A stretch of DNA of 64,000 nucleotides from an uncultured Burkholderiales bacterium (lineage in GTDB: Bacteria; Pseudomonadota; Gammaproteobacteria; Burkholderiales; Burkholderiaceae_C), in the NCBI GenBank assembly GCA_945952065.1, contig CAMFGY010000027.1:1763-65762 (forward strand), given 5' to 3'. The translations under genes were made by a program, and so were the position numbers. Below, in pieces: positions 1 to 64,000 of this stretch. How positions within the stretch are numbered: position 1 is the first letter of the stretch; the number at the start of each line of letters is the position of its first letter. Under the pieces are notes generated by a model. It searched no databases. It saw nothing but the letters and a program-made list of their open reading frames with translations, and was not told where the DNA came from.

Positions 1-1766
1 TCAATACCTTTCAATATGGCGGCACACCGGGCGGCAGCCAGTACTTTGTCGACGTCAGCGCCAGCGGGCGCGCGCCGGGCCTGGTTTACAACAACCCACA
101 GCCCTTGCTGAACAACCAGTTGCCCGAGGGCGCGGTGGACAAGACCCGTTCGATGCGCCTGGATGTGGAATACCGCCTGGGCCAACACTCGCTGCGCGCC
201 GGCCTGGATCGCAATGAGCTGACCTCCTTGAACAACGGCGATTTCTTGCCGGGCGGCGGCGTCTATCGATACCGCAGAAACAATGACATCAACGCCATTC
301 CCGGCGACGCACCAGGCTCCATCAGCATTGCCAGTGGTGGCGGTCTCGGTCTTCAAGGCTATTACGGGCGGGAGTTCAATTTCTCCTCCGTCACCCATGC
401 CTACTCGGACACCTCGGCTTGGTACTTGGAAGACCGCTACCAGGTCAGCAAGAACTTGCTGATCTCCTTGGGTCTGCGCAGCGAGTCCTTCACCAACAAG
501 AACAATGAGAAAGAGGTCTTCCTGGACCAGCCCAATCAGATCGCGCCAAGGCTGGCCGCCATCTGGGACGTCAATGGTGACGCCAGCTTGAAGCTGTACG
601 GCAGTGCGGGCCGTTATGCGGTGCAGATGCCCACCCATTTGGCGGTACGGGGCGCGGGGCCCTCGACCTTTATGTGGCAGTACTTCACCTACACCGGCAT
701 CAATCCCGATGGCTCACCAGCGGGACGCAAAAACATCAGCCCCCGCTACAGCCCGGATGGCGAAGACGGCTCCAAGAAGGACCGCCGCACGCTGATGATT
801 GACGATATGAAGCCCAACAGCCAGGACGAGCTGTCGCTCGGCTTTGAGAAGGCCCTGAGCAAGTCCGTCAATATCGGCGGCAAGCTGACGTATCGCCGCT
901 TGGTGTCCACCATCGATGACTACTGCGGCGGCGCCGGCCCGATTCAGAAATGGGCAGATGAACGCAAGATCGACACCAGCAACTGGATCGGCGGCCCCAA
1001 TGGCACGGGGTTCTTGTGCACGCCCTTCAACCCTGGCGTGGACAACACCTTCAATGTGGACTTTGCGGGCACCGGCAAGGACTACACCAAGGTCAAGCTG
1101 AGCGCAGCCGAACTCGGCTTTGACAAGCCGCAGCGCGACTTCTTGGCCTTTGATGTGTTTGCCGAGCACCCCTTCAGCGATGGCTGGTACGGCAAGATCA
1201 GCTATGCCTACAGCCGTAACAAGGGCAATACCGAAGGGCAGACCCAGTCCGATGTGGGCCAGACCGATATCGGCGAGACCCGCTCCTGGGACTACACCGA
1301 TTTGATGGAGCATGCCTACGGCCCGCTGCCCAATCAGCGCACCCACTCGATCAAGGCCTATGGCTTTTATCAGCTGAACGAGCAATGGCAAATCGGCGCC
1401 AATGCCTTGCTCGCCTCGGGTCGCCCACGCAGCTGCATCGGCTCCTACCCGAGCACCCCCAACTCGGGCAATGGCTCGGCCTATCACTATTGCGACGGCA
1501 AGCCCTCGCCACGCGGCTCGGTCGGCACCCTGCCCTGGGACAAGCGCCTGGACCTGAACCTGATCTACCGCCCGTCGATCGTCAAAGGCTTGGCCTTGCG
1601 CCTGGATGTGTTCAACGCCTTCAACTCGCAAGTGGCGCAAAACGTCGATGAAACCTACAACGTAGGCGGCACCGGCACCAATGTGTCGCCCACCTATGAG
1701 CGGGTGATCAGCTACACCGAACCCCGCTTCCTCAAGTTCAGCCTCCAATACGACCACAAGTTCTGA
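1..1766 (+). CDS. TonB-dependent receptor, Oar-like (5' truncated by window edge)
   Basis: Open frame from the window edge. Beta-barrel-like sequence with 'LAPRLAAIWDVNGD', 'YGSAGRY' and 'LRLDVFNAFN', ending in aromatic Phe (YDHKF), as in outer-membrane barrels. Confidence 0.85.
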   Translation, partial: NTFQYGGTPGGSQYFVDVSASGRAPGLVYNNPQPLLNNQLPEGAVDKTRSMRLDVEYRLGQHSLRAGLDRNELTSLNNGDFLPGGGVYRYRRNNDINAIPGDAPGSISIASGGGLGLQGYYGREFNFSSVTHAYSDTSAWYLEDRYQVSKNLLISLGLRSESFTNKNNEKEVFLDQPNQIAPRLAAIWDVNGDASLKLYGSAGRYAVQMPTHLAVRGAGPSTFMWQYFTYTGINPDGSPAGRKNISPRYSPDGEDGSKKDRRTLMIDDMKPNSQDELSLGFEKALSKSVNIGGKLTYRRLVSTIDDYCGGAGPIQKWADERKIDTSNWIGGPNGTGFLCTPFNPGVDNTFNVDFAGTGKDYTKVKLSAAELGFDKPQRDFLAFDVFAEHPFSDGWYGKISYAYSRNKGNTEGQTQSDVGQTDIGETRSWDYTDLMEHAYGPLPNQRTHSIKAYGFYQLNEQWQIGANALLASGRPRSCIGSYPSTPNSGNGSAYHYCDGKPSPRGSVGTLPWDKRLDLNLIYRPSIVKGLALRLDVFNAFNSQVAQNVDETYNVGGTGTNVSPTYERVISYTEPRFLKFSLQYDHKF

Positions 1767-1777
1767 GTCCGGACCGA

Positions 1778-1799
1778 AGGATGGCCCTGCGGCCATCCT
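1778..1799. terminator. Hairpin between convergent TBDR and LytTR genes
   Basis: AGGATGGCC-CTGC-GGCCATCCT, 9-bp perfect stem just after the stop codon; no U-tract. Confidence 0.5.
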
Positions 1800-1885
1800 G
1801 ACGCCGGACGAAGGCCCAGGCGCCTGCCAGCGACTGGGCTGAGGCCGAACGAGGGCCCTCGCGCCCTTTGGAGAAGCCAGCAGGC

Positions 1886-2734
1886 TCAGCCAGCAACGCT
1901 GAGTTCGGCGCGGACGTCTTTCACAAAGCGCTCGCTGACCGGCACCTTGTCCCCCGAGGTCAGCGTGAGCTCATAGGTGCTGTCACCGGTGACTTCCATG
2001 CGGCTCATAGCCGAGGGGCGTACCAGGGCCGTGCGGTGCACCCGCATGAATTGCTGGGGTGGCAAACGCAAAGCCAGCGCGCTCAGGGTCGAGCGATGCA
2101 AGACCACACGCGGGCTGCCCTGACCCGGCATCGCCCGCAGATGCAGCTCCACATAGTTGCCCGCCGCTGCAATCCATTCAATTTCTTGCACCGCAATTCG
2201 CTCCACCGAACCGACCGAGCGCACCGTCAAGTAGGCCAAGCTTGGGCAGGGTTGGCCGGCCGCCAACTGGGTTTGCTCCGTCAAGAAGCTGCCCATGGCG
2301 TCGGCATAGGCTGCAATTTGGGCCGCTGCATGGGCCGCGCTTTGCCGCAGCGCCAGCACTTGTTCGGCCCGCGCCAACATGGCGGCAAAGCGTTGGTCAT
2401 CAAAGGGCTTGAGCAGATAGTCCAGCGCGAACACATCAAAGGCGCTGATGGCATGGGCATCAAAAGCCGTGACAAAAACGATCAAGGGCGCGGGCTGCTG
2501 CGGGCTGGCCTTGGCCTGCAACTCTGCGGCGAAATTCAGGCCGTTTTGGCGCGGCATTTGAATGTCCAGCAAGAGCAAATCGATGTCACGGCTGGCCAGC
2601 GCCACCCGCGCTTCCGCCGTGCCCGCACACACGCCTGCGCAGCGCCAGCCCGGGTGATCGGCCAAGGCCAGCTGCAGATTGCTGCGCGCCAGCGCTTCGT
2701 CATCCACCACCAGCGCGTTCAGAACTTTCTTCAT
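1886..2734 (-). CDS. LytTR-family response regulator
   Basis: REC domain (VVDDE, LLLLDIQMP, FVTAFD, YLLKP) plus LytTR domain (IEWIAAAGNYVELH, FMRVHRTALV). Start at 2734 or 2743. Confidence 0.92.
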   Translation of the reverse strand: MKKVLNALVVDDEALARSNLQLALADHPGWRCAGVCAGTAEARVALASRDIDLLLLDIQMPRQNGLNFAAELQAKASPQQPAPLIVFVTAFDAHAISAFDVFALDYLLKPFDDQRFAAMLARAEQVLALRQSAAHAAAQIAAYADAMGSFLTEQTQLAAGQPCPSLAYLTVRSVGSVERIAVQEIEWIAAAGNYVELHLRAMPGQGSPRVVLHRSTLSALALRLPPQQFMRVHRTALVRPSAMSRMEVTGDSTYELTLTSGDKVPVSERFVKDVRAELSVAG

Positions 2735-3959
2735 GGTCAGCATCTCGACAGGGAAGCGTCAATTCGGTTTCAAAACACGCCTGCTGCGGCAAGGCTTCGC
2801 TGCGCAGCTGGGCTTGATCGCCGTACAGCATGCTCAGGCGCTGGCGCGTCGCACTCAGCCCCAAGCCATGACCCGGCAGGCGCGCCGCTTCGGCGGGCAT
2901 GGGGTTGCGTATCAAAAACACCATGCGCCCAGGCTCGCGACAACTCAGGCTCAAGGTCAACAGGCCCTGGCCTTCATGGGCTTCCAAGCCGTGGCGTATG
3001 GCGTTTTCGATCAAGGGCTGCAAGAGCAAGGGCGGGCAAGCAATCTCGGACCAATCGGGCGCCTCGGGGCCTTCTGGCAAGGCCCAGCGCAGCTGCAAGC
3101 CCTCGCCAAAACGCAGGCTTTGCAGGGCCAAATAGTCGCGCACAAAGTCCAGCTCATCTTGCACCGTGACCCAGTTGCTGCGGCTGGCGCGCAAGGCATA
3201 ACGCAACAACTCACTGACCCGGCTCAGGGCCGACAAAGCGGTGCTGCGCTCGCTGCCGCGCACCAGGGCCGAGATGCTGTTCAGGGCATTGAACAAAAAG
3301 TGCGGCTCCAACTGACCCTGCAACAAGGTCAAGCGCAGGCGCAGATTGTCGGTCTGCTCGCGGCGCCAATCGAGTTCACGCGCCCGTGCCGCCTGCAGCG
3401 CACTCAGCCCCGCTTGAATGCCAAAAGCACAGCTGGCCATCACCAAGTCATAAAAGCGGTTGAACCAGCCTTGCTCGCCCATGTGCTGCCACCAAAGGCT
3501 CAAGGGCCGGCCTTTTTGCAGCAGATCAACCGCGCTGACGTAAGCCACCCACAGGGTCATGAACACCCCCATGCACAGCACAAAGTTCTTCGCCACCGCT
3601 TCGGGGCTGCTCCATCGATGAGGCCAGCGCTTGGCCTGCATGAACAAGCACCAGCTCAGCACGATGTAGGCGCAGAAGAAGGGCAAATAGTCTTTCAACA
3701 GCAGCCCAAAACTGAGCGGCTTGCGCCCCAGCTTGGCGGCGTCATTGCTCAAGGCCAGCACGATCAGCAGGCACACCAGCATCCAAACCACGGTGCTGAC
3801 CCACAGGCCACGCCAAGCCATGCCGCGCCAGCCGTCCGCGCGAGAACTGGCAGGGCTTGCAGCAGCGCCGTCGGCCTTCAAGGCGGGGTCCGCCAGGCCA
3901 TCAGATCGTTCGATTCGCATGAGTTTGGAGGCGTCAGGCCCCGGGTGAGCCTGATGCAT
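2700..3959 (-). CDS. LytS/YehU-family sensor histidine kinase
   Basis: About 4 hydrophobic segments, H-box QLEPHFLFNALN, LLQPLIENAIRHG and GHGLGL. Overlaps the start of the LytTR gene. Start may be 3920. Confidence 0.92.
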   Translation of the reverse strand: MHQAHPGPDASKLMRIERSDGLADPALKADGAAASPASSRADGWRGMAWRGLWVSTVVWMLVCLLIVLALSNDAAKLGRKPLSFGLLLKDYLPFFCAYIVLSWCLFMQAKRWPHRWSSPEAVAKNFVLCMGVFMTLWVAYVSAVDLLQKGRPLSLWWQHMGEQGWFNRFYDLVMASCAFGIQAGLSALQAARARELDWRREQTDNLRLRLTLLQGQLEPHFLFNALNSISALVRGSERSTALSALSRVSELLRYALRASRSNWVTVQDELDFVRDYLALQSLRFGEGLQLRWALPEGPEAPDWSEIACPPLLLQPLIENAIRHGLEAHEGQGLLTLSLSCREPGRMVFLIRNPMPAEAARLPGHGLGLSATRQRLSMLYGDQAQLRSEALPQQACFETELTLPCRDADHEESSERAGGG

Positions 3960-4050
3960 GAGAAGAATGGAAGCAACAGCAACAACGCCAACAACGCTAA
4001 AAGCGCCTGCACCCTGCGAGCACTGTATGCCAAGGGACGGCTCGGACGCC

Positions 4051-4083
4051 GGCTCTCATCCCCCCACACAGGCGTTTCATCCC
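4051..4083. promoter_or_regulatory. Putative LytTR-binding direct repeat
   Basis: T(C/T)TCATCCC twice; the TCATCCC cores at 4056 and 4077 are 21 bp apart, the two-helical-turn spacing typical of LytTR sites. Confidence 0.5.
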
Positions 4084-4187
4084 ACAGCAAGGCGGCGTGC
4101 CGACTTTGTGCGCCAAAGTCGGCGCCGCGCGCAGTCCGCTGCGCCAGAGTCAAAGCCCACGCCCCAACAACGCCCCTTGATTTGAGG

Positions 4188-4766
4188 ATGTTCGCCATGC
4201 CCCGTTTCAGCCCCTTCTTCGCCCCTCGCCTGTGCCTGAGTCTGGGGCTTTGCCTGCTGAGCAGCATCGCCTGCGCGCAAGCGCCGGCCGCCAGCAGCAC
4301 AGCCCCGGCCCGCGACGCCGCAGGCCAGTACCGCGAGATGTCGGCGCAAACCCAAGATGTGGCAGAGCGCTATGTGCAAGCCTATATGAGCCGCGACTGG
4401 CCACGCTTGTTTCCGCTGATGTCGGAGCGCATTCGCTTCTCTGACCCCACGGCCAAGCTGGTCTTTGGCGACTTGAACCAGCAGGGCAAGCCGGCCCTGA
4501 CGAAGTACTTCAGCGAGGTCTATCCCTATGTGGAAACCCATGCCTTCAAGCGCGAGCGCAGCACGTTTGCAGGCCAACACGCCATCTTTATCGGAGAGTC
4601 GGACTGGTCCATTTCCCTGCCCGGACAAACGCCCGTGCGCAGCAAATCGCAGCTGGTGCTGGCCCTGAGAATCGAAGACGGATTGGTCCAGGAACACCTG
4701 GAGCTGGCCGATTTGCAGAGCTACCTGAGCCACCGCCAAGAGCTGGCGGCCAGCCGTAAACCCTGA
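4188..4766 (+). CDS. Secreted NTF2/SnoaL-like domain protein
   Basis: GAGG precedes ATG 4188 (alternative 4197). Signal peptide ends ...IACA-QA. 'AERYVQAYMSRDWPRLFPLMSERIRFSDPT' fits the NTF2-like fold start. Confidence 0.75.
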   Translation: MFAMPRFSPFFAPRLCLSLGLCLLSSIACAQAPAASSTAPARDAAGQYREMSAQTQDVAERYVQAYMSRDWPRLFPLMSERIRFSDPTAKLVFGDLNQQGKPALTKYFSEVYPYVETHAFKRERSTFAGQHAIFIGESDWSISLPGQTPVRSKSQLVLALRIEDGLVQEHLELADLQSYLSHRQELAASRKP

Positions 4767-4872
4767 GCCGCTGTGACGCAAGACAGGGCGGGCCGCTTGT
4801 GTGTATGCTGCACGGCGCCGCTGCATTTGGCGCACGGCGCCGCCCCAGCCCAGCCTTCGCGAGGATGCCCCC

Positions 4873-5340
4873 ATGATTCAACTGACCGTCAACGGCAAAG
4901 CCACTTCGGTGGACGCTGACCCCGAGATGCCCCTGCTGTGGGCGCTGCGAGAAGACCTTCAGCTGACCGGCACCAAATACGGTTGCGGCATGGCGCTGTG
5001 CGGCGCCTGCACCGTGCATGTGGACGGGCAGGCCGTGCGCTCCTGCTCAACGCCCTTGTCGGCCGTGGCCGGCAAGAAAGTCACCACCATTGAAGGGGTG
5101 GGGGCCAGCAAGACCGGCCGTGCGGTGCAGACCGCCTGGGTCAAGCTCGATGTGCCGCAGTGCGGTTACTGCCAAAGCGGCCAAGTGATGAGCGCCTGTG
5201 CGCTGCTGGCGCGCAAGAAGTCGCCCAGTGACGCCGACATCGATGCGGCCATGAGCGGCAATATCTGCCGCTGCGGCACCTACCAACAAGTGCGCGCCGC
5301 CATCCACGACGCCTCGGCTCTCTTGAAGAAAGGCGCTTGA
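4873..5340 (+). CDS. (2Fe-2S)-binding small subunit, isoquinoline 1-oxidoreductase alpha type
   Basis: [25 protein letters not shown] and NICRCGTY motifs; GAGGA SD upstream. Confidence 0.93.
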
Positions 5341-5342
5341 TC

Positions 5343-7493
5343 ATGAGCAGCTCCACGGTCAACAGCAACCGCCGCGCCTTCCTGAAAAGCAGCGCTGGCA
5401 GCGCCTTGATGATCTCCTTTGCGCTGCCGCTGGCCAGCAAGCGCGCCGAGGCGCAGACCAGCAATACCTTTGCGCCCAATGCTTGGCTGCGCATCACGCC
5501 AGACAACCGCATCACCGTGCTGTGCGGCTCCTCCGAGATGGGCCAGGGGGTGCTGACCGCCATCCCCATGCTGGTGGCCGAAGAGCTGGACGCCGACTGG
5601 CGCCAAGTCGGCGTGGAGCAAGCCCCCGCCGACACGGCCTACAACAACCCGCTGTTTGGCATGCAAGGCACCGGTGGCAGCACCACGGTGCGCGCGCACT
5701 GGACGCCGCTGCGCCAAGCCGGCGCCGCAGCGCGCCACATGCTGGTGGCGGCCGCAGCCGAAACCTGGAAGTTGGATGCCGCACAGCTGCGCGCCGAAGG
5801 CAGCCATGTGCTGGGCCCGGGCGGCAAGAAGCTCAGCTATGGCGAGTTGGTGGCCACAGCGGCCCAACAAGCCGTGCCCAGCAAACCCAGGCTCAAGGCC
5901 CCCGGCGAATTCAAGCTGCTGGGCCGGGCCACCCGGCGTTTGGACACGCCGGCCAAGGTCAATGGCAGTGCTCAATTCGGCATCGACGCCCATGTGGAAG
6001 GCCTGCTGGTGGCGGTGATGTCGCGCGCGCCCGCCGCGGGTGCCAAGCCCAAGAGCATGGATGAGGCCGCGGCCCGCGCGATCAAGGGCGTCAAACATGT
6101 GATCACGCTGGAGCAAGGCGTGGCCGTGCTGGCCACCGGCTTTTGGGCCGCCAAAAAGGGCCGCGAAGCCCTGAAGCTGCAATGGGATCTGGGCGCGGCG
6201 GCGGAGCTCAGCAGCGCCAAAGTCAGCAGCCTCTTGGAGTCTGCCGCGAGCCAAGCGCAAGCCATTGCCGTGGACAAAGGCAATTTGAAAGATGCCGCCG
6301 CCAACGCCAGCCAGCAACTCAGCGCCACCTACGAGGTGCCCTATCTGGCCCATGCCTGCATGGAGCCGCTGAACTGCACCGCCTGGGTGCGTGAGCATGA
6401 GGCCAGCGTCTGGGTGGGCACCCAGGGGCAAGGGCCCACGCGGCAAATCGTCGCGCAAATCGCCGGTGTGCCCGCCGACAAGGTCAAGGTGCACACCACC
6501 TTGCTGGGAGGCGGCTTCGGGCGCCGCTTTGCGCATGACTTCACCATCAGCGCGACGCTGCTCTCCAAGATCAGCGGCCACCCGGTCAAGCTGATCTACG
6601 AACGCGCCGACGACATGGCCGCCGGCTTCTATCGGCCCGCCTCGCTGGTCAAGTTCGAGGGGGCCTTGGATGACAAAGGCCAGATGAGCCTGCTGCGAGC
6701 CGATATCGGCGCACCTTCCATCATGGCCGGCTCCGGTTTCATGAAGCTGCCGGCCAGCGGCGTGGACGCGATGGCGGTGGAGGGCATTGCCGATCATCAC
6801 TACGAAATCACCAACCAACGCATTGCCTACGGTCAGGCCGAGCCTGGGCCGCAGGTCTGGTTCTGGCGCTCGGTGGGGCACTCTCAAAACGTCTTCTTCC
6901 TGGAGAGCTTTGTCGACGAGATGGCCCACGCGGCCAAGGCCGATCCGCTGCAGTTCCGCCTCAAGATGCTGAGCCAACAGCCGCGCCTGCGTGGCGTCTT
7001 GGAGCTGGCCGCCGCCAAGGCCGGCTGGGGCAAGCCCGCGGCCCCGGGCGTGTACCGCGGCATTGCAGCCGCCGAGTGTTTTGGCAGTTATGTGGCCGAG
7101 GTGGCGGAGGTGTCTATTGGCAAAGACGGCAGCCCCAAAGTGCACCGGGTGGTGGCCGCGGTGGACTGCGGCATGACGGTCAATCCGCTGACCATCACGC
7201 ACCAAATCGAAAGCGCCATTTGCTACGGCCTCTCAGCGGCGCTGTACGGCCGCATCAGTCATAAAGATGGTCAGGTGGAGCAAAGCAATTTCCACGACTA
7301 CCCGGTCTTGCGCATGCCCGAGATGCCCAAGGTCGAAGTGCATTTGGTGGCCAGCAAGGAAGCGCCCGGCGGCATCGGGGAGCCCGGCACACCGCCGATT
7401 GCGCCTGCGGTGTGCAATGCCATCTTCGCCGCCACTGGCGTGCGGGTGCGCAAGCTGCCGATCGAGCCGGCCGCCTTGCTGAAGAAGGCCTGA
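5343..7493 (+). CDS. Molybdopterin-binding large subunit, isoquinoline 1-oxidoreductase beta type
   Basis: Twin-arginine leader NRRAFLK; [30 protein letters not shown] motifs. Confidence 0.92.
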
Positions 7494-7515
7494 GCCGGCG
7501 CTGCGCCCGCCGGGC

Positions 7516-7713
7516 TCAGTTCGCCGGCGGGTAGCCTTCCTCGCTGAGCGCGGCGGCCAAGGCCTCGCGGCTGGCCGTCGCCTCGCTGATGCGCACCAAG
7601 CGCGCGTCGCGGTCGAACTCCAGCTTGGCCGCTGGGTCCAGCGTTTGAATGGTCTTGGTGACGGTGGCCACACAGTGGCCGCAAGTCATGTCAGGCAGTT
7701 TGAATTCAAGCAT
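7516..7713 (-). CDS. copZ: Copper chaperone (HMA domain)
   Basis: 65 aa with DMTCGHC; divergent from copA. Confidence 0.9.
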
Positions 7714-7774
7714 CAAAAACTCCTTGTTCGTGGTGTGGGGCTTGGCTGCCAGCCGATGCGGCAGTGACAGGATC

Positions 7775-7805
7775 AGCTTAGACCTTGCCATAGGGTCAAG
7801 GTCAA
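7775..7805 (-). promoter_or_regulatory. CueR-type promoter of copZ
   Basis: On the minus strand TTGACC-19 bp-TAAGCT, with dyad ACCTTG...CAAGGT; a 19-bp spacer is the MerR-family hallmark. Confidence 0.8.
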
Positions 7806-7860
7806 GGGCCGCAAGGCAGGCAAAGCAGGCAAGGGCGAGGCCCCTCATCGCCAAATGAGC

Positions 7861-7891
7861 TTGACCTTACCATGATGGGAAGCTTTACATT
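7861..7891 (+). promoter_or_regulatory. CueR-type promoter of copA
   Basis: TTGACC-19 bp-TACATT containing ACCTTACC-ATGAT-GGGAAGCT, matching the CueR ACCTTCC-N7-GGAAGGT consensus. Confidence 0.85.
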
Positions 7892-7897
7892 GGGGCC

Positions 7898-10339
7898 ATG
7901 CACACCAACCTGCCCCCCGCCCTGACCTTGCCCATTGCCGGCATGAGCTGTGCCTCCTGCGTCAAGCGGGTGGAAAAAGCCCTGCTGCGCGTGCCCGGCG
8001 TACAAAGCGCCGAGGTCAATCTGGCCCATGAAAGCGCCACGGTCAGTGGCAGCCCAGAGCTGCGTTTGGCGAGTTTGCGCGAGGCCGTCGAGCGCGCCGG
8101 CTTCAGCCTGCTGGAGCAAGACATCCGCTTGCAAATCGGCGGCATGAGTTGCGCCTCCTGCGTGGGTCGGGTGGAGCGGGCTTTGCTGAAGCTGCCGGGC
8201 GTCTTGCAGGCCGAAGTCAATTTGGCCACCGAGTCGGCCCAGGTGCGTGCGCTGGCCACGGTTGACAAGCAAGCCCTGATCAGCGCGCTGGCCCAAGCCG
8301 GCTATGAGGCCCAGGTGCCCAGCGATGCAGCCGCCGAGCAAGCCCAGCGCCCGCTGCCCTGGCAACACAGCGGCTGGCCGGTGCTGATCGCGGCCCTGCT
8401 TTCGGCGCCCCTGGTGCTGCCCATGCTGGGCATGCTCTGGGGCCGGCATTGGATGCTGAATGGCTTTGTGCAACTGGCCCTGGCGCTGCCGGTGCAGTTC
8501 TGGCTGGGCGGGCGTTTTTACAAAGCTGGCTGGGCCGCCTTGCGCGCCGGCAGCGGCAATATGGACTTGCTGGTGGCCCTGGGCACCAGCGCGGCCTTTG
8601 GACTCTCGATCTATGAGCTTTGGCTGAACGGCCCCCACACCATGGCCTTGTACTTTGAGTCGGCCGCGGTGGTCATCACCCTGGTGCTGCTGGGCAAATG
8701 GCTGGAGGCGCGCGCCAAGCGGCAAACCACCGAAGCGATTCGAGCGCTCCGGAATCTGCAGCCAGACACCGCCCGGGTGCGCCGCAATGGCCAAGAGCAG
8801 GTGGTCCCCGTGGGGCAGCTGCGCCTGGGGGACGAGGTGCTGGTGCGGCCCGGCGAACGCATCCCGGTGGACGGCGTGGTGCTGGAGGGCGCCAGCCATG
8901 TGGATGAATCGCTGATCACCGGCGAGAGCGTGCCCATCAGCAAAAGCCTGCAGGACAAGGTCGTTGGCGGATCGGTCAATGGCGAAGGCCTGCTGCGCTT
9001 GCGCGTCAGCGCCCTGGGGGCCGAGAGCACCTTGTCCCGCATCGTTCGTTTGGTGGAGTCGGCGCAGGCCAAAAAAGCGCCCATCCAGCGCCTGGTGGAT
9101 CAGGTGAGTGCGGTCTTTGTGCCGGTGGTGCTGGGCTTGGCCCTGCTCACCTTGTTGGGCTGGGGCTGGCTTGCCGGCGACTGGCAACAAGCTTTGCTCA
9201 ATGCCGTGGCCGTGCTGGTGATTGCCTGCCCCTGCGCCCTGGGGCTGGCCACGCCCACGGCCATCATGGCCGGCACCGGCGTCGCCGCCCAACACGGCAT
9301 TCTGATCAAGGACGCTGAGGCCTTGGAGCTGGCAGCACGCCTGGACGTGGTGGCGTTTGACAAAACCGGCACGCTGACCCTGGGCCAAGCCCAGCTGATC
9401 AGCTTGCAGCCCGCTGCGGGCTTGGAGGCGGCGCAGGTCTTGACTTGGGCCGCAGCGCTGCAAGCAGGCAGCGAACACCCGCTGGCCCGTGCAGTGAACG
9501 AGGCCGCGGCGCTTCAGTCGCTGCCCATCCCGCCAGCGGCGCAGATGCGCGCCGTGGCGGGCCGCGGCATTGCCGCCCATATCACGCAGGAAGACGGCAC
9601 GCTGCTGGACTTGCGCCTGGGCAGCAGCCGCTTCATGCAGGAGTTGGGCGTGGCCACCACGGCCTTGCAATCTCAGGCTCAGGCCTTGCAGCAGCAGGGC
9701 CGCACGGTTTCTTGGTTGGCCGATGTGAGCGTCGACACGGGCGGGCCTCGTGTGCTGGGTCTGCTGGCCTTTGGCGATGCGCTCAAGCCCACGGCGGCCG
9801 CCGCGGTGCAAGCCCTGCACCAGATGGGCGTTCGCACCGTCATGCTCAGCGGCGACAACGCCGGCAGCGCCGCACATGCGGGCCAGCTCTTGGGCATCCA
9901 AGAGCTGCGGGCCGAGGTCTTGCCCGAAGACAAAGCGCGCATCCTGGCCGAACTCAAGCAAGGCCCTGCCGAGACCGGCGCACAGGCGGCGCGCCGGCAT
10001 GTCGCCATGGTGGGCGATGGCATCAATGACGCCCCCGCCCTGGCCGCCGCCGATGTCGGCATGGCCATGGCCACCGGCACCGATGTGGCCATGGCAGCGG
10101 CGGGCATCACCCTGATGCACGGCGACCCTGCGCTGGTGGCCCAGGCCATTGCTTTGTCGCGCCGCACCGTGGCCAAGATTCGGCAAAACCTGTTCTGGGC
10201 CTTTGCCTACAACGTGATCGGCATTCCGCTGGCGGCGTTGGGCTATCTGAACCCCATCATTGCGGGGGCGGCCATGGCGCTGTCCAGCGTCTCGGTGGTC
10301 AGCAATGCCTTGTTGCTGAAGCGTTGGAAAGGTGCATGA
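7898..10339 (+). CDS. copA: Copper-translocating P1B-type ATPase
   Basis: Two GMSCASC HMA domains; [33 protein letters not shown] and MALSS motifs. Confidence 0.96.
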
Positions 10340-10812
10340 GCATGGCGCCCTCACAACAAGCCCAGTTCAATATCGGCGAAGCGGCGGCGCGCTCGGGCGT
10401 GTCCGCCAAGATGCTGCGCCACTATGAATCGCTCGGCCTGCTCAGCGCCATTGCGCGCAGCGAGGCGGGCTACCGGCAGTACAGCGAACACGATGTGCAC
10501 ACGCTGCGCTTCATTCGCAGTGCCCGCGATCTTGGCTTCAAGATCACTGAAATTGCGCAACTGCTGCAGCTCTGGCAAGACCAGGGACGCAGCAGCGCCG
10601 AGGTCAAACGCATTGCGCTTGCGCATTTGGCCGACCTGGACCGGCGCATGGCCGAGATGGCCGCCATGCGGCAAAGCTTGCAAGCCCTGGTGCAGCATTG
10701 CAAGGGCGACCAACGACCGAATTGCCCCATTTTGGAGGGGCTGTCAGACGCCTCGAGCGCTGCATCGGCTGCATCGCTCAGGTGTCCACCCAACCAGCCA
10801 CACACAAGCTGA
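10336..10812 (+). CDS. cueR: Cu(I)-responsive MerR-family regulator
   Basis: MerR HTH ([19 protein letters not shown]), C-terminal [12 protein letters not shown]; ATGA overlap with copA. Confidence 0.93.
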
Positions 10813-10989
10813 AGCGGCTTGGCGCGCGGCGACACCTGCGCGACACACTGCCACCCAAGCGCTGAGGCGCGTGAATTCAGCCACGTTTTTGCCCTTTCCG
10901 CGAGGCGGCCAACTCGGCTTCAAACGATAAATTTGATAAAAATGATTCCACTCTGAAACAACCGCCTTCTATCGTCCTGGAGCCCAGCC

Positions 10990-13806
10990 ATGAGTGAAGA
11001 AGAAATCCGAGCTTTGCTACTCGACAACCTGGAAGAATTGCTGCCGCGCCTGGCTCGATCCAGCTTGGTCTTGATGGAGTTCGACGCCCGCAGCAAGACA
11101 TGCTTGGCAGTCAACGAGGGGGCACAAGCCCAACTGGGTTTTGACGCCGAAGTCTTGGTGGGCCGTGATGCCAGTGAGTTGCTCAAGGTCGAGCCGCGAG
11201 AGTTTGATCGCCTTTGGCAAAGTGCTTTGGCTGGAGAGAAGGCCAATTTCCTTTGCAACCTGGATGGCGCCGATGGCTTCGGCATGGAATTGGTGGGCAC
11301 TTTGTTCAAAGGCGATCGCCCCGAAGTGGCCTACACCTTGTTGATGATGGCTCAGGCCAGCCCTGTGGGCAGCGATGAGTTGATGGCTTTGCGCAGTCGC
11401 TCTGAGGCCATCAATCGATCCCAGGCCGTGATTGAATTTGATTTGCAAGGACATGTCGTCAGCGTCAATGACAACTTCCTGAAGCTGATGGGCTATGTGG
11501 AGTCCGAGGTGCTCGGCAAACACCATGCCATGTTTTGCGAAGACCGATTCGCCAAATCGGAGGACTACCGCGAATTCTGGGACAAGTTGCGTGCAGGCCA
11601 GATTCATGACGGCGAATTCAAGCGCATTGGCCGAGGCGGTCGAGAGGTCTGGATTCGTGCCAGCTACAACCCCATTTTGGATGGTCGAGGTCGCCCGATC
11701 CGTATCGCCAAATATGCCATGGACGTCACCGCGGCCAAACTCCAGGCTGCCGAAATTTGTGGCAAGTTGGAGGCATTGGATCGAACCATGGCGCGCATCG
11801 AGTTCGACTTGGAAGGCAACGTTCTGGACGCCAATGAGAACTTCCTAAAACTCATGGACATGCGCGCCGAAGACCTGATGGGCCAGCACCATCGCATTTT
11901 TGTGGACCACGACTACGCGCGCTCTCAAGCCTACCGGCAGTTTTGGCAAAGCCTCGGGCAAGGCCAATACGACCGCGGTGAATACAAACGCTTTGGCCGT
12001 GATGGCAAAGAGGTTTGGTTGCAGGCCAGCTACAACCCGATCTTCGACCTCAATGGCCAGCCCATGAAGGTGGTGAAGTTCGCCCTTGACGTAACCGAAA
12101 ACAAAAAACGCGCGGCCGACTTCGAGGAGCGCGTCAATGCAATCAACCGATCACAATTGGCAGTTGAGTTCGATTTGGAAGGCCGGGTCATTTGGGCCAA
12201 TGAAGGTTTTCTCAGCTTGACGGGTTTCGCCCTCAAAGACATTCAGGGCAGGCCCCATCGCATATTCTGTGAGCCCGGTCAAAGCCACGCGGATACCGAG
12301 AGTGAACTGTGGACCCAACTCAAGCGCGGTGAGTTTGAGGCCGGTGAATTCAAGCGCCGAGGCAAGGAGCAACAGGAAATCTGGCTGCAAGCCTCCTACA
12401 ACCCGATCCTGGATCTGAACGGTAAGCCCTGCAAGGTCGTGATGTACGCGGAAGACGTGACACAGACCAAACTCCGCAATGCCGAGTTCGAGGGCAAAGT
12501 CAAAGCCATCAGCCGCGCCCAGTCCGTGGCTGAGTTTTCGCTAGATGGCACTGTTTTGCACGCCAACGACAACTTCTTGCAACTGATGGGATACAAGCTG
12601 GAGGAAGTGCGAGGCAAGCACCACAGAATCTTTTGCGAACACGCCGGCACCAACTCCGAGCAATACCTGAGCTTTTGGGAAAAACTCAGCCGCGGCGAGT
12701 TTGAAAGCGGAGAGTACAAGCGCCGCAACAAAGAAGGCCAAGACATCTACATCCAAGCGACTTACAACCCAATCTTCGACCTCGACGGACGGCCAGTGAA
12801 GATCGTCAAGTTCGCCATTGACGTGACCAAGAGCAAAACACGCAACAGCGAATTTGAGAGCCGGGTTCTGGCCGTGGACCGTGGCCAGGCAGTGATCGAA
12901 TTCGATCTGGACGGCCATATCCTCAAGGCCAATGAAAACTTCCTAAGGGTGATGGGCTACTCTGCCCGTGAAGTGCAAGGGCAGCATCACAGCATGTTCT
13001 GCACTGCCGACTACATCCGCAGCCAGTCCTACCGAGACTTCTGGCTGGCTCTCAACAAGGGCGAATTCCAATCAGGTCGCTACCACCGCGTGGGCAAGTT
13101 CAATCGTGATGTCTACATTCAGGCCAGCTACAGCCCCATCTTGAACCTGCGTGGCGAACCCGAGCGCATCATCAAGTACGCATACGATGTCACTGATCAG
13201 GTCTTGCTGGAGCAAAAGATTGCCCAAAAAACCACCGCCATGACGGAGGTCGTTCAGCAGCTCGGCGCTTCGATCGACAACATTGCACAGTTCAGCAATG
13301 CCGCCACAGAGATTGCAAGCGGCACACAGCGTGCCGCTGAACAAGGCTTCGAGGCCTTGCGCGGTGCGATTGAATCGATCGAGCTGATCCAGCGCTCATC
13401 GGGCGAGATCAGCGAAATCGTCAAAGTCATTGATGAAATCTCCAGCCAGACGAATCTGTTGGCCTTCAACGCCGCAATAGAGGCCGCTCGCGCGGGCGAA
13501 CATGGCGTGGGCTTTTCCGTGGTGGCCGGTGAAGTGCGGCGACTGGCCGAGCGCAGCTCGCAAGCCGCCCGCGAAATTGGCAAGCTCATCAATGAGTCGA
13601 CGGTGCGGATCACGCAGGGCAATGAACGCTCTCAAAACGCCAAACAATCCTTTGAGGGTATTGTCAGCAGCGTCAGAAAAACGAGCACCACCATCCATGA
13701 CATCGCGAATTCGACCCGAGCACAGCAAAAAGTCTCCACGCAGGTGGTGAGCCTGATCAGCGAGTTAAGCTTCGCCGGACCAGGCCAGCATTCGGCCGGG
13801 CAATAG
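10990..13806 (+). CDS. Soluble multi-PAS methyl-accepting chemotaxis protein
   Basis: No TM segments. Five repeats of [[14 protein letters not shown]..ANxNF...[14 protein letters not shown]] plus an N-terminal PAS-like region, then a short signalling domain with [34 protein letters not shown]. Confidence 0.93.
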
Positions 13807-13857
13807 GCTGGCTTTGATGGTGCGCCTGAACCTTCTCGATTTACCTGAGCTCGCATC

Positions 13858-15486
13858 ATGACCACTGCTCCAGCGCAAGTCCTTCGAAATGACGGCGCGC
13901 GGCCGGCAGCTCGGTCCATATTCGGTCTGTTTCGCATAGATGGTGTGCATCTGGCACTTCCAGTCAGCTGCATGCGCGAGGTCCTGCCCTGTCCGGAACC
14001 CCTCCCTCCCTTGCCCTGCCCTGCCCAAGGCCTTGTGGGCTGCATCGAGGTGCGCGGGGTGATGCTACCGGTGTTGGACGTTTGCGCCCTGCTTGGCCCA
14101 ATCAGTCCGGCAAGTCATGAGCGCATCATCATCGTGCTGCGCTGGCAGTCGCGCTTGCTGGGCATTCTGGTGGGCCAGGTAGAGGGTATGGCCCGCATCG
14201 ATCAACAGGCCTTGATGCGCTTGCAACGCCCCGGCGGTAGCCAAACCCGCGCCTTGGTCTCACATTTGTTCGAATATGAAGGCCATTCGGTTAGCGTGCT
14301 GGACCCAGCGAAAATTGCTGAATTGCCCGATGTTCCCTGGGTCGATGAACCGCAGCGCGAGCCCGAGCCCAGCCCCAGTGAAGGGGACATATTGGAGACC
14401 CCGCTGAGCTTGGCCTCGCACCAAAGTCAGCATCAGGAGTCCATTTTGTTGTTTCATTGCGCCGGCCGCCAACTGGGTGTGAGTGCCCTGGATGTGCATG
14501 CCACGGTGCCGCGCTGCGCCATTTTGGCCAGTCCCTTGCGCGGAGGCATCTGCCAAGGGGTGATTCAGCACCACGGTCGCCAGGTGCCGGTCGTCAACAC
14601 CTTGGCATTGTTGAATCTGGGCCAGCTGCCCCAGGTAAACGAGGCTGCGCTGTTGATACTTCGATTTCCGGACCAAGGCTTGGTCGGCCTGATGATCGAT
14701 GGCGTCAGTGACATCTTGCGTATCGCGCCGAGCCAAACCCTGCCCATGCCGCGTCTGGCGGTGCCACAAGCCGCATGGTTCCGCTTTGCGATTGACCTGC
14801 GTGCTTGGTCCATGGCCGGCCTGAGCGAAGCCCACCCAAATGGCCCACAAGCCATGGTGTTGAACGTGCCGGCCTTGCAGCAAAAAAGCCATTTGGCCGG
14901 GCTGGCGAGTTTGAGTAGCAAAGCCCTCTGTGCAACGCCGCTTGATCGCCGAGCCAGTCCATTTAGGAATGAAGGCACTCGCAGCGGCCGTCCAAGCCGC
15001 CGTCCGTTTTTGCGCTTTCAGTTCAGCGGCCAAGACTTTGCCTGCCCGCTAGACCAGATCAGCGAGATCTTGCCCTTCAAAGCGAGGGAGCTGGCTCGCA
15101 CCAGCACCGATGCCCAGGTGCTGGGCATGATGGCCCACCGCGGCAAAACCTTGACGGTGATGTGTCTCGCCACGGTGTTGGAAAGTCAACCGCCGAATGA
15201 AGCCGGAAGGGCTCATATCCTGGTGGTCAATACCCGCCACGAAGCGGTGGGCTTTTGCGTGGAGAGTCTGCGCGCCATTGCCTCAGGCCATCGTTTGGCG
15301 GGACCGCAAACGTCCAGCCCGAGCAGCACCTTGCCGGCCATCGCGTATGCAAAATCCTTGGTGGAACTTGACCTGGAGGGCGGCTTGGATTGCGTCCCCA
15401 GCATGGACTTGGTTCAACTTGCCGAGACTCTGTTGAGCAGGGCAGAACAAAACCAGGCCGCGCCCGACCTTGCCCCAGCGAGTTGA
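13858..15486 (+). CDS. Protein with three tandem CheW-like domains
   Basis: Three CheW starts (FRIDGVHLALPVSCMREV; FHCAGRQLGVSALDVHATV; FQFSGQDFACPLDQISEIL), each followed by a G..RG..PV.D-like strand and a G..V..V motif. Confidence 0.85.
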   Translation: MTTAPAQVLRNDGARPAARSIFGLFRIDGVHLALPVSCMREVLPCPEPLPPLPCPAQGLVGCIEVRGVMLPVLDVCALLGPISPASHERIIIVLRWQSRLLGILVGQVEGMARIDQQALMRLQRPGGSQTRALVSHLFEYEGHSVSVLDPAKIAELPDVPWVDEPQREPEPSPSEGDILETPLSLASHQSQHQESILLFHCAGRQLGVSALDVHATVPRCAILASPLRGGICQGVIQHHGRQVPVVNTLALLNLGQLPQVNEAALLILRFPDQGLVGLMIDGVSDILRIAPSQTLPMPRLAVPQAAWFRFAIDLRAWSMAGLSEAHPNGPQAMVLNVPALQQKSHLAGLASLSSKALCATPLDRRASPFRNEGTRSGRPSRRPFLRFQFSGQDFACPLDQISEILPFKARELARTSTDAQVLGMMAHRGKTLTVMCLATVLESQPPNEAGRAHILVVNTRHEAVGFCVESLRAIASGHRLAGPQTSSPSSTLPAIAYAKSLVELDLEGGLDCVPSMDLVQLAETLLSRAEQNQAAPDLAPAS

Positions 15487-15503
15487 CCGCAACGGCCTCG
15501 GCC

Positions 15504-16238
15504 TCAGCTAGACGGCCCCGTCAGAAACCCGTCCTTTTGCATGCCAAGCAAGGCTTCGTCGAGCTGCGCCAGACTCAAGCCCGCTTGGCGCGACTGAGGC
15601 GCAAGCGCGCAGCGCAGCTCGGTACTTTGCAGCACCAAAGGTGTGTGCAAGGGCAGATTGAACAACCCGATCTGCCGCTGATAGTCGAGATAGCTGCGAC
15701 TGACGATCGCATGATTGATGCGCTTGGCTTGCAGACGACGCAACAAGGCTTGCGCGTCTGGCCCATCGTCGCGGATGAATTGCCGCCCCAATGCGCGCTC
15801 CAAGCCGGTGTATTTGAAACCGGCAATGCTGCCCACCACTTGCCCAGCCAAATCTTGCAAATGCTGAGGTGCCGGCGCGTCCGCTCGGGTCACCACCCAA
15901 TCGACATGCTGGGCAAATGGCCGACTCCATTGCAAGGGACCGCTGAGCCATGACTGCGCATAGCCACAAACCAGATCGGCCTCACCTGCCAGCAGCGCCT
16001 GACCCAATCGCTTGCGCGCCACCGGTACAAACTGCACCTCCCGCCCCAAACGCCGTCCGAGCTCTAAACCCAAGGCATGACTCAGGCCAGAGCGCAACTC
16101 TCCTCCTTCAAATTTTGCATAGGGCATCGAAGCACTGGTGTCCACCAGCACCCGCAACCCAGCCGCCTCGGCGCGCCAGAGAAACATGCTCCCCAGGGCC
16201 AAAACCGCCATCCATTGCTTCACTCGCCCTAGCCTCAT
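15504..16238 (-). CDS. Periplasmic substrate-binding protein, family 3-like (orphan)
   Basis: Signal peptide; MPY...G, ARKRL..AL..GEADL, LQDLAGQVVGSIAGFKY pattern. Confidence 0.75.
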   Translation of the reverse strand: MRLGRVKQWMAVLALGSMFLWRAEAAGLRVLVDTSASMPYAKFEGGELRSGLSHALGLELGRRLGREVQFVPVARKRLGQALLAGEADLVCGYAQSWLSGPLQWSRPFAQHVDWVVTRADAPAPQHLQDLAGQVVGSIAGFKYTGLERALGRQFIRDDGPDAQALLRRLQAKRINHAIVSRSYLDYQRQIGLFNLPLHTPLVLQSTELRCALAPQSRQAGLSLAQLDEALLGMQKDGFLTGPSS

Positions 16239-16422
16239 TGATTTTGATCAGCGCTCAAAACTTGCAGAATAACGTCTCAATTTCTTTGAAGCCCCCAAGA
16301 AATGCGGAATATGCCTCAGTAGCGCACAGTTGTTCAAAGCAAGGCCATGCATATCACCGCATCGGCAGCGCGCCAATCGGCTGCGAGGAACGTGTCGGAC
16401 GCGTCGGACATGGCGTCAGGCT

Positions 16423-17292
16423 TCAGGCCAAAACGCCCGCCTGAAAGTCGCGCACCGCTTGGATCAACTCCGCCTGGGTGTTCATCACAAAAGGCCCGTG
16501 TTGCGCAATGGGCTCGTTCAGCGGTCGCCCGGCCACCACAATGGCGCGCGCCCCGCTGCTGCCTGCACTGAAGCGCAAGCCCTCACTGCCCGGCGTGTTG
16601 GCCAAGATGGCCATGCGTTGCAGGGGCACTTGCACCCCACCGTCAAACTGCAGATCACCCCGGTACACATAGACAAAGGCGTTGTGGCTGTCGGGCAAGG
16701 GCTGACTGAAGCTCGCGCCCGGCGCCAGATGCAGATCCAGGTACAAGGGCTCGGTGTGCTCACGCTGCACCGCGCCGGCCACGCCATGGCTTTGGCCCGC
16801 GATCACTCGCACCTTGACGCCCTCAAGCTCGAACTCGGGGATTTGCGCACTGGGAATGTCGCGGTACCAAGGCGCGCGCATTTTGTCGAAGCTGGGCAAG
16901 TTCAGCCAGAGCTGAAAGCCCTCCATGCGCCCCTCTTCCTGCTCGGGCAACTCGCTGTGGATGACGCCACGCCCGGCCGTCATCCACTGCACGCCCCCAT
17001 TACCCAGCAAGCCTTCGTTGCCGGCGGAATCGCGGTGACGCATGCGGCCTTCCAACATATAGGTGATGGTCTCAAAGCCGCGATGCGGGTGGTCAGGGAA
17101 GCCGGCGATGTAGTCATCGGCGCGGTCCGAGCCAAAGGCGTCCAGCATCAAAAAGGGGTCGAGGCGGCGCTGCAGGTTTTGCGTCAAGACCCGGGTCAGC
17201 TTGACGCCAGCGCCATCGCTGGTGGCCTGGCCGGCAACCAAACGCTCCACGGCGCGCGGCTGGCTCAACGGGGTTTTCATGGGGCTCATCAT
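16423..17292 (-). CDS. Pirin family protein
   Basis: DPFLMLD, GFPDHPHRGFETITY, GGVQWMTAGRGVIHSE, HGPFVMNT. Confidence 0.95.
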   Translation of the reverse strand: MMSPMKTPLSQPRAVERLVAGQATSDGAGVKLTRVLTQNLQRRLDPFLMLDAFGSDRADDYIAGFPDHPHRGFETITYMLEGRMRHRDSAGNEGLLGNGGVQWMTAGRGVIHSELPEQEEGRMEGFQLWLNLPSFDKMRAPWYRDIPSAQIPEFELEGVKVRVIAGQSHGVAGAVQREHTEPLYLDLHLAPGASFSQPLPDSHNAFVYVYRGDLQFDGGVQVPLQRMAILANTPGSEGLRFSAGSSGARAIVVAGRPLNEPIAQHGPFVMNTQAELIQAVRDFQAGVLA

Positions 17293-17306
17293 GGCTCAAC
17301 GACCTT

Positions 17307-17699
17307 TCATCCTTGTTGCATGCACACCGAGTACGGCGATTGTGCGGGCTCGGCTTGGCGCCGGGCAAAGCTCAAACTCAGGCCCAACAGGACCAGCGCG
17401 GGAAGGCCTTGGCTCAAGGGGGTGTACAGGGCATGAAAGCCCAGCGCGCCCAGCATCACCATCGCCAGGCCCGAGGCCGCCCAAGCCCGCAGCACCGGCA
17501 CAAAAAGCCCGATCGCACCGGCCACTTCGGCGGCACCGATGAAATAGCCAAACCAGGCCGGCAGCCCCATCAAGGCAAAACTCTCATGCAGTTGCGGCAC
17601 GCCGGCCAGCTTGGCGGCCCCGGCCGCCAACACAGGCAGGGCCAGCAAAACCAGGGCGCCGCGACGCAGCACATTCTTTGTTCGATTCTTGGCATTCAT
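17307..17699 (-). CDS. DoxX family membrane protein
   Basis: Four hydrophobic helices; AGAAKL, GLPAWF..FIGAAEVAGAIGL motif. Confidence 0.8.
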   Translation of the reverse strand: MNAKNRTKNVLRRGALVLLALPVLAAGAAKLAGVPQLHESFALMGLPAWFGYFIGAAEVAGAIGLFVPVLRAWAASGLAMVMLGALGFHALYTPLSQGLPALVLLGLSLSFARRQAEPAQSPYSVCMQQG

Positions 17700-17732
17700 C
17701 TCACGCTCCAAGTTGTTCGATGCCTGATGGGC

Positions 17733-18359
17733 TCAATGACTCAGCGCAGCAATCTGCTCGCGCGCCGCACCCAGGCCACGGGCCTCGGACTCCGGCCCCA
17801 TGGCCAAGCCCTCGGCGTAAATAAAGTGCAAATCGCTCATGCCCAGAAAGCCCAGCACCGTGCGCAGATAGGGCACCATGGTGTCGGCCGCTTGGTCGCG
17901 GTAAATGCCGCCGCGCGTGAGCACCACATAGACTTTCTTGCCCTTGAGCAAGCCTTCGGGGCCCTGGGCGGTGTAGCGGAAAGTAACGCCGGCCTTGGCC
18001 ACGGCGTCAATCCAATTCTTCAGCTGCGCAGGCACGCCAAAGTTGATCATCGGCACGGCCAGCACCAATACATCAGCGCCGCGCAGCTGCTCCACCAAGG
18101 CCATGTCCAGCGCCACGCGCTCGGCCTGGGCCGGGCTGCGCTGTTCAGCCGGGGTGAACATGGCCTGCAAGGCCGTCTCGTCCAAGACGGGATGCGGCTG
18201 CTCGTTCAAGTCCAGGACTTCGACTTCAGCCGCTTCGGCGCGCGCTTGGGCCTGACGCAACAGACCCTGCACCAACTCTTGAGCCAAACGGGTGGAGTTG
18301 GAGCCTTGGCCGTCTTGCTGCAAACGGCGGGCGCTGGAATTGATTTGCAAAATCTTCAT
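17733..18359 (-). CDS. azoR: FMN-dependent NADH:quinone/azoreductase
   Basis: [41 protein letters not shown] motifs. Confidence 0.93.
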
Positions 18360-18512
18360 GGCGTGTGCTTTCTTGGGGCGCGGCTTGCGCGGCGGGTGTT
18401 GACGATGGCCTCACTGTATTGATGCTCATGCAGCACCGGAAGCCGTCAAATTGGATAACATCGTTCCACCAATGCACCAATCAAGCCCCATCACCCGATC
18501 AAGACCCCTCCC

Positions 18513-19448
18513 ATGAGCCTGGACGCCGACGATCTCTTGCTTTTCGCCCGCGTGGTGGAAGCCGGCAGCTTCAGCCGGGCCGCCGAACGGCTGCAGCTGC
18601 CCAAATCCACCGTCTCGCGCCGCATCGCCGCGCTGGAGCAGCGCCTGGGTGAAAAGCTGCTGCAGCGCAGCACGCGCAGCCTGATGCTCACCGAGTTCGG
18701 CACCGGCGTCTTGGAACATGCCCGCGCCTTGGCGGGCGAGGTCGACAGCGCTCTGGCCCTGGCCCTGCACCGCCAGCAACGCCCGAGCGGGCGGCTGCGC
18801 GTCTCGATGCCGGGCGATTTGGCCAATCTGGCCTTGAGCGGCATGCTCAGCCGCTTTGTACAGGACTACCCCGAGGTGACGCTTTCGCTGGATCTCTCGC
18901 CGCGGCGGGTGGACCTGATCGCCGAGGGCTTTGATCTGGCGGTGCGCATGGGCACTTTGGCCGAGGACAGCCAACTCGCGGCGCGCCGCCTGGCCCTGTT
19001 CAGCAATGGCCTGTACGCCTCGCCCCGCTATCTGCAAACGCATGGTGAGCCGCTGCTGCCCGAAGCCTTGCATGACGCGCATGGCTTGATGATTCTGAGC
19101 CGCTCGGGCGAGCCCATGCCCTGGCATTTGCACAAAAACCAAGGCAGCCCGAACGAGCAAAGCTGGCAAGGCCTGCCGCGTCAACGCAGCCTGGTCAACG
19201 CGCCCGATCTGCTGCTGAAGATGGCCTGCGCCGGTGTCGGCATCACGGCCGTGGGTGAGCACTTCGCGCAGGACTATGTGGCGCGCGGTGAATTGCTGCG
19301 CATCTTGCCCGATTGGTGTCTGGCCCCGGTGCCCTGCTGGGCCGTCTTTCCCGAGCGCCGTTTGATGCCGCTGCGCACCCGGGTTTTCTTGGAGGCTCTG
19401 AGCGCAGCGCTGTCCCACTGCCCTGGGCAGGGCCAAGAAAAGCCCTGA
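18513..19448 (+). CDS. LysR-family regulator (DmlR-like)
   Basis: N-terminal HTH (FARVVEAGSFSRAAERL..PKSTVSRRIAALE), LIAEGFDLAVR; divergent from azoR. Confidence 0.93.
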   Translation: MSLDADDLLLFARVVEAGSFSRAAERLQLPKSTVSRRIAALEQRLGEKLLQRSTRSLMLTEFGTGVLEHARALAGEVDSALALALHRQQRPSGRLRVSMPGDLANLALSGMLSRFVQDYPEVTLSLDLSPRRVDLIAEGFDLAVRMGTLAEDSQLAARRLALFSNGLYASPRYLQTHGEPLLPEALHDAHGLMILSRSGEPMPWHLHKNQGSPNEQSWQGLPRQRSLVNAPDLLLKMACAGVGITAVGEHFAQDYVARGELLRILPDWCLAPVPCWAVFPERRLMPLRTRVFLEALSAALSHCPGQGQEKP

Positions 19449-19650
19449 ACCAGCGCCCTGCATCGAGACGCAAGCACCGGCGCAAATGCAGGCGCTTGCG
19501 CGCCATCGAAAGCGTTCCCCAAGGCGCGCAGCCATGCCATACTTTGCCCAGCGCGAGGCCACGCCCTAACTCCCCATTTGCTCGCAGCCCCTGACGCGCA
19601 GACTGAGCGCTCTTGCTCATGCCCTGACAGCTTTGTTCGGAGGACGGAAC

Positions 19651-21219
19651 ATGGATCTGACAGTCTGGATGCGGCGGTTCACCATTCGCCTGCGCATGCA
19701 AGGCGCGATTGGCATTGTGCTGGGCATGTTTGCCCTGGTCGGCATCACCGGCTTCCTGGGGGGCCGACAGCTCCAACACCTGAACGCCGAGTTCATGGAC
19801 CATTCGGTCGCTGAACTGCGTCATCTCGCAGAAATCCGCAGCGCGCTCGCCGAGGTGCGGCTGCTGGAGAAAGACATGGTGATCAATTACGAAGATGGCA
19901 TTGCCGTGCTCAAGGCGCGGGAAGCCTGGCAGGCCGCCATCCAGAAAACCAAGGACGGTTTGGCCGCCTTGCTGGAAGGTGAAGAAGATGAAGACAACCC
20001 CTTGGCGCGCGAGGCGACCGAGCTGATGGCCGCCTACAGCAAAGACTCGCTGCCGGTGTTGGCGCAAATTCAAGACGGCGGCTTTGACACCGCCAAGGTC
20101 GCTGACCGCATGCTGGAACGCGCCAAAGCGCATATGACCGGTGTTGAGCTGCGCGTTGCCAAGATCGCCCTCATCCTGGATGCCGAGGCCCAGGAGACCC
20201 AAGTCGGCTTTAACGCGTCGATGCGGCAGATCGGCTATGTGTTCCTCGGCGTGCTGGCCATTGTGGTGCTGGCGGTCGTGCCCCTGACCTTGATGAACTC
20301 ACACAGCATCATCAGCCCGATGCGCTACGCCCGCACGGTGGCGCAGGCGATTGCCGCGGGTGATTTGAACCGCCAAATCCAATTCGTGGGGCAAGACGAA
20401 GCGGCCGACCTGCTCTCGTCCTTGAAGACGATGCAAGACTCGCTGCGCTTGCTGGTCAACCAAGTGCGCGAGTCCACCCAGCACATCGAGAGCGCCAGTG
20501 TCGAAGTGGCAGCCGGCAATCAAGACCTGAGCGAGCGCACCGAGCAAGCCGCGTCGAATCTGCAAAGCACGGCCAGCTCCATGGACCAACTGACCGGCGG
20601 CGTGCGCCAAAGCGCCGAGGCCGCCATGACGGCAAAGCAGCTGGCCGGCTCTGCGGCGGAGTTTGCGCAGCGCGGCGGCAGCGTGGTGGCGGAAGTGGTG
20701 TCCACCATGGGTCGCATCAATCAAAGCTCAAGGCGCATCGGAGACATCATTGGCGTGATTGATGGCATTGCCTTTCAAACCAATATCTTGGCGCTGAACG
20801 CTGCGGTTGAAGCCGCACGCGCCGGCGAGCAAGGACGAGGCTTTGCCGTCGTTGCCAGCGAAGTGCGCTCCTTGGCCCAGCGCAGCGCCGAGGCCGCGCG
20901 CGAAATCAAGCAACTGATCGGAGCCAGTGTCGAACAAGTCGATGCGGGCTCGCGGCTGGTTCAGGACGCTGGGACAACCATGGACGAGATCGTCGCCTCG
21001 GTGCAGCATGTCAGCACCATGATTGGCGACATTGCCAGCGGAACTTCGGATCAAAGCCAGCGCATCGCCCAAGTCAATCAAGCCATCAATGAGCTCGACC
21101 GCATGACCCAGCAAAACGCGGCCTTGGTCGAACAATCGGCGGCAGCAGCAGAGAGCCTGCGCGAGCAATCACAAAAACTCGGGGCCGCGGTGTCGCAATT
21201 TCATCTTGACGCCCGCTGA
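19651..21219 (+). CDS. Transmembrane methyl-accepting chemotaxis protein
   Basis: Two TM helices around a helical periplasmic domain, HAMP, and [34 protein letters not shown]; GGAGG SD. Confidence 0.95.
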
Positions 21220-21235
21220 GCCCCGAGCGCGCGCT

Positions 21236-21577
21236 TCATCTACGCGAAGCTTTGAACAGCGCTTTTTGTTGGGCTTCCAGTTCGCCGCGCCGGGCAATGC
21301 TGCCGCAGACCAGATCACACAAGTCATAAACCGAGGGGTCAGCAATCCGATAAAAAGCGCTGGTGCCACGGCTTTCCCGCGCCACCAAACCATGCTGTTG
21401 CAGCACGCTCAAATGACGTGATACGTTGGCGGCACTGAAGCCGCACAACTCGGCCAACTCACCCACCTTGCGCTCTTGCTGGCGCAAGAGATTCAGGATC
21501 TGCAAGCGCGTCGGCTCAGACAAAACCTGAAAATAGGCCGCCACTTGAACCAAGGCGCTTTGAGGTAGGTCTTGCAT
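21236..21577 (-). CDS. ArsR/SmtB-family regulator
   Basis: LSEPTRLQILNLL...VGELA...ANVSRHL..L...GLV; C-terminal CDLVC. Confidence 0.9.
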   Translation of the reverse strand: MQDLPQSALVQVAAYFQVLSEPTRLQILNLLRQQERKVGELAELCGFSAANVSRHLSVLQQHGLVARESRGTSAFYRIADPSVYDLCDLVCGSIARRGELEAQQKALFKASRR

Positions 21578-21941
21578 GAGCTGGAACAGTCAAAAGTCGT
21601 TAGAGGCCATCGGGTGGGCGCGTTTCGAAAAACCCCACAGGCAGTGCAGATGCAGAGCGCCACACCGTCAAACAGGAATGCCCAAATTCTAGTGAGAAAC
21701 ACAGCTTCTTGCGTGATTGCTTATTTGCAATGAAACGCAAACAATTCTCAAGGCCGTGATTTTTTATCGCCGTTCTCGGGGTCGACGCCGCTCAAACGAC
21801 TGCCCAAACGCCCCCCTAACGCCACGAACACACGCAATACGACCAGCCCTCGTTCACCGCCGCAGCGGCAGGCTGCCCGAGCCAAGCCCTATGCTTGGCG
21901 GATCTTGGGTTGAAAACTCGGCTTCCAATGGAGACACAGCC

Positions 21942-22358
21942 ATGCAGACTTGGCGCGCCTTGATGATGCTGATTCCCGTTTTGATGAACGCGGGCGCGCA
22001 AGCTGCCGACGCGAAGCCCAGGCCCGAGGCCAGCTCAGGGCCGGGCGTGAAATGCCCCAGTCGGCCCGACGGTGGCGCCGCCCCGCCTGAGATCTTGTCC
22101 GCTGAAGATGCGCAAACCTTGCAGCGTCTGCTGCGCCCTTACCAAGCCCGCGACTTGGACGCCCAGAGCGCGCGCCAACTGAAGCAGTCTTTGTGCGAGG
22201 CCGGCCTGTGGCAGCAGGCCGCCGCACAGCGCGCCATGGCTGAAGCGGGTTTCAAAGTCAAACAAATCGAGCAACTGGCCCCCAGCCTCGCGGACGAGGC
22301 CCGCGCGTCGCGCAGCGCCAAGCCCGCAAGTGCACCCCGGGTACCGCCCCGTGAGTAG
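21942..22358 (+). CDS. Hypothetical secreted protein
   Basis: GGAGA SD, signal peptide ending AQA, two Cys; no family recognised. Confidence 0.65.
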   Translation: MQTWRALMMLIPVLMNAGAQAADAKPRPEASSGPGVKCPSRPDGGAAPPEILSAEDAQTLQRLLRPYQARDLDAQSARQLKQSLCEAGLWQQAAAQRAMAEAGFKVKQIEQLAPSLADEARASRSAKPASAPRVPPRE

Positions 22359-22396
22359 GTCCGTGAGTAGGCCCGCGAGTAGACCCGTGAACAGAC
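22349..22396. repeat. Tandem 12-bp repeat, 4 copies
   Basis: CCGTGAGTAGGT / CCGTGAGTAGGC / CCGCGAGTAGAC / CCGTGAACAGAC. Confidence 0.9.
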
Positions 22397-22657
22397 CTCA
22401 AGCGGCCAAATACTCTGATCACCACGGCAAGTCCAGCACATTTACATGGCGCCATTCAAACAGGGGGGAGGCTCACTTTCCCGGCTATTGCTGGCGAAAG
22501 GGAAGCGCTAGCATCGACCCGCTTTTGAAGCTCTTTGATGCTTTTTGAAGAAAGGCCTGGTTCGCTCCTGAACAGCGACTCTGGCCTCACGCTGCATGGC
22601 TGCGGCGACACCCATCGCATGTCGGTCATCCTTGGACACAGATCTGGAGAAGAACTG

Positions 22658-25243
22658 ATGACAAAGCGTAAGCCCACCGCCTTGCTGACTGCGATTGTGC
22701 TCAGCGCCTTGAGTATGGTCCCCGCTCAAGCCAGCACGGAAGCCGCGGCCAGTACCGCCAGCCCAGCTCGCCCCCTCAACGACGACAGCCCCGAGGCAAT
22801 GCCTGCGCCACTCGTCAAACCGGAGAAGTTGGAATTCCTCAAATCGCGGATTGAGCGCAAGCAAAAGATGTCCAACCCCGCCCGGGCCGATATGCCGCAC
22901 GAGGCGGTGGCCTTTTACGTCAACAAACGCACCGGCCCCATCCTCACGCGCGGCCCCAGCCCAACCACGGGCATGCGCCCGCTGGACCCGCGCCGCTATC
23001 TGAGCGCCGTGCAAGAAGCCCGCAAGACCCCGGCCTACTCGACGCGGATGAACCGCCTCGTGTCGGTCAGCCGGGAGGCTTTGGCCGCCCCCGGCGCCGC
23101 CTTGGGCACATGGACCTCGCTGGGCCCGAGCAACCAGGGCGGGCGCACCCGCCAGTTGCTGATCGACCCCACCAACCCCAGCGTGATGTACGCCGCCTCG
23201 GTGGGCGGCGGCGTTTGGAAGAGCAGCAACGCAGGCGCCGACTGGACCCAGCTGACTGACCTGGTCTTGCCCAATATCGCTGTGGCCAGCTTGGCCATGG
23301 ACCCGAGCAATCCGCAGGTGCTGTACGCCGGCACTGGCGAAGGTTTTTTCAACGCAGACGCGATCCGCGGCACCGGCATTTACAAGACCAGCGATGGCGG
23401 CGTGACTTGGACTGCGCTGAGTGCCACCGTGCCGCCCGCTGGCGTCGCCGGTGACTTCAGCTACGTCACGCAGATCGTGGTCAGCCCACGCTCGCCGAAC
23501 CGGGTCTATGCCAGCACGCGCACCGGCTTGTTCCGCTCCAACGACGGCGGCGGCACCTGGACAAGACTGATCGACGCCAACGCTGTGCGTGGCTGCCAGG
23601 ATGTGGTCTTGCAGGCCAAGCGCGCGGCAGGTTATGTGTTTGCCGCCTGCGGCACCTTTGCCCAGGCCAGCATCTACCGGGGCTTGGACTCGACCGCCAG
23701 CACCTTCTCGCCGGTATTCACCACCACCGGCATGGGCCGCACTTCGCTGGCCATTGCGCCCTCGAACGAGAACTACATCTACGCCCTGGCCTCCAACAGC
23801 AGCAGCTACGGCATGCTGGGCGTCTTCCGCTCGACCACCGGCGGCGCCAGCGGCAGCTGGACCACCCAGGTGAGCGCCAGCGACCCCAACCCCATCAACC
23901 GCGTTCAGCTGACCAACCCGGTCTATGCCTTCAGCCAATGCGTTGGGGGAAGCGTGGGCAACTACAACCAGGGCTGGTATGACAATGTGATTGCCGTGGA
24001 TCCCATGGACCCTGAAAAGGTCTGGACCGGCGGCGTGGATCTGATGCGCTCCGACGATGGCGGGCGCAATTGGGGCGTCGCCAGCTACTGGTGGTTCAAC
24101 CGCGGTGACCCCAACTACGCGCATGCCGACAACCATGTCATCCGCTTCCACCCGAACTACGACGGCAGCAGCAACACCACAATTTTTGTCGCCAGCGATG
24201 GCGGCGTCTTCAGAACCAACAACGCCCGCGGTGCGGTTGGCACCACGGTCGACAACATCTGCGGCAACCCGGTCGCCGGCATGGTGCAATGGACTGAGCT
24301 GAACAATAACTACGCCACCACGCAGTTCTATCACGGCGCGGTCTACCCCGATGGCTCCGCCTTCACGGGCGGCATGCAAGACAACGGCACCTGGCGCGGC
24401 ACCACCGCCTCCACCGCCTGGCAAAAGCTCTTGGGCGGCGATGGTGGCTATAACGCGGTGGACACCTTGGGCGACAACAACCCGGCCAACGATGTGCTGT
24501 TCGCCGAGTACACCAGGTTGTCGATTCAGAAGTCGACCGACGGCGGCGCCACCTTCAACAATGCCATCACCGGCATCACGGGAAGCGGCTTTGCCTTCAT
24601 CGCCCCCTTCCACATGAATGCGGGCAACAAGCAGCACCTGTGGACAGGCGGCTGGGACATCTGGCGCAGCACCAACCAAGCCAGCAACTGGGTGAAGGCC
24701 AGCAATTCCACGCCCGGTTCGGGTTCGGTCTCGGCGGTGGCCGCTTCACCGAGCGACACCAACCGCGTCATCATCGGCATGAGCGATGGATACATCATCT
24801 ACAACACCAGCGCACTGAGCGCGAGCTCCGTGACCGTCTGGCCCAACACGCGACCGCGCGCCGAGTTTGTCGGCGGCATCGCCTTTGACCCCAATGACAG
24901 CAATGTGGCCTATGCCGCATACGAGACTTTCTCGGGACTGAGCGTCTACAAAACCAGCAATGCCGGCGCAAGCTGGGTCGCCCTGCCGGGCACCGGTGTG
25001 AATGTGCTGCCCAAGGTGCCGGCGCACACGGTGGTGGTCGACCCCAGCAATTCGGCACGCATCTATGTCGGCACCGACATCGGCGTCTACACCAGCATCG
25101 ATGGCGGCGCCAACTGGTACCGGGAGAACACCGGCTTTGGCAATGTCAGCGTCGAGCACTTGGAAATCAACAGCCAGGGCAGCCCCTATCTGTTCGCCTT
25201 CACGCATGGCCGTGGCGCATGGCGCGTGCCACTGAATCCATGA
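22658..25243 (+). CDS. Secreted BNR/Asp-box beta-propeller protein (VPS10/GH74-like fold)
   Basis: Signal peptide (AQA); WTSLGPSNQGGRT..L.IDP; about 9 S/T-x-D/N-x-G-x-x-W Asp-box-like motifs. Confidence 0.85.
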   Translation: MTKRKPTALLTAIVLSALSMVPAQASTEAAASTASPARPLNDDSPEAMPAPLVKPEKLEFLKSRIERKQKMSNPARADMPHEAVAFYVNKRTGPILTRGPSPTTGMRPLDPRRYLSAVQEARKTPAYSTRMNRLVSVSREALAAPGAALGTWTSLGPSNQGGRTRQLLIDPTNPSVMYAASVGGGVWKSSNAGADWTQLTDLVLPNIAVASLAMDPSNPQVLYAGTGEGFFNADAIRGTGIYKTSDGGVTWTALSATVPPAGVAGDFSYVTQIVVSPRSPNRVYASTRTGLFRSNDGGGTWTRLIDANAVRGCQDVVLQAKRAAGYVFAACGTFAQASIYRGLDSTASTFSPVFTTTGMGRTSLAIAPSNENYIYALASNSSSYGMLGVFRSTTGGASGSWTTQVSASDPNPINRVQLTNPVYAFSQCVGGSVGNYNQGWYDNVIAVDPMDPEKVWTGGVDLMRSDDGGRNWGVASYWWFNRGDPNYAHADNHVIRFHPNYDGSSNTTIFVASDGGVFRTNNARGAVGTTVDNICGNPVAGMVQWTELNNNYATTQFYHGAVYPDGSAFTGGMQDNGTWRGTTASTAWQKLLGGDGGYNAVDTLGDNNPANDVLFAEYTRLSIQKSTDGGATFNNAITGITGSGFAFIAPFHMNAGNKQHLWTGGWDIWRSTNQASNWVKASNSTPGSGSVSAVAASPSDTNRVIIGMSDGYIIYNTSALSASSVTVWPNTRPRAEFVGGIAFDPNDSNVAYAAYETFSGLSVYKTSNAGASWVALPGTGVNVLPKVPAHTVVVDPSNSARIYVGTDIGVYTSIDGGANWYRENTGFGNVSVEHLEINSQGSPYLFAFTHGRGAWRVPLNP

Positions 25244-25322
25244 GGCGAAGAAAAGCAACTTCCGCTGTTGAACTGACAAAAGACGCTTGATCCCGCGACC
25301 CCTGACCTCGGAGACCTCCCCC

Positions 25323-26036
25323 ATGAATCGACACAACTCCAAGCGCCCACAACTCTGGCACGCCTGCGCCGCCCTGTTGCTGGGCGCAGCACTGGCCCCG
25401 AGCGCACAAGCGTCCTTCGTCGGCTCGCGCGTCGCGCTGGCGGGCAATGACTCCATCAATTGGGGTCAACTCGGCGCCAGCGAGGCGGGCGTGGCTTCGC
25501 CGGCGGCCGTCAACTCGGTGGGCGGCGCCACCGCGACGGTGAGCAATAGCGGCGGGGCCATGATGCGCTTCGACGATGACGGCTCCGCGTTTGCCGGCAA
25601 CTTCGCCCTGGGCGATCAATTGCTGAGCAACTTCATGGCCGCAGGCACCTTGACGATTGATTTCCTCAACCCGGTCGCCAAGGTGGGCGCTCAATTGATG
25701 TCGTTTGACTATGGCGCCTTCACCGGCGTGATCGAGGTCTTTGACAGCGCCAATCTGCTGCTGGAGTCTTACGCCATCGAAGGCTTGTCCAGCGATGCGC
25801 AAGACAATAGCGCCTTGTTTCTGGGCGTGAGCCGCAACGCCGCCGATATTGATCGTGTGAGCTTCTCGGTGCGCGGCACAGCGCAAGGCAATTTGGACTT
25901 TGCGCTCAACCGCGTGGACTTCAACCAAGACGGCGGCACCGGCACCGGCCCCACCCCCGTCCCGGAGCCCAGCTCCAGCGCCTTGCTCGGCGCCGCCCTT
26001 TTGGCCTTCTACGGCAGCCGGCGCAAGCAGCGCTGA
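25323..26036 (+). CDS. PEP-CTERM sorting domain protein
   Basis: Signal peptide; C-terminal VPEPSS + hydrophobic stretch + RRKQR. Confidence 0.92.
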   Translation: MNRHNSKRPQLWHACAALLLGAALAPSAQASFVGSRVALAGNDSINWGQLGASEAGVASPAAVNSVGGATATVSNSGGAMMRFDDDGSAFAGNFALGDQLLSNFMAAGTLTIDFLNPVAKVGAQLMSFDYGAFTGVIEVFDSANLLLESYAIEGLSSDAQDNSALFLGVSRNAADIDRVSFSVRGTAQGNLDFALNRVDFNQDGGTGTGPTPVPEPSSSALLGAALLAFYGSRRKQR

Positions 26037-26084
26037 CCGAACCCGCCCCTCACAAAAGTAGGGGCTTAACTTGGTACGCTCGCT

Positions 26085-26855
26085 TTACTCGACTTGAAAG
26101 CCGATTTCCACCGAGGCCACACGGGGGGCGTCAATCGGCGCAAAGCGCCACTGCGACAAGGCCGCCACGGCAGCTGAAGCCAGGCGTTTGTTGCTGGCGT
26201 TGACGGCCTCGGCTTGCTCCACCGAGCCATCGGCCATCACGGTGAAGCGCAGCGTCACCGAGCCGCCGCGGAAGTCGCGCTGCAATTGACGCGGGACTTC
26301 GGGCTCCACCTTGTGCAACAACCTCAGAGGCAAGGGCTCGGCGTCGGCCTTGGCTGCTGCGGCATCAGCCAGCTGAGCCGGGGGTTCAGGCGTGGCCGCC
26401 GCGGCCGCTTTGGCGATAGCGGTGCTTGGGGCCGCAGATGCCAAAGTCTGAGCCGACGCTTGAGGGGGCTCTTGATGGCTCTGCGAGGGCGGTGCAGCCA
26501 CGCCCACCGCCGCCAGCGCGGTGCTGCCCACGGTGGGCGCGGCAACACCAGGGGTGGCGGCTGTGGCCGTGGCGGGCGCGGCTTTGCTGCTGGGCTTGGC
26601 GGCGACCTTGGCGGGCGCGGCGCTGGGCGTCGCGGGCTCGGCCGCTGCGGCATTGCGCTTGGCTTGCGGCTTCTCGGCGTGCAGGCGAATCCAGGTGAAC
26701 ACCTTGTCCGCTTGCTGCTGAGCCCGCTCCTCGGCGCTGACCGCAGTCGGGGTTTGCGCATTGCCATTCGCCGCAGACGACTGCGCTTGGGCCGAGAGCG
26801 TCAAAGCCGAGCCCAAGGCCATCATCAGCGCAGAGCGCAAGAAGCGTCGAGACAT
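26085..26855 (-). CDS. TonB C-terminal domain protein
   Basis: Ala/Pro-rich linker; C-terminal PEVP...GSVTLRFTVMADGSV..AEAV...AAVAALSQWRFAP. Confidence 0.85.
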   Translation of the reverse strand: MSRRFLRSALMMALGSALTLSAQAQSSAANGNAQTPTAVSAEERAQQQADKVFTWIRLHAEKPQAKRNAAAAEPATPSAAPAKVAAKPSSKAAPATATAATPGVAAPTVGSTALAAVGVAAPPSQSHQEPPQASAQTLASAAPSTAIAKAAAAATPEPPAQLADAAAAKADAEPLPLRLLHKVEPEVPRQLQRDFRGGSVTLRFTVMADGSVEQAEAVNASNKRLASAAVAALSQWRFAPIDAPRVASVEIGFQVE

Positions 26856-27010
26856 GAGGAGACACTCCAACACAAAGCCAATCACATCAGAGGGCGCGAT
26901 ACGGCTACGCCAGAGGGCGGCAGTGTAGGCACGGCCCCCCTGGATTGAAGGATCGGGTTTCTACCAGGTCTTCTCCACAAGCGTGAACGATTGCGCATCT
27001 ATACTGCGCA

Positions 27011-29270
<2,260 letters not shown>

Positions 29271-29275
29271 CGCCC

Positions 29276-30340
29276 ATGGCCACGATAGGAATCGCCGGTG
29301 CCGGCTTGGTCGGGCGCCTGGCAGCCTGGGCCTTGAGCCGGGCCGGCCATGCGGTGGAGGTGTTTGACCCTGCGCCCGAGGCCGCGCCGCGCTTTGACGG
29401 CCAAGGCGCCGCCGCCTTCACCGCCGCCGGCATGCTCAGCCCCATGGCCGAGCTGGAAGCGGCTTCGCCCGAGATTGCGGCGCTGGGTTTTCAGTCCCTG
29501 CAGCTCTGGCCTGGCATTGCCGAGGCCCTGGGGGTCAGGTCTTGCCTGAGCCTGCAAGGCAGCCTGTTGCTGGCGCACCGCCAAGACCTGGGCGCGGCCG
29601 AACGGGTGCTGGGCCGCTTGCGCGCCAGCGGCCTGGCCCAGGCCCAGGCTTTGAGCGCCGCCGAGCTGGCGCAGCTGGAGCCGGCCTTGCTGCCGGGCCT
29701 GCAAGCCTGGCAGCTGGCCGGCGAGGGCTTGATCCATCCGATCGAGATGATGGCCGCCCTGCAAGCCCGCAGCACGGCCCGTTGGCACTGGTCGCAGCCG
29801 GTGGCTGCCGTGGAGGCGGGCCAATTGCAGCTCAGCAGCGGTGAAAGCCGGCGCTTTGACTGGGTGCTGGACGCGCGCGGCCTGGGCGCCAAGGCGCAGC
29901 TATCACAGCCATCGCAGCTGCCGCAGCTGCGCGGGGTGCGCGGCGAGGTCATCGCGCTGGACCTGCCGGGCCATGGCCTTGGCCGGCCGCTGCGCCTGCT
30001 GCACCCGCGCCACCGCATTTACTTGGTGCCGCGCAGCCGCGATCAGCTGGTGCTGGGTGCCAGCGAAATCGAAAGCGAAGACCGCAGCCCGGTCAGCCTG
30101 AAAACGGCGGTGGAGTTGATGGCCGCCGCGCACAGCGTGATGCCCGCGCTGGCCGAAGCCCGCATCGCCCGGCTGGACCGCAATCTGCGTCCCGCCCTGC
30201 CCGACAACCACCCCCACAGCCACTGCGAGCCCGGCCTGCTGCGGCTGAACGGCCTGTACCGCCATGGCTGGCTGTTAGCCCCCGCTTTGCTGCAGCGCCT
30301 GCTCAGCCAAAGCGCGCTGGCTCGATGGAACGACGAATGA
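29276..30340 (+). CDS. thiO: Glycine oxidase
   Basis: GAGLVG FAD-binding motif, AAGMLSP, VRGEV, LRPALPDN, NGLYRHG; thi operon context. Confidence 0.9.
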   Translation: MATIGIAGAGLVGRLAAWALSRAGHAVEVFDPAPEAAPRFDGQGAAAFTAAGMLSPMAELEAASPEIAALGFQSLQLWPGIAEALGVRSCLSLQGSLLLAHRQDLGAAERVLGRLRASGLAQAQALSAAELAQLEPALLPGLQAWQLAGEGLIHPIEMMAALQARSTARWHWSQPVAAVEAGQLQLSSGESRRFDWVLDARGLGAKAQLSQPSQLPQLRGVRGEVIALDLPGHGLGRPLRLLHPRHRIYLVPRSRDQLVLGASEIESEDRSPVSLKTAVELMAAAHSVMPALAEARIARLDRNLRPALPDNHPHSHCEPGLLRLNGLYRHGWLLAPALLQRLLSQSALARWNDE

Positions 30341-30350
30341 AGAGGTCCCC

Positions 30351-30614
30351 ATGAATACCGCCCCCCAAATTGCTTCTCAAAGCGCATCCCCAGGCGCCTC
30401 CCCAAGCGCCTCCCTCACCATCTATCTGGATGACGAACGCCTGCAACTGCCCGCCCCCAGCGCCCTCAGCGACCTGCTCGCCCATTTGCAGCGCCCGCCC
30501 GAGAGCGTGGCCACGGCCCTGAATGGCCGCTTTGTGGCCCGCGAGGCCCGTGCGCACACCGCTTTGCAAGACGGCGATCAAGTGCTGCTGTTCAAAGCCA
30601 TTGTGGGAGGTTGA
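30351..30614 (+). CDS. thiS: Sulfur carrier protein
   Basis: VATALNGRFV...LQDGDQV...IVGG C-terminus. Confidence 0.93.
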   Translation: MNTAPQIASQSASPGASPSASLTIYLDDERLQLPAPSALSDLLAHLQRPPESVATALNGRFVAREARAHTALQDGDQVLLFKAIVGG

Positions 30615-30620
30615 GCCGCC

Positions 30621-31433
30621 ATGACCAACAAGCACGACAACTGGCAGATTGGCGAGGTCACGTTGAGCAGCCGCTTTTTGCTCGGCAGCGCCGGCTACCC
30701 CAGCCCGCAAGTGCTGGTGAATGCGATCAAGCTTTCAGGCACGCAGATCCTGACGGTGGGCCTCAAGCGCAGCCTGCAGGCCGAGGGCGACAACGGCTTT
30801 GTCGCCCTGGCCCTGCAAGCCGCCCAAGCCCAGGGCGCACGATTGCTGCCCAATACCGCCGGCTGCCGCAGCGCCCGCGAGGCGGTGCAGCTCGCCTGCA
30901 TGGCGCGCGAGCTCTACGGCACGCCCTGGGTCAAGCTGGAGGTGATCGGTGATGAGCACACTCTGCAACCCGAACCTTTTGAATTGCTCAAGGCCGCCGA
31001 AGAGCTGGTCAAGCTGGGCTTCACCGTGCTGCCTTACTGCACCGACGACTTGGTGCTGTGCCGCCGCCTGCTGGACGCCGGCTGCCCGGTGCTGATGCCT
31101 TGGGGTGCGCCGATTGGCTCGGGCCAAGGCCTGCTCAACCCCTATGCGCTACGGGTGCTGCGCGAGCGCCTGCCCGAAGCCACACTCATCATCGACGCCG
31201 GCATCGGCGCCCCCTCGCACGCCGCCCTGGCGATGGAGATGGGCTTCGACGCAGTGCTGTTGAACTCGGCCGTCTCACAAGCCACCGACCCGGTCAGCAT
31301 GGCCGAGGCCTTTCGCGATGCGATCCGCGCCGGCCGCAAGGCCTACCGCGCCGGCTTGATGTCGACGCAAGACTTTGCCGTGCCTTCCACCCCGGTCAGC
31401 GGCCATGCCTTCTTGCTCGGGGATGCGCCATGA
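30621..31433 (+). CDS. thiG: Thiazole synthase
   Basis: LLPNTAGC, WVKLEVIGD, MPWGAPIGSGQG, IDAGIG, GFDAVLLN. Confidence 0.96.
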   Translation: MTNKHDNWQIGEVTLSSRFLLGSAGYPSPQVLVNAIKLSGTQILTVGLKRSLQAEGDNGFVALALQAAQAQGARLLPNTAGCRSAREAVQLACMARELYGTPWVKLEVIGDEHTLQPEPFELLKAAEELVKLGFTVLPYCTDDLVLCRRLLDAGCPVLMPWGAPIGSGQGLLNPYALRVLRERLPEATLIIDAGIGAPSHAALAMEMGFDAVLLNSAVSQATDPVSMAEAFRDAIRAGRKAYRAGLMSTQDFAVPSTPVSGHAFLLGDAP

Positions 31434-33079
31434 CTTGGACGCAAGACCTGACCCCGCCCATCATTTGGTCCATCGCCGGCCATGACAGCGGCGGGGGCGC
31501 CGGGCTCTCGGCCGACGCCCGCATGGCGGCGGCCTTTGGCGTGCATCTGTGTCCGGTGCTGAGCACGCTGACGGCACAGAACTCCCTGGGCGTGCACGGC
31601 CTGTGGCCGCTGCCCCTCGAACAGCTGCGCGCCCAGTTGCAGGCCCTGGCCAGCGATCTGCGACCACGCGCCATCAAGACCGGGCTGCTGGGCTCGGCCG
31701 CGCAGATTGCGCTGATCTGCGAGGTCCTCGATCAGTTGCGCACCGAAGGGCCGGTGGCCCTGCTGGTGGACCCGGTGCTCAGCGCCAGCGCCAATGGGGC
31801 CGATTTCGCGCAAGAGGCCTTGCTGTGTGCCTACCGCGAACAACTGCTGCCGCGCACCGATTTGCTCACGCCGAATCGGCGCGAAGCGGAGCGCTTGCTG
31901 GGCCTGGCGCCGGGCAGCGGCGAGCCGCAGGCGATGGCGGCGGCGCTGCAAGCCCTTGGTGCCGCCAGCGTTTGCATCACCGGCGGCGACGATGCCTCCG
32001 GCGCGCATGCGCTGGCCATCGACTGGCTCAGCAGCCCCTTGGCCAGCGGCCACCTGGCCTTGCCACGACTGCCCTCCACCCACCATCACGGCAGCGGCTG
32101 CAGCTTCACCAGCGCCGCCGCTGCGGCCTGCGCGCGCGGCTTCGCCATGCCCGATGCGGTAGTGCTGGCCAAGATGGCCACCTGGTGCGCGGTGCGCGAC
32201 GGCCATGCCGCCGGCACGGGCGCGGGCCCGGTGCGCGCCGGGGCAGCTTTTTTGTTCGAGCCGCGCGCCATGCCGGTGATGAGCTTTGGCGACGAGCCGC
32301 TGAGTAGCGCCACGCTGGCGCGTTGGGCCGAAGTGCTGCGGCGCGAGCCCATGCCCGCAGCGCCGCTGGGGCTGTATGCCATCACCGAGCGCCCGGCCCG
32401 CGTCGCCGAATTGGCCGCGGCGGGCTTGCCGCAGATTCAGCTGCGCATCAAGCGCGAGCAACTTACGGATGATGCGCAGCTGCGCGCCGCCATTGAACAA
32501 GCGCTGAATGCCGTGGCCGGCAGCAACAACAGCCGTTTGTGGATCAACGACCACTGGCAATTGGCGCTGGATGCGGGCGCGCAAGCCCTGCACCTGGGGC
32601 AAGAAGACTGGCAGGGCTTGCGCCTTGAAGAACGCGAGCGACTCTTGAGAAGCGGCGTCTTGCTGGGTCTCTCAAGCCACAGCCTGTGGGAGTTGGCCCG
32701 TGCACGCGGCCTGGCACCGCACTACATCGCCTGCGGCCCGGTCTGGCCCACCCTCACCAAGGCCATGCCCTGGCAGCCCCAAGGCCTGGACAACCTGGCC
32801 TGGTGGGTGCGCATGGCCGGCTGCCCGGTGGTGGCGATTGGCGGCATCCTCGCGCCGGAGCAGGTGCAGGCCTGCGCCGAGCAGGGCGCCGCGGCGGTCT
32901 GCTTGGTGCGAGCCTTAGAGCCAAGCGCTGGCGGGGACGCAAGCCTGCAGACCTTGAACGCGGCCTGGCACGCAGGCGCCGGCCTTGCGGCCAATGCGAA
33001 GCCACTGAGCGCGCAGTGCGCTCTTGAGCCCCCAGCGCCGCATCCGAGTCTCCTCAGCAGCGGCCCGCATAAGCACTGA
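31430..33079 (+). CDS. thiDE: Fused HMP/HMP-P kinase (ThiD) and thiamine-phosphate synthase (ThiE)
   Basis: N-terminal IAGHDSGGGAG..AD, IKTGLLG, VDPV, HGSGCSF; C-terminal QLRIK, INDHWQLA, LHLGQED, LGLSSH, YIACGPVWPT.TK, VAIGGI. Confidence 0.92.
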   Translation: MTWTQDLTPPIIWSIAGHDSGGGAGLSADARMAAAFGVHLCPVLSTLTAQNSLGVHGLWPLPLEQLRAQLQALASDLRPRAIKTGLLGSAAQIALICEVLDQLRTEGPVALLVDPVLSASANGADFAQEALLCAYREQLLPRTDLLTPNRREAERLLGLAPGSGEPQAMAAALQALGAASVCITGGDDASGAHALAIDWLSSPLASGHLALPRLPSTHHHGSGCSFTSAAAAACARGFAMPDAVVLAKMATWCAVRDGHAAGTGAGPVRAGAAFLFEPRAMPVMSFGDEPLSSATLARWAEVLRREPMPAAPLGLYAITERPARVAELAAAGLPQIQLRIKREQLTDDAQLRAAIEQALNAVAGSNNSRLWINDHWQLALDAGAQALHLGQEDWQGLRLEERERLLRSGVLLGLSSHSLWELARARGLAPHYIACGPVWPTLTKAMPWQPQGLDNLAWWVRMAGCPVVAIGGILAPEQVQACAEQGAAAVCLVRALEPSAGGDASLQTLNAAWHAGAGLAANAKPLSAQCALEPPAPHPSLLSSGPHKH

Positions 33080-33240
33080 GAGGCGCCCCCAGGCCTTCTC
33101 CTCCCCCCGCAACTGAGGGGGAAGTCATAGCCCCCCCCTTACTTCGGGTTTGTGCAGCCGTTTCAAGATCTTTCAAATCCGCCCGAGCCCCAACAAGGCG
33201 CGAGTCCTTGTCGGGAACCCATCCGATCAGAAAGCCCCCA

Positions 33241-33918
33241 ATGAAAAAGACTCTTTTGTTGACTGCCGCCTTGGCAGGTTTTGCATGCAGCGCCTCCGCC
33301 GGCGTGGTTTTGAGCCAGAACCGCGCGAATTTCGAAAGCCAGTTTGCAGGTGCCTACACCGTTGAGACCTTCACCTCCGACTCGCACTTCCCAATCTCCA
33401 CCGGTGTGCTCAACAGCAGCACCAATTTGCCAGGCATTGGCATCACACCGGGCTTGATCAAAGCCGGCGTGACGTATTCGACGCCGATCAGCACCGGCTT
33501 CTTTTTCAACATCGATGCTGGTGCTGGCTTCAATGGCGGTTTTCTGGACAACACCTACACCAATGCCCTCCTCACGGTGACCTTTGACAATGCCGTCTCG
33601 GCTTTTGGCTTTGACACCAATCAATTCATGCGCAATGTTGACGTCGTGCTTCGATACGACGACAACAGCAGCGAGGCCTTTCACGGCATTGCCACCTCGA
33701 TGAGCTTTTTCGGCTTCAACAATGACCAAGGACACAAGATCAAGTCGGCCGTGATTGGCTCGTTGCAGAACGGGACCTTCAAGTTCGCGCTGGATAACTT
33801 CACCTTTGGCAATCGGGGTGAACCTGCGCCTGCGATCCATGTGCCCGAGCCCAGCAGCCTGCTGCTGCTCGTGGCCGCCCTGAGTGGTGCCGCCCTGGCC
33901 CGCCGCCGCAAGGCCTGA
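33241..33918 (+). CDS. PEP-CTERM sorting domain protein
   Basis: MKKTLL signal peptide (ASA); C-terminal VPEPSS + hydrophobic stretch + RRRKA. Confidence 0.92.
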   Translation: MKKTLLLTAALAGFACSASAGVVLSQNRANFESQFAGAYTVETFTSDSHFPISTGVLNSSTNLPGIGITPGLIKAGVTYSTPISTGFFFNIDAGAGFNGGFLDNTYTNALLTVTFDNAVSAFGFDTNQFMRNVDVVLRYDDNSSEAFHGIATSMSFFGFNNDQGHKIKSAVIGSLQNGTFKFALDNFTFGNRGEPAPAIHVPEPSSLLLLVAALSGAALARRRKA

Positions 33919-33936
33919 AGGCGCTGCAACTGAATC

Positions 33937-33958
33937 AGCGACGCCGCGAGGCGTCGCT
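33937..33958. terminator. Hairpin between convergent genes
   Basis: AGCGACGCC-GCGA-GGCGTCGCT, 9-bp stem with GNRA loop. Confidence 0.55.
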
Positions 33959-33983
33959 CAGAACCTCAGCACCGAACCTCATC

Positions 33984-35273
33984 TCAAAAGGTCAGCACAA
34001 AACAAGCCCCGCCGCTGACCGGCTTGACGTAGCGCACGCTACCACCCATGCCGTGGACCAAGTTGCGCACCACGGCCAGGCCAATGCCCTGGCCGCCAGC
34101 GGCTTGGTCTTGCTGGGTGGACGGTTTGGTGCTGACGAAGGGCAGGAAGATGTCGTTCTCCATGCCGGCCGGCACGCCGGGGCCGTTGTCGCGCACCTCC
34201 AGGCTCAGGCGCGCGCCGCGCACCAAACGCGCCCGCACGATTAGCCGCGGCTGGGCCAAGCCAGCGCAGGCCTGAGCCGAGTTTTTGATCAGGTTCAGCA
34301 AGGCCTGCTCCAGCTGACCCGCATCGGCCATCAAGCTCAGGCTGGGTGACTCCAGCTCAAAGCGGGCTTCGCCACCGCGCGCGCGCCAGTCGGCCCCCAC
34401 CAGCTGCTCCAGCCGCGCAAACAGCTCGCTCAGCACCATCGGCTCGCGCTGGGGCTCCGGCCATTCGCTGACCTTGCGGTAGTTGCCCACAAAGGCCGCC
34501 AAGGCATCGGCGCGGCGGGCGATGGTGTCCATCGCCAGGGTCAGGTCTTGCTTGTCGGCCTCGGGCATCGGTGTCTCGCGCAGCAGATCTTGCGCGGTGC
34601 GCGAGAGCGAAGCGATGGGCGTGAGCGAATTCATGATCTCGTGCGTCAACACATGCACCAGCTGGCGCCAGGCCTTCAGGGTCTCCGCCTCCAGCTCCGA
34701 CTCCACTGGCATCATGGCCAAGAGCCGCACCGACTGCTGCTGCAGCACCAACTCGCGGCTGGCCAACAGGCAACGCTCGGTGCCCCGCTCACTCTCATAG
34801 CCGAACAGGCCATGTTCGCTGGCGCCCTGCGCTTCGGCCTGTGCATGGGCGGCCAGACGCGCCAGCAAATCCTCGCGATCGCGGGCACCGCCGGGCGCCA
34901 GCAAACGGCGCGCGGCATTGTTCAGCGCCTGCACCGTGGCCTGCCCAGCGCCTGCGCGGCTCCACTGCCACAAGGCCACCGGCGCATGCTCCAGCCGTGA
35001 CTCCAAGGCCAACTCATGCTGGCGCGCGTGGGCCTCGAAGGAGGCCGCCGGCCGCGCTCCCGCTTGCTCGCGCCACTGCGTTTCCTGCGCCAGCTGCGTG
35101 CGCATGCGCGCCCCCCAGCGCCAGGCCAAACCCACGCCGGCCAGCGCGGGCAAGAGCGCCAACACCATCAAGCGCGGCGACTCATGCTGCCAACCCGCCA
35201 GGCCCGCGCCGCCCAGCATCATGCCCAGGCCCAGCAGCGCCGGCCAGGCGCGCAGACGGCGTCTAGAGTCCAT
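33984..35273 (-). CDS. Sensor histidine kinase (two TM helices, short loop)
   Basis: H-box LTHEIMNSLTPI, N-box LLNLIKNS, DNGPG, FLPFVSTK, GIGL. Confidence 0.93.
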   Translation of the reverse strand: MDSRRRLRAWPALLGLGMMLGGAGLAGWQHESPRLMVLALLPALAGVGLAWRWGARMRTQLAQETQWREQAGARPAASFEAHARQHELALESRLEHAPVALWQWSRAGAGQATVQALNNAARRLLAPGGARDREDLLARLAAHAQAEAQGASEHGLFGYESERGTERCLLASRELVLQQQSVRLLAMMPVESELEAETLKAWRQLVHVLTHEIMNSLTPIASLSRTAQDLLRETPMPEADKQDLTLAMDTIARRADALAAFVGNYRKVSEWPEPQREPMVLSELFARLEQLVGADWRARGGEARFELESPSLSLMADAGQLEQALLNLIKNSAQACAGLAQPRLIVRARLVRGARLSLEVRDNGPGVPAGMENDIFLPFVSTKPSTQQDQAAGGQGIGLAVVRNLVHGMGGSVRYVKPVSGGACFVLTF

Positions 35274-36612
35274 ATTTCTCCAGCCGCCGGTACAGCGCGG
35301 CCCGGCTCAGGCCCAGCAAGCGGGCCGCTTGGCTGATATTGCCCTGGGCCACTTGCATGGCTTCCTCCAGCGCGGCCCGCTCGCGCTCGCTGAGAGGCAG
35401 CAAAGCCGTGCTGGCCTCGTTGGACTCAACGACGAGCGGACTCGCAAGCGGCGGTGCAACTGACGCAAGAGGCGCACGCTGCAAGGCAAAGTCCACCAAC
35501 TCGAAGCGCTCGCCCGGCGCCAAGATCACGGCGCGCTCACAAGCATGGCGCAGCGCACGCACATTGCCGTGCCAGTCGTGCGCCAGCAAGCCCGCCAAGG
35601 CTTGCGGTGAGATTGCACGCTCAGGCTTTTGGTACTGCGCGGCGTAATAGGCCAGGTAATGCTGGGCCAGCAAGGGGATGTCTTCGCGACGCTCGCGCAG
35701 CGGGGGCAGGCGCAGCACGATGGTGTTCAATCGGTAGAGCAAGTCGGGGCGGAAGCGCTGCGCATCAAACAGCGCGGCCTCGTCGAGATTGGTGGCGCTG
35801 ACGATGCGCACATCAATCGGCACCGCCGCGTCGGCCCCCAGCGGCGTGACCTCGCGCCGCTCCAACACGGTCAAAAGCTTGGCCTGCGCGGCCAGCGGCA
35901 TATTCGCCACTTCGTCCATGAACAAAGTGCCGCCTTGCGCGGCCTGGAAGCGCCCCAGCCGCTCGCTGCGCGCATCGGTGAAGCTGCCGCGCTTGTGGCC
36001 AAACAGCTCGCTCTCTAAAGTGCTGTCACTCAAGGCACCCAGGTCCACCGCCAAAAAGGTCTGGTCCGCTCGCTTGGACAAGGCATGGATCTCGCGCGCC
36101 ACCAACTCCTTGCCCGAGCCCATCTCCCCCAAGACCAACACATTGGCCTCGGTGGGCGCCACGCTGCGAATCAGCGAGCGCAACTCCTGCATCGCGCGCG
36201 ACTCGCCCAGCAAGGCCGACGCTGCCTGCGTTCTGGGCTGGCGGCTGGCCAGGGCGGCCGCGACCGTGGCCAGCAGCTTGTCGTTGTTCCAGGGCTTGGT
36301 GATGAAATCAAAAGCCCCGGCCTTGAGCGCCGCCACCGCCAAGTTCACCTCGGCATAGGCCGTCATCACGATCACCGCCGGCGGCTGCGGGCGCCGCATC
36401 ACCTCGGCCAACACCGCCTGCCCCTGCGCACCGTCGATGCGGCCGGGTAGGAAATTCATATCGAGCAGCAGCAACTCCACCGGCTCGGCATCCAGCGCCG
36501 CCGCCAGTTGATCGGGCTGCTGCAAGAGCCGCACCGGCCCAAAGCGCCGCTGCAAGAGCAGCTTGGCCGCAATGCCCACATCGGGGTCGTCGTCAAGAAT
36601 CAGCAGGGACAT
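35263..36612 (-). CDS. Sigma54-dependent (NtrC-type) response regulator
   Basis: REC (ILDDD, LLLDMNF, ITKPW); AAA+ (GEMGSGKE, FGHKRGSFTDA, FMDEV, FRPDLLYRLN); Fis-type HTH. Confidence 0.95.
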   Translation of the reverse strand: MSLLILDDDPDVGIAAKLLLQRRFGPVRLLQQPDQLAAALDAEPVELLLLDMNFLPGRIDGAQGQAVLAEVMRRPQPPAVIVMTAYAEVNLAVAALKAGAFDFITKPWNNDKLLATVAAALASRQPRTQAASALLGESRAMQELRSLIRSVAPTEANVLVLGEMGSGKELVAREIHALSKRADQTFLAVDLGALSDSTLESELFGHKRGSFTDARSERLGRFQAAQGGTLFMDEVANMPLAAQAKLLTVLERREVTPLGADAAVPIDVRIVSATNLDEAALFDAQRFRPDLLYRLNTIVLRLPPLRERREDIPLLAQHYLAYYAAQYQKPERAISPQALAGLLAHDWHGNVRALRHACERAVILAPGERFELVDFALQRAPLASVAPPLASPLVVESNEASTALLPLSERERAALEEAMQVAQGNISQAARLLGLSRAALYRRLEKYGL

Positions 36613-36681
36613 GGGCGAGACGATAGCAGCCTGAGCCTCAGTTCTGGGGCCCATCCTGGCCTTGAATGCATAGAAATGCGG

Positions 36682-36703
36682 GACTGTCCGATTCCGGACA
36701 GTC
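36682..36703. promoter_or_regulatory. Enhancer-like palindrome UAS1
   Basis: GACTGTCCG-ATTC-CGGACAGTC, perfect 9-bp inverted repeat. Confidence 0.75.
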
Positions 36704-36716
36704 AAGCGCCGCGCCA

Positions 36717-36736
36717 CCTGTCCGGAAGCGGACAGG
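36717..36736. promoter_or_regulatory. Enhancer-like palindrome UAS2
   Basis: CCTGTCCG-GAAG-CGGACAGG; same TGTCCG-N4-CGGACA core as UAS1. Confidence 0.75.
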
Positions 36737-36774
36737 TACACAAGTCTTGCGCCCCTCCGCCCGGCCCAAAACGT

Positions 36775-36790
36775 TGGCACAGCTCTTGCA
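36775..36790 (+). promoter_or_regulatory. Sigma54 -24/-12 promoter
   Basis: TGGCAC-AGCTC-TTGCA, an exact match to TGGCAC-N5-TTGCA. Confidence 0.88.
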
Positions 36791-36801
36791 CTAAAGCGGG
36801 C

Positions 36802-38091
36802 ATGAACGCGAATCTGCATCGATTGCCTCCGGTCACTGGCGCTGCCATGGACCGGGTTTTGCCCAAGAACAAATACGCCAAGCCGCTGCGCTGGGCGGCT
36901 GCGGCCTTGGTCGTGATGGCCGCGGCCGGGCTGCTGGTCTACAGCGTGCCGCGCGGCCTGAGCGTGCCGCTCAGCGAGCTGAGCCTGGCCACGGTGAGCG
37001 AAGGCGAGTTCCGCGATGAGCTGGTGCTGCGGGCCCAGGTGGTGCCGGCGCATCAGGTGCTGCTGGATGCGACCGAGAGTGGCCGCGTCGACGCGGTGCT
37101 GGTGCGTGACGGCGACATGCTCAAAGAAGGCGCCCTGCTCTACCGCCTGTCCAACCCGCAGCGCGAGCAAGAGGTCTTGCAGCGCTCCGCCGAGGTGGCG
37201 CAGCAGCAGGCCAATTTGGCCATGCAGCGTACCGCGCTGGCCAATGCCCAGGCCATGCAGCGCCGCGACCTCAGTAACTTGCAGCATGAGCTGACCAAGG
37301 CCGAGAACGAGCTGAGCCGCCAGCAAAGTCTGGCCGCGCAAGGTTTTGTGTCCGCCTCGGCGCTGGAAGACGCCAAGCTGCGCCGCGAACAACAGCTGCG
37401 CCTGCTGAACCAAGCCCGCGAAGACGGCAGCGCCGAGCTGCGCACCCGCGAGCAAGCGGTGGCCGAGATGGAGCGCGCCGTCAAAGGCCTGAGCGAAGGG
37501 CTGGCGGTGGTGCGCAAGGCGGCCAGCGGTTTGTCGGCCCGCGCGCCGCGCGACGGCCAGCTCAGCGGCTTCACGCTGCAGGTGGGCAGCTCGGTCAAAC
37601 CGGGCGACCGCTTGGGCCGCATCGACGATATCAATGGCTTCAAGCTCAGCGGCAATGTCGACGAGTTTTATCTGAGCCGCGTGCAAACCGGCTTGAAAGC
37701 CAGCCTGGAGGCCGGCGGCAAGACCTGGCCCCTGACGGTGTCGCAACGGCTGCCGCAAGTCAAAGACGGGCGCTTTGGCGTCGAGTTGGAGTTCACGCAA
37801 GACCTGCCCCCGGCCCTGCAAGCCGGTCAAAGCCTGGACGCCCGCATCGTGCTGGGCCAGCCCAGCCGCGCCAAGCTCTTGGCCGACGGCCCCTTCTACG
37901 CCGACAGCGGCGGCGCCTGGGTTTATGTCTTGAACGCCGACGGCAGCAAGGCCGAGCGCCGCAATGTACGCCTGGGCCGCCGCGCCGCCGGGCAGATCGA
38001 GGTGCTCGAAGGCCTGGCACCGAACGAACGTGTGATCGTCTCCAAAGTGCGCCAGTTCGGCGAGGCGAAAACACTGAATCTCAAGTCCTGA
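36802..38091 (+). CDS. Periplasmic adaptor (HlyD/MacA-like membrane fusion protein)
   Basis: One TM helix, lipoyl-like GRVDAVLVRDGDMLKEG..L..L.NP, coiled coil, APRDG. Alternative start at 36847. Confidence 0.9.
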   Translation: MNANLHRLPPVTGAAMDRVLPKNKYAKPLRWAAAALVVMAAAGLLVYSVPRGLSVPLSELSLATVSEGEFRDELVLRAQVVPAHQVLLDATESGRVDAVLVRDGDMLKEGALLYRLSNPQREQEVLQRSAEVAQQQANLAMQRTALANAQAMQRRDLSNLQHELTKAENELSRQQSLAAQGFVSASALEDAKLRREQQLRLLNQAREDGSAELRTREQAVAEMERAVKGLSEGLAVVRKAASGLSARAPRDGQLSGFTLQVGSSVKPGDRLGRIDDINGFKLSGNVDEFYLSRVQTGLKASLEAGGKTWPLTVSQRLPQVKDGRFGVELEFTQDLPPALQAGQSLDARIVLGQPSRAKLLADGPFYADSGGAWVYVLNADGSKAERRNVRLGRRAAGQIEVLEGLAPNERVIVSKVRQFGEAKTLNLKS

Positions 38092-38133
38092 AGAACCTCT
38101 CATCCAGAACCTAATTTCCGAGGAGCGAACGCC

Positions 38134-38811
38134 ATGATCCAGCTGAAGAACCTGAGCAAACTGCACCGCAACAGCGAAGTCGAAACCACGGCCCTGAATT
38201 GCATTGACCTGGAGATCGAAGCCGGCGAGTACCTGTCCATCACCGGCCCCTCGGGCTGCGGCAAGTCCAGCCTGCTGAGCATCCTGGGCCTGCTGGACGC
38301 ACCCAGCAGCGGCGAGTATTGGTTCGATGGCCAGAACGTCACCGGTTGGAGCGAACGGCAGCTCAGCAAGCTGCGTCGGGGCCGCATCGGTTTTGTGTTC
38401 CAGAGCTTCAATTTGATCGACGACTTGAGCGTGCGCGAGAACATCGAGCTCGCCCTGGAGTACGGCGAGGTGCCAGCGTCGGAGCACAAGAGCCGGGTCG
38501 ATGAGGTGATGCATCGCCTGGGCATCACGCACCGCGCCAACCATCGCCCCTCGCAACTCTCCGGCGGGCAACAGCAGCGGGTGGCGATTGCCCGCGCCAT
38601 CGTCTCGCGCCCGGCCCTGCTGCTGGCCGACGAGCCCACCGGCAATCTGGACAGCGCCCAGGGCGACGAGGTGATGCGCATCCTGCGCGAGCTCAATGCC
38701 GAAGGCACGACGCTGGTGATGGTGACGCACTCGCCGGCCCACGCAGCGCAGGCCAACCGCTGCCTGCGCCTGCTGGATGGCCGCATCCTCGTTGACGCCC
38801 TGGCCGCCTGA
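38134..38811 (+). CDS. ABC transporter ATP-binding protein (MacB/LolD type)
   Basis: GPSGCGKS, LSGGQQQR, LLADEPTGNLD, VTH. Confidence 0.96.
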   Translation: MIQLKNLSKLHRNSEVETTALNCIDLEIEAGEYLSITGPSGCGKSSLLSILGLLDAPSSGEYWFDGQNVTGWSERQLSKLRRGRIGFVFQSFNLIDDLSVRENIELALEYGEVPASEHKSRVDEVMHRLGITHRANHRPSQLSGGQQQRVAIARAIVSRPALLLADEPTGNLDSAQGDEVMRILRELNAEGTTLVMVTHSPAHAAQANRCLRLLDGRILVDALAA

Positions 38812-38822
38812 AAGAAACCGCC

Positions 38823-41222
38823 ATGAACCTCAAAGACCTGCGCGTCGCCTGGCGCCAACTGCTGGCCGAGCCGGCCTATTCCCTGGTGGTGGTCTTGGGC
38901 CTGGCCATTGCCATTGCCGCCACTTATCTGGTGGCCCTGCTGCTGGCCAATCGCTGGCTGCCCGACCCCGCTGTGCCGGCGCCAGAGCGCGTGCTGCGCA
39001 TGGAATTCAAAGGCAATATCCCGGGCCGCGATGACGATTGGTTCAGCAACAGCCCCTTTGTCTTTGCCCCGGCGCTTCGCGAGGCCAAGGCGCCCATCAC
39101 CCAAGCAGCCCGTTTGCTCGACAGCGAACAAAGCCTGCGGGTGGGCGCGCGGCTCAGCAAGACCCAAGTGCTGTTCAGCGACCCCGACTTGGTGCCCATG
39201 TTTGGCCTCAAAGCCAGCCAAGGAGATTTGCAGGCCGCACTCAGCAAACCCGATGCCATCGCCTTGACCAGCCTCGCCGCCGAGCGTCTGTTCGGTAACG
39301 GGCAGCAGGCGCTGGGTCAACGAGTGCGCATGAATGGGCAGGACATGACAGTGGTGGCGGTGTTGCCGCCGCAGGCCGCCAACAGCGAGTTGCAATTCGA
39401 CGCGCTCGCCAGCATCGAATCCCCCAGCTCGGGCATGGCCGCGAGCGGCATGGACAAAATTTGGTACGCGGTGGCGGGCCGGGTCTTTGTGCGCTTGGCC
39501 GAGGGCGCCAGCAGCGCGCAACTGACCCAGCTGATGCAAGACATTTTTGACCGCAGCCCGGGCACCCTGGAAGTGCCGCCCGAGTGGCGCGCCGGCGGCC
39601 GCAAGAGCGCCTTTGTGCGCGCCGTGCCCTTGACCCGCCTGCCTTTCGAGGGCGCCGGCAGCAGCACGCGCTTGATGCTTTATGCCGCCCTGGGCTCGGC
39701 GGCCAGCTTGATGCTGGGCTTGGCCGCCATCAACTATGTGAACCTGAGCAGTGTGCGCACGCTGCGCCGCCAACGCGAAATCGCGGTGCGCAAGAGCCTG
39801 GGCGCCAGCCCGGACCGCTTGGCCGCCCAGTTCGTGGCCGAATCCAGCCTGGTCGCCTTGTTGGCGGGCGCGGTGGGCCTGCTGCTGGCCTGGCTCTTGG
39901 CGCCAGCATTGGCGGATTTGCTGGATGTGAAATTTGCAGCCCATTTGCTGGCACCGATGCAGTTGCTGAGCCTGGCACTGGGCTGCCTGTTGCTGGGCCT
40001 GCTGACCGGCTTGTACCCGGCCCGCGTGGCGCTGAATGTGCATTGCGCACCGGCTTTGCAGGGGCGCAAGCAGAGCGAAGGCGCCGGGGGCCGCACGCTG
40101 CGCCGCGGCATGACGGTGTTCCAGTTTTGCGCCGCGCTGACGCTGTCGGGGGTGGCGGTGGTGGTGGTCTGGCAAAGCCACTATGTGGCCCAGCTCGACC
40201 TCGGCTTCAAGACCGCTGGACTGCTGGCCCTGGACCTGCCAGACAACATCAAGCCCGAGCAGGTCGATGGTCTTTACGAAACCCTGAAACACCACCCCGC
40301 CGTGCAAGGCCTGAGCTGGAGCGAAGACGTGCCGGGCCGCAACCCGGTGGGCCTGATTGACACCTTGGCCCACGGCGAAACCAAAGCCGGCGCCCGCAGC
40401 GCCCGCTATGACCTGGGCTTTTTCTCGGTGTACCAAATCCCCATCGTGGCCGGCAGCCTGGACGGCATTGTCTTGCCCGACAAAACCGAGCCCGGCGTTG
40501 ACCGACCTCTGGCGATTGATGAAACAGCGGTGAAGGCCTTTGGCTTTGCCTCCGCTCAGGCAGCCATTGGCCAGCAGCTGATGTCGGGGCCGAACGGCTT
40601 TCGCGTCATGGCCGTGGTGGGCGCCATCAAGCAAGAGTCGGCCCGCAATATCTCGCAGCCGCAAGTGTTTCGCCTCTCCAAAAAAGTGCGCAATGTGCTG
40701 ACGCTGAAAGGCCCCGATATGGCGGCGCTGCGCGCAGCGGCCGCCGAGGCGTGGCCGCGCTATCTGCCCGACACCGTGATCGAGATGAACGGCGTCGATG
40801 AGCAACTGGCGCAGCGCTACCGCATGGACCGCAATGTGGGCCGCCTGATCGCAACGACCAGCTTGATTGCGCTGCTGCTGGCCGGCTTTGGCGTCTATGC
40901 GCTGGCCGCCTACACCGTGCGCCGCAGCCAGCTGGAGATCGTGATCCGCAAGCTGCATGGCGCCGACCATCGCCACATCGCCGCACTGCTGATGAAGGAG
41001 TTTGCGCCGCTCTTGGCTTGGGCCGCGCTGTTCAGCCTGCCTTTGATCTGGTGGGTCGGCCACCACTATCTGACGGGCTTTGTTGAGCATGCGGACATGG
41101 GGGGCTGGCCGCTCTTGGCCGCGCTATTGCTGACCTTGTTGATGACCGCCCTGGCCGGCCTGCGCCATGGCCTGGCCGCGCTCGCCATGCGGCCCATCCT
41201 GGCCCTGCGCGACGGCGGCTGA
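38823..41222 (+). CDS. ABC permease, duplicated MacB/FtsX type (copy 1)
   Basis: Two periplasmic and two FtsX-type halves (REIAVRKSLGAS; EIVIRKLHGA). Confidence 0.92.
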   Translation: MNLKDLRVAWRQLLAEPAYSLVVVLGLAIAIAATYLVALLLANRWLPDPAVPAPERVLRMEFKGNIPGRDDDWFSNSPFVFAPALREAKAPITQAARLLDSEQSLRVGARLSKTQVLFSDPDLVPMFGLKASQGDLQAALSKPDAIALTSLAAERLFGNGQQALGQRVRMNGQDMTVVAVLPPQAANSELQFDALASIESPSSGMAASGMDKIWYAVAGRVFVRLAEGASSAQLTQLMQDIFDRSPGTLEVPPEWRAGGRKSAFVRAVPLTRLPFEGAGSSTRLMLYAALGSAASLMLGLAAINYVNLSSVRTLRRQREIAVRKSLGASPDRLAAQFVAESSLVALLAGAVGLLLAWLLAPALADLLDVKFAAHLLAPMQLLSLALGCLLLGLLTGLYPARVALNVHCAPALQGRKQSEGAGGRTLRRGMTVFQFCAALTLSGVAVVVVWQSHYVAQLDLGFKTAGLLALDLPDNIKPEQVDGLYETLKHHPAVQGLSWSEDVPGRNPVGLIDTLAHGETKAGARSARYDLGFFSVYQIPIVAGSLDGIVLPDKTEPGVDRPLAIDETAVKAFGFASAQAAIGQQLMSGPNGFRVMAVVGAIKQESARNISQPQVFRLSKKVRNVLTLKGPDMAALRAAAAEAWPRYLPDTVIEMNGVDEQLAQRYRMDRNVGRLIATTSLIALLLAGFGVYALAAYTVRRSQLEIVIRKLHGADHRHIAALLMKEFAPLLAWAALFSLPLIWWVGHHYLTGFVEHADMGGWPLLAALLLTLLMTALAGLRHGLAALAMRPILALRDGG

Positions 41223-41322
41223 GAGCAAGCCAAAGCACAAAAAAAAGAAACCGAGGAGGAAGCAGGCGGCATCAAGCCGCCGCCTGCTCTTGCAAACAAG
41301 CACAGCCCACACCCCCCATGCC

Positions 41323-43728
41323 ATGAGACTGATTGACCTGCGCGTTGCCGCCCGCCAGTTGCACAAAGACCCGCTGCACGCCTCGGTGCTGGTGCTGGGC
41401 CTGGCCCTGGCCTTGGCCGCCTGCTATTTGCTGGCCGTGCTGCTGCTCGAACGGCTGCGTCCCGACCCAGCTTTGCAAGACCCGGAGCGCATCGTCTTGA
41501 TCGACTTCCACGGCAATATGCCGGGTCGCCAGGAAGACTGGTTCTTGGGCGCGCCCTTTGCGTTCAAGCAAGCCCTGCAAGAGGCCAAAGCCCCTTTGGC
41601 GTCCATCACCCGGGTGTCAGAGGACCAGCCGACGTTGCGCGCCGGCCTTCGCAAGCTGCGCGCCACCGTGCTCGCCGCGGATGCCAGCGCGGTGCCGCTC
41701 TTCCAACTGCGCCCCTTGCAGGGCGATCTGCAAGAGGCCCTCAGCCGCCCGGACACCATTGCGCTGAGCGAGCCCTTGGCGCAGCAGTTGTTTGGCCGAG
41801 AGGCTGCTTTGGGCCGCAGTGTCGACATCGGGCCGCATCGGCTGCGGGTGGCCGCGGTGCTGCCCGCCCCCCGGTCCCGCAGCCTGCTGCGCGCCGAGGC
41901 CTGGATCAGCTTTGATTCGCCCGCCGCCGGGCTGGACGAAGAGACCCGCAGGGCCTGGTTCCAGATCAATGGCCAGGTCTATGCCCGCCTCTTGCCCGGT
42001 GTGAGCGCCGAGCAGATCGGCGCGCTGGCCCAAGGTCTGCTAGACCACAGCCCGGTGATGCAGCAGTTGCCGCCCGATTGGACGGCGGGTGGGCGCAAGG
42101 CCGCCTTCATGCGGGCCCTGCCGGTGCCCCAAATGCCGTTTGAGGGCCGCGTGGGTCAGCAGCGCCTGCAAATGCTGGTCGCGCTGGCCGGCGTGGCGGC
42201 CTTGTTGCTGAGCCTGGCCTTGCTCAATCACATCAACCTCAGCAGTGTGCGCACCTTGCAGCGCCAGCGTGAGATTGCGGTGCGCAAAGCCTTGGGCATC
42301 AGTCCGGCGCGCCTGCTGCTGCAGTTTGCGGTGGAGGCGCAGTTGTTGATTGCGCTGGCGGGCGGCCTGGCCTTGCTGCTCGCTTGGTTGTTGCTGCCCT
42401 GGATCAGCCAGGCCCTGCAAGTGCCGCAGCCCGACCATCTGCTGCAATGGCAAGCACTGGCCGGCTTGCTGCTGAGTTGCGCGCTTTTGTCGCTGCTGGT
42501 CTGCCTGTACCCGGCGCGGCTGGCTTGGCGCCTGCAAGCGGCGCCAGCCTTGCAAGGCCGACAAGCCAGCGAAAGCCAAGGCGGCCAATTGCTGCGCCGC
42601 GTTTTGACCGGTCTGCAGTTCGCCATGGCGATGTTTGTGGTGAGTGCGGCCTTGATCTTGAGTGCGCAAAACCAGCATGTCTTGCGCCGCGATTTGGGCT
42701 TTGAGCCCGCGGGCGTGCTGACGCTGCGCTTGCCCGAACAAGCCAGCGCGCAGCAGGCCGAAGACTTTCATCAAGCGCTGCAAGCCCAGCCCGCGGTGAC
42801 CGCCCTGGCCTGGAGCGACAGCGTGCCAGGCAATGGCTTCATGGATCGCAATGCGGCCTTCACGCGGGGCGATCAAGAGGCCAAGCTGCGCCTCATTGAG
42901 GTGGATGCGAGCTTCTTCTCGCTCTACCGCATGACGGTGCTGGCCGGTCAGCTCGAGCCGCAGGGGCAAGAGGGCCTGGTGCTGGATGAAGCGGCCACGC
43001 GCGCCCTGGGCTGGGCCACGCCGCAGCAGGCTTTGGGGCAGTCCCTCAGCTATGTGATGACCGGCTTGAATCAACAACAATCCAGCTGGCGGGTCTTGGC
43101 CGTGGTGCCCCATCAACGCCAGGAAAGCACCCGCGAGCCCGACCGCCCACACGCCTTTGTGCTGAAAAGTCGCGCACAGCTCTTGGACGGCCAGCGCTTC
43201 TTCCGCGTGCTGAATCTGCGCACCAAGCCGGGCATCGATCCCTCGGCAGTCTTCACGCCCGTCTGGGAGCGCTATTTCCCCGGCGAGCCTTTGGCATGGA
43301 ACTCTGCCGATCAGGTCTTGATGAAGGCTTACGCCTCGGATCTGCGCATTGCCGAACTGGTCAGCGCCTGCGCCGTCTTGGCCTTGCTGCTGGCGGGCTT
43401 TGGCGTGTATGCCATGGCCGCCTTTTTGGTGCAACGCCACGCCAAGGAAATCGTGCTGCGCAAGCTGCACGGCGCTTCTGCGCTGCAAGCGATGAAGAGC
43501 TTGTTCCGTGAATTTGCCTTGCTGCTGCTGAGCGCAGCCTTTCTGGCCCTGCCGCTGTCGGCTGCGTTTGGCGAGCGCTACCTGGCGCAGTTTGCAGACC
43601 GGGTCAGCCTGGGCGGCGGGCCGCAGAGCTGGGCCTTGCTGGGCCTGATCTTGGTGACTGGCGTGGCCAGCCTGCGGCACGGCTGGGCGGCGCTGTCGAT
43701 GCGGCCGGTCTTGGCCTTGAGAGGCTGA
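41323..43728 (+). CDS. ABC permease, duplicated MacB/FtsX type (copy 2)
   Basis: Paralogous to copy 1 (REIAVRKALGIS; EIVLRKLHGAS). Confidence 0.92.
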   Translation: MRLIDLRVAARQLHKDPLHASVLVLGLALALAACYLLAVLLLERLRPDPALQDPERIVLIDFHGNMPGRQEDWFLGAPFAFKQALQEAKAPLASITRVSEDQPTLRAGLRKLRATVLAADASAVPLFQLRPLQGDLQEALSRPDTIALSEPLAQQLFGREAALGRSVDIGPHRLRVAAVLPAPRSRSLLRAEAWISFDSPAAGLDEETRRAWFQINGQVYARLLPGVSAEQIGALAQGLLDHSPVMQQLPPDWTAGGRKAAFMRALPVPQMPFEGRVGQQRLQMLVALAGVAALLLSLALLNHINLSSVRTLQRQREIAVRKALGISPARLLLQFAVEAQLLIALAGGLALLLAWLLLPWISQALQVPQPDHLLQWQALAGLLLSCALLSLLVCLYPARLAWRLQAAPALQGRQASESQGGQLLRRVLTGLQFAMAMFVVSAALILSAQNQHVLRRDLGFEPAGVLTLRLPEQASAQQAEDFHQALQAQPAVTALAWSDSVPGNGFMDRNAAFTRGDQEAKLRLIEVDASFFSLYRMTVLAGQLEPQGQEGLVLDEAATRALGWATPQQALGQSLSYVMTGLNQQQSSWRVLAVVPHQRQESTREPDRPHAFVLKSRAQLLDGQRFFRVLNLRTKPGIDPSAVFTPVWERYFPGEPLAWNSADQVLMKAYASDLRIAELVSACAVLALLLAGFGVYAMAAFLVQRHAKEIVLRKLHGASALQAMKSLFREFALLLLSAAFLALPLSAAFGERYLAQFADRVSLGGGPQSWALLGLILVTGVASLRHGWAALSMRPVLALRG

Positions 43729-43745
43729 AGCAGCCGGTTCGCCAA

Positions 43746-44450
43746 TCAGGGCAGCTCGCGCAGGCCCTGGCCGGCAAACAGCGCCGCGGCCAGCGACTCT
43801 TCGCGCGAACGCACGGTGTCCAAAAAATCATCGGCGCCGCGCATCGCTTTGAAGGTGTCAAAGCCACGCTCCAAAAAGCTCTGCAACTCGCTCAGGCCGG
43901 CGGCCGTGGCCGGGCCGCGCATCATGCGCAGCGCCTGGCGCAGCAGCGGCTTGCGGGTGAGCTTGTCCAGCGAGACACCCACGGCCAGGGTCAAATCGAT
44001 TTGCTGCTGGCGCAAGCCGGGCTCGCCGCAAGCGCACCATGCCGCCTGATAAGGCGCGGCCTGCACGGCCTCTTGCCCGAGCGCCTGGGCCATGCGGGTG
44101 TCCAGGTCTTCCGAGATGGCATGCAGCCGCGCCAGCTGGGCCACGGTGTGCACCACCTCGGACGGAAAGATGCGCACCAGCGCGGGCACCACGCGGGCGA
44201 ACTGCGCATCGCGGCGTGAGTAGTCGCCGGGCCCGTACAACTCACGCAGAAAGAATGTGGTGGCCGCCTCATAGCGCGGCGAGAGCAGCAAGTCGGCATA
44301 GGTCCGCGCAAAGCGCTGCTGCTGGTAGCGCTTGAGGGCCTGCACCCGCGCGTCCAGCCCGGGCTGATCCTGCCGCAGCTGACGCTGAGCCTCAACCGCC
44401 TGCAGATGGCGCAGGATCTCGGCTTCGATATCGCGGGCTTGCTCGCTCAT
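43746..44450 (-). CDS. FFLEELY-motif protein
   Basis: Contains FFLRELYG..DYSRRD.QF and FLERGF.TF. Confidence 0.8.
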   Translation of the reverse strand: MSEQARDIEAEILRHLQAVEAQRQLRQDQPGLDARVQALKRYQQQRFARTYADLLLSPRYEAATTFFLRELYGPGDYSRRDAQFARVVPALVRIFPSEVVHTVAQLARLHAISEDLDTRMAQALGQEAVQAAPYQAAWCACGEPGLRQQQIDLTLAVGVSLDKLTRKPLLRQALRMMRGPATAAGLSELQSFLERGFDTFKAMRGADDFLDTVRSREESLAAALFAGQGLRELP

Positions 44451-44458
44451 TCACCCAC

Positions 44459-44881
44459 TCATTCGCCCAGCAGGCTGCGGCAGCGCTCTTCATGCTGGCT
44501 GATTTCGGCAAGCGTCACTTCGATATCGTCCAGCTGCTGCTCCAGCTGGCGGCGATGCTGCTGCAAAACCTCCAAAAAGGCGCGCAGCTGTGATTCGGCG
44601 CCACTGGAGGCGTCGTACATATCAACCAGCTGCTTGATCTCTTGCAAGCTCAGGCCAAGGCGCTTGCCGCGCAGGGTCAGCTTCAAGCGGGTGCGGTCGC
44701 GGTGGGTGTAGACGCGGTTGCGGCCGGCCCGCGCGGGCTCCAACAGCCCCATGTCTTCGTAAAAACGAATCGCACGTGGCGTGATGTCGAACTCTGCCGC
44801 CAACTCGGTGATGGTGAACAAGCGCCCGTTGCCCTCGGGGCTGGCTGCAGCCGGGACTGCCGGACGGGAATCGTTGCTCAT
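44459..44881 (-). CDS. liuR: MerR-family regulator, LiuR-like
   Basis: FTITELAAEFDITPRAIRFYEDMGLL.P.R.G.NRVY..RDRTRLKLTLRGKRLGLSL; LiuR-type box upstream. Confidence 0.8.
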   Translation of the reverse strand: MSNDSRPAVPAAASPEGNGRLFTITELAAEFDITPRAIRFYEDMGLLEPARAGRNRVYTHRDRTRLKLTLRGKRLGLSLQEIKQLVDMYDASSGAESQLRAFLEVLQQHRRQLEQQLDDIEVTLAEISQHEERCRSLLGE

Positions 44882-44899
44882 GGCTAAACTGGGGCCTCA

Positions 44900-44916
44900 G
44901 TGACGTTAACGTAAAC
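44900..44916. promoter_or_regulatory. LiuR-type operator
   Basis: GTGACGTTAACGTAAAC, resembling the TTTACGTwwACGTAAA LiuR consensus; lies between divergent genes. Confidence 0.75.
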
Positions 44917-44975
44917 GGCAATTCTATTCATGGCCCGGCAATTCACACAGCGGCGGGCCGCACAAGGCAGCGTTC

Positions 44976-46046
44976 ATGGCCAACCTCAGAGAATCCGAAC
45001 TCCACTACCCCTTGGGCGAGGCCCTGCCCGCGCCGGGCGGCGTGCTGGAGCTGGCGCCGGGCGTGCGCTGGCTGCGCATGGGCCTGCCGTTTGCGCTGGA
45101 CCATATCAATCTGTGGCTCTTGCGCGATGAGATCGAAGGCCAAGCGGGTTGGACCGTGGTGGACTGCGGCATTGCCAACGACGCCACCCGGGCGCTGTGG
45201 GAGCAAGTGTTTGCCGAGCACTTGGAGGGCTTGCCCATCTTGCGGGTGCTGGTCACGCATTTCCACCCCGACCACATCGGCTTGGCCGCCTGGCTGACCG
45301 AACGCTGGCAATGCCGCGCCTGGCTCAGCGCCAGCGACTTCCATCTGGCCCGCCTGGCCAGCGGCTCCACCGTGGGCATGGGCGGCCACAGCGCGGCCGC
45401 CTTCTTCGCCAGCCACGGGCTGCGCGACGAGGAGTCCCTGGCCAAGATCCGCGCCCGCAGCAGCTATTACCCCAGCATGGTGCCGGCCGTGCCGAGCAGC
45501 TACCGCCGCTTGATGGAGGGCTTGCAGCTGCCCATCGGCGGCCATGTCTGGCAATGCATTACCGGCTACGGCCACGCGCCGGAGCACATCAGCCTGCACT
45601 GCCCCAGCCTGGGGCTGCTGATTTCTGGCGATATGGTGTTGCCGCGCATTTCCACCAATGTTTCGGTGGTCGATGTAGAGCCCGAGGCCGACCCGCTGAG
45701 TCTCTACCTGACCTCGATTGAGCGCATGCTCAGCCTGCCCGCTGACACCCTGGTGCTGCCCTCTCACGGCAAGCCCTTCACCGGCCTGCACGCCCGGGTC
45801 GACCAACTGCAAGAACACCACGATGAACGCCTGGCCGATGTTCTTGAGGCCTGTAGCGCCAAGCCCTGCCATGCCGCCGAACTGCTGGAGCTGCTGTTCA
45901 AACGCAAGCTGGATCTGCACCAAACCACTTTCGCCATGGGCGAATCGGTCGCTCACTTGAATGCCTTGTGGCTGTCGGGCCGCTTGCAGCGGCGCTTGGA
46001 TGAAGATGGGGTGTACCGCTTTTTTGCGCCGCCGGCATCGCCTTGA
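44976..46046 (+). CDS. MBL-fold metallo-hydrolase
   Basis: THFHPDHIG, GHAPEH, SGDMVLP, LPSHG motifs. Confidence 0.92.
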   Translation: MANLRESELHYPLGEALPAPGGVLELAPGVRWLRMGLPFALDHINLWLLRDEIEGQAGWTVVDCGIANDATRALWEQVFAEHLEGLPILRVLVTHFHPDHIGLAAWLTERWQCRAWLSASDFHLARLASGSTVGMGGHSAAAFFASHGLRDEESLAKIRARSSYYPSMVPAVPSSYRRLMEGLQLPIGGHVWQCITGYGHAPEHISLHCPSLGLLISGDMVLPRISTNVSVVDVEPEADPLSLYLTSIERMLSLPADTLVLPSHGKPFTGLHARVDQLQEHHDERLADVLEACSAKPCHAAELLELLFKRKLDLHQTTFAMGESVAHLNALWLSGRLQRRLDEDGVYRFFAPPASP

Positions 46047-46150
46047 GGGCCGCCCTCACTCCCAACAAACCCCTGGGCCAGGGCCGCGCCCGAGATCAAT
46101 AATCAAGGCCACGCTTGGCAGTCGAGCGTGAGATTGCTTGAGGATCCCCC

Positions 46151-47158
46151 ATGCAGCCCTTGACGCCCCCCGCTTCCTTACCGCCACTGCGGGTCTTGGT
46201 GGTTGACGATCAAGCCAGCAGTCGCTCGGTTTTGAGCGCGCAGTTGCATGCAGCCGGGCATCAGGTGATTGAGGCGGGCTCGGCACAGCAGGCCTTGCAG
46301 CTGTTCAGCCAGGATCATCCCGACCTGGTGCTGCTGGATGTGGAAATGCCCGACCATGACGGTTACTGGGTGGCCAGCCAAATGCGGGCGGCGGAGTCGG
46401 GCGGGTGGACGCCGATTGTGTTTCTCTCCAGCCGCGACCAAGACCAGGACCTCTGGCAAGGCATTGAATCCGGCGGCGACGACTATCTGGTCAAGCCCGT
46501 GTCCGGCACGGTTTTGCAAGCCAAGCTGCGCGCGATGCAAAGGCTGCGTCGCATGCAGCTGCGCTTGATCGAGCTCTCCGATGAATTGCGCGCCGCCAAC
46601 GAACAGCTGACCAAGCTCAGCATGGAAGACGGCCTGACCGGCTTGCCCAACCGACGCGCTTTTGACGCCCGCTTGCAGCAGGAGATCCAGGCCGCGCAGC
46701 GCGACCAACAAGCGCTGACCCTGGTGCTGTGCGATATCGACCTCTTCAAGGCCTACAACGACAGCCTCGGCCATGTGGATGGCGACGCCTGCTTGCAGCG
46801 CATCGCCCGCCTGCTGAAAGAAACCTGCCGCCGTCCGCGCGACTTTGCGGCGCGCTATGGCGGCGAAGAATTTGCGCTGATCCTGCCGGGCACGCCGCGC
46901 TCCGGCGCCATGACTTTTGCGCGTGCGGTGTTGCGCTCACTGGAGTTGACGGCCATCCCGCACCAGCAGTCCACAGTGCGGCCCTTTGTGACGCTTTCGG
47001 GCGGCATCACCACCTGCATCCCGGACCGCAGCACCACACTGGAGGGTTTGCTGCGGCGGGCGGACGATGCGCTCTACACCGCCAAATCACGCGGCCGCAA
47101 CCGCTTTTTCAGCTTCGAAATGCAGATGGACACCTTGGATCAGCGCCAGCACCCATGA
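46151..47158 (+). CDS. Response regulator diguanylate cyclase (REC-GGDEF)
   Basis: REC (VVDD, LLDVEMP, YLVKP), DGLTGLPNRR, RPRD I-site, RYGGEEF. Confidence 0.95.
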   Translation: MQPLTPPASLPPLRVLVVDDQASSRSVLSAQLHAAGHQVIEAGSAQQALQLFSQDHPDLVLLDVEMPDHDGYWVASQMRAAESGGWTPIVFLSSRDQDQDLWQGIESGGDDYLVKPVSGTVLQAKLRAMQRLRRMQLRLIELSDELRAANEQLTKLSMEDGLTGLPNRRAFDARLQQEIQAAQRDQQALTLVLCDIDLFKAYNDSLGHVDGDACLQRIARLLKETCRRPRDFAARYGGEEFALILPGTPRSGAMTFARAVLRSLELTAIPHQQSTVRPFVTLSGGITTCIPDRSTTLEGLLRRADDALYTAKSRGRNRFFSFEMQMDTLDQRQHP

Positions 47159-47182
47159 GCGGGAGGGCCGGCTTGACCGCGT

Positions 47183-47557
47183 TCAGTCGCTGATGCCGCA
47201 AAGCTTGCGAAACGGCCCAAGCACTGCTTCGCCACGGAAGGGTTTGACGATCCAGCCGGTCACGCCAATGGCCTTGCCACGGGCGCGCAGCTGGGGGTTG
47301 TCTTCGGTGGTCAGCATCACGATGCGCACCGAGGAATTGCCCAACTCGGTGCGGATCTTCTCGGCCATGGTCAGGCCATCCATATTGGGCATATTGACGT
47401 CGCTGACCACCAGCCGAATGCCGGGGTCGGCGCGCAACTGCATCAGGCCGTCGCGCCCGTCGGTGGCCACCGCCACCTGAAAACCGTTCTTCCCCAAAAA
47501 CGTGGCCACGATTTCCCGCATGGTGCTGGAATCGTCGACCACAAGCACATTCGCCAT
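47183..47557 (-). CDS. Single-domain (CheY-like) response regulator
   Basis: VVDDS, VSDVNMPNMDG, MLTTE, WIVKPF. Confidence 0.93.
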   Translation of the reverse strand: MANVLVVDDSSTMREIVATFLGKNGFQVAVATDGRDGLMQLRADPGIRLVVSDVNMPNMDGLTMAEKIRTELGNSSVRIVMLTTEDNPQLRARGKAIGVTGWIVKPFRGEAVLGPFRKLCGISD

Positions 47558-47603
47558 ATCTCAAACTCTCCGTGCACCCCGGCCATGAACGGCCGGGATG
47601 GAT

Positions 47604-48569
47604 TCAAAACAGATCCAACTCGCCGGTCGGCCCGGCCGAGGGCGCATGTTCCATGAAGGCTTCAAACTCTTCCAAGGACCAATGCAAATTGAAGATCACC
47701 CGCTGAACAATCATCAAAGGCGGCATGCCCGGTCGCGCCGGGTCAGACAGGTGATAGCGAATGCACAGCTGCGGATCTTGCGAACCAAATGATATGTATT
47801 TGTGCTGATGGTTGATGACGATGGGCACCTGAATCTGCTGCTTGCTCAAATCCTGCGGCGGGATGTAGCGGTTCTTGAAGGCGCCCCAAATCAAATTGGT
47901 GGTCTCGCCCAGCATATTGTTGAGCTCGCGGAAGTTCAGATCCCCGCCAATCCCTTCATAGCTGAAACCCTGGATCAGGCCCTGGCGCAGCGCGTTTTCT
48001 TCCGTCTGCAGCATCATGTAGCCCCGGCACCAAGTGCTTTCAATCGGGATCAGGGTGGACACCTCGCCATGGATGATGCGGTCATGCACCACATAGGGGG
48101 CTTCCGCGTCCACATGGGCAAAAGGGAACATGGCTTTGAGCGCTTCGCAGGTCAGCTCCACAATGCCGCGCACCAGCACCGTGGGGTAGCTGAGGCTGAA
48201 AATGGCGTGATCCACTGCTTCACGCAGCAAGGCCAAGTCACCGCCCGTCCAGCGGTGCCGCACCACGATTTGCTCTTGCAGCGTCAACTCCCGCTCGCTG
48301 GTGCGGCGCAAAAAGATGGGCAATTCCGGGCGCAGCTTGTGGATGGCGCGCGCCAGCGTGAGCCCGTCCGGCCCTTCGCAAGGCAGGTCTTCGGCCAGCA
48401 ACACGCCGCCTAAATCCTTGTGCTGCGCCAAGGCGGCCAGCGCATCGGTGGCCGAGCGCGGCAAGGGCTGCAAGCCCACTTGGCGACAAAACTCAATCAG
48501 GCTGGCGTAATGGGCCGGATCATGCTCCAGCAACAAAACCTTGGCCGCAAGTTGGGTGGTTTCAGTCAT
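47604..48569 (-). CDS. Degenerate REC + CheX-like domain protein
   Basis: N-terminal receiver-like fold (VLLLEHD, GVLLAED); C-terminal CheX-like region with LGETTNLIWG (E-x2-N). Confidence 0.7.
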   Translation of the reverse strand: MTETTQLAAKVLLLEHDPAHYASLIEFCRQVGLQPLPRSATDALAALAQHKDLGGVLLAEDLPCEGPDGLTLARAIHKLRPELPIFLRRTSERELTLQEQIVVRHRWTGGDLALLREAVDHAIFSLSYPTVLVRGIVELTCEALKAMFPFAHVDAEAPYVVHDRIIHGEVSTLIPIESTWCRGYMMLQTEENALRQGLIQGFSYEGIGGDLNFRELNNMLGETTNLIWGAFKNRYIPPQDLSKQQIQVPIVINHQHKYISFGSQDPQLCIRYHLSDPARPGMPPLMIVQRVIFNLHWSLEEFEAFMEHAPSAGPTGELDLF

Positions 48570-48694
48570 AGCGTTGTGGCGCGTCTGCGCCCGTCCTTTT
48601 GACTCGTTGGAGCCGCGTATTCAAGAGGTTTTCGGCCGACCTGCAGATTTCTGTAGCAAATCTTTTCTGGGCGGCAGCAGGGCAGAATTGCCCC

Positions 48695-49792
48695 ATGCGC
48701 CTTCCTGACCTCGACGATTTGCGCCGCTATGCGGTGGCGCGCAGCCTGTTCAAGCCGACCAGCCTGCCGCAAGCCATCGCGCGCCTGGGCTTTGTGCAGG
48801 CCGACCCGATCCGCGCGCCGGCCCGCGCGCAAGACCTGACCCTGCGCCTGCGGGTGAAGCACTACCAAGCCGGTGACTTGGAGCGGCGCTACAAGCAGTT
48901 GGATGTGGAAGAAGACTGCCTAGTCAACTACGGCTTTTTGCCGCGCCAGCATCTGCGGCTGATGCACCCCCGCGAGGCCAAGCGGCGCTGGAGCGCCGAG
49001 ACCCAGGCTCAGGCCGCCCGGGTTCAGGCCTTGCTGCAAGTGCGCGGCCCCAGCCACCCGCGCGACATCCAAGCCGAGTTGCAACTGGGCAGCACCCGCA
49101 ATGCCTGGGGCGGCAGCAGCAATGCCACCACGGCCTTGCTGGACGGCATGCATTACCGTGGCCTCTTGCGCGTACACCAGCGCGAAGCCGGCATCCGCCT
49201 CTATGCCCCGGTCCAGCACCCGGTGGATGAACGCAGCCCCCAAGAAAAAGCCCAGGCCCTGGTGCAGCTGATTCTGGCCAAATACGCCCCGCTGCCCTCG
49301 CGCAGCCTCGGCCAGCTCTGCAGCTTGCTGGGCTATGGCGCGCCGCATCTGGGGCCCGAGATCAAGCAGGTGCTGGCGCTGGCACGCAAGCACTGGCCCA
49401 GCGCCGAGATCGAAGGCCAGCGCTGGTACTGGCCCGAGGGCGAAAGCCCCACCGCCAAGCGCTGGCAGTTGGACGAAGAACTGCGCCTGCTGGCGCCGTT
49501 TGACCCAGTGGTCTGGGACCGGCTGCGCTTTGAGCGCTTCTGGGGCTGGGCCTATCGCTTCGAGGCCTACACCCCAGCGGCCAAGCGCAAGCTGGGTTAT
49601 TACGCCTTGCCCCTGCTGTGGCGCGGCCAGATGCTGGGCTGGGCCAATGTGTCGGTGCAAGAAGGGCGCTTGCAAGCGCAGCCGGGTTTTGTCAGCGGCC
49701 GAGCGCCGCGCGACAAGGCCTTTGATGCGGCCTGGCAGGCAGAGCTGGCGCGGCTGCGCGACTTTCTGGCCCTGCCGCCAGACGCCGACTAA
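48695..49792 (+). CDS. YcaQ/AlkZ-like winged-helix DNA glycosylase family protein
   Basis: LGFVQADPI (QxD), LLAPFDPVVWDR, YRFEAYTPAAKRKLGYYALP. Confidence 0.85.
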   Translation: MRLPDLDDLRRYAVARSLFKPTSLPQAIARLGFVQADPIRAPARAQDLTLRLRVKHYQAGDLERRYKQLDVEEDCLVNYGFLPRQHLRLMHPREAKRRWSAETQAQAARVQALLQVRGPSHPRDIQAELQLGSTRNAWGGSSNATTALLDGMHYRGLLRVHQREAGIRLYAPVQHPVDERSPQEKAQALVQLILAKYAPLPSRSLGQLCSLLGYGAPHLGPEIKQVLALARKHWPSAEIEGQRWYWPEGESPTAKRWQLDEELRLLAPFDPVVWDRLRFERFWGWAYRFEAYTPAAKRKLGYYALPLLWRGQMLGWANVSVQEGRLQAQPGFVSGRAPRDKAFDAAWQAELARLRDFLALPPDAD

Positions 49793-50586
49793 GCCGCCCG
49801 CGCCGCCAACACCGCCCGGGCCAGCTCTGCAAAACCCTGGCCGCGCTCGGCCTGGGTGACGTAGCGGGGCAGATGCGTCAGCTGCGGCACAAAGCGCGCG
49901 ATATTGGCCACGCCCACGCTCAAAGGCATGCGCGCAAACATGGTCTGGTCATTGGTGGAGTCGCCCACATACACCCAGTGCGCCGGCTCAAAAGCCTCAC
50001 CCAACACTGTCTGCACCGCCCAATGCGCGGCGCTCCATTTGCTGTGCTCACCGATCCAACCATTGATGTGGATGGAGCTGACCGTGGCCACCAAGCCATG
50101 CTCGCGCATCACCGTGCACACCGCCTCGATCTGCGTTGCGCTGAGCTGAGCGAACTCGCTGTGGTCCACCGCGATATCGGTCAAGCGCCCGGCGGAATCG
50201 GTGGCCAGCTGCGCGCCGGGCACACGCCGCAACACCTCGGCCGCGCAGGCCTGCAGACGCGCAAAGTTGGCGGCGCGGGTGGCCTCGTCCTGGCTGAAGT
50301 CGCGGCGCAAGACCTGCCCCTGCGCGCCGCCCTCCCGGCGCAACATCACCGAGCCGTTCTCCGCCACGATGGCGGCCACCGGCCAGCTCAGCGCAAAAGG
50401 CTCACTCCAACCGGCGGGCCGCCCGGTGATGGCGATGACGGGCAGGCCCTGATCGCTCAAGTCCTGCAAGGCCTGCAGCGCTTCAGGGGCGATTTGCCCC
50501 TCGGCAGTCAAGGTGTCGTCGATGTCGGTCAAGATGCCGCGCAGGCCGCGCAGCGCTTCAGGGGGGCAGTGGCTGAATGGGTGCAT
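49789..50586 (-). CDS. HAD-IIB family hydrolase
   Basis: TDIDDTLT, ITGR, VAENG, K, VGDSTND motifs. Confidence 0.88.
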   Translation of the reverse strand: MHPFSHCPPEALRGLRGILTDIDDTLTAEGQIAPEALQALQDLSDQGLPVIAITGRPAGWSEPFALSWPVAAIVAENGSVMLRREGGAQGQVLRRDFSQDEATRAANFARLQACAAEVLRRVPGAQLATDSAGRLTDIAVDHSEFAQLSATQIEAVCTVMREHGLVATVSSIHINGWIGEHSKWSAAHWAVQTVLGEAFEPAHWVYVGDSTNDQTMFARMPLSVGVANIARFVPQLTHLPRYVTQAERGQGFAELARAVLAARAA

Positions 50587-50620
50587 GGGACGGATTGTCC
50601 GCAAAACATCCCCCTCTTCT

Positions 50621-50650
50621 TTGGACTGACTTGTCTGATGCGTCTAGAAT
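50621..50650 (+). promoter_or_regulatory. Putative sigma70 promoter of the ahcY leader
   Basis: TTGGAC-N18-TAGAAT about 10 nt upstream of the riboswitch. Confidence 0.5.
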
Positions 50651-50658
50651 TGCGCCGT

Positions 50659-50765
50659 TCCGAGGAGCGTTGCAACCTGCTGATGACAGCAGGCCAGGCT
50701 CGGAAAATTTTGCGTCGGCTTGCATTCCAGATCGAATCGGCCCGCGAGACTTGCAACCGCGCTCA
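50659..50765 (+). ncRNA. SAH riboswitch
   Basis: CCGAGGAGCGTTGCAAC-[CTGCTG ATGA CAGCAG]-GCCAGGCTCGG ... AACCGCGCTC pseudoknot partner; upstream of ahcY. Confidence 0.9.
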
Positions 50766-50847
50766 CCCGCTGACGTCTTCGCGTGGGTGATCGTTTTGTT
50801 TGCCCCCTTGATGACGGACGCGGCTTCATATCCTGAAGGAGCCCGCC

Positions 50848-52284
50848 ATGACCACCGCCGCATCAACCCCCCTGTCCAAAGACCAATACCACATCGCTGA
50901 CCTGAGCCTGGCCGCTTGGGGCCGCAAAGAGCTGACCATTGCCGAGAGCGAAATGCCTGCGCTGATGGCCATCCGCAAGGAATACGCCGCCACCCAGCCG
51001 CTCAAGGGCGCGCGCATCACCGGCTCGCTGCACATGACCATCCAGACCGGCGTGCTGGTCGAAACCCTGCAAGCCCTGGGCGCCGAAGTGCGCTGGGCCT
51101 CTTGCAATATCTTCTCCACCCAAGACCATGCCGCCGCCGCCCTGGTGGCCAAGGGCACGCCGGTGTTCGCCTACAAGGGCGAGACCCTGGAAGACTACTG
51201 GGACTACACCCACCGCATCTTTGAATTCGGCGCCAAGGGTGAAGCCGGCGAAGGTCCGAACATGATTCTGGACGACGGCGGCGACGCCACCTTGCTGATG
51301 CACCTGGGCCAAAAGGCCGAGAAAGACCTGTCGGTGCTGGCCAACCCGGGCAGCGAGGAAGAGCGCATTTTGTTCGCCGCCATCAAGGCCAAGGTCGCTC
51401 AAGACCCGACGTGGTACACCCGCAAGAGCGCCGAGATCATCGGCGTGACCGAAGAAACCACCACCGGCGTGCTGCGCCTGAACGAAATGGCCGCCAAGGG
51501 CAGCCTGCTGTTCCGCGCCATCAATGTGAATGACTCGGTGACCAAGAGCAAGTTCGACAACCTCTACGGCTGCCGCGAATCGCTGGTGGACGCCATCAAG
51601 CGCGCCACCGATGTGATGGTCGCCGGCAAGATCGCCGTGGTGGCCGGCTATGGCGATGTGGGCAAGGGCTCGGCCCAGGCGCTGCGCGCGCTGTCGGCGC
51701 AAGTCTGGGTGACCGAGATCGACCCGATCTGCGCACTGCAAGCCGCCATGGAAGGCTACCGTGTGGTCACCATGGAATACGCCGCCGACAAGGCCGATAT
51801 TTTCGTCAGCGCCACCGGCAACAAGAACGTGATCCGCTACGAGCACATGGCCGCGATGAAGAACAACGCCATCGTCTGCAATATCGGTCACTTCGACAAC
51901 GAGATCGACGTGGCTTCGCTGGCCAAGTGCGGCTGGGACGAAATCAAGCCGCAGGTCGACCATGTGATCTTCCCGGATGGCAAGCGCATCATCCTCTTGG
52001 CCAAGGGCCGTCTGGTGAACCTGGGCTGCGGCACCGGCCACCCGAGCTATGTGATGTCGTCCAGCTTCGCCAACCAGACCATCGCCCAGATCGAGCTGTT
52101 CGCCCACAAGGACGCCTACGACATCGGCAAGGTCTATGTGCTGCCCAAGCATCTGGACGAGAAGGTGGCGCGCCTGCAGCTGACCACGCTGAACGCCCAG
52201 CTGAGCGAATTGAGCGATGAGCAGGCGGCTTACATTGGGGTGCCCAAGACGGGACCATTCAAGCCCAACACCTACCGCTATTGA
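50848..52284 (+). CDS. ahcY: Adenosylhomocysteinase
   Basis: [59 protein letters not shown]. Confidence 0.98.
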
Positions 52285-52285
52285 T

Positions 52286-52412
52286 GGGCGGAGGGCTACT
52301 GCGCGGCCGACAGGCGTTGTTGCGGGTCCCTCCGCAGATCCTCACGTAGCCCAAGCTACGTTCCGGTCTGCGGATCCGCCCGCGCCTAGCCTGACGACCG
52401 CTCGCTACGCCC
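52286..52412. repeat. About 127-nt imperfect palindromic extragenic element
   Basis: Nested arms GGGCG/CGCCC, CAGGC/GCCTG, GCGGG/CCCGC, TCCGCAGA/TCTGCGGA and ACGTAGC-CCAA-GCTACGT. Confidence 0.7.
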
Positions 52413-52440
52413 TGCAAGATTTTTGGTTTCCATTTGAGCT

Positions 52441-53217
52441 ATGCGCGCTGATCAACTGTTAGTTTCCAAAGGCCTGGCACCGACGCGTTCGGCGGCGCAG
52501 CGGCTGATTTCAGCCGGGGCGGCGCAGTGGCAAGGCGCCAAGGACTGGCAGGCGATCCGCAAAGCGGGCGAGGAGTTGCCCGAACATTGCGAGCTGCGCG
52601 TCAGCGATGACGCAGAGCTGCGCTTTGTGTCGCGCGGCGGGCTCAAGCTGGAGGGCGCGCTGCAGCAAAGCGGTCTGGAGGTGCGTGGCCTGACCGTGCT
52701 GGACATGGGCCAGAGCACCGGCGGCTTTACCGACTGCCTGCTGAAAGCCGGCGCGGCCCAGGTCGTGGGCGTGGACGTCGGTCACAGCCAGTTGCACGAG
52801 CAGCTGCGCCAGCACCCCCAAGTGGTGGGTCTAGAGCACTTGCATGTGCGCGAGTTGGCAGGCTCGGCCTTGGCGCAACACGCGCCCGCTGAGGGCTTTG
52901 ACTTGATCGTGGGTGACCTCAGCTTCATCTCCATGCTGGGCGCCTTGCCGCATCTGGCGGCTTGGCTGGCGCCGCGGGGTCAGGTCTTGCTGCTGATCAA
53001 GCCGCAGTTTGAGTTGGGCAAAAAAGCGCTGGCGCGCGGCGGCTTGGTCAAAGACGCCAAGCAATACCCGCTGCTGGAAACCCAGGCCCGCCACGCCGCC
53101 CGCGACCAAGGCTGGCAGGTACTGGGCTATTTTGAGAGCGCCATCACCGGCGGTGATGGCAACAAAGAATTTTTCCTCTGGGCACAAGCGCCCGAGGCTG
53201 CGAAAGACAAGCCATGA
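52441..53217 (+). CDS. tlyA: TlyA-family RNA methyltransferase
   Basis: S4-like MRADQLLV, FVSRGGLKL, DMGQSTGGFTD, DLSFIS, LIKPQFE, GGDGNKEF. Confidence 0.93.
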   Translation: MRADQLLVSKGLAPTRSAAQRLISAGAAQWQGAKDWQAIRKAGEELPEHCELRVSDDAELRFVSRGGLKLEGALQQSGLEVRGLTVLDMGQSTGGFTDCLLKAGAAQVVGVDVGHSQLHEQLRQHPQVVGLEHLHVRELAGSALAQHAPAEGFDLIVGDLSFISMLGALPHLAAWLAPRGQVLLLIKPQFELGKKALARGGLVKDAKQYPLLETQARHAARDQGWQVLGYFESAITGGDGNKEFFLWAQAPEAAKDKP

Positions 53218-54059
53218 GTACAGCAACACCCCGCGTGCCGGTCAGTTTTGAGTTCTTCCCGCCCAACACCCCAGTGGGCACCGAGAAGCTCAAGACCGTG
53301 GTGCAAGACCTGAGCGTGCTGAACCCGCATTACTTCAGCGTCACCTATGGCGCGGGGGGCTCCACCCGCGAGAAGACGCTGAGCACGGTGATGGACATTG
53401 CGGCCGCGGGCTATGAGGCTGCACCGCATTTGTCCTGCGTGGGCTCCACCCGCGAGAACATTGCCGAGATCCTGGCCACCTACCGCGCACAGAACATCCG
53501 CCGCGTGGTGGCGCTGCGCGGCGATCTGCCCAGCGGCACCGCCACCGCGGGCGAATTCCGTTATGCCTCGGAGCTGGTGGCCTTCATCCGCGAAACCCAG
53601 GGGCCGGACTGGCAGATCGAAGTCGCCGCCTACCCCGAGTACCACCCGCAGCAGCGCTATGCGGCCAAAGACTTGCAGCACTTTGCCGCCAAGATGCGTG
53701 CCGGCGCCAACTCGGCCATCACGCAGTTTTTCTTCAACCCTGATGCTTACTTCCACTTCGTCGACGAAGTGCGCAAGCTGGGTGTGGAAGCGCCCATCGT
53801 GCCGGGCATCATGCCCTTCCACAACTACGCCCGCATCGCCCAGTTCGCCGCACGCGATGGCATCGAGATCCCGCGCTGGGTGGCGCTGAAGATGGAAGGC
53901 TATATGGACGATGTGGCCAGCATCCGCGAGTTCGGCCTGGAAGTGATGACGCGCGTCTGCGAGCGCCTGATCGCCGGTGGCGCCCCCAGCATCCACTTCT
54001 ATACGCTGAATCAATCCGCTTTGACGCTGGAGTTGTGCAAACGCCTCAGTCTCGGCTGA
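53214..54059 (+). CDS. metF: Methylenetetrahydrofolate reductase
   Basis: SFEFFPP, SVTYGAGGS, ALRGD, AAYPEYHP, ITQFFF, HFYTLN; ATGA overlap with tlyA. Confidence 0.97.
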   Translation: MSTATPRVPVSFEFFPPNTPVGTEKLKTVVQDLSVLNPHYFSVTYGAGGSTREKTLSTVMDIAAAGYEAAPHLSCVGSTRENIAEILATYRAQNIRRVVALRGDLPSGTATAGEFRYASELVAFIRETQGPDWQIEVAAYPEYHPQQRYAAKDLQHFAAKMRAGANSAITQFFFNPDAYFHFVDEVRKLGVEAPIVPGIMPFHNYARIAQFAARDGIEIPRWVALKMEGYMDDVASIREFGLEVMTRVCERLIAGGAPSIHFYTLNQSALTLELCKRLSLG

Positions 54060-54081
54060 GCTTCTTGCGCAAGATCAAGTG

Positions 54082-54110
54082 AAAGAGGCCCTCCGAGCGA
54101 GGGCCTTTTT
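54082..54110 (+). terminator. Intrinsic terminator after metF
   Basis: AGGCCCTC-CGAGC-GAGGGCCT followed by TTTT. Confidence 0.85.
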
Positions 54111-54114
54111 CAAT

Positions 54115-54128
54115 TTGCGCTGGATCAA
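54115..54128 (+). promoter_or_regulatory. FNR/CRP-like box upstream of ompW
   Basis: TTGCG-CTGG-ATCAA versus TTGAT-N4-ATCAA; a second copy TTGCG-CAAG-ATCAA lies at 54065-54078. Confidence 0.6.
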
Positions 54129-54199
54129 GGGTTTACCCCGGTCGGCAGCATCCAATCTCTTCCATCGGGGCTGTTCCCGGCTTTACAGGAAGTAGATCA

Positions 54200-54832
54200 A
54201 TGACTCGCAAGTTCTTCAGCGCTATCGCTACCGTTTCCGCCGCTGCCGCTCTGGCCTTCACATCGTTTGCTGCACAAGCGCAGCAAGAAGGCCCTTGGCT
54301 GGTGCGCGCACGCGCTGTCAACCTCGACTCCGCCAACAAAGACACCACCGGCCTGGGTCTGAGCATCAACAACAAGGTGATTCCTGAAGTGGACATCAGC
54401 TACTTCATCACCCCCAATATCGCCGCCGAACTGGTTCTGACCTATCCGCAAGGCCATGACCTGAAATCCAACGGTGCCAAGATCGGCACCCTGAAGCACC
54501 TGCCCCCGACCCTGTCGCTGCAGTACCACTTCGCCCCCACCAGCACCTTCCGTCCCTATGTGGGCCTGGGCGTGAACTACACCAACTTCTCAGACGTGAA
54601 GTTTGACGCCAGCCTGGAAGGCACGGGCAAGCTGAACCCCTCGATCGACAACAACAGCTACGGCTTCTCGGCCCAGATCGGCGCAGACATCGCCATCGCC
54701 AAGAACCTGTACCTGAACGTCGACGTCAAGAAGGTGCAGATCGGCACCAAGGTCTACTCCAATGGCAACAAGGCCGGCGACTTCAAGGTCGACCCCGTGC
54801 TGTTCGGCCTGGGCGTGGGCTACCGCTTCTAA
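54200..54832 (+). CDS. ompW: Outer membrane protein OmpW
   Basis: Signal peptide; PEVDISYF, IAAELVL, HLPPTLSLQYHF, PYVG.GVNY, DP.LFGLGVGYRF. Confidence 0.95.
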   Translation: MTRKFFSAIATVSAAAALAFTSFAAQAQQEGPWLVRARAVNLDSANKDTTGLGLSINNKVIPEVDISYFITPNIAAELVLTYPQGHDLKSNGAKIGTLKHLPPTLSLQYHFAPTSTFRPYVGLGVNYTNFSDVKFDASLEGTGKLNPSIDNNSYGFSAQIGADIAIAKNLYLNVDVKKVQIGTKVYSNGNKAGDFKVDPVLFGLGVGYRF

Positions 54833-54854
54833 GACGGTTTTCCCCGTCTACACC

Positions 54855-54890
54855 AGCCGCTGAGCCGCAAGGCCCAGCGGCTTTTTTCTT
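54855..54890 (+). terminator. Intrinsic terminator after ompW
   Basis: AGCCGCTG...GCAA...CAGCGGCT followed by TTTTTCTT. Confidence 0.85.
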
Positions 54891-54910
54891 GGCTTTGCGC
54901 AGACTGCAAC

Positions 54911-56227
54911 TCAAGCCAAGGCCGCAAACGCATCCCGCGTCATGTTCTCGGGCGCGCCTTCCGCGCGGCAGACCACATCGTCTTCAATGCGGATACCGCC
55001 GAAGCGACTCAGCCGCTCCACCAAGGCCCAATCCACCGACGCCGCGGCCGGGCTGGCGCGCAGCTGGCGCAGCAGGGTCGGGATGAAGTACAAGCCCGGC
55101 TCGATGGTCACCACCATGCCAGGCTGCAACGTGCGGGTCAGGCGCAGATAGGGATGGCCCTCGGGTTTGGGCGCCAGCGCGCCGCTCTCGTCAGCCATGA
55201 AGCCGCCCACATCGTGCACTTGCAAGCCCAACAAATGGCCGGTGCCATGCGGCATGAAGATGGAAGTAAGCCGTTCAGCGATCTGCGCCTCCACACTCAT
55301 CTTGACAATGCCTTGCGCTTGCAAAATGGCGGCGATGCGGCGGTGGGTGCTGAGATGGATGTCGCGGTAATCCACCCCGGCGCGCACCTCGTCCACCAGC
55401 GCCAACTGGGCGCTTTCCATGGCGGCCAGCAAGGCATCGAACTCGGCGCTGGCGGCGTTGCCGTGGGTCCAAGTGCGGGTGATGTCGGAGGCATAACCGT
55501 TCACCTGAGCGCCTGCATCGATCAAGAAGCTGCGGCTCTCGGCGGGGGCTTGCTCGTCTTGGTACTGGTAGTGCAAGACCGCGCAATGTTCGTTCAAGGC
55601 CACGATATTGCCGTAGGGCAGATCGCGGTCGGTGTGGCCGGCAGCGATCAAATAGGCACGGTGGATTTCAGCCTCCGAGGCGCCTGCCAAAAAGGCCTTG
55701 CGCGCGGCCATGTGGGCCGGCGCGGCGCGGCGTGAGGCGGCGCGCATTTGCTCCAGCTCATACTCGCTCTTGCAGGCGCGCGGGTAGTGCAGCAGGTTCA
55801 GCAAGTCGGCCGGGTTGTTCGGCACCACGCCGTCCAGCGCGGCATCGGCTTCGCCGATGATGGCCAAGCGGCCGGGTACTTTCAAATGCGCGGCAGCGTC
55901 TTCGGCACGGCTGATGACGATCAGCTCCACATGCTGAACCCACTCGCCGGTCGGCGCACTGGGCGGCACATGCCAGTAGTCATCGGGCTGGTAGTAAACC
56001 ACCCGCGGTTTGTGCCCCGGGCGCAGCAGCAGCCAGCTGTTGGGGTGGTTGACCAGCGGCAGCCAATGCTTGAAATGCGGATTGGGCTGAAACAGATAGG
56101 GCCGATCGTCCAAAAACGCGTACTTCTCGATGCCGGAGGCAATCAAGAGGGCATCGAACCCGCAACGCGCCAGCGCGCTCTCGGTGCGCTGCTGCAGTTG
56201 CGACAAATGTTGAGCGTAGGTATTCAT
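54911..56227 (-). CDS. pepQ: Xaa-Pro dipeptidase (prolidase)
   Basis: NPHFKHW, PYGNIVALNE, LIDAGA, SDITRT, PHG.GH.LGLQVHD, TIEPG, GGIRIEDD. Confidence 0.93.
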   Translation of the reverse strand: MNTYAQHLSQLQQRTESALARCGFDALLIASGIEKYAFLDDRPYLFQPNPHFKHWLPLVNHPNSWLLLRPGHKPRVVYYQPDDYWHVPPSAPTGEWVQHVELIVISRAEDAAAHLKVPGRLAIIGEADAALDGVVPNNPADLLNLLHYPRACKSEYELEQMRAASRRAAPAHMAARKAFLAGASEAEIHRAYLIAAGHTDRDLPYGNIVALNEHCAVLHYQYQDEQAPAESRSFLIDAGAQVNGYASDITRTWTHGNAASAEFDALLAAMESAQLALVDEVRAGVDYRDIHLSTHRRIAAILQAQGIVKMSVEAQIAERLTSIFMPHGTGHLLGLQVHDVGGFMADESGALAPKPEGHPYLRLTRTLQPGMVVTIEPGLYFIPTLLRQLRASPAAASVDWALVERLSRFGGIRIEDDVVCRAEGAPENMTRDAFAALA

Positions 56228-56239
56228 GGCTTGCCATTG

Positions 56240-56824
56240 TCAGCCATGGATGTCCCAGACCACGCCCTCTTCCGTCAAGATGGCATCCAGAGGCACATCA
56301 TGCGGCTCGGCCTTCAGCAGCGGCTGAAAGCCATGCGCATAGCCAATGCCTGCCGTGGCCGGGCGCGGCTGCAAGCCAGCCAAGGTGCGGTCCATGAAGC
56401 CGCCGCCATAGCCCAGACGCAAGCCAAAAGGCCCATAGCCCACGCAAGGCACGATCAGCAATTGCGGCTCGAACACCTCGGTGTCTTTGGGCTTGGGGAT
56501 GCCGTAGGCGTCTTCTTCCATCGGGCAGCCGGGGTACCAGACATGAAAGCGCAAAGTGCCATGGGCTTTGTCCACCACAGGCAAGCCAATGCGCCGCTCC
56601 GGGTGGTTTTCGCCCCAGCGGTAGAGCGCGGGCAAAGGATCAAACTCGCCTTTGATCGGCCAATAAGCCCCTATCGTCAATTCAGGGCGGCGCAGCAACC
56701 AAACGCGCAAAACCTCTTGCAATTGCTCGGCCAACTCAAGCCGATGCGGCAAGTTGAGCCGGTCTTCGATCAGCTTGTGACGCAAGGCGCTGCGGTCATT
56801 CAGGTCCACGGACACATCTCCCAT
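56240..56824 (-). CDS. 5-formyltetrahydrofolate cyclo-ligase
   Basis: YWPIKGEFDP, LPVV, YGIPKP, VPCVG....RLGYGGGFMDR, LDAILTE. Confidence 0.92.
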   Translation of the reverse strand: MGDVSVDLNDRSALRHKLIEDRLNLPHRLELAEQLQEVLRVWLLRRPELTIGAYWPIKGEFDPLPALYRWGENHPERRIGLPVVDKAHGTLRFHVWYPGCPMEEDAYGIPKPKDTEVFEPQLLIVPCVGYGPFGLRLGYGGGFMDRTLAGLQPRPATAGIGYAHGFQPLLKAEPHDVPLDAILTEEGVVWDIHG

Positions 56825-57054
56825 TCAAAAATGCCCTGAGGCCATGGCCTCGCCGCTGAGGGTTACGCCAAACATTGTGGGTGAAATTCCGGCCCGGCTG
56901 TACCCGGGCTCACCCTTTCAAGACCAGGCGCCACCCCGCCCAATGATTCGGCGCAGTGCCGGTCGCCCAAGAACTTGGACAACACGGTGGCTTGAGCCAC
57001 CTAAGAGGCCTAGGCTCATGCATACTGATGAGCAGCAAACTCCGGTGAGCCCAT

Positions 57055-58206
57055 ATGCAAAAGCAGCCTCTGGTCTTGGTGGTGGATGACGATGCCCTGA
57101 TGCGCGAGCTCTATGGCGAAGCGCTGGGTGAAGACTTCAGTCTGGAATTCGCCGTCGATGGGTCTGAGGCCCTGACCCGGCTCCGTCAGGGGCAACGACC
57201 CGACGCGGTGCTGATGGATGTCGCCATGCCTGGCTTGGATGGCTATGAGACTTGCAGATGTCTGCACCAGGAATGCATCGATCCTCCCCCTGTGATCTTT
57301 GTCTCCTCGAACGATAGGCTAGAAGATCGTATGCGCGGCTATGACGCTGGCGGCAATGACTATCTTTGCAAACCCGTTGAGGCCCAGGAGTTGGTGGCCA
57401 AAATCCGCCGACAAATCCAAGCCGATGCCGCGCAGCGCGCCTTGCATGCGGAACGAGAAGAGGCCGTAATGGCCGTGCTCAGCGGTGCCGACCTCGCCGG
57501 TGAGTTGGGGGTGGTGCTGGACTTTCAACGCGGCCTGAACGCTTGCAGCAACAGCGAAGCTTTGTGTCGATTGCTTTTCGAAGCCCTCGCGCGCTATGGC
57601 TTTGAGGGCTGTGTTCGCATTTACAGCCGCAGCGCTTCTCTCGACAGGTCAAGCGGCGGGGTTTGCACGTCGTTGGAGCATTCCATTCTTGACGCTTTGG
57701 TGGCGCAGCGAGAAGGACCAAGAATCCGCCCATTCCAAAGCAACACCAGTTTTAACTTTGGCACCGTGGTGCTTTTTGTTCGCACATTGAACATGCAACG
57801 CGACACCCAAATGGCCCCAGAGGAAAGCCAAAGACAAGGGCGGGCCATCGACAACATTGCCCTGTTGATGGAGGCCGCCGTTTCGCGCCTCCAAGCCATC
57901 GAAGGGGAAAATGCTTTGCAAGACTTGGGCAATTCACGTCGCTTGATGAGCATTGCCACCCAAGCTTTGAATGACGTTGCACAGCGCAACGAACATATGG
58001 CCGAACAGGTGCGCCAGGCTTTTGAGAGTCTTTTGTCGGAATTGGACATGAGCTTCTTGCACTTGGGTTTGACCTCCAGCCAAGAAGATTCTGTTGCCGA
58101 GTTGGTCAAGTCTCATGGTGCCCATGTGCAAACGGTGCTTGAGCAAGGCAGAGCGACTGAACAGGTGCTGCGTCGCGTCATCGAAGATTTGAAGGTCGGC
58201 AGCTAA
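57055..58206 (+). CDS. Response regulator with uncharacterised C-terminal region
   Basis: REC (VVDDD, LMDVAMP, FVSS, YLCKP); about 260 aa C-terminus with no recognisable DNA-binding or enzymatic motif. Confidence 0.85.
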   Translation: MQKQPLVLVVDDDALMRELYGEALGEDFSLEFAVDGSEALTRLRQGQRPDAVLMDVAMPGLDGYETCRCLHQECIDPPPVIFVSSNDRLEDRMRGYDAGGNDYLCKPVEAQELVAKIRRQIQADAAQRALHAEREEAVMAVLSGADLAGELGVVLDFQRGLNACSNSEALCRLLFEALARYGFEGCVRIYSRSASLDRSSGGVCTSLEHSILDALVAQREGPRIRPFQSNTSFNFGTVVLFVRTLNMQRDTQMAPEESQRQGRAIDNIALLMEAAVSRLQAIEGENALQDLGNSRRLMSIATQALNDVAQRNEHMAEQVRQAFESLLSELDMSFLHLGLTSSQEDSVAELVKSHGAHVQTVLEQGRATEQVLRRVIEDLKVGS

Positions 58207-58213
58207 GCCCTGT

Positions 58214-61200
58214 TCAGGCCGGTGGATCGAGCGCCACCAGGCATGGCGCATCTTGCGCCAAACGGGCTTGCAAAGGCCCCACATCATCGCCCTGGGCCTC
58301 GCGTAAATTGCGCTCCAACTCGGCCGCCAACTGGCTGATCACCGTCAAGCCCAGCGAAGCCGCCGTGCCCTTGATGGAATGCGCGATACGCGTGGCCGAG
58401 GCTCTATCGCCCTGCGCCAGCGCGGCCAGAATGCGCGCCCCCGCGTCGCCTTGCTCGCGCCCAAAACGCGCCAGCAAACCGGGCAGACGCGCCAAGCGCC
58501 GCCCCAGCAGCCGCTGGGCCGCGCCGAGGTCAAAGCCTTCCAGTTGCAGCAGTTCGGCAGGCAAGCCGCTCCCTGTTTCGGCTGTGACTGCGGCCTCGGT
58601 GGAGAAGCCGGCGGGTGGGAGTGCGGCACTTGCTGCGGCCATTGCGGCCCCCTGCGGCACTGCAGGCTCATCAAGCACATCAGGCCGTTCAGTCGCAGGT
58701 GGCGCAGCGAGTTGCAACCATTGCAGCAGCTTGGCATACAGCAACTCAGGCAACACCGGCTTGCTCAGGTGGTCATTCATGCCCGCTCGCTGACAGGCCA
58801 GGCGATCTTCCTCAAAGGCCTGGGCGGTCAAGGCAATCACCGGCACTGCCGCATAGCCGGGCAGGCGGCGCAAGGCTTGCGTGGCCTCGATGCCGTCCAT
58901 TTTCGGCATGCGCACATCCATCAGCACCAAATCGAAAGACGCTCGCTGTGCCCAAGCCAAGGCCTCCACCCCATCGCTGGCGGTTTGCACCAGCATGCCT
59001 GCGTCGCGCAGCAAATCGCTGGCGATCTCCAGGTTGATATCCACATCATCCACTAACAAGATGCGGCGGGGGCCCAGTGCACGCAGCTGCAGCAAGGCCT
59101 GCTCCCCCTGAGCGACCGGGGCCGGCGCGATGGGCTGATGCGCCAGGGCCAGCGGCAACTCCAACCAAAAGCAGCTGCCCTGTCCCGGCTGGCTGCGCAC
59201 GCCCACCTGCCCCCCCATTAACTCCGCCAGCTTGCGTGCAATCGACAGGCCCAGGCCGGTGCCGCCGAAGCGATGGGCAGTGTCTTCTGAAGCTTGCTCA
59301 AACACCTGAAATAGCCGCTGTTGCTCCGCTTCGCTGAGGCCGATGCCTTGGTCTTCAACTTCAAACCGCAGCCTCAGGCGCGGGCCTTCTTGCGACAGGA
59401 GTCTGGCGCGCACCCACACCTCACCGCGCCGCGTGAAGCGCACCGCATTGGACAGGTAATTGAGCAGGATCTGCCCCAAGCGCATGCCATCGCCATGCAA
59501 ATCGCAAGGCACACCGTCCAAGTCTTGCAACAAACGCACTTCCTGCTCGGCAGCACGCTCTCGCACCATCAACAACAGCTCATCGATCAAAGGGCGCAAA
59601 GCAAAGTCGGCGTGCACCAGTTGGATCTTGCCTGCGTCGATCTTGGAAAGGTCCAGCAAATCATTCAGCAGCGTCAACAGGTGGCGCCCCGTTTGATCAA
59701 TTTGCTGCACCCTCAAGAGCAGGCGTTCAAGCATGGCGGCACTCGCTTCTGAGGCCTGTTGCTGCAGCAGTCCCAAATCGCGCTGCATCAGACGCGCAGC
59801 GCCCAGCACCGCATTCATCGGGGTGCGAATCTCATGGCTCATATTGGCCAGAAAGGCGCTCTTGCTGGCATTGGCGGCCTCAGCGCGTCGGGTAGCCTCA
59901 GACAACTGCACCGTGCGCTGGGTCACCAAGTCCTCCAGATGGATGCGGTGCTGGTTGAGCTCGGCTTCGATGGCCATGCGCTCGCTGACATCCACTTGCA
60001 AAGCCACGTAATGCGTCACCCGCCCATCTTCCCGGCGCAAGGGATAGATGGCAACCCGGTCAACATACACCTCACCGTTCTTGCGCCGGTTGTGCAACAT
60101 GCCTTGCCAGGGTTCACCGCGCAGCAATGAAGCCCACATCTCCTCATAAACACCCTGAGGGGTTTCGCCTGAGGCCAACAAATTGGGCTTCTTGCCCATC
60201 ACCTCGCGCGGGGCGTAGCCGGTGGACTGGGTGAAGGCTGCGTTCACATAGTCAATCATCCCGTCCATGTTGGTGATGATGACGCTGACAGGGCTTTGCT
60301 CCAAGGCCAACGAAAGCTTGCTCACTTCTTCTTCAATGCGCTTGCGGTCGTCAATATCAATGCCCACGCTGAGCAAGGCAGGCCGTCCCTCCAGCTCAAT
60401 CACTTGCAGCTGCAAATCGACCCAATAGAAGCTCCCGTCGCGCCGGGCCTTCAACCACTCGGTTCGAAGCGATGCACCCTGCCCGCGCTCAAAGCGCTGC
60501 TTCAGTTTCTCGATCAAGTGGCGTGCATCTTCGCGTGAGCAAGGGGGGGGTGCGAAGCTCAGGCTTTCGAGTTCAGCCACCGAAGCGCAGCGGGTTTCCA
60601 ATAAGGCCTGCCGGTTGGCGTCACTGATCTTGCCGCTGTCCAGATCCAGCAAGACCATGGCCACGCCCGATTCATCAAACAGGGTACGAAAGCGATGCTC
60701 GCTGGCGCGCAGCCGCTCCTCGGCCCGCTTGATCGCCGTGATGTCATGACCGATGCCGAAGACGCCGATGATTTCGCCATCGCTGCGCCGCAGGGGCGAC
60801 TTCACAATCGACAAGGTGCGCGCCTGAGGCTCCGGCAGATCGACCTCCCAGCGCAAAGCCTGCCCTTGGTCGAGCACCTCCTTGTCTTGGGCATGAAACA
60901 TCTGCGCCAGATCGCCGGCTATCAAATCGGCATCGCTATGACCCAGCACCTGCTCGGCCGACAAGGCCGTCAAACGTTGGGCGGCGGGATTGAAGAGCAA
61001 ATAGCGATGGGCCAGGTCCTTGGCGAAGATCACGTCCTCGGAGGTCTCGGCAATGCTGGACAACAGCTCCAAAGCATGCAGCCGGTCTTGCTGCTCTTGC
61101 GCCAGGCGTCGACTGGCCAACAAATGCTCTTTTTGCCGCAGGACCGAAAACACCATCCAAAACAGGCCGATGGTGAAGAGGCCTGCCAACACAATCTGCA

Positions 61201-62122
61201 AGACGCTGGGCAGGGCCTGCTCCAAGATGTCTTGCCGATCAATGGTGCTGATCAACCACCAATCCGTGCCGCGCACGCGGGTGCCGGTTGCCAATACGGC
61301 TGTGCCCTTGTAGTTGCGCCCCAAAAAGGCCGGCACCATGCTACCCGGTGCTCCGGCCAGCCGCGCCGCGACCGAATCGCCCGAGTCGTCCGCCCCGGAG
61401 CCCGCGCTTGCGAGCAAGTCGATGATTTGCACGCCTTGCGGGTCCAGCAAAAGCCCCGATGCTTGTTGGTCCGAAAGACGCAGCACGGCCGAACTCAGGG
61501 TCTCATAGTGATCTACGCCGGGGGATAGCAAAGAGCGCAGCGCTTCACGTGGCTCAGAAAAGCCCACAAAGGCGCGCCCCTCGGGCAAGGCCGACTGAAT
61601 GCGGTGCGCCAAAGAAGCCTGCTCGCGCCCTTGGGTCACAAAGCCCAGCACTTGCGGCTGCAGGCTCGCGGCCACACCGGCCTGCTTCAGCAAGGCCGGT
61701 TCGGCGCCGTCCAAGCTTGCCCCCATGCGCAGCAAAACCTGCCCGGAGCGGTCCAGCATCACCATGCTGCGAAAGTCGCCATTGGCGCGCACCGTCTCCA
61801 TCACACGCTCTAGCAAAGCCAGGCATTGCGCATCCAAGCTTTGGCAGGCACCGCCGGGTTCCGCCAGAAGATCATGAATCTGCGCCAGATTGCGCAGATC
61901 CACGCCGCGCTCATGCAGCCATGACTCCACATCGTCGTGCTGACGGCGATTGGCGGTGGCGAGATCCACCTTGGCCTCTTGCCACACGGCCTTGAAAGCT
62001 TCCGTGGCGCCATAGGCCGTCAACACCAGGGCCAAACTGCTCAGCAGCCACGCATTGCGAACATCACCCGCGGCTGCCGCCAAAAAAACACGTGCGCGCT
62101 GCCACCAATGCTGGATCTGCAT
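58214..62122 (-). CDS. Hybrid sensor kinase (TM-periplasmic-3xPAS-HisKA-HATPase-REC-HPt)
   Basis: FLANMSHEIRTPMN, QILLNYLSNA, DQGIG, GGTGLGL, LMDVRMP, AHSIKGTA. Confidence 0.95.
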   Translation of the reverse strand: MQIQHWWQRARVFLAAAAGDVRNAWLLSSLALVLTAYGATEAFKAVWQEAKVDLATANRRQHDDVESWLHERGVDLRNLAQIHDLLAEPGGACQSLDAQCLALLERVMETVRANGDFRSMVMLDRSGQVLLRMGASLDGAEPALLKQAGVAASLQPQVLGFVTQGREQASLAHRIQSALPEGRAFVGFSEPREALRSLLSPGVDHYETLSSAVLRLSDQQASGLLLDPQGVQIIDLLASAGSGADDSGDSVAARLAGAPGSMVPAFLGRNYKGTAVLATGTRVRGTDWWLISTIDRQDILEQALPSVLQIVLAGLFTIGLFWMVFSVLRQKEHLLASRRLAQEQQDRLHALELLSSIAETSEDVIFAKDLAHRYLLFNPAAQRLTALSAEQVLGHSDADLIAGDLAQMFHAQDKEVLDQGQALRWEVDLPEPQARTLSIVKSPLRRSDGEIIGVFGIGHDITAIKRAEERLRASEHRFRTLFDESGVAMVLLDLDSGKISDANRQALLETRCASVAELESLSFAPPPCSREDARHLIEKLKQRFERGQGASLRTEWLKARRDGSFYWVDLQLQVIELEGRPALLSVGIDIDDRKRIEEEVSKLSLALEQSPVSVIITNMDGMIDYVNAAFTQSTGYAPREVMGKKPNLLASGETPQGVYEEMWASLLRGEPWQGMLHNRRKNGEVYVDRVAIYPLRREDGRVTHYVALQVDVSERMAIEAELNQHRIHLEDLVTQRTVQLSEATRRAEAANASKSAFLANMSHEIRTPMNAVLGAARLMQRDLGLLQQQASEASAAMLERLLLRVQQIDQTGRHLLTLLNDLLDLSKIDAGKIQLVHADFALRPLIDELLLMVRERAAEQEVRLLQDLDGVPCDLHGDGMRLGQILLNYLSNAVRFTRRGEVWVRARLLSQEGPRLRLRFEVEDQGIGLSEAEQQRLFQVFEQASEDTAHRFGGTGLGLSIARKLAELMGGQVGVRSQPGQGSCFWLELPLALAHQPIAPAPVAQGEQALLQLRALGPRRILLVDDVDINLEIASDLLRDAGMLVQTASDGVEALAWAQRASFDLVLMDVRMPKMDGIEATQALRRLPGYAAVPVIALTAQAFEEDRLACQRAGMNDHLSKPVLPELLYAKLLQWLQLAAPPATERPDVLDEPAVPQGAAMAAASAALPPAGFSTEAAVTAETGSGLPAELLQLEGFDLGAAQRLLGRRLARLPGLLARFGREQGDAGARILAALAQGDRASATRIAHSIKGTAASLGLTVISQLAAELERNLREAQGDDVGPLQARLAQDAPCLVALDPPA

Positions 62123-62123
62123 A

Positions 62124-63710
62124 TCAGCCCCTGGGCATCAAACGGTGAGCCCAGTGCTCGACCTGCATATCGGTCAATGGATGGCTGGCCAACAGGGCAT
62201 CCCCTAGGCGCGCCATCTGCAATCGAGGCTCGTCGATATCGCTGACCACCATCACCAGCAAGGCCGCCGGGCAACGCTCTCGCAAGCGCTCGGCCAAGGC
62301 CCAGGCTTCGGCCGAAGCGGACCGCGCATCCATCAACAAAAGGTCCGGCCTTTGCAGCGCCATGGCGCGCACTGCAGCGGCTTCGTCGCTGCAGCACTGC
62401 CCGCCCAAATGAGGAATATGCCGCCCCAAGGTCTCCATCCAAAGTTGCAGCACATCACCTTCTGGCCCCACCGCCAACAGCAACGGCGCCCGCGCATCGA
62501 GTGTGGCCTGGGCATGACCTGGCCGCCAGCGTCGCAGCCAATCGCAAAACTCCGCCTCGGGCATGGGTCTCGCGCACAAATAGCCCTGAATCTGGTGCAC
62601 CCCTTGCTGGCGCAACATGCGCAATTGGCTGTGATGCTCAACGCCTTCGGCGACCAACTCCATGCCCAGCCCCACCCCAAAGGCGACGGTGGCTTGCACG
62701 ATCCGATCGACCTTGTGGTCATGCCCGATGCGCCGAACAAAGCTGGCATCGATTTTGAGTTCACTGAAGGGCAAATCGGCCAACTGGGCCAGGCTGGAGT
62801 AGCCCGTGCCAAAGTCATCAATCGATAACTTCAAGCCCATCAGGGCTAAGCGATTCAGGGTTTCGAGGGAGGCCGCACGGTTGGCCATCAGGCGCGACTC
62901 GGTCACCTCCAGAGTCAAGTTCTCCAGTGAAATACCGGCGGCCACGGCCTGACTGCGCACCTGCTCAGGCAGGTCCAGCCGATCGGTGCAATCCATCGAC
63001 AGATTCACCGCTGCCCGCAATGGCCAGCCCTTTTCATGCCAGCACGCCAAGTCTTGCAGCACCTGACGGTAGATGCACAGAAACAAGGCCCAAGACAAGC
63101 CCTGAGCCTCCATCTCCGGCACAAACCGGGCGGGGCTGATGGCCGGGCCCGTCGCCGGCAACCAACGGGCCAAGGCCTCCACGCCCAGCACACGCAAGTT
63201 TTGTGCATCCAGCTTGGGCTGATACCAAGGACGAATGGCGCCACTCAACAGAGCCTGCTCCAGCAAAGCTCGATCCAAAGGCTCACTTTCGCCCAAAAAG
63301 TCCGACTGGGTTTGGGACCAAAAAGGCGCCGAGGGCTCGCATTGACGCAGCAGCGACGCCAAGGCCTCCAACTCCGCCGGTTTGCGCAAGCCCCCCACCA
63401 TGCGCAAACCCAGGGTGCGGCCAAACTCCAGCACACTGGCCAACAAATCGGGCCGGGTGCCGCTGATCAACAAGACCTGTGCATGCACACCCACATCGGC
63501 CAAGCGGTGCAAGAACCGTGGCCCATCCACATCGGGCATGTCCAGATCGCTGATGATCAGGTCCACATGCTGCCTGGCCAACACCCGCATCGCGTCGTCC
63601 GCATGGGTGCAGGGCAGCACCTGGTCAACGCCAATGGCGTGCAATTGCTCGACCAGGATGTCGAGATACAGAGGGTCATCATCCAAGGCCAGCACAACGC
63701 GTTCAGGCAT
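62124..63710 (-). CDS. REC-EAL-(degenerate REC) c-di-GMP phosphodiesterase
   Basis: REC (LDDD, ISDLDMP); EAL domain (YQPK, VEALARW, LEVTE, IDDFGTGYSS, ELKID, EGVE, QGY); C-terminal receiver-like segment. Confidence 0.92.
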   Translation of the reverse strand: MPERVVLALDDDPLYLDILVEQLHAIGVDQVLPCTHADDAMRVLARQHVDLIISDLDMPDVDGPRFLHRLADVGVHAQVLLISGTRPDLLASVLEFGRTLGLRMVGGLRKPAELEALASLLRQCEPSAPFWSQTQSDFLGESEPLDRALLEQALLSGAIRPWYQPKLDAQNLRVLGVEALARWLPATGPAISPARFVPEMEAQGLSWALFLCIYRQVLQDLACWHEKGWPLRAAVNLSMDCTDRLDLPEQVRSQAVAAGISLENLTLEVTESRLMANRAASLETLNRLALMGLKLSIDDFGTGYSSLAQLADLPFSELKIDASFVRRIGHDHKVDRIVQATVAFGVGLGMELVAEGVEHHSQLRMLRQQGVHQIQGYLCARPMPEAEFCDWLRRWRPGHAQATLDARAPLLLAVGPEGDVLQLWMETLGRHIPHLGGQCCSDEAAAVRAMALQRPDLLLMDARSASAEAWALAERLRERCPAALLVMVVSDIDEPRLQMARLGDALLASHPLTDMQVEHWAHRLMPRG

Positions 63711-64000
63711 AGATTCATCCCAATCATCCGGGACCGCAAAATGCCCGCTTCGGCACATTTCACGGGGGCACCTACGGCGCAGGGCTACCAGCCGCAGGGG
63801 TCGTACAAAAACTGAGCCCGTTGCTCTGTGGGGCGCAGCTCAGTGTAGGCGGATGACAGCTCTGCATACAGCAGCTTGTCATCGGCCTGTGGGGCCGGTC
63901 ACACAGTGTGGGCCGCCCGGCTCCACTCAAGCGCCAAGTGCGGTAATCGGTCACACAAGAACAAGCCCTATATTTCGACCATGCCCATCAAAACTGAACT

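Follow-up and report, generated by a model that had tools for sequence, protein, structure and literature searches.

A recurrent gene pair of a soluble multi-PAS chemoreceptor and a triple-CheW protein, encoded without an adjacent CheA

Chemoreceptor arrays are usually viewed as machines built of receptors, CheW and CheA, and a triple CheW is treated as the signature of the rare F9 class. What, then, is a receptor gene doing next to a triple-CheW gene at a locus that has no kinase gene? We analyzed this question in a 64,000-nucleotide stretch of DNA (the window), in which both ORFs and the 51-bp gap between them were as given in a preliminary description of the locus, with the receptor gene followed by the triple-CheW gene. 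The pair and the parts of its receptor are as follows.

10990..13806, + strand: soluble multi-PAS chemoreceptor gene (ORF, 938 aa; Pfam PAS x5 and MCPsignal)
10990..11394, + strand: N-terminal degenerate PAS-like module, aa 1-135, without the HHxxFC/W signature (hhalign)
11395..13224, + strand: five tandem PAS units of 122 aa each, aa 136-745, of a putative flavin-type PAS clade
13195..13773, + strand: short signalling hairpin, aa 736-928, in the 24H-28H range (AF2, Pfam MCPsignal)
13504..13539, + strand: hairpin tip, 12 aa from aa 839, with V840 for the near-invariant Arg (Tsr R394) and S843 for Ala
13711..13740, + strand: single methylation-consensus-like site, aa 908-917 (regex match)
13807..13857, + strand: intergenic spacer of 51 bp, without a terminator or sigma-70 consensus
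13858..15486, + strand: triple-CheW scaffold gene of the CheW.III architecture (ORF, 542 aa; Pfam CheW x3)

Across the whole 64-kb window we detected no cheA, cheR, cheD, cheB catalytic domain or extra CheW-like domain, which bears out the earlier statement that cheA, cheY, cheR and cheB are not adjacent to the pair. A CheY-like receiver and a gene with a CheX domain lie ~32 kb from the pair.

The five near-tandem PAS repeats that had been noticed in the receptor correspond to five PAS stretches in Pfam, whose anchors at aa 176, 298, 420, 542 and 664 follow an exact period of 122 aa. The units share the signature G-x-H-H-x-x-F-C ... F-W ... W. The spacing is a property of the family, being 122 aa in 124 of 130 cases, and the Trp of the F-W motif is kept in 97% of the PAS units; the copy number is five in the window receptor and ranges from one to seven among family receptors. 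No transmembrane (TM) segment was found in the receptor, as had been claimed: its maximum KD19 hydropathy is only 0.85, versus 2.86 in the window's other MCP (19633..21219). As to the additional PAS-like region proposed at the N-terminus (aa 1-133), an hhalign comparison with the PAS-unit profile gave a probability of 55% (E 1.2e-4, 67 columns), suggesting that it may be a degenerate PAS module, and the region is present in some family members only. The best PDB match of the PAS units is 3EWK (E 1.5e-16), a 'Sensor protein' that we take to be MmoS, followed by the Aer PAS 8DIK (E 7.6e-6). Like the flavin-binding PAS sensors (3EWK, Aer PAS 8DIK and NifL), which are their best sequence matches, the units have a conserved F-W Trp. 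However, the presumed FAD-binding residues of Aer, R57, H58 and D60 (motif R57-H58-x-D60), are not conserved, their equivalents being C-E/D-x-x, whereas the HHxxFC motif is specific to this multi-PAS receptor family. By homology, the PAS units are thus probably of the flavin type rather than the heme type, with a flavin as the likely cofactor. The heme analogy drawn previously from BdlA is thus not supported, and the PAS domains of BdlA and McpS have themselves been predicted to hold FAD in a published sequence analysis.

The signalling domain is short, as had been described. MCPsignal (PF00015) covers aa 774-925 with 134.3 bits (gathering cutoff 34.6), and AF2 models a two-helix hairpin of aa 736-834 (99 residues) and aa 836-928 (93 residues) with a pLDDT of 92.9. 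Its arms are ~13-14 heptads long, versus ~126-residue arms in the window's other MCP, so that by arm length the heptad class is under 34H and compatible with 24H or 28H; the 24H class has 12 heptads per arm and is assigned by the class-specific HMMs of Alexander & Zhulin. Using the consensus [ASTG][ASTG]xx[EQ][EQ]xx[ASTG][ASTG], we found no conserved methylation sites on both arms of the window receptor; its single match at aa 908 is not conserved outside the Paucibacter-like clade and is missing from most relatives. A site of this kind is, on the other hand, present in the receptors of variants of the cassette that contain CheR and CheD (see below).

The domain aligns without gaps to the tip region of canonical MCPs, where the window receptor reads GVGFSVVA from aa 839 and a canonical MCP reads GRGFAVVA (Tsr R394, A397). 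The altered tip reported earlier is therefore real, and the substitution is family-wide: a G[V/L/I]GFS tip occurs in 53 of the 53 receptors paired with a triple CheW and in none of the 14 other MCPs encoded at the same loci, as well as in 115 of the 117 closest signalling-domain relatives. This perfect covariation is in agreement with the proposed co-evolution of the tip and the triple CheW. As Tsr R394 contacts the P3/P4 domains of CheA (PMC6746300), the exchange of this Arg fits a receptor that does not touch the kinase directly.

The second protein (hereafter CheW3) consists of three CheW stretches (PF01584, 168 bits in total) and no other Pfam domain, and its AF2 model (pLDDT 84.4, pTM 0.75) contains three CheW folds, each of which matches CheW/CheA-P5 with a TM-score of 0.76-0.85; the three divergent CheW domains described before are thus recovered by both approaches. 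A database gene call starts at M39, yielding 504 aa and clipping the first strands of D1. The domains are as follows.

13915..14352, + strand: CheW domain D1, aa 20-165, the most canonical (family conservation, T. maritima CheW alignment)
14431..14892, + strand: CheW domain D2, aa 192-345, derived (alignment to E. coli CheW 2ho9)
15004..15441, + strand: CheW domain D3, aa 383-528, the most divergent in sequence (Pfam, AF2, conservation)

The CheW hallmarks, namely the E38-R62 salt-bridge pair and G57/G63 in E. coli numbering, are present in D1 and D3 but not in D2. D1 keeps E41 and R66-G67, equivalent to E38 and R62-G63 of E. coli CheW, which itself scores highest against D1 among the domain profiles. 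D3 keeps E403 and R428-G; it had no match at E<=1 in a PDB sequence search and is a confident CheW fold in AF2. In D2, family-wide, E38 is replaced by A215 and R62 by H239, with loss of the pair, and C232-x-G234 is conserved. Each of the three domains has its own signature throughout the family. The protein as a whole has evolved fast, with 72% identity versus 80-90% for its neighbors.

Wherever the sequence upstream of cheW3 could be read (53 non-redundant loci), the receptor gene lies directly before it, the gap ranging from -4 to +52 bp; most relatives have either a 4-bp overlap or a distance of 1-26 bp between the two genes. Exceptions to direct adjacency are two loci with CheR and CheD between the receptor and CheW3. 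The expectation that the two genes co-occur in other genomes was thus confirmed at every locus tested, and since over 50 independent loci have the pair, the arrangement is not due to chance. The family comprises at least 150 clusters at 50% identity (full-length collinear, E<1e-87). Hosts of the pair occur among Beta-, Alpha- and Gammaproteobacteria and Actinomycetota, with some copies borne on plasmids. They include Paucibacter (the receptor ortholog of Paucibacter sp. Y2R2-4 is 87.5% identical), Methyloversatilis, Andreprevotia, Aquabacterium, Limnobacter, Nucisporomicrobium, P. syringae pv. tomato and one actinomycete MAG, as well as Novosphingobium (pNL2) and replicons of Paraburkholderia, Caballeronia and Ruegeria. 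A CheA gene was found within ~7 kb of the pair in one lineage only (~50 related loci). Strand-agnostic tblastn and HMM searches found CheR and CheD in two loci and CheB only in an F9-type locus, and no third gene is conserved alongside the pair. A canonical MCP adjoins the pair in ~10 loci, and the Methyloversatilis lineage has a flagellar/che context around it. What is new here is the kinase-less receptor/CheW3 cassette, in at least two phyla; the triple-CheW architecture itself was already known, as CheW.III or CheW3, and accompanies DosM and CheA in F9 systems (VC1402 of V. cholerae).

How might such a cassette signal? The reading that we tentatively prefer, although we put it somewhat below an even chance, is a private cytoplasmic lattice of receptor and CheW3 that serves as a portable plug-in sensor and reaches a remote CheA only through CheW3. 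The two genes would form an operon-like cassette encoding a cytoplasmic redox/energy sensor, in the form of flavin-type PAS units arrayed rigidly and with strict periodicity on a short MCP hairpin, and a dedicated scaffold, the three-domain CheW. The two proteins would build their own cytoplasmic lattice, by analogy with DosM and CheW3 of F9, which assemble without CheA. A tip without the CheA-contact Arg would be recognized only by the co-evolved CheW3, insulating the receptor from the ordinary CheW and CheA of the host, and the signal would leave via CheW3, with its most canonical domains, D1 and D3, contacting a CheA from elsewhere in the genome as in CheW/P5-type rings, such that the cassette would serve whatever chemosensory kinase the host has. 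The flagellar/che context, the neighboring canonical MCPs and the CheR-CheD variants link the pair to chemotaxis and count in favor of this reading. On the other hand, loss of the CheA-contact Arg is just as compatible with signalling that involves no kinase at all, and fast evolution of CheW3 is unexpected for a surface that docks the conserved P5.

If no kinase is involved, the receptor and CheW3 would never meet CheA and would act on some other effector, as has been proposed for BdlA, either on c-di-GMP cyclases and phosphodiesterases or on partners recruited by D2; we consider this possible but unlikely. Besides the tip that all 53 paired receptors share, the ~50 loci without a linked kinase gene argue for it, and so does the closest characterized receptor architecture, that of BdlA and McpS. 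BdlA-like biofilm-dispersion receptors are marked by a role in dispersion through c-di-GMP enzymes and by proteolytic activation, and the window receptor resembles them in architecture only. Kinase-independent signalling is also consistent with the plasmid-borne copy in N. aromaticivorans, a host that, on indirect evidence, may lack a flagellar/che gene set: of 40 Zymomonas motility-category ORFs, just 2 had their closest match in its genome. GGDEF, EAL or HD-GYP genes in the flanks of seven of the ~30 long loci (L003, L005, L006, L022, L065, L071 and L074) point the same way; however, this association is weak, such genes being abundant in these taxa, and the pair has no conserved third gene. 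Moreover, the hallmarks of a canonical CheW are still present in D1 and D3, we know of no partners of CheW domains beyond receptors, CheA-P5 and CheW, and the CheR/CheD variants and flagellar-cluster context point to classical chemosensory logic. A self-sufficient two-protein array without a histidine kinase, in which CheW3 relays the receptor state via D2 to a non-CheA effector (c-di-GMP enzymes, for instance, or another partner), seems to us doubtful; if true, no earlier MCP-CheW lattice would have had a CheA-independent output, and this one would have spread across phyla by horizontal transfer.

A different origin of the missing kinase would be that an F9 system has its receptor and CheW3 encoded here, and its F9-class CheA, CheY, CheB and CheR elsewhere in the genome. 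CheW3 has indeed been described as unique to F9 (PMC9321776), TM-less PAS-PAS 24H receptors are believed to belong to the F9 arrays of V. cholerae (PMC7534058), and F9-type CheW3 proteins are detectable homologs of the window CheW3 (E 2.6e-14 to 2.5e-6). However, they share only 18-21% identity with the window clade, with no position-by-position correspondence of D1, D2 and D3. No F9-class cheA, cheY, cheB or cheR is clustered with the pair in the 64-kb window, and no DosM-type double-tip receptor was found in the window or at any pair-type locus; the one locus with double-tip receptors is L066, a divergent one of the F9 type. True F9-type loci have another make-up (DosM-like, CheW3, CheB, HEAT, CheR). 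The hosts disagree as well: P. syringae pv. tomato has the pair, yet its reported systems are F6, F8, ACF and Tfp only, and the reported F9 CheA homologs come from Gamma- and Alphaproteobacteria and from Actinomycetota, but the hosts of the pair are mostly Betaproteobacteria. We therefore regard a displaced F9 fragment as improbable. As to whether the pair is a described class with a known cognate CheA, the three-domain CheW is a catalogued architecture tied to F9 cytoplasmic arrays, which do have a cognate CheA, but the pair lacks DosM and its CheW3 shows ~20% identity to the F9 type. The pair is not an F9 member; it is related to the core scaffold of the F9 cytoplasmic arrays of Vibrio, and this relative had not been counted before. 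It is highly improbable, finally, that the cassette is an inert or decaying leftover of horizontal spread, whether a flavin/redox buffer or sink or a pseudo-array without output. The fast evolution of CheW3, a GC3 of the pair below that of its neighbors in the window, and frameshifted or split copies in P. syringae (L072), Nucisporomicrobium (L068) and L074 would fit such decay, but over 45 loci from different phyla have both ORFs intact, and the 122-aa PAS period, the invariant tip, the domain-specific conserved residues and the translational coupling together indicate that purifying selection has acted on each of the genes as well as on their association.

Of the triple-CheW lineages that we recovered, the most frequent one comes as a unit of two genes that has no kinase but brings a receptor of its own, and in the tip of this receptor a residue that contacts CheA is replaced throughout. 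The pair offers a clear natural case of an adaptor specific to its receptor, and hence of an insulated pathway, encoded by just a few residues. It makes testable both CheA-free signalling by receptor/CheW lattices and the role of each CheW3 domain, a question shared with the V. cholerae F9 array. In addition, it becomes possible to recognize as one module the many ~500-aa proteins annotated as 'CheW' and the many 'orphan' PAS-MCPs of Burkholderiales, sphingomonads, pseudomonads and actinomycetes.

Among known systems, BdlA and McpS of P. aeruginosa and VC1406 and VCA0864 of V. cholerae (24H) resemble the window receptor in being TM-less, with tandem PAS domains, predicted to be of the FAD type, fused directly to the shortest MCP signalling domains. 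However, each has two PAS units, versus five here and up to seven in relatives, and none has been described with a dedicated adjacent CheW. The F9 core of V. cholerae (VC1403/VC1402) is likewise cytoplasmic, and there too a ~500-aa three-CheW protein is encoded after a TM-less MCP gene; F9 arrays consist of the triple CheW and DosM, and their assembly can dispense with CheA (PMC7534058). However, DosM has two tips and usually no sensor, whereas the window receptor has a single tip and PAS units; F9-type DosM keeps the tip Arg and has a cheA in its system, whereas the Arg is replaced in the window receptor family; and the F9 system includes DosM and CheA/Y/B, all of which are absent from the loci of the window clade. 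CheW3 of the window clade also differs from that of F9 in the loss of the E38-R62 pair of D2. The CheA-less 'partial F9' sets, proposed users of the CheA of another class (PMC9321776), are CheW3 sets without their own kinase as well; they are dosM-cheW3-cheBR hybrids of Nitratiruptor and Nautilia that have no cheA or cheY (Mo et al. 2022). These hybrids are rare (8 of 2781 species) and keep DosM and CheB/CheR, whereas the module in the window has neither of these but a PAS receptor instead, and is common, with at least 150 clusters at 50% identity.

The pair consists of a gene for a soluble PAS chemoreceptor and a gene for a protein of three CheW domains (CheW3), numbered D1, D2 and D3 from the N-terminus; these two genes and the other MCP gene of the window are as follows.

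10990-13806, + strand: soluble multi-PAS chemoreceptor (ORF, 938 aa)
13858-15486, + strand: triple-CheW protein, CheW3 (ORF, 542 aa)
19633-21219: other MCP of the window (4HB-HAMP-MCPsignal)

Pfam assigned five PAS stretches and one MCPsignal domain (aa 774-925) to the receptor, and the PAS anchor G-x-H-H-x-x-F-C recurs at aa 176, 298, 420, 542 and 664, an exact 122-aa period. No TM segment was found in either the receptor or CheW3, so the preliminary description of a TM-less receptor with five PAS repeats holds. Its extra N-terminal PAS-like region is weakly supported, as the N-terminal 133 aa gave a weak match to the PAS profile using hhalign (probability 55%, E 1.2e-4). Receptors of the family have two to seven detectable PAS units each, spaced exactly 122 aa apart in 124 of 130 cases, with the unit signature G41, H43, H44, F47, C48 (60%), W62 (97%) and W86. 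Since this spacing is so strict, we infer that the PAS units form a rigid repeating superstructure rather than beads on a string. The closest solved structures to a PAS unit are 3EWK (E 1.5e-16; the FAD-binding tandem PAS of MmoS), the Aer PAS (8DIK) and LOV domains, and a match to DosP falls on its second, non-heme PAS region. In P. aeruginosa, the PAS-PAS receptors whose MCP domains are shortest, BdlA and McpS, have PAS domains to which sequence analysis has assigned FAD (PMC8694187). Heme, earlier proposed by analogy with BdlA, was dropped as the leading cofactor guess because the PAS units resemble flavin-type PAS domains; given the 3EWK and Aer matches and the FAD assignment of BdlA and McpS, heme is not the best-supported guess, and the PAS array is predicted to be of the flavin type.

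The signalling hairpin, formed by helices 736-834 and 836-928 in an AlphaFold model of aa 735-938 (pLDDT 92.9), has arms of about 13-14 heptads, corresponding to the 24H-28H range, whereas the arms of the window's canonical MCP are about 126 residues long. The signalling domain is short, as described before, but methylation sites are not wholly missing, there being one consensus-like site at aa 908, which relatives do not conserve. The tip at aa 839 does differ from that of the window's other MCP, as had been noticed. With R388, E391 and F396 of Tsr assumed as landmarks, V840 aligns with Tsr R394 and S843 with Tsr A397. All 53 receptors preceding CheW3 in non-redundant loci with readable upstream sequence have the tip G[V/L/I]GFS[V/I]VA, whereas the other MCPs of those loci have G[R/Q/K]GF[A/G] (14 of 14), and the variant recurs in 115 of the 117 readable tips among the 120 closest signalling-domain relatives. 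The equivalent of Tsr R394 is lost in 53 of 53 receptors with a private CheW3 and no linked kinase, but is kept by every bystander MCP and by DosM, the double-tip receptor beside CheW3 in loci of F9, a chemosensory class known from V. cholerae. Cassidy et al. have placed R394 in contact with CheA, at D316 of P3 when 'undipped' and at E361 of P4 when 'dipped', based on disulfide cross-linking and the reduced chemotaxis of R394C/S mutants (PMC6746300). The tip and CheW3 covary, and tip-variant receptors probably no longer engage CheA directly. The earlier suggestion of a co-evolved private receptor-adaptor pair without a kinase of its own is well supported by these comparative data, the covariation holding in every one of the 53 loci. 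As a separate observation, Comamonas testosteroni (PMC6391922) may provide another member of the tip-variant family.

The ORFs and three Pfam CheW stretches, with no other domain, bear out a triple-CheW gene 51 bp after the receptor, and the spacer contains no terminator and no sigma-70 consensus. The database gene call for CheW3 begins at M39 (504 aa) and drops the first beta-strands of D1 (13858-13971); in view of the alignments and of a Pfam match that begins at aa 24, the probable start is the ATG further upstream, at 13858, although it has no strong Shine-Dalgarno sequence. Each domain has its own signature, held family-wide: D1 and D3, the two canonical domains, retain residues equivalent to E38 and R62-G63 of E. 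coli CheW, and the derived D2 has A215 and H239 at the E38 and R62 positions and a conserved C232-x-G234. AlphaFold modelled the whole protein confidently (pLDDT 84.4, pTM 0.75), with low confidence in the linkers (about 165-190 and 356-378), and in a fold search of this model D1, D2 and D3 each resembled CheW or CheA-P5 structures (TM 0.76-0.85), all as single-domain matches.

A word-indexed homology search yielded only 10 relatives of CheW3, and 9 with a 100-sequence profile, which falsely suggested rarity. An exhaustive profile HMM search of 1.84 billion representatives gave at least 150 clusters (50% identity) with single full-length collinear CheW3 matches at E<1e-87, and 654 clusters at E<1e-30. 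In loci sampled from species genomes, 50 metagenome contigs, encoding contigs and annotated plasmids, an MCP gene precedes CheW3 in 53 of the 53 non-redundant loci with readable upstream sequence, which answers the question of co-occurrence that the preliminary description had raised as a check. The receptor usually ends 4 bp inside the CheW3 start or 1-52 bp ahead of it, and the two genes are a translationally coupled unit. Paraburkholderia and Caballeronia were considered as exceptions and rejected as such, being true pairs in which D1 scored below threshold. The P. syringae pv. tomato relative also has CheW3 behind a receptor, overlapping the receptor stop by 4 bp in one assembly; in another, CheW3 is frameshifted (L072 722-2464). 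In Nucisporomicrobium flavum (L068 5961-8801) and at locus L074 (7312-8828), the receptor gene is broken between its PAS and MCP parts; like the frameshift, these splits are due either to sequencing error or to a cassette that is decaying in some hosts.

Hosts include betaproteobacteria (Paucibacter, Aquabacterium, Limnobacter, Methyloversatilis, Andreprevotia, Paraburkholderia and Caballeronia), alphaproteobacteria (Novosphingobium aromaticivorans plasmid pNL2 and the Ruegeria sp. TM1040 megaplasmid), the gammaproteobacterium P. syringae, and Actinomycetota (Nucisporomicrobium flavum and a MAG). On pNL2 the cassette (L064 5656-13533) adjoins the plasmid replication/partition genes repA, parB and an AAA ATPase, a position beside repA/parAB that is consistent with horizontal mobility. 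In the window, GC3 of both genes is 0.69, compared with about 0.80-0.83 in the neighbours, and GC falls to 0.56-0.59; GC3 of the orthologous pair in Paucibacter sp. Y2R2-4 is 0.79-0.80. Despite this dip, we rejected a recent insertion by horizontal transfer in this lineage, because the whole 15-kb block containing the pair is syntenic with Paucibacter sp. Y2R2-4 (79% nucleotide identity). CheW3 is the fastest-evolving gene of this block, with 72% identity to Paucibacter versus 80-90% for its neighbours, and in locus L001 it has 47% identity versus 72-83%. The window derives from a fish-gut metagenome, and the locus was seen in DNA runs of fish-gut metagenomes only; no RNA runs containing it were found.

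Upstream, the pair is preceded by a unit of Cu-ATPase and CueR genes; downstream, it is followed by genes for SBP, pirin, DoxX, azoreductase and LysR proteins. The 64-kb window encodes no CheA, CheR, CheD, CheB catalytic domain or further CheW-like domain, in agreement with the earlier remark that cheA, cheY, cheR and cheB are not adjacent. About 32 kb from the pair, a signalling cluster (46151-48569) could be a candidate chemosensory-type output branch.

46151-47158, + strand: receiver-GGDEF protein
47183-47557, - strand: stand-alone receiver with 44% identity to E. coli CheY
47604-48569, - strand: 321-aa protein with a CheX phosphatase domain

Elsewhere, 57055-63758 is a dense two-component region.

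Within 57055-63758: 383-aa protein with an N-terminal receiver (tblastn only)
Within 57055-63758: 1302-aa PAS hybrid histidine kinase with receiver and Hpt domains
Within 57055-63758: receiver-EAL phosphodiesterase

Unrelated to the pair, two PEP-CTERM-motif proteins and a 902-aa Sortilin/BNR-repeat protein (22535-26036 and 33208-33918) point to an exosortase-type surface system.

As heuristic gene calls were on the wrong strand in at least one case (L056), the absence of che genes across the loci rests on strand-agnostic HMM and tblastn scans rather than solely on the Pfam census. In tblastn, CheA, CheR, CheD and CheB were generally absent near the pair, and the CheB match was restricted to an F9-type locus. 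Among all locus ORFs the strand-agnostic search found one other CheW-domain protein, a genuine CheA (its domains are Hpt, dimerisation, HATPase_c and CheW), about 7 kb upstream of the pair in the Methyloversatilis lineage, where the pair adjoins flhB and a canonical MCP. CheR and CheD lie between receptor and CheW3 in Ruegeria and L074 only, and the receptor there has a methylation-consensus site.

L070 5027-10654 (Ruegeria sp. TM1040 megaplasmid): CheR/CheD cassette variant without CheB or CheA
L074 7312-11687: CheR/CheD cassette variant without CheB or CheA, with a DUF3391/HD_5 (HD-GYP-like) gene and two GGDEF genes in its flanks

A Pfam census of neighbours, pooling 138 inner and 72 outer genes, showed no recurrent families other than a second canonical MCP (10), receiver (7), HATPase_c (4), GGDEF (3) and flhB/flhA. 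Among about 30 long loci, 7 have GGDEF-domain genes in their flanks; this enrichment is weak and only suggestive of a c-di-GMP link to the pair. At a single locus (L056 592-4022), CheW3, clipped by the contig end, is directly followed on the same strand by a membrane-anchored kinase with Hpt and CheA-like HATPase_c domains and no P5/CheW-like domain, and then by a CheX-domain protein, which suggests that a CheW3 may act in trans for a CheA-like kinase that lacks P5.

The explanation that we tentatively prefer, and to which we give somewhat less than an even chance as a whole, is that receptor and CheW3 would build a private lattice in the cytoplasm, just as DosM and CheW3 can assemble without CheA. 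Insulation of this lattice from the ordinary adaptor and kinase of the host would come from the altered tip and from the CheW3 that co-evolved with it. The signal would exit where D1 and/or D3 make CheW/P5-type ring contacts with a CheA whose gene is elsewhere, and the cassette would be a portable redox or energy input. This explanation is backed by the flagellar/che context in one lineage, by the canonical MCP that often lies next to the pair, and by the CheR/CheD variants. Its main rival, distinctly less probable, is that no kinase is involved at all and the pair acts on another effector, e.g. c-di-GMP enzymes; the loss of the CheA contact at the tip favours this, as do the weak GGDEF/EAL association and the plasmid-borne copy in N. 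aromaticivorans, whose genome gave the closest match for just 2 of the 40 Zymomonas motility-category ORFs (PMC6870993), an indirect indication. The pair is unlikely to be an orphaned fragment of an F9 system, and even more improbable is that it is an inert remnant. As to F9, membership was rejected due to the divergent CheW3, the differing locus layout and a single-tip receptor type without DosM.

CheW.III is a catalogued three-domain architecture, 1-3% as abundant as single-domain CheW, and has been tied to F9 systems by Wuichet and Zhulin (bioRxiv 10.1101/2022.05.07.491037,.491035). The F9 array requires the double-tip DosM and not CheA, and the TM-less PAS-PAS 24H receptors VC1406 and VCA0864 are candidate co-residents of it (PMC7534058). 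Mo et al. described DosM and CheW3 as 'unique to this class'; of 2781 species, 64 had a full F9 cluster and just 8 had a CheA-less 'partial F9' set (dosM-cheW3-cheBR), the latter being proposed borrowers of another class's CheA (PMC9321776). Since their screen required DosM, a module like the present one would have gone uncounted. Two genuine F9-type loci, found among the most distant CheW3 homologues, served as the outgroup.

L066 1651-5478 (metagenome): two-tip receptor (one tip GRGFAIVSGDIR), then CheW3, then a CheB-like gene
L067 2-3862 (metagenome): DosM-like C-terminus, then CheW3, CheB, a HEAT protein and a CheR-like gene

Their CheW3 proteins are 18-21% identical to that of the window, and all three domains resemble generic CheW without D1/D2/D3 correspondence, whereas P0008, a pair-type CheW3 of similar divergence, keeps this correspondence. 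On these sequence comparisons, the pair therefore falls in a distinct, larger CheW.III clade, with its own receptor type and no kinase. Full-text literature searches found no published description of this receptor/CheW3 pairing. Accordingly, the novelty implied by the preliminary description has to be divided: triple CheW proteins and their association with cytoplasmic receptors are already known from F9 systems, and what appears to be new is the specific, widespread module without DosM or a kinase, in which the tip substitution is fixed and the CheW3 domains are specialised.

Follow-up and report, generated by a model that had tools for sequence, protein, structure and literature searches.

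A putative sigma-54-dependent cassette for a MacB-like ABC exporter under two-component control, and the possible input to its kinase

The locus described here is best explained as a whole as a self-contained cassette in which a two-component system controls, through sigma-54, a type VII (MacB-like) ABC exporter. We place this reading at about even probability; it is based on gene architecture, promoter, synteny and co-diversification, all derived from sequence, and on comparison with known systems. The locus lies in a window of 64,000 nucleotides (the whole stretch of DNA that was analysed) from a freshwater Roseateles/Paucibacter-type bacterium with a genome of 5.27 Mb. As far as the compared loci tell, the five-gene cassette is widespread, from Burkholderiales to Myxococcota, and distant lineages have inherited it as a whole. 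The most likely single input to its kinase, at somewhat less than an even chance, would be the substrate-bound or cycling state of the transporter itself.

Genes and regulatory region of the cassette

All genes named in the original prediction were found where it had placed them. The features, in the order of their coordinates in the window, are:

33984..35273, minus strand: histidine kinase, 429 aa (Pfam HATPase_c; AF2 model; Foldseek; alignments)
35263..36612, minus strand: NtrC-type sigma-54 activator, 449 aa (Pfam Response_reg, Sigma54_activat, AAA_lid_14, HTH_8)
36685..36700, no strand: enhancer site 1, perfect palindrome TGTCCGATTCCGGACA, conserved in related loci
36719..36734, no strand: enhancer site 2, perfect palindrome TGTCCGGAAGCGGACA, 34 bp from site 1
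36775..36789, plus strand: sigma-54 -24/-12 promoter TGGCACAGCTCTTGC, the only match in the 64-kb window
36847..38091, plus strand: periplasmic adaptor (membrane fusion protein), 414 aa (Pfam HlyD_3, HlyD_D23)
38134..38811, plus strand: stand-alone ABC ATPase, 225 aa (Pfam ABC_tran)
38823..41222, plus strand: permease 1, 799 aa (Pfam MacB_PCD and FtsX, two of each; AF2)
41323..43728, plus strand: permease 2, 801 aa (Pfam MacB_PCD and FtsX, two of each), paralogue of permease 1

The activator and kinase genes share 11 bp. The activator carries a REC domain (Asp51), an AAA+ domain (Walker A at residues 162-169) and a Fis-type HTH, and by this complete domain set is an NtrC-family enhancer-binding response regulator. 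The GSFTDA variant announced earlier, which stands in place of GAFTGA in the sigma-54 contact loop, is located at residues 209-214. The form G[SA][FY]TDA is kept in 74 of 75 activator orthologues, 16 of which show GAFTDA, and the activators of distant cassettes carry a variant loop of the GAFTDA/GSFTDA type at 230-237. One sub-lineage, to which a second copy in the host genome belongs, has lost the AAA+ domain.

In the intergenic region, the pattern TGGCAC-N5-TTGC, whose sole instance in the window is found between the activator and adaptor genes, predicts a transcription start near 36801. Both palindromes read TGTCCG-N4-CGGACA, perfect copies of which occur only at these two sites in the 5.27-Mb genome; site 1 lies about 73 bp from the activator start codon. 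Of 70 related intergenic regions about 68 have kept the promoter pattern, the palindromes are conserved to a like extent, and rpoN was found in the host genome. A sigma-70-like promoter was not found in the intergenic region. The circuit through sigma54 that had been proposed is thus strongly supported, and on this sequence evidence the -24/-12 promoter serves the adaptor, the ATPase and both permeases. Phosphorylated activator would bind the two palindromic sites and remodel the sigma-54 holoenzyme. The operator motif is essentially restricted to the cassette, and the regulon appears confined to the cassette and its paralogue.

The divergent operon encodes, as predicted, an adaptor, a stand-alone ATPase and two paralogous permeases. 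The adaptor has one N-terminal TM helix, and an alternative start at 36803 would extend it to 429 aa; it scores above the cut-off of NCBIfam RND_mfp (TIGR01730), and its best equivalog, DarC, stays below cut-off. The ATPase shows Walker A at residue 38, the signature motif at 142 and the Walker B Glu167. Its best NCBIfam matches, DarD, MacB-NBD, FtsE, LolD and YbbA, are all below their cut-offs, and with a mean pairwise identity of 0.80 it is the slowest-evolving component of the cassette. The two permeases share 45% identity and the same architecture; a longer reading frame for permease 2, starting at 41167, was discarded as an artefact. The AF2 model of permease 1 (pLDDT 89.6, pTM 0.84) has 8 TM helices and two periplasmic domains. 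By fold it matches E. coli YbbAP (9ge6) best and over its full length, followed by MacB and LolCE, while the best PDB match to the permease by sequence is MacB. Judging by this model, each permease is a complete 8-TM pseudo-dimer of two fused MacB-like halves. The permeases belong to the type VII (MacB/FtsX-fold) ABC superfamily, with the FtsX arrangement of 4 TM helices and a periplasmic domain between TM1 and TM2 occurring twice; the MacB/LolD/FtsE-type nucleotide-binding protein of this superfamily is encoded separately and unfused.

The locus lacks a TolC-like gene, as noted before: none of the about 18 OEP-family genes of the genome lies on the window's contig, and no OEP gene was found in 81 related loci. 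Of the parts of a tripartite pump the adaptor is present, and the approximately 18 OEP genes elsewhere in the genome are candidate ducts. Together with the adaptor and a TolC-family duct encoded elsewhere, the pump would take an amphipathic compound out of the periplasm or the inner membrane's outer leaflet; the compound is probably an antimicrobial or signal, either a peptide or lipid-like. Two copies of the ATPase may energise either permease, in which case the paralogues would act as alternative specificity modules.

Conservation and co-diversification

Phylogenetic co-occurrence of kinase and transporter, which the original prediction named, was seen in both search directions. With the kinase as starting point, about 72 of the 76 informative related loci show this layout; from the permease outward, kinase and regulator are present in four out of four. 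Distant kinases with 35-39% identity, one of them from Myxococcota, have the full layout in all three loci. Kinase and activator are kept with no transporter nearby in two related loci (L055 and L064). Kinase, regulator, ATPase and permease have diversified together, module by module, as has the adaptor where a module has one; it is kept in nearly all cassettes and is missing from the C11 module. Related cassettes have 1 to 3 permease copies, up to four cassette types occur within one genome, and the distribution is patchy. Beyond the five cassette genes, no gene (accessory, biosynthetic, signal-synthesis or radical-SAM/precursor) is conserved in the 81 loci. One distant cassette, L098, adjoins a radical-SAM gene and small ORFs.

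The segments evolve at different rates. Mean identity is 0.35 in the periplasmic domains of the permeases and 0.32-0.37 in the TM and linker regions of the kinase, which are the fastest-evolving parts of the cassette, and 0.56 in the kinase PAS domain. After controlling for shared history, residual co-variation between the kinase TM or linker and the permease amounts to r = 0.12-0.18 (P ≤ 0.002 in a permutation test that ignores phylogeny), a small effect to which lineage-specific rate shifts shared by fast-evolving segments may contribute. The positive control, adaptor against permease, gives r = 0.18-0.19. PAS against permease yields r = -0.05, the PAS domain has no residual signal with any transporter part, and kinase TM against adaptor yields r = -0.09.

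The input to the kinase

In the AF2 model of the kinase (mean pLDDT 84.9), TM1 (10-28) and TM2 (33-55) are joined by a loop of four residues, QHES, followed by the invariant P33-R34 at the beginning of TM2. A helical linker (57-95) leads to a cytoplasmic part of PAS (96-190), DHp (191-270, His211) and CA (271-429). The model contains no periplasmic domain, and an outer loop is missing from every family member examined; the TM helices themselves are poorly conserved in sequence. The earlier description of a kinase without a periplasmic sensor was therefore correct, but it had overlooked the well-folded PAS domain, which provides an alternative input route. This domain (pLDDT about 90) directly adjoins the DHp coiled coil, an arrangement shared with FixL/YF1-type sensors, and has charged residues that are invariant in the family alignments, R122/R123 and E162-R167. 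The best Foldseek matches of the kinase are the PAS-DHp-CA kinases YF1/SB2F1, WalK and ThkA, and NCBI names some homologues PAS domain-containing sensor kinases.

Two-component systems are commonly found next to pumps without any co-sensing, and pumps beside their own two-component systems are usually not sensors. A transporter that acts as sensor is plausible here on circumstantial support from sequence and analogy. The transporter state would be relayed to the kinase via its TM and juxtamembrane helices, with the PAS domain serving as transmitter or modulator. We count in favour of this reading that no kinase family member examined has an outer loop, that kinase and transporter were found together whichever of them the search began from, with modular co-diversification, that the co-variation with the permease, weak but specific, resides in the kinase TM and linker and not in the PAS domain, and that co-sensing was proposed for the similarly described VfmG/VfmI (PMC9306890). 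Counted against it are the conserved and confidently folded PAS domain, which alone could bind a cytoplasmic ligand or partner, the low sequence conservation of the kinase TM helices, the permease, which is unlike BceB in having 8 TM helices and two periplasmic domains, and the two loci that keep kinase and activator with no transporter nearby. If the transporter is the sensor, the cassette forms a demand-driven (flux-type) feedback loop like Bce, as has been proposed for VfmG/VfmI.

The kinase may instead be an autonomous sensor, with the pump merely its output and dispensable for signalling. This is a possibility we regard as real, though well short of probable. Either the PAS domain would bind a compound or metabolite inside the cell, or the TM helices would sense a membrane-dissolved compound or a perturbation of the bilayer. 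Direct sensing is the default for pumps under two-component control, and the FixL/YF1-type seating of the PAS domain, its invariant residues and mean identity, the NCBI labels of homologues and the two transporter-less loci all fit this explanation. However, such a conserved PAS domain is poorly suited to ligand sensing if the substrates vary like the periplasmic domains of the permeases, and it is the kinase TM and linker, not the PAS domain, that co-vary with transporter parts. Moreover, signal specificity in the similarly described Vfm system follows the permease gene rather than the kinase gene (PMC9306890).

As in Vfm, the cassette could mainly serve as a receptor for a peptide or quorum-type signal, not as a detoxifying pump; the periplasmic domains would bind the extracellular signal, ATP cycling would gate the kinase, and the operon would be positively autoregulated. 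We consider this unlikely. The Vfm precedent, which is one by description (PMC9306890, PMC10714721), the GAFTDA/GSFTDA signature common to VfmH and the cassette activators, the fast evolution of the periplasmic domains and the radical-SAM gene with small ORFs beside L098 speak for it. Nevertheless, the adaptor conserved in nearly all cassettes points to transport toward an outer-membrane duct, none of the 81 loci has a conserved signal-synthesis gene beside the cassette, and the operator motif, confined to the cassette, reveals no downstream regulon. Less likely still is an envelope-stress-induced exporter of the LolCDE or DevBCA type, which would carry a self-made lipoprotein, glycolipid or lipid in envelope biogenesis. 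LolCE and the DevA/DevB families are among the fold and sequence relatives, and YbbAP acts on membrane lipids and on hydrophobic compounds (PMC12646458). The patchy spread, the variable permease number and the presence of up to four cassette types in one genome do not, however, resemble a housekeeping pathway; neither cargo nor biosynthesis genes are linked, and the NCBIfam scores for LolC/E, LolD and DevA/B are all far under their cut-offs.

Returning to the transporter as sensor, a wider proposal can be made, although we hold it only tentatively, this grading covering all its parts jointly. The cassette would be a Gram-negative sensor of flux or occupancy: with its TM and juxtamembrane helices, the loop-less PAS kinase would follow the double-FtsX permease through its conformational cycle. 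The permease paralogues, one to three in number and interchangeable, would be alternative ligand receptors that feed one kinase. The transcriptional output would have switched on at least one occasion from sigma-54-dependent to sigma-54-independent through loss of the AAA+ domain. If this holds, the cassette represents a modular receptor-plus-pump array ancestral both to stand-alone resistance cassettes and to the Vfm quorum-sensing receptor.

Comparison with known systems

Type VII ABC transporters work by mechanotransmission (PMC5985334). Like MacAB-TolC (5nik; PMC5985334), the cassette combines the FtsX 4-TM fold, a periplasmic domain between TM1 and TM2 and an HlyD-type adaptor, and in E. 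coli, too, TolC is encoded elsewhere. MacB forms homodimers and carries its NBD fused at the N terminus, whereas the cassette has two halves in one 800-aa chain, a separate NBD and a dedicated sigma-54 two-component control. E. coli YbbAP(-TesA), which extracts hydrophobic compounds from the membrane (PMC12646458), matches permease 1 best in structure over the full length (9ge6, E = 1.8e-19, 900 aligned columns), at only 14% sequence identity. It shares the single-chain double permease of about 800 aa with a separate ATPase, and YbbA is among the NCBIfam matches of the cassette ATPase; YbbAP pairs with the hydrolase TesA and has neither adaptor nor dedicated two-component system, both of which the cassette has.

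The permeases also align end to end with the ADOP model (TIGR03434; PMC3914696), over positions 2-802 of 803, and a homologue at 40% identity is named ADOP family protein by NCBI. Their scores of 266.3 and 232.1 bits against a cut-off of 622.3 bits indicate a related but separate subfamily, and they are no orphans, coming with ATPase, adaptor and regulator. The darobactin exporter DarBCD was rejected (DarC 160 vs 450, DarD 259 vs 375, DarB 51-64 vs 700 bits), and no radical-SAM or precursor gene is conserved near the cassette as in a dar-like context. Sigma-54 control of COG0577/COG1136 (FtsX-type ABC) systems was reported computationally in 2025 (PMC12316311).

Transporter-as-sensor circuits have already been proposed in Gram-negatives, with PhoR-PhoU-PstSCAB and the Vfm proposal as precedents. 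PhoR-PhoU-PstSCAB is the established case of an ABC transporter signalling to a kinase through a PAS domain (PMC9239213, PMC4423584). PhoR resembles the cassette kinase in its two TM helices with minimal loop, linker, cytoplasmic PAS, DHp and CA, in length (431 vs 429 aa) and in the position of the histidine (His213 vs His211). Membership in the PhoR type was rejected: BLASTP aligns only DHp-CA at 22% identity, and phoR_proteo scores 43.8 vs 334 bits. Furthermore, the cassette has no PhoU-like bridge gene, Pst is an importer and PhoB is OmpR-type.

The analogy to BceS drawn in the original prediction held in part. As in the flux-sensing Bce modules of Firmicutes (PMC11009047, PMC9169098), one loop-less 2-TM kinase goes with one type VII-related ABC transporter, the regulon comprises essentially this transporter, and kinase and permease co-diversify; the BceB structures 8g3a and 7tcg are among the fold matches of permease 1. 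The short loop thus stands, but BceS has a HAMP-like linker and no PAS, so that the PAS domain rules out a Bce-type intramembrane-sensing kinase (loop under about 10 residues, no other input domain). A Bce-type permease and regulator are ruled out as well: BceB has 10 TM helices and one extracellular domain versus 8 and two periplasmic domains here, and BceR is OmpR-type and sigma-70-dependent versus an NtrC-type regulator. Bce modules lack both an adaptor and an outer membrane component, and their sequence similarity to the cassette is at superfamily level only.

The Vfm system of Dickeya matches the cassette in its main features, a likeness that rests on published descriptions rather than sequences (PMC9306890, PMC10714721). 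In VfmI a very short loop joins the two TM helices, comparable to the loop-less 2-TM cassette kinase, and the permease VfmG was proposed as co-sensor in 2022 (PMC9306890). VfmH is a REC-AAA+-Fis protein with GAFTDA at 231-236, a rare Gly-to-Asp variant (PMC10714721), as the cassette activator is REC-AAA+-Fis HTH with GSFTDA; in both systems an ABC ATPase gene (that of VfmF in Dickeya) adjoins a permease gene of more than 2.1 kb. The Vfm genes lie within a 26-gene signal-synthesis cluster, of which no counterpart surrounds the cassette, only the five cassette genes being conserved in the 81 loci. VfmH activates vfmE, the gene of an AraC regulator, whereas the cassette stands alone, with an adaptor, two permeases and the enhancers on its own operon.

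Genes and predicted proteins of the cassette

Owing to its high GC content, the window holds numerous spurious ORFs, among which six real genes were picked out by domain searches. Long ORFs at 35263-38742 (minus strand), 38100-41090 (minus strand) and 41167-43728 (plus strand) were rejected as high-GC artefacts or over-extended starts.

Genes of the cassette as delimited by domain searches (window coordinates)
33984-35273, minus strand, histidine kinase
35263-36612, minus strand, NtrC-type activator, 11-bp overlap with the kinase gene
36847-38091, plus strand, HlyD-type adaptor, divergently transcribed
38134-38811, plus strand, stand-alone ABC ATPase
38823-41222, plus strand, permease 1, MacB_PCD + FtsX, twice
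41323-43728, plus strand, permease 2, MacB_PCD + FtsX, twice

This agrees with the original prediction of a divergent operon for an adaptor, a stand-alone ATPase and two large paralogous MacB-type permeases, which are 45% identical to each other. The operon was also said to include no TolC-like gene, and indeed none of the approximately 18 genes of the OEP/TolC family in the genome is located on the window's contig. Judged from sequence, an exporter role of the cassette is likely. In the AF2 model of permease 1 (pLDDT 89.6, pTM 0.84), eight TM helices are accompanied by two periplasmic domains of alpha/beta type, and the protein is accordingly predicted to be a covalently fused MacB-like dimer. 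E. coli YbbAP (9ge6) is its best structural match over the full length, followed by MacB, LolCE, HrtB and BceB, while the best PDB match by sequence is MacB.

The kinase model, built from 60 homologues (pLDDT 84.9), places TM1 at residues 10-28 and, after a loop of four residues, TM2 from residue 33, with the helix continuing to about residue 70. The two TM helices, the tiny joining loop and the lack of a periplasmic sensor were thus anticipated correctly; the cytoplasmic PAS domain was absent from that description. It is modelled as a five-stranded fold at 96-190 (pLDDT approximately 90), preceded by a second helix (75-95) and followed by the DHp domain (191-270, with His211) and the CA domain (271-429). 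Top Foldseek matches are PAS-DHp-CA kinases, e.g., YF1/SB2F1, WalK, NifL and ThkA. Given this fold and these matches, the kinase is predicted not to be input-less, though it has no periplasmic sensor. All kinases examined of the window type have a minimal extracytoplasmic loop, as do those examined of distant cassettes, which are 35-39% identical to the kinase of the window.

Several further elements were noted. The adaptor could also start at an in-frame ATG at 36803, and the stretch 36803-36846 (MNANLHRLPPVTGAA-MDRV) resembles the N-terminus of the Chitinimonas adaptor (MNAPTSPIPPATPVTGAG-MDRV); were translation to begin there, the mRNA would be almost leaderless, since the predicted sigma-54 transcription start lies at about 36801. 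The 100-bp gap separating the permease genes carries a hairpin (41261-41289) with a 10-bp stem (AGCAGGCGGC-ATCAA-GCCGCCTGCT) and no T-tract, which may act in processing or attenuation and so set the ratio of permease 1 to permease 2. Convergent with the kinase gene, a gene at 33208-33918 (plus strand) encodes a secreted protein of 236 aa that bears a PEP-CTERM sorting signal at its C-terminus; it is not conserved beside the cassette in relatives. Just downstream of permease 2, a 234-aa protein without Pfam match is encoded at 43746-44450 (minus strand); its position is kept only in the three closest relatives (L011-L013, 79-89% identity).

Distribution of the cassette

The closest kinases, from Paucibacter and Roseateles, show 79-84% identity. 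Relatives of the kinase occur in at least 554 species genomes, and 495 clusters (50% identity) match it at E <= 1e-30, a number that implies cassettes in the several thousands. Among 20 distant representatives, the named ones belong to Myxococcota, Rhodothalassiaceae and Agarilytica only. We fetched the loci of the best 80 of these at least 554 relatives, and none of the 80 is from Dickeya; four were too short to show the flank, which leaves 76 informative loci. Phylogenetic co-occurrence, proposed with the original prediction as a check, speaks for the association of transporter and kinase-regulator pair: approximately 72 of the 76 loci carry adaptor, ATPase and permease (one to three copies) divergent from activator and kinase. 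The exceptions are L055 and L064 without transporter, L059 with a permease only and L081 without permease. Searches from permease homologues led to a kinase-regulator pair in 4/4 loci, and the distant kinases used as starting points, of Myxococcota and two MAGs, to the same five-gene layout in 3/3. Each component present groups the modules alike, and paralogous cassettes of one genome remain distinct. Related loci share no accessory gene in their flanks, be it for TolC, a precursor peptide, immunity or biosynthesis. Plasmid carriage, with one weak Phocaeicola match, was rejected.

Individual loci show peculiarities. Two loci differ from the window in the stretch that separates the adaptor and ATPase genes: an ORF of 65 aa lies there in Chitinimonas (L010, 6922-7119), and a gap of approximately 630 bp in Parachitinimonas (L026, 6499-7133), both absent from the window. 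In L098 (10954-19332), a radical-SAM gene, ORFs of 63 and 47 aa, two genes of the arginase family and a further double-FtsX permease come after a distant cassette. They may constitute a cluster for a peptide natural product next to the cassette, which recalls darobactin contexts or Vfm, a signalling system of Dickeya.

Predicted sigma-54 control and paralogous modules

The 234-bp intergenic region contains the sole TGGCAC-N5-TTGC of the 64-kb window (36775-36789, plus strand) and two perfect palindromes TGTCCG-N4-CGGACA (36685-36700 and 36719-36734); two palindrome matches were reached in 1 of 100 shuffles. A -24/-12 element together with one or two TGT-N10-ACA palindromes recurs in approximately 68 of 70 related intergenic regions, with a palindrome spacing of 24 bp in Oxalobacteraceae and 34 bp in Roseateles, and the palindrome is kept even where kinases are only 35-39% identical. 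The genome encodes rpoN, and no sigma-70-like promoter was found across 33100-44600. The predicted GSFTDA variant of GAFTGA is present in the activator, and 74 of 75 orthologous activators share its Gly-to-Asp form, G[SA][FY]TDA. The suggested circuit through sigma-54 is therewith well supported at the level of sequence. Perfect palindrome copies occur genome-wide in this intergenic region only, and the sole palindromic copy with one mismatch lies in front of a paralogous cassette. Because operator copies are confined in this way, the two-component system looks dedicated to the transporter.

In three further modules of the same genome, each on another contig, a MacB-type ABC system likewise comes with a two-component system.

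Paralogous modules in the window's genome (coordinates of the fetched loci)
Contig C11, L091 5993-11157, reduced paralogue: kinase 47% identity, ATPase 75%, one permease, no adaptor
Contig C3, L100 1573-9157, adaptor-ATPase-double permease-activator (GAFTDA)-kinase (2TM-HAMP-PAS), all co-directional
Contig C22, L101 1984-10851, adaptor-ATPase-OEP-two single FtsX permeases-activator (GAFTGA)-kinase

Altogether 3 of the genome's 8 sigma-54-type AAA+ regulators, plus the AAA+-less one of C11, stand beside MacB-type ABC systems. In the C22 module, which is more distant, the kinase loop comprises approximately 22 residues. The C11 regulator has lost its AAA+ domain and consists of REC and Fis-HTH; the module retains one operator palindrome (TGTTCGGAACCGGACA) and has no -24/-12 element. 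We read this module as a natural, putatively sigma-54-independent derivative of the cassette. Short REC+HTH_8 regulators (193-195 aa) also occur in Inhella proteolytica (L092, 4231-10412) and Steroidobacteraceae (L094, 4202-10433, and L069). This sub-lineage retains adaptor, ATPase, permease and the TGT-N10-ACA operator, and clusters with the C11 copy in every component that C11 has. Such AAA+-less derivatives are a clean case of a regulator switching its sigma-factor dependence while the operator is retained.

Signal input and comparison with known systems

The original prediction took the transporter as the sensor, i.e., its state would be read by the kinase as in BceS of Firmicutes. We regard this as plausible, though held tentatively, and not as original. 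In its favour stand the minimal loop of the kinases and, in the related loci, a coupling of kinase and transporter that is strict, module by module. By mean pairwise identity, the permease periplasmic domains (0.35), the kinase TM region (0.37) and the kinase linker (0.32) evolve fastest and ATPase (0.80), AAA+ (0.74) and DHp (0.73) slowest, with PAS intermediate (0.56). After shared history was removed via cubic terms of the activator, ATPase and kinase-core distances, residual distances of kinase TM region and permease periplasmic domains correlate with r = 0.12 (permutation p = 0.002), and those of kinase linker and permease with r = 0.17-0.18 (p = 0.0005). Adaptor and permease, a known physical pair, reach r = 0.18-0.19, PAS and permease r = -0.05, and kinase TM region and adaptor r = -0.09. 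Because the signal is small and the permutation uncorrected for phylogeny, this co-variation is suggestive only.

Autonomous sensing by the kinase, which we consider somewhat less likely than co-sensing, has an obvious input in the conserved PAS domain. Against the transporter as sensor also count the poor conservation of the TM helices, the two loci without transporter (L055 and L064), and the fact that pumps adjoining two-component systems are usually not sensors. Should the transporter act as the sensor, Gram-negatives would have a counterpart of Bce-type flux sensing, and the VfmG/VfmI model proposed for Dickeya, a crop pathogen, could be studied by proxy in a simple non-pathogenic system. 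The main value of the cassette is that of a tractable non-pathogenic system for Gram-negative flux sensing and for the function of double-FtsX ("ADOP"-like) permeases, a very large family without assigned function. It gives them a defined motor, adaptor, promoter, operator and regulator, and is present in culturable Burkholderiales (Roseateles, Massilia, Janthinobacterium and Chromobacterium).

Bce modules are the mechanistic model for flux sensing (PMC11009047, PMC9169098), but the cassette fails their defining features in kinase domains, permease topology and regulator class. In Gram-negatives, signalling from an ABC transporter to a loop-less kinase with a PAS domain is established for PhoR-PhoU-PstSCAB (PMC9239213, PMC4423584). 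E. coli PhoR has the same layout and nearly the same size (431 aa and His213, versus 429 aa and His211 here), whereas sequence similarity is confined to the catalytic core (22% identity), and a relationship beyond the common layout was rejected on this ground. Curated cut-offs led us to reject an assignment to the darobactin exporter, LolCDE, DevBCA or ADOP families; ADOP permeases are described as abundant and so far functionless (PMC3914696). In S. maltophilia, macRS-macABCsm represents a divergent two-component system and pump (PMC10295115). A computational survey of 2025 reported sigma-54 promoters upstream of FtsX-type ABC systems as a first observation (PMC12316311), and we found no experimentally characterised sigma-54/MacB cassette in the literature.

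For Gram-negatives, an ABC permease serving as co-sensor of a loop-less kinase has already been proposed in Dickeya Vfm, where the polymorphic permease gene vfmG varies together with the signal-synthesis genes, unlike the kinase gene (PMC9306890). Compared by published descriptions only, the activator VfmH is a REC-AAA+-Fis protein with GAFTDA at 231-236 (PMC10714721), the rare variant also seen in cassette activators, at 230-237 in the distant ones. New here is the stand-alone cassette, equipped with an adaptor, two permeases and a HAMP-less PAS kinase, of a widespread type with parts of known kinds.
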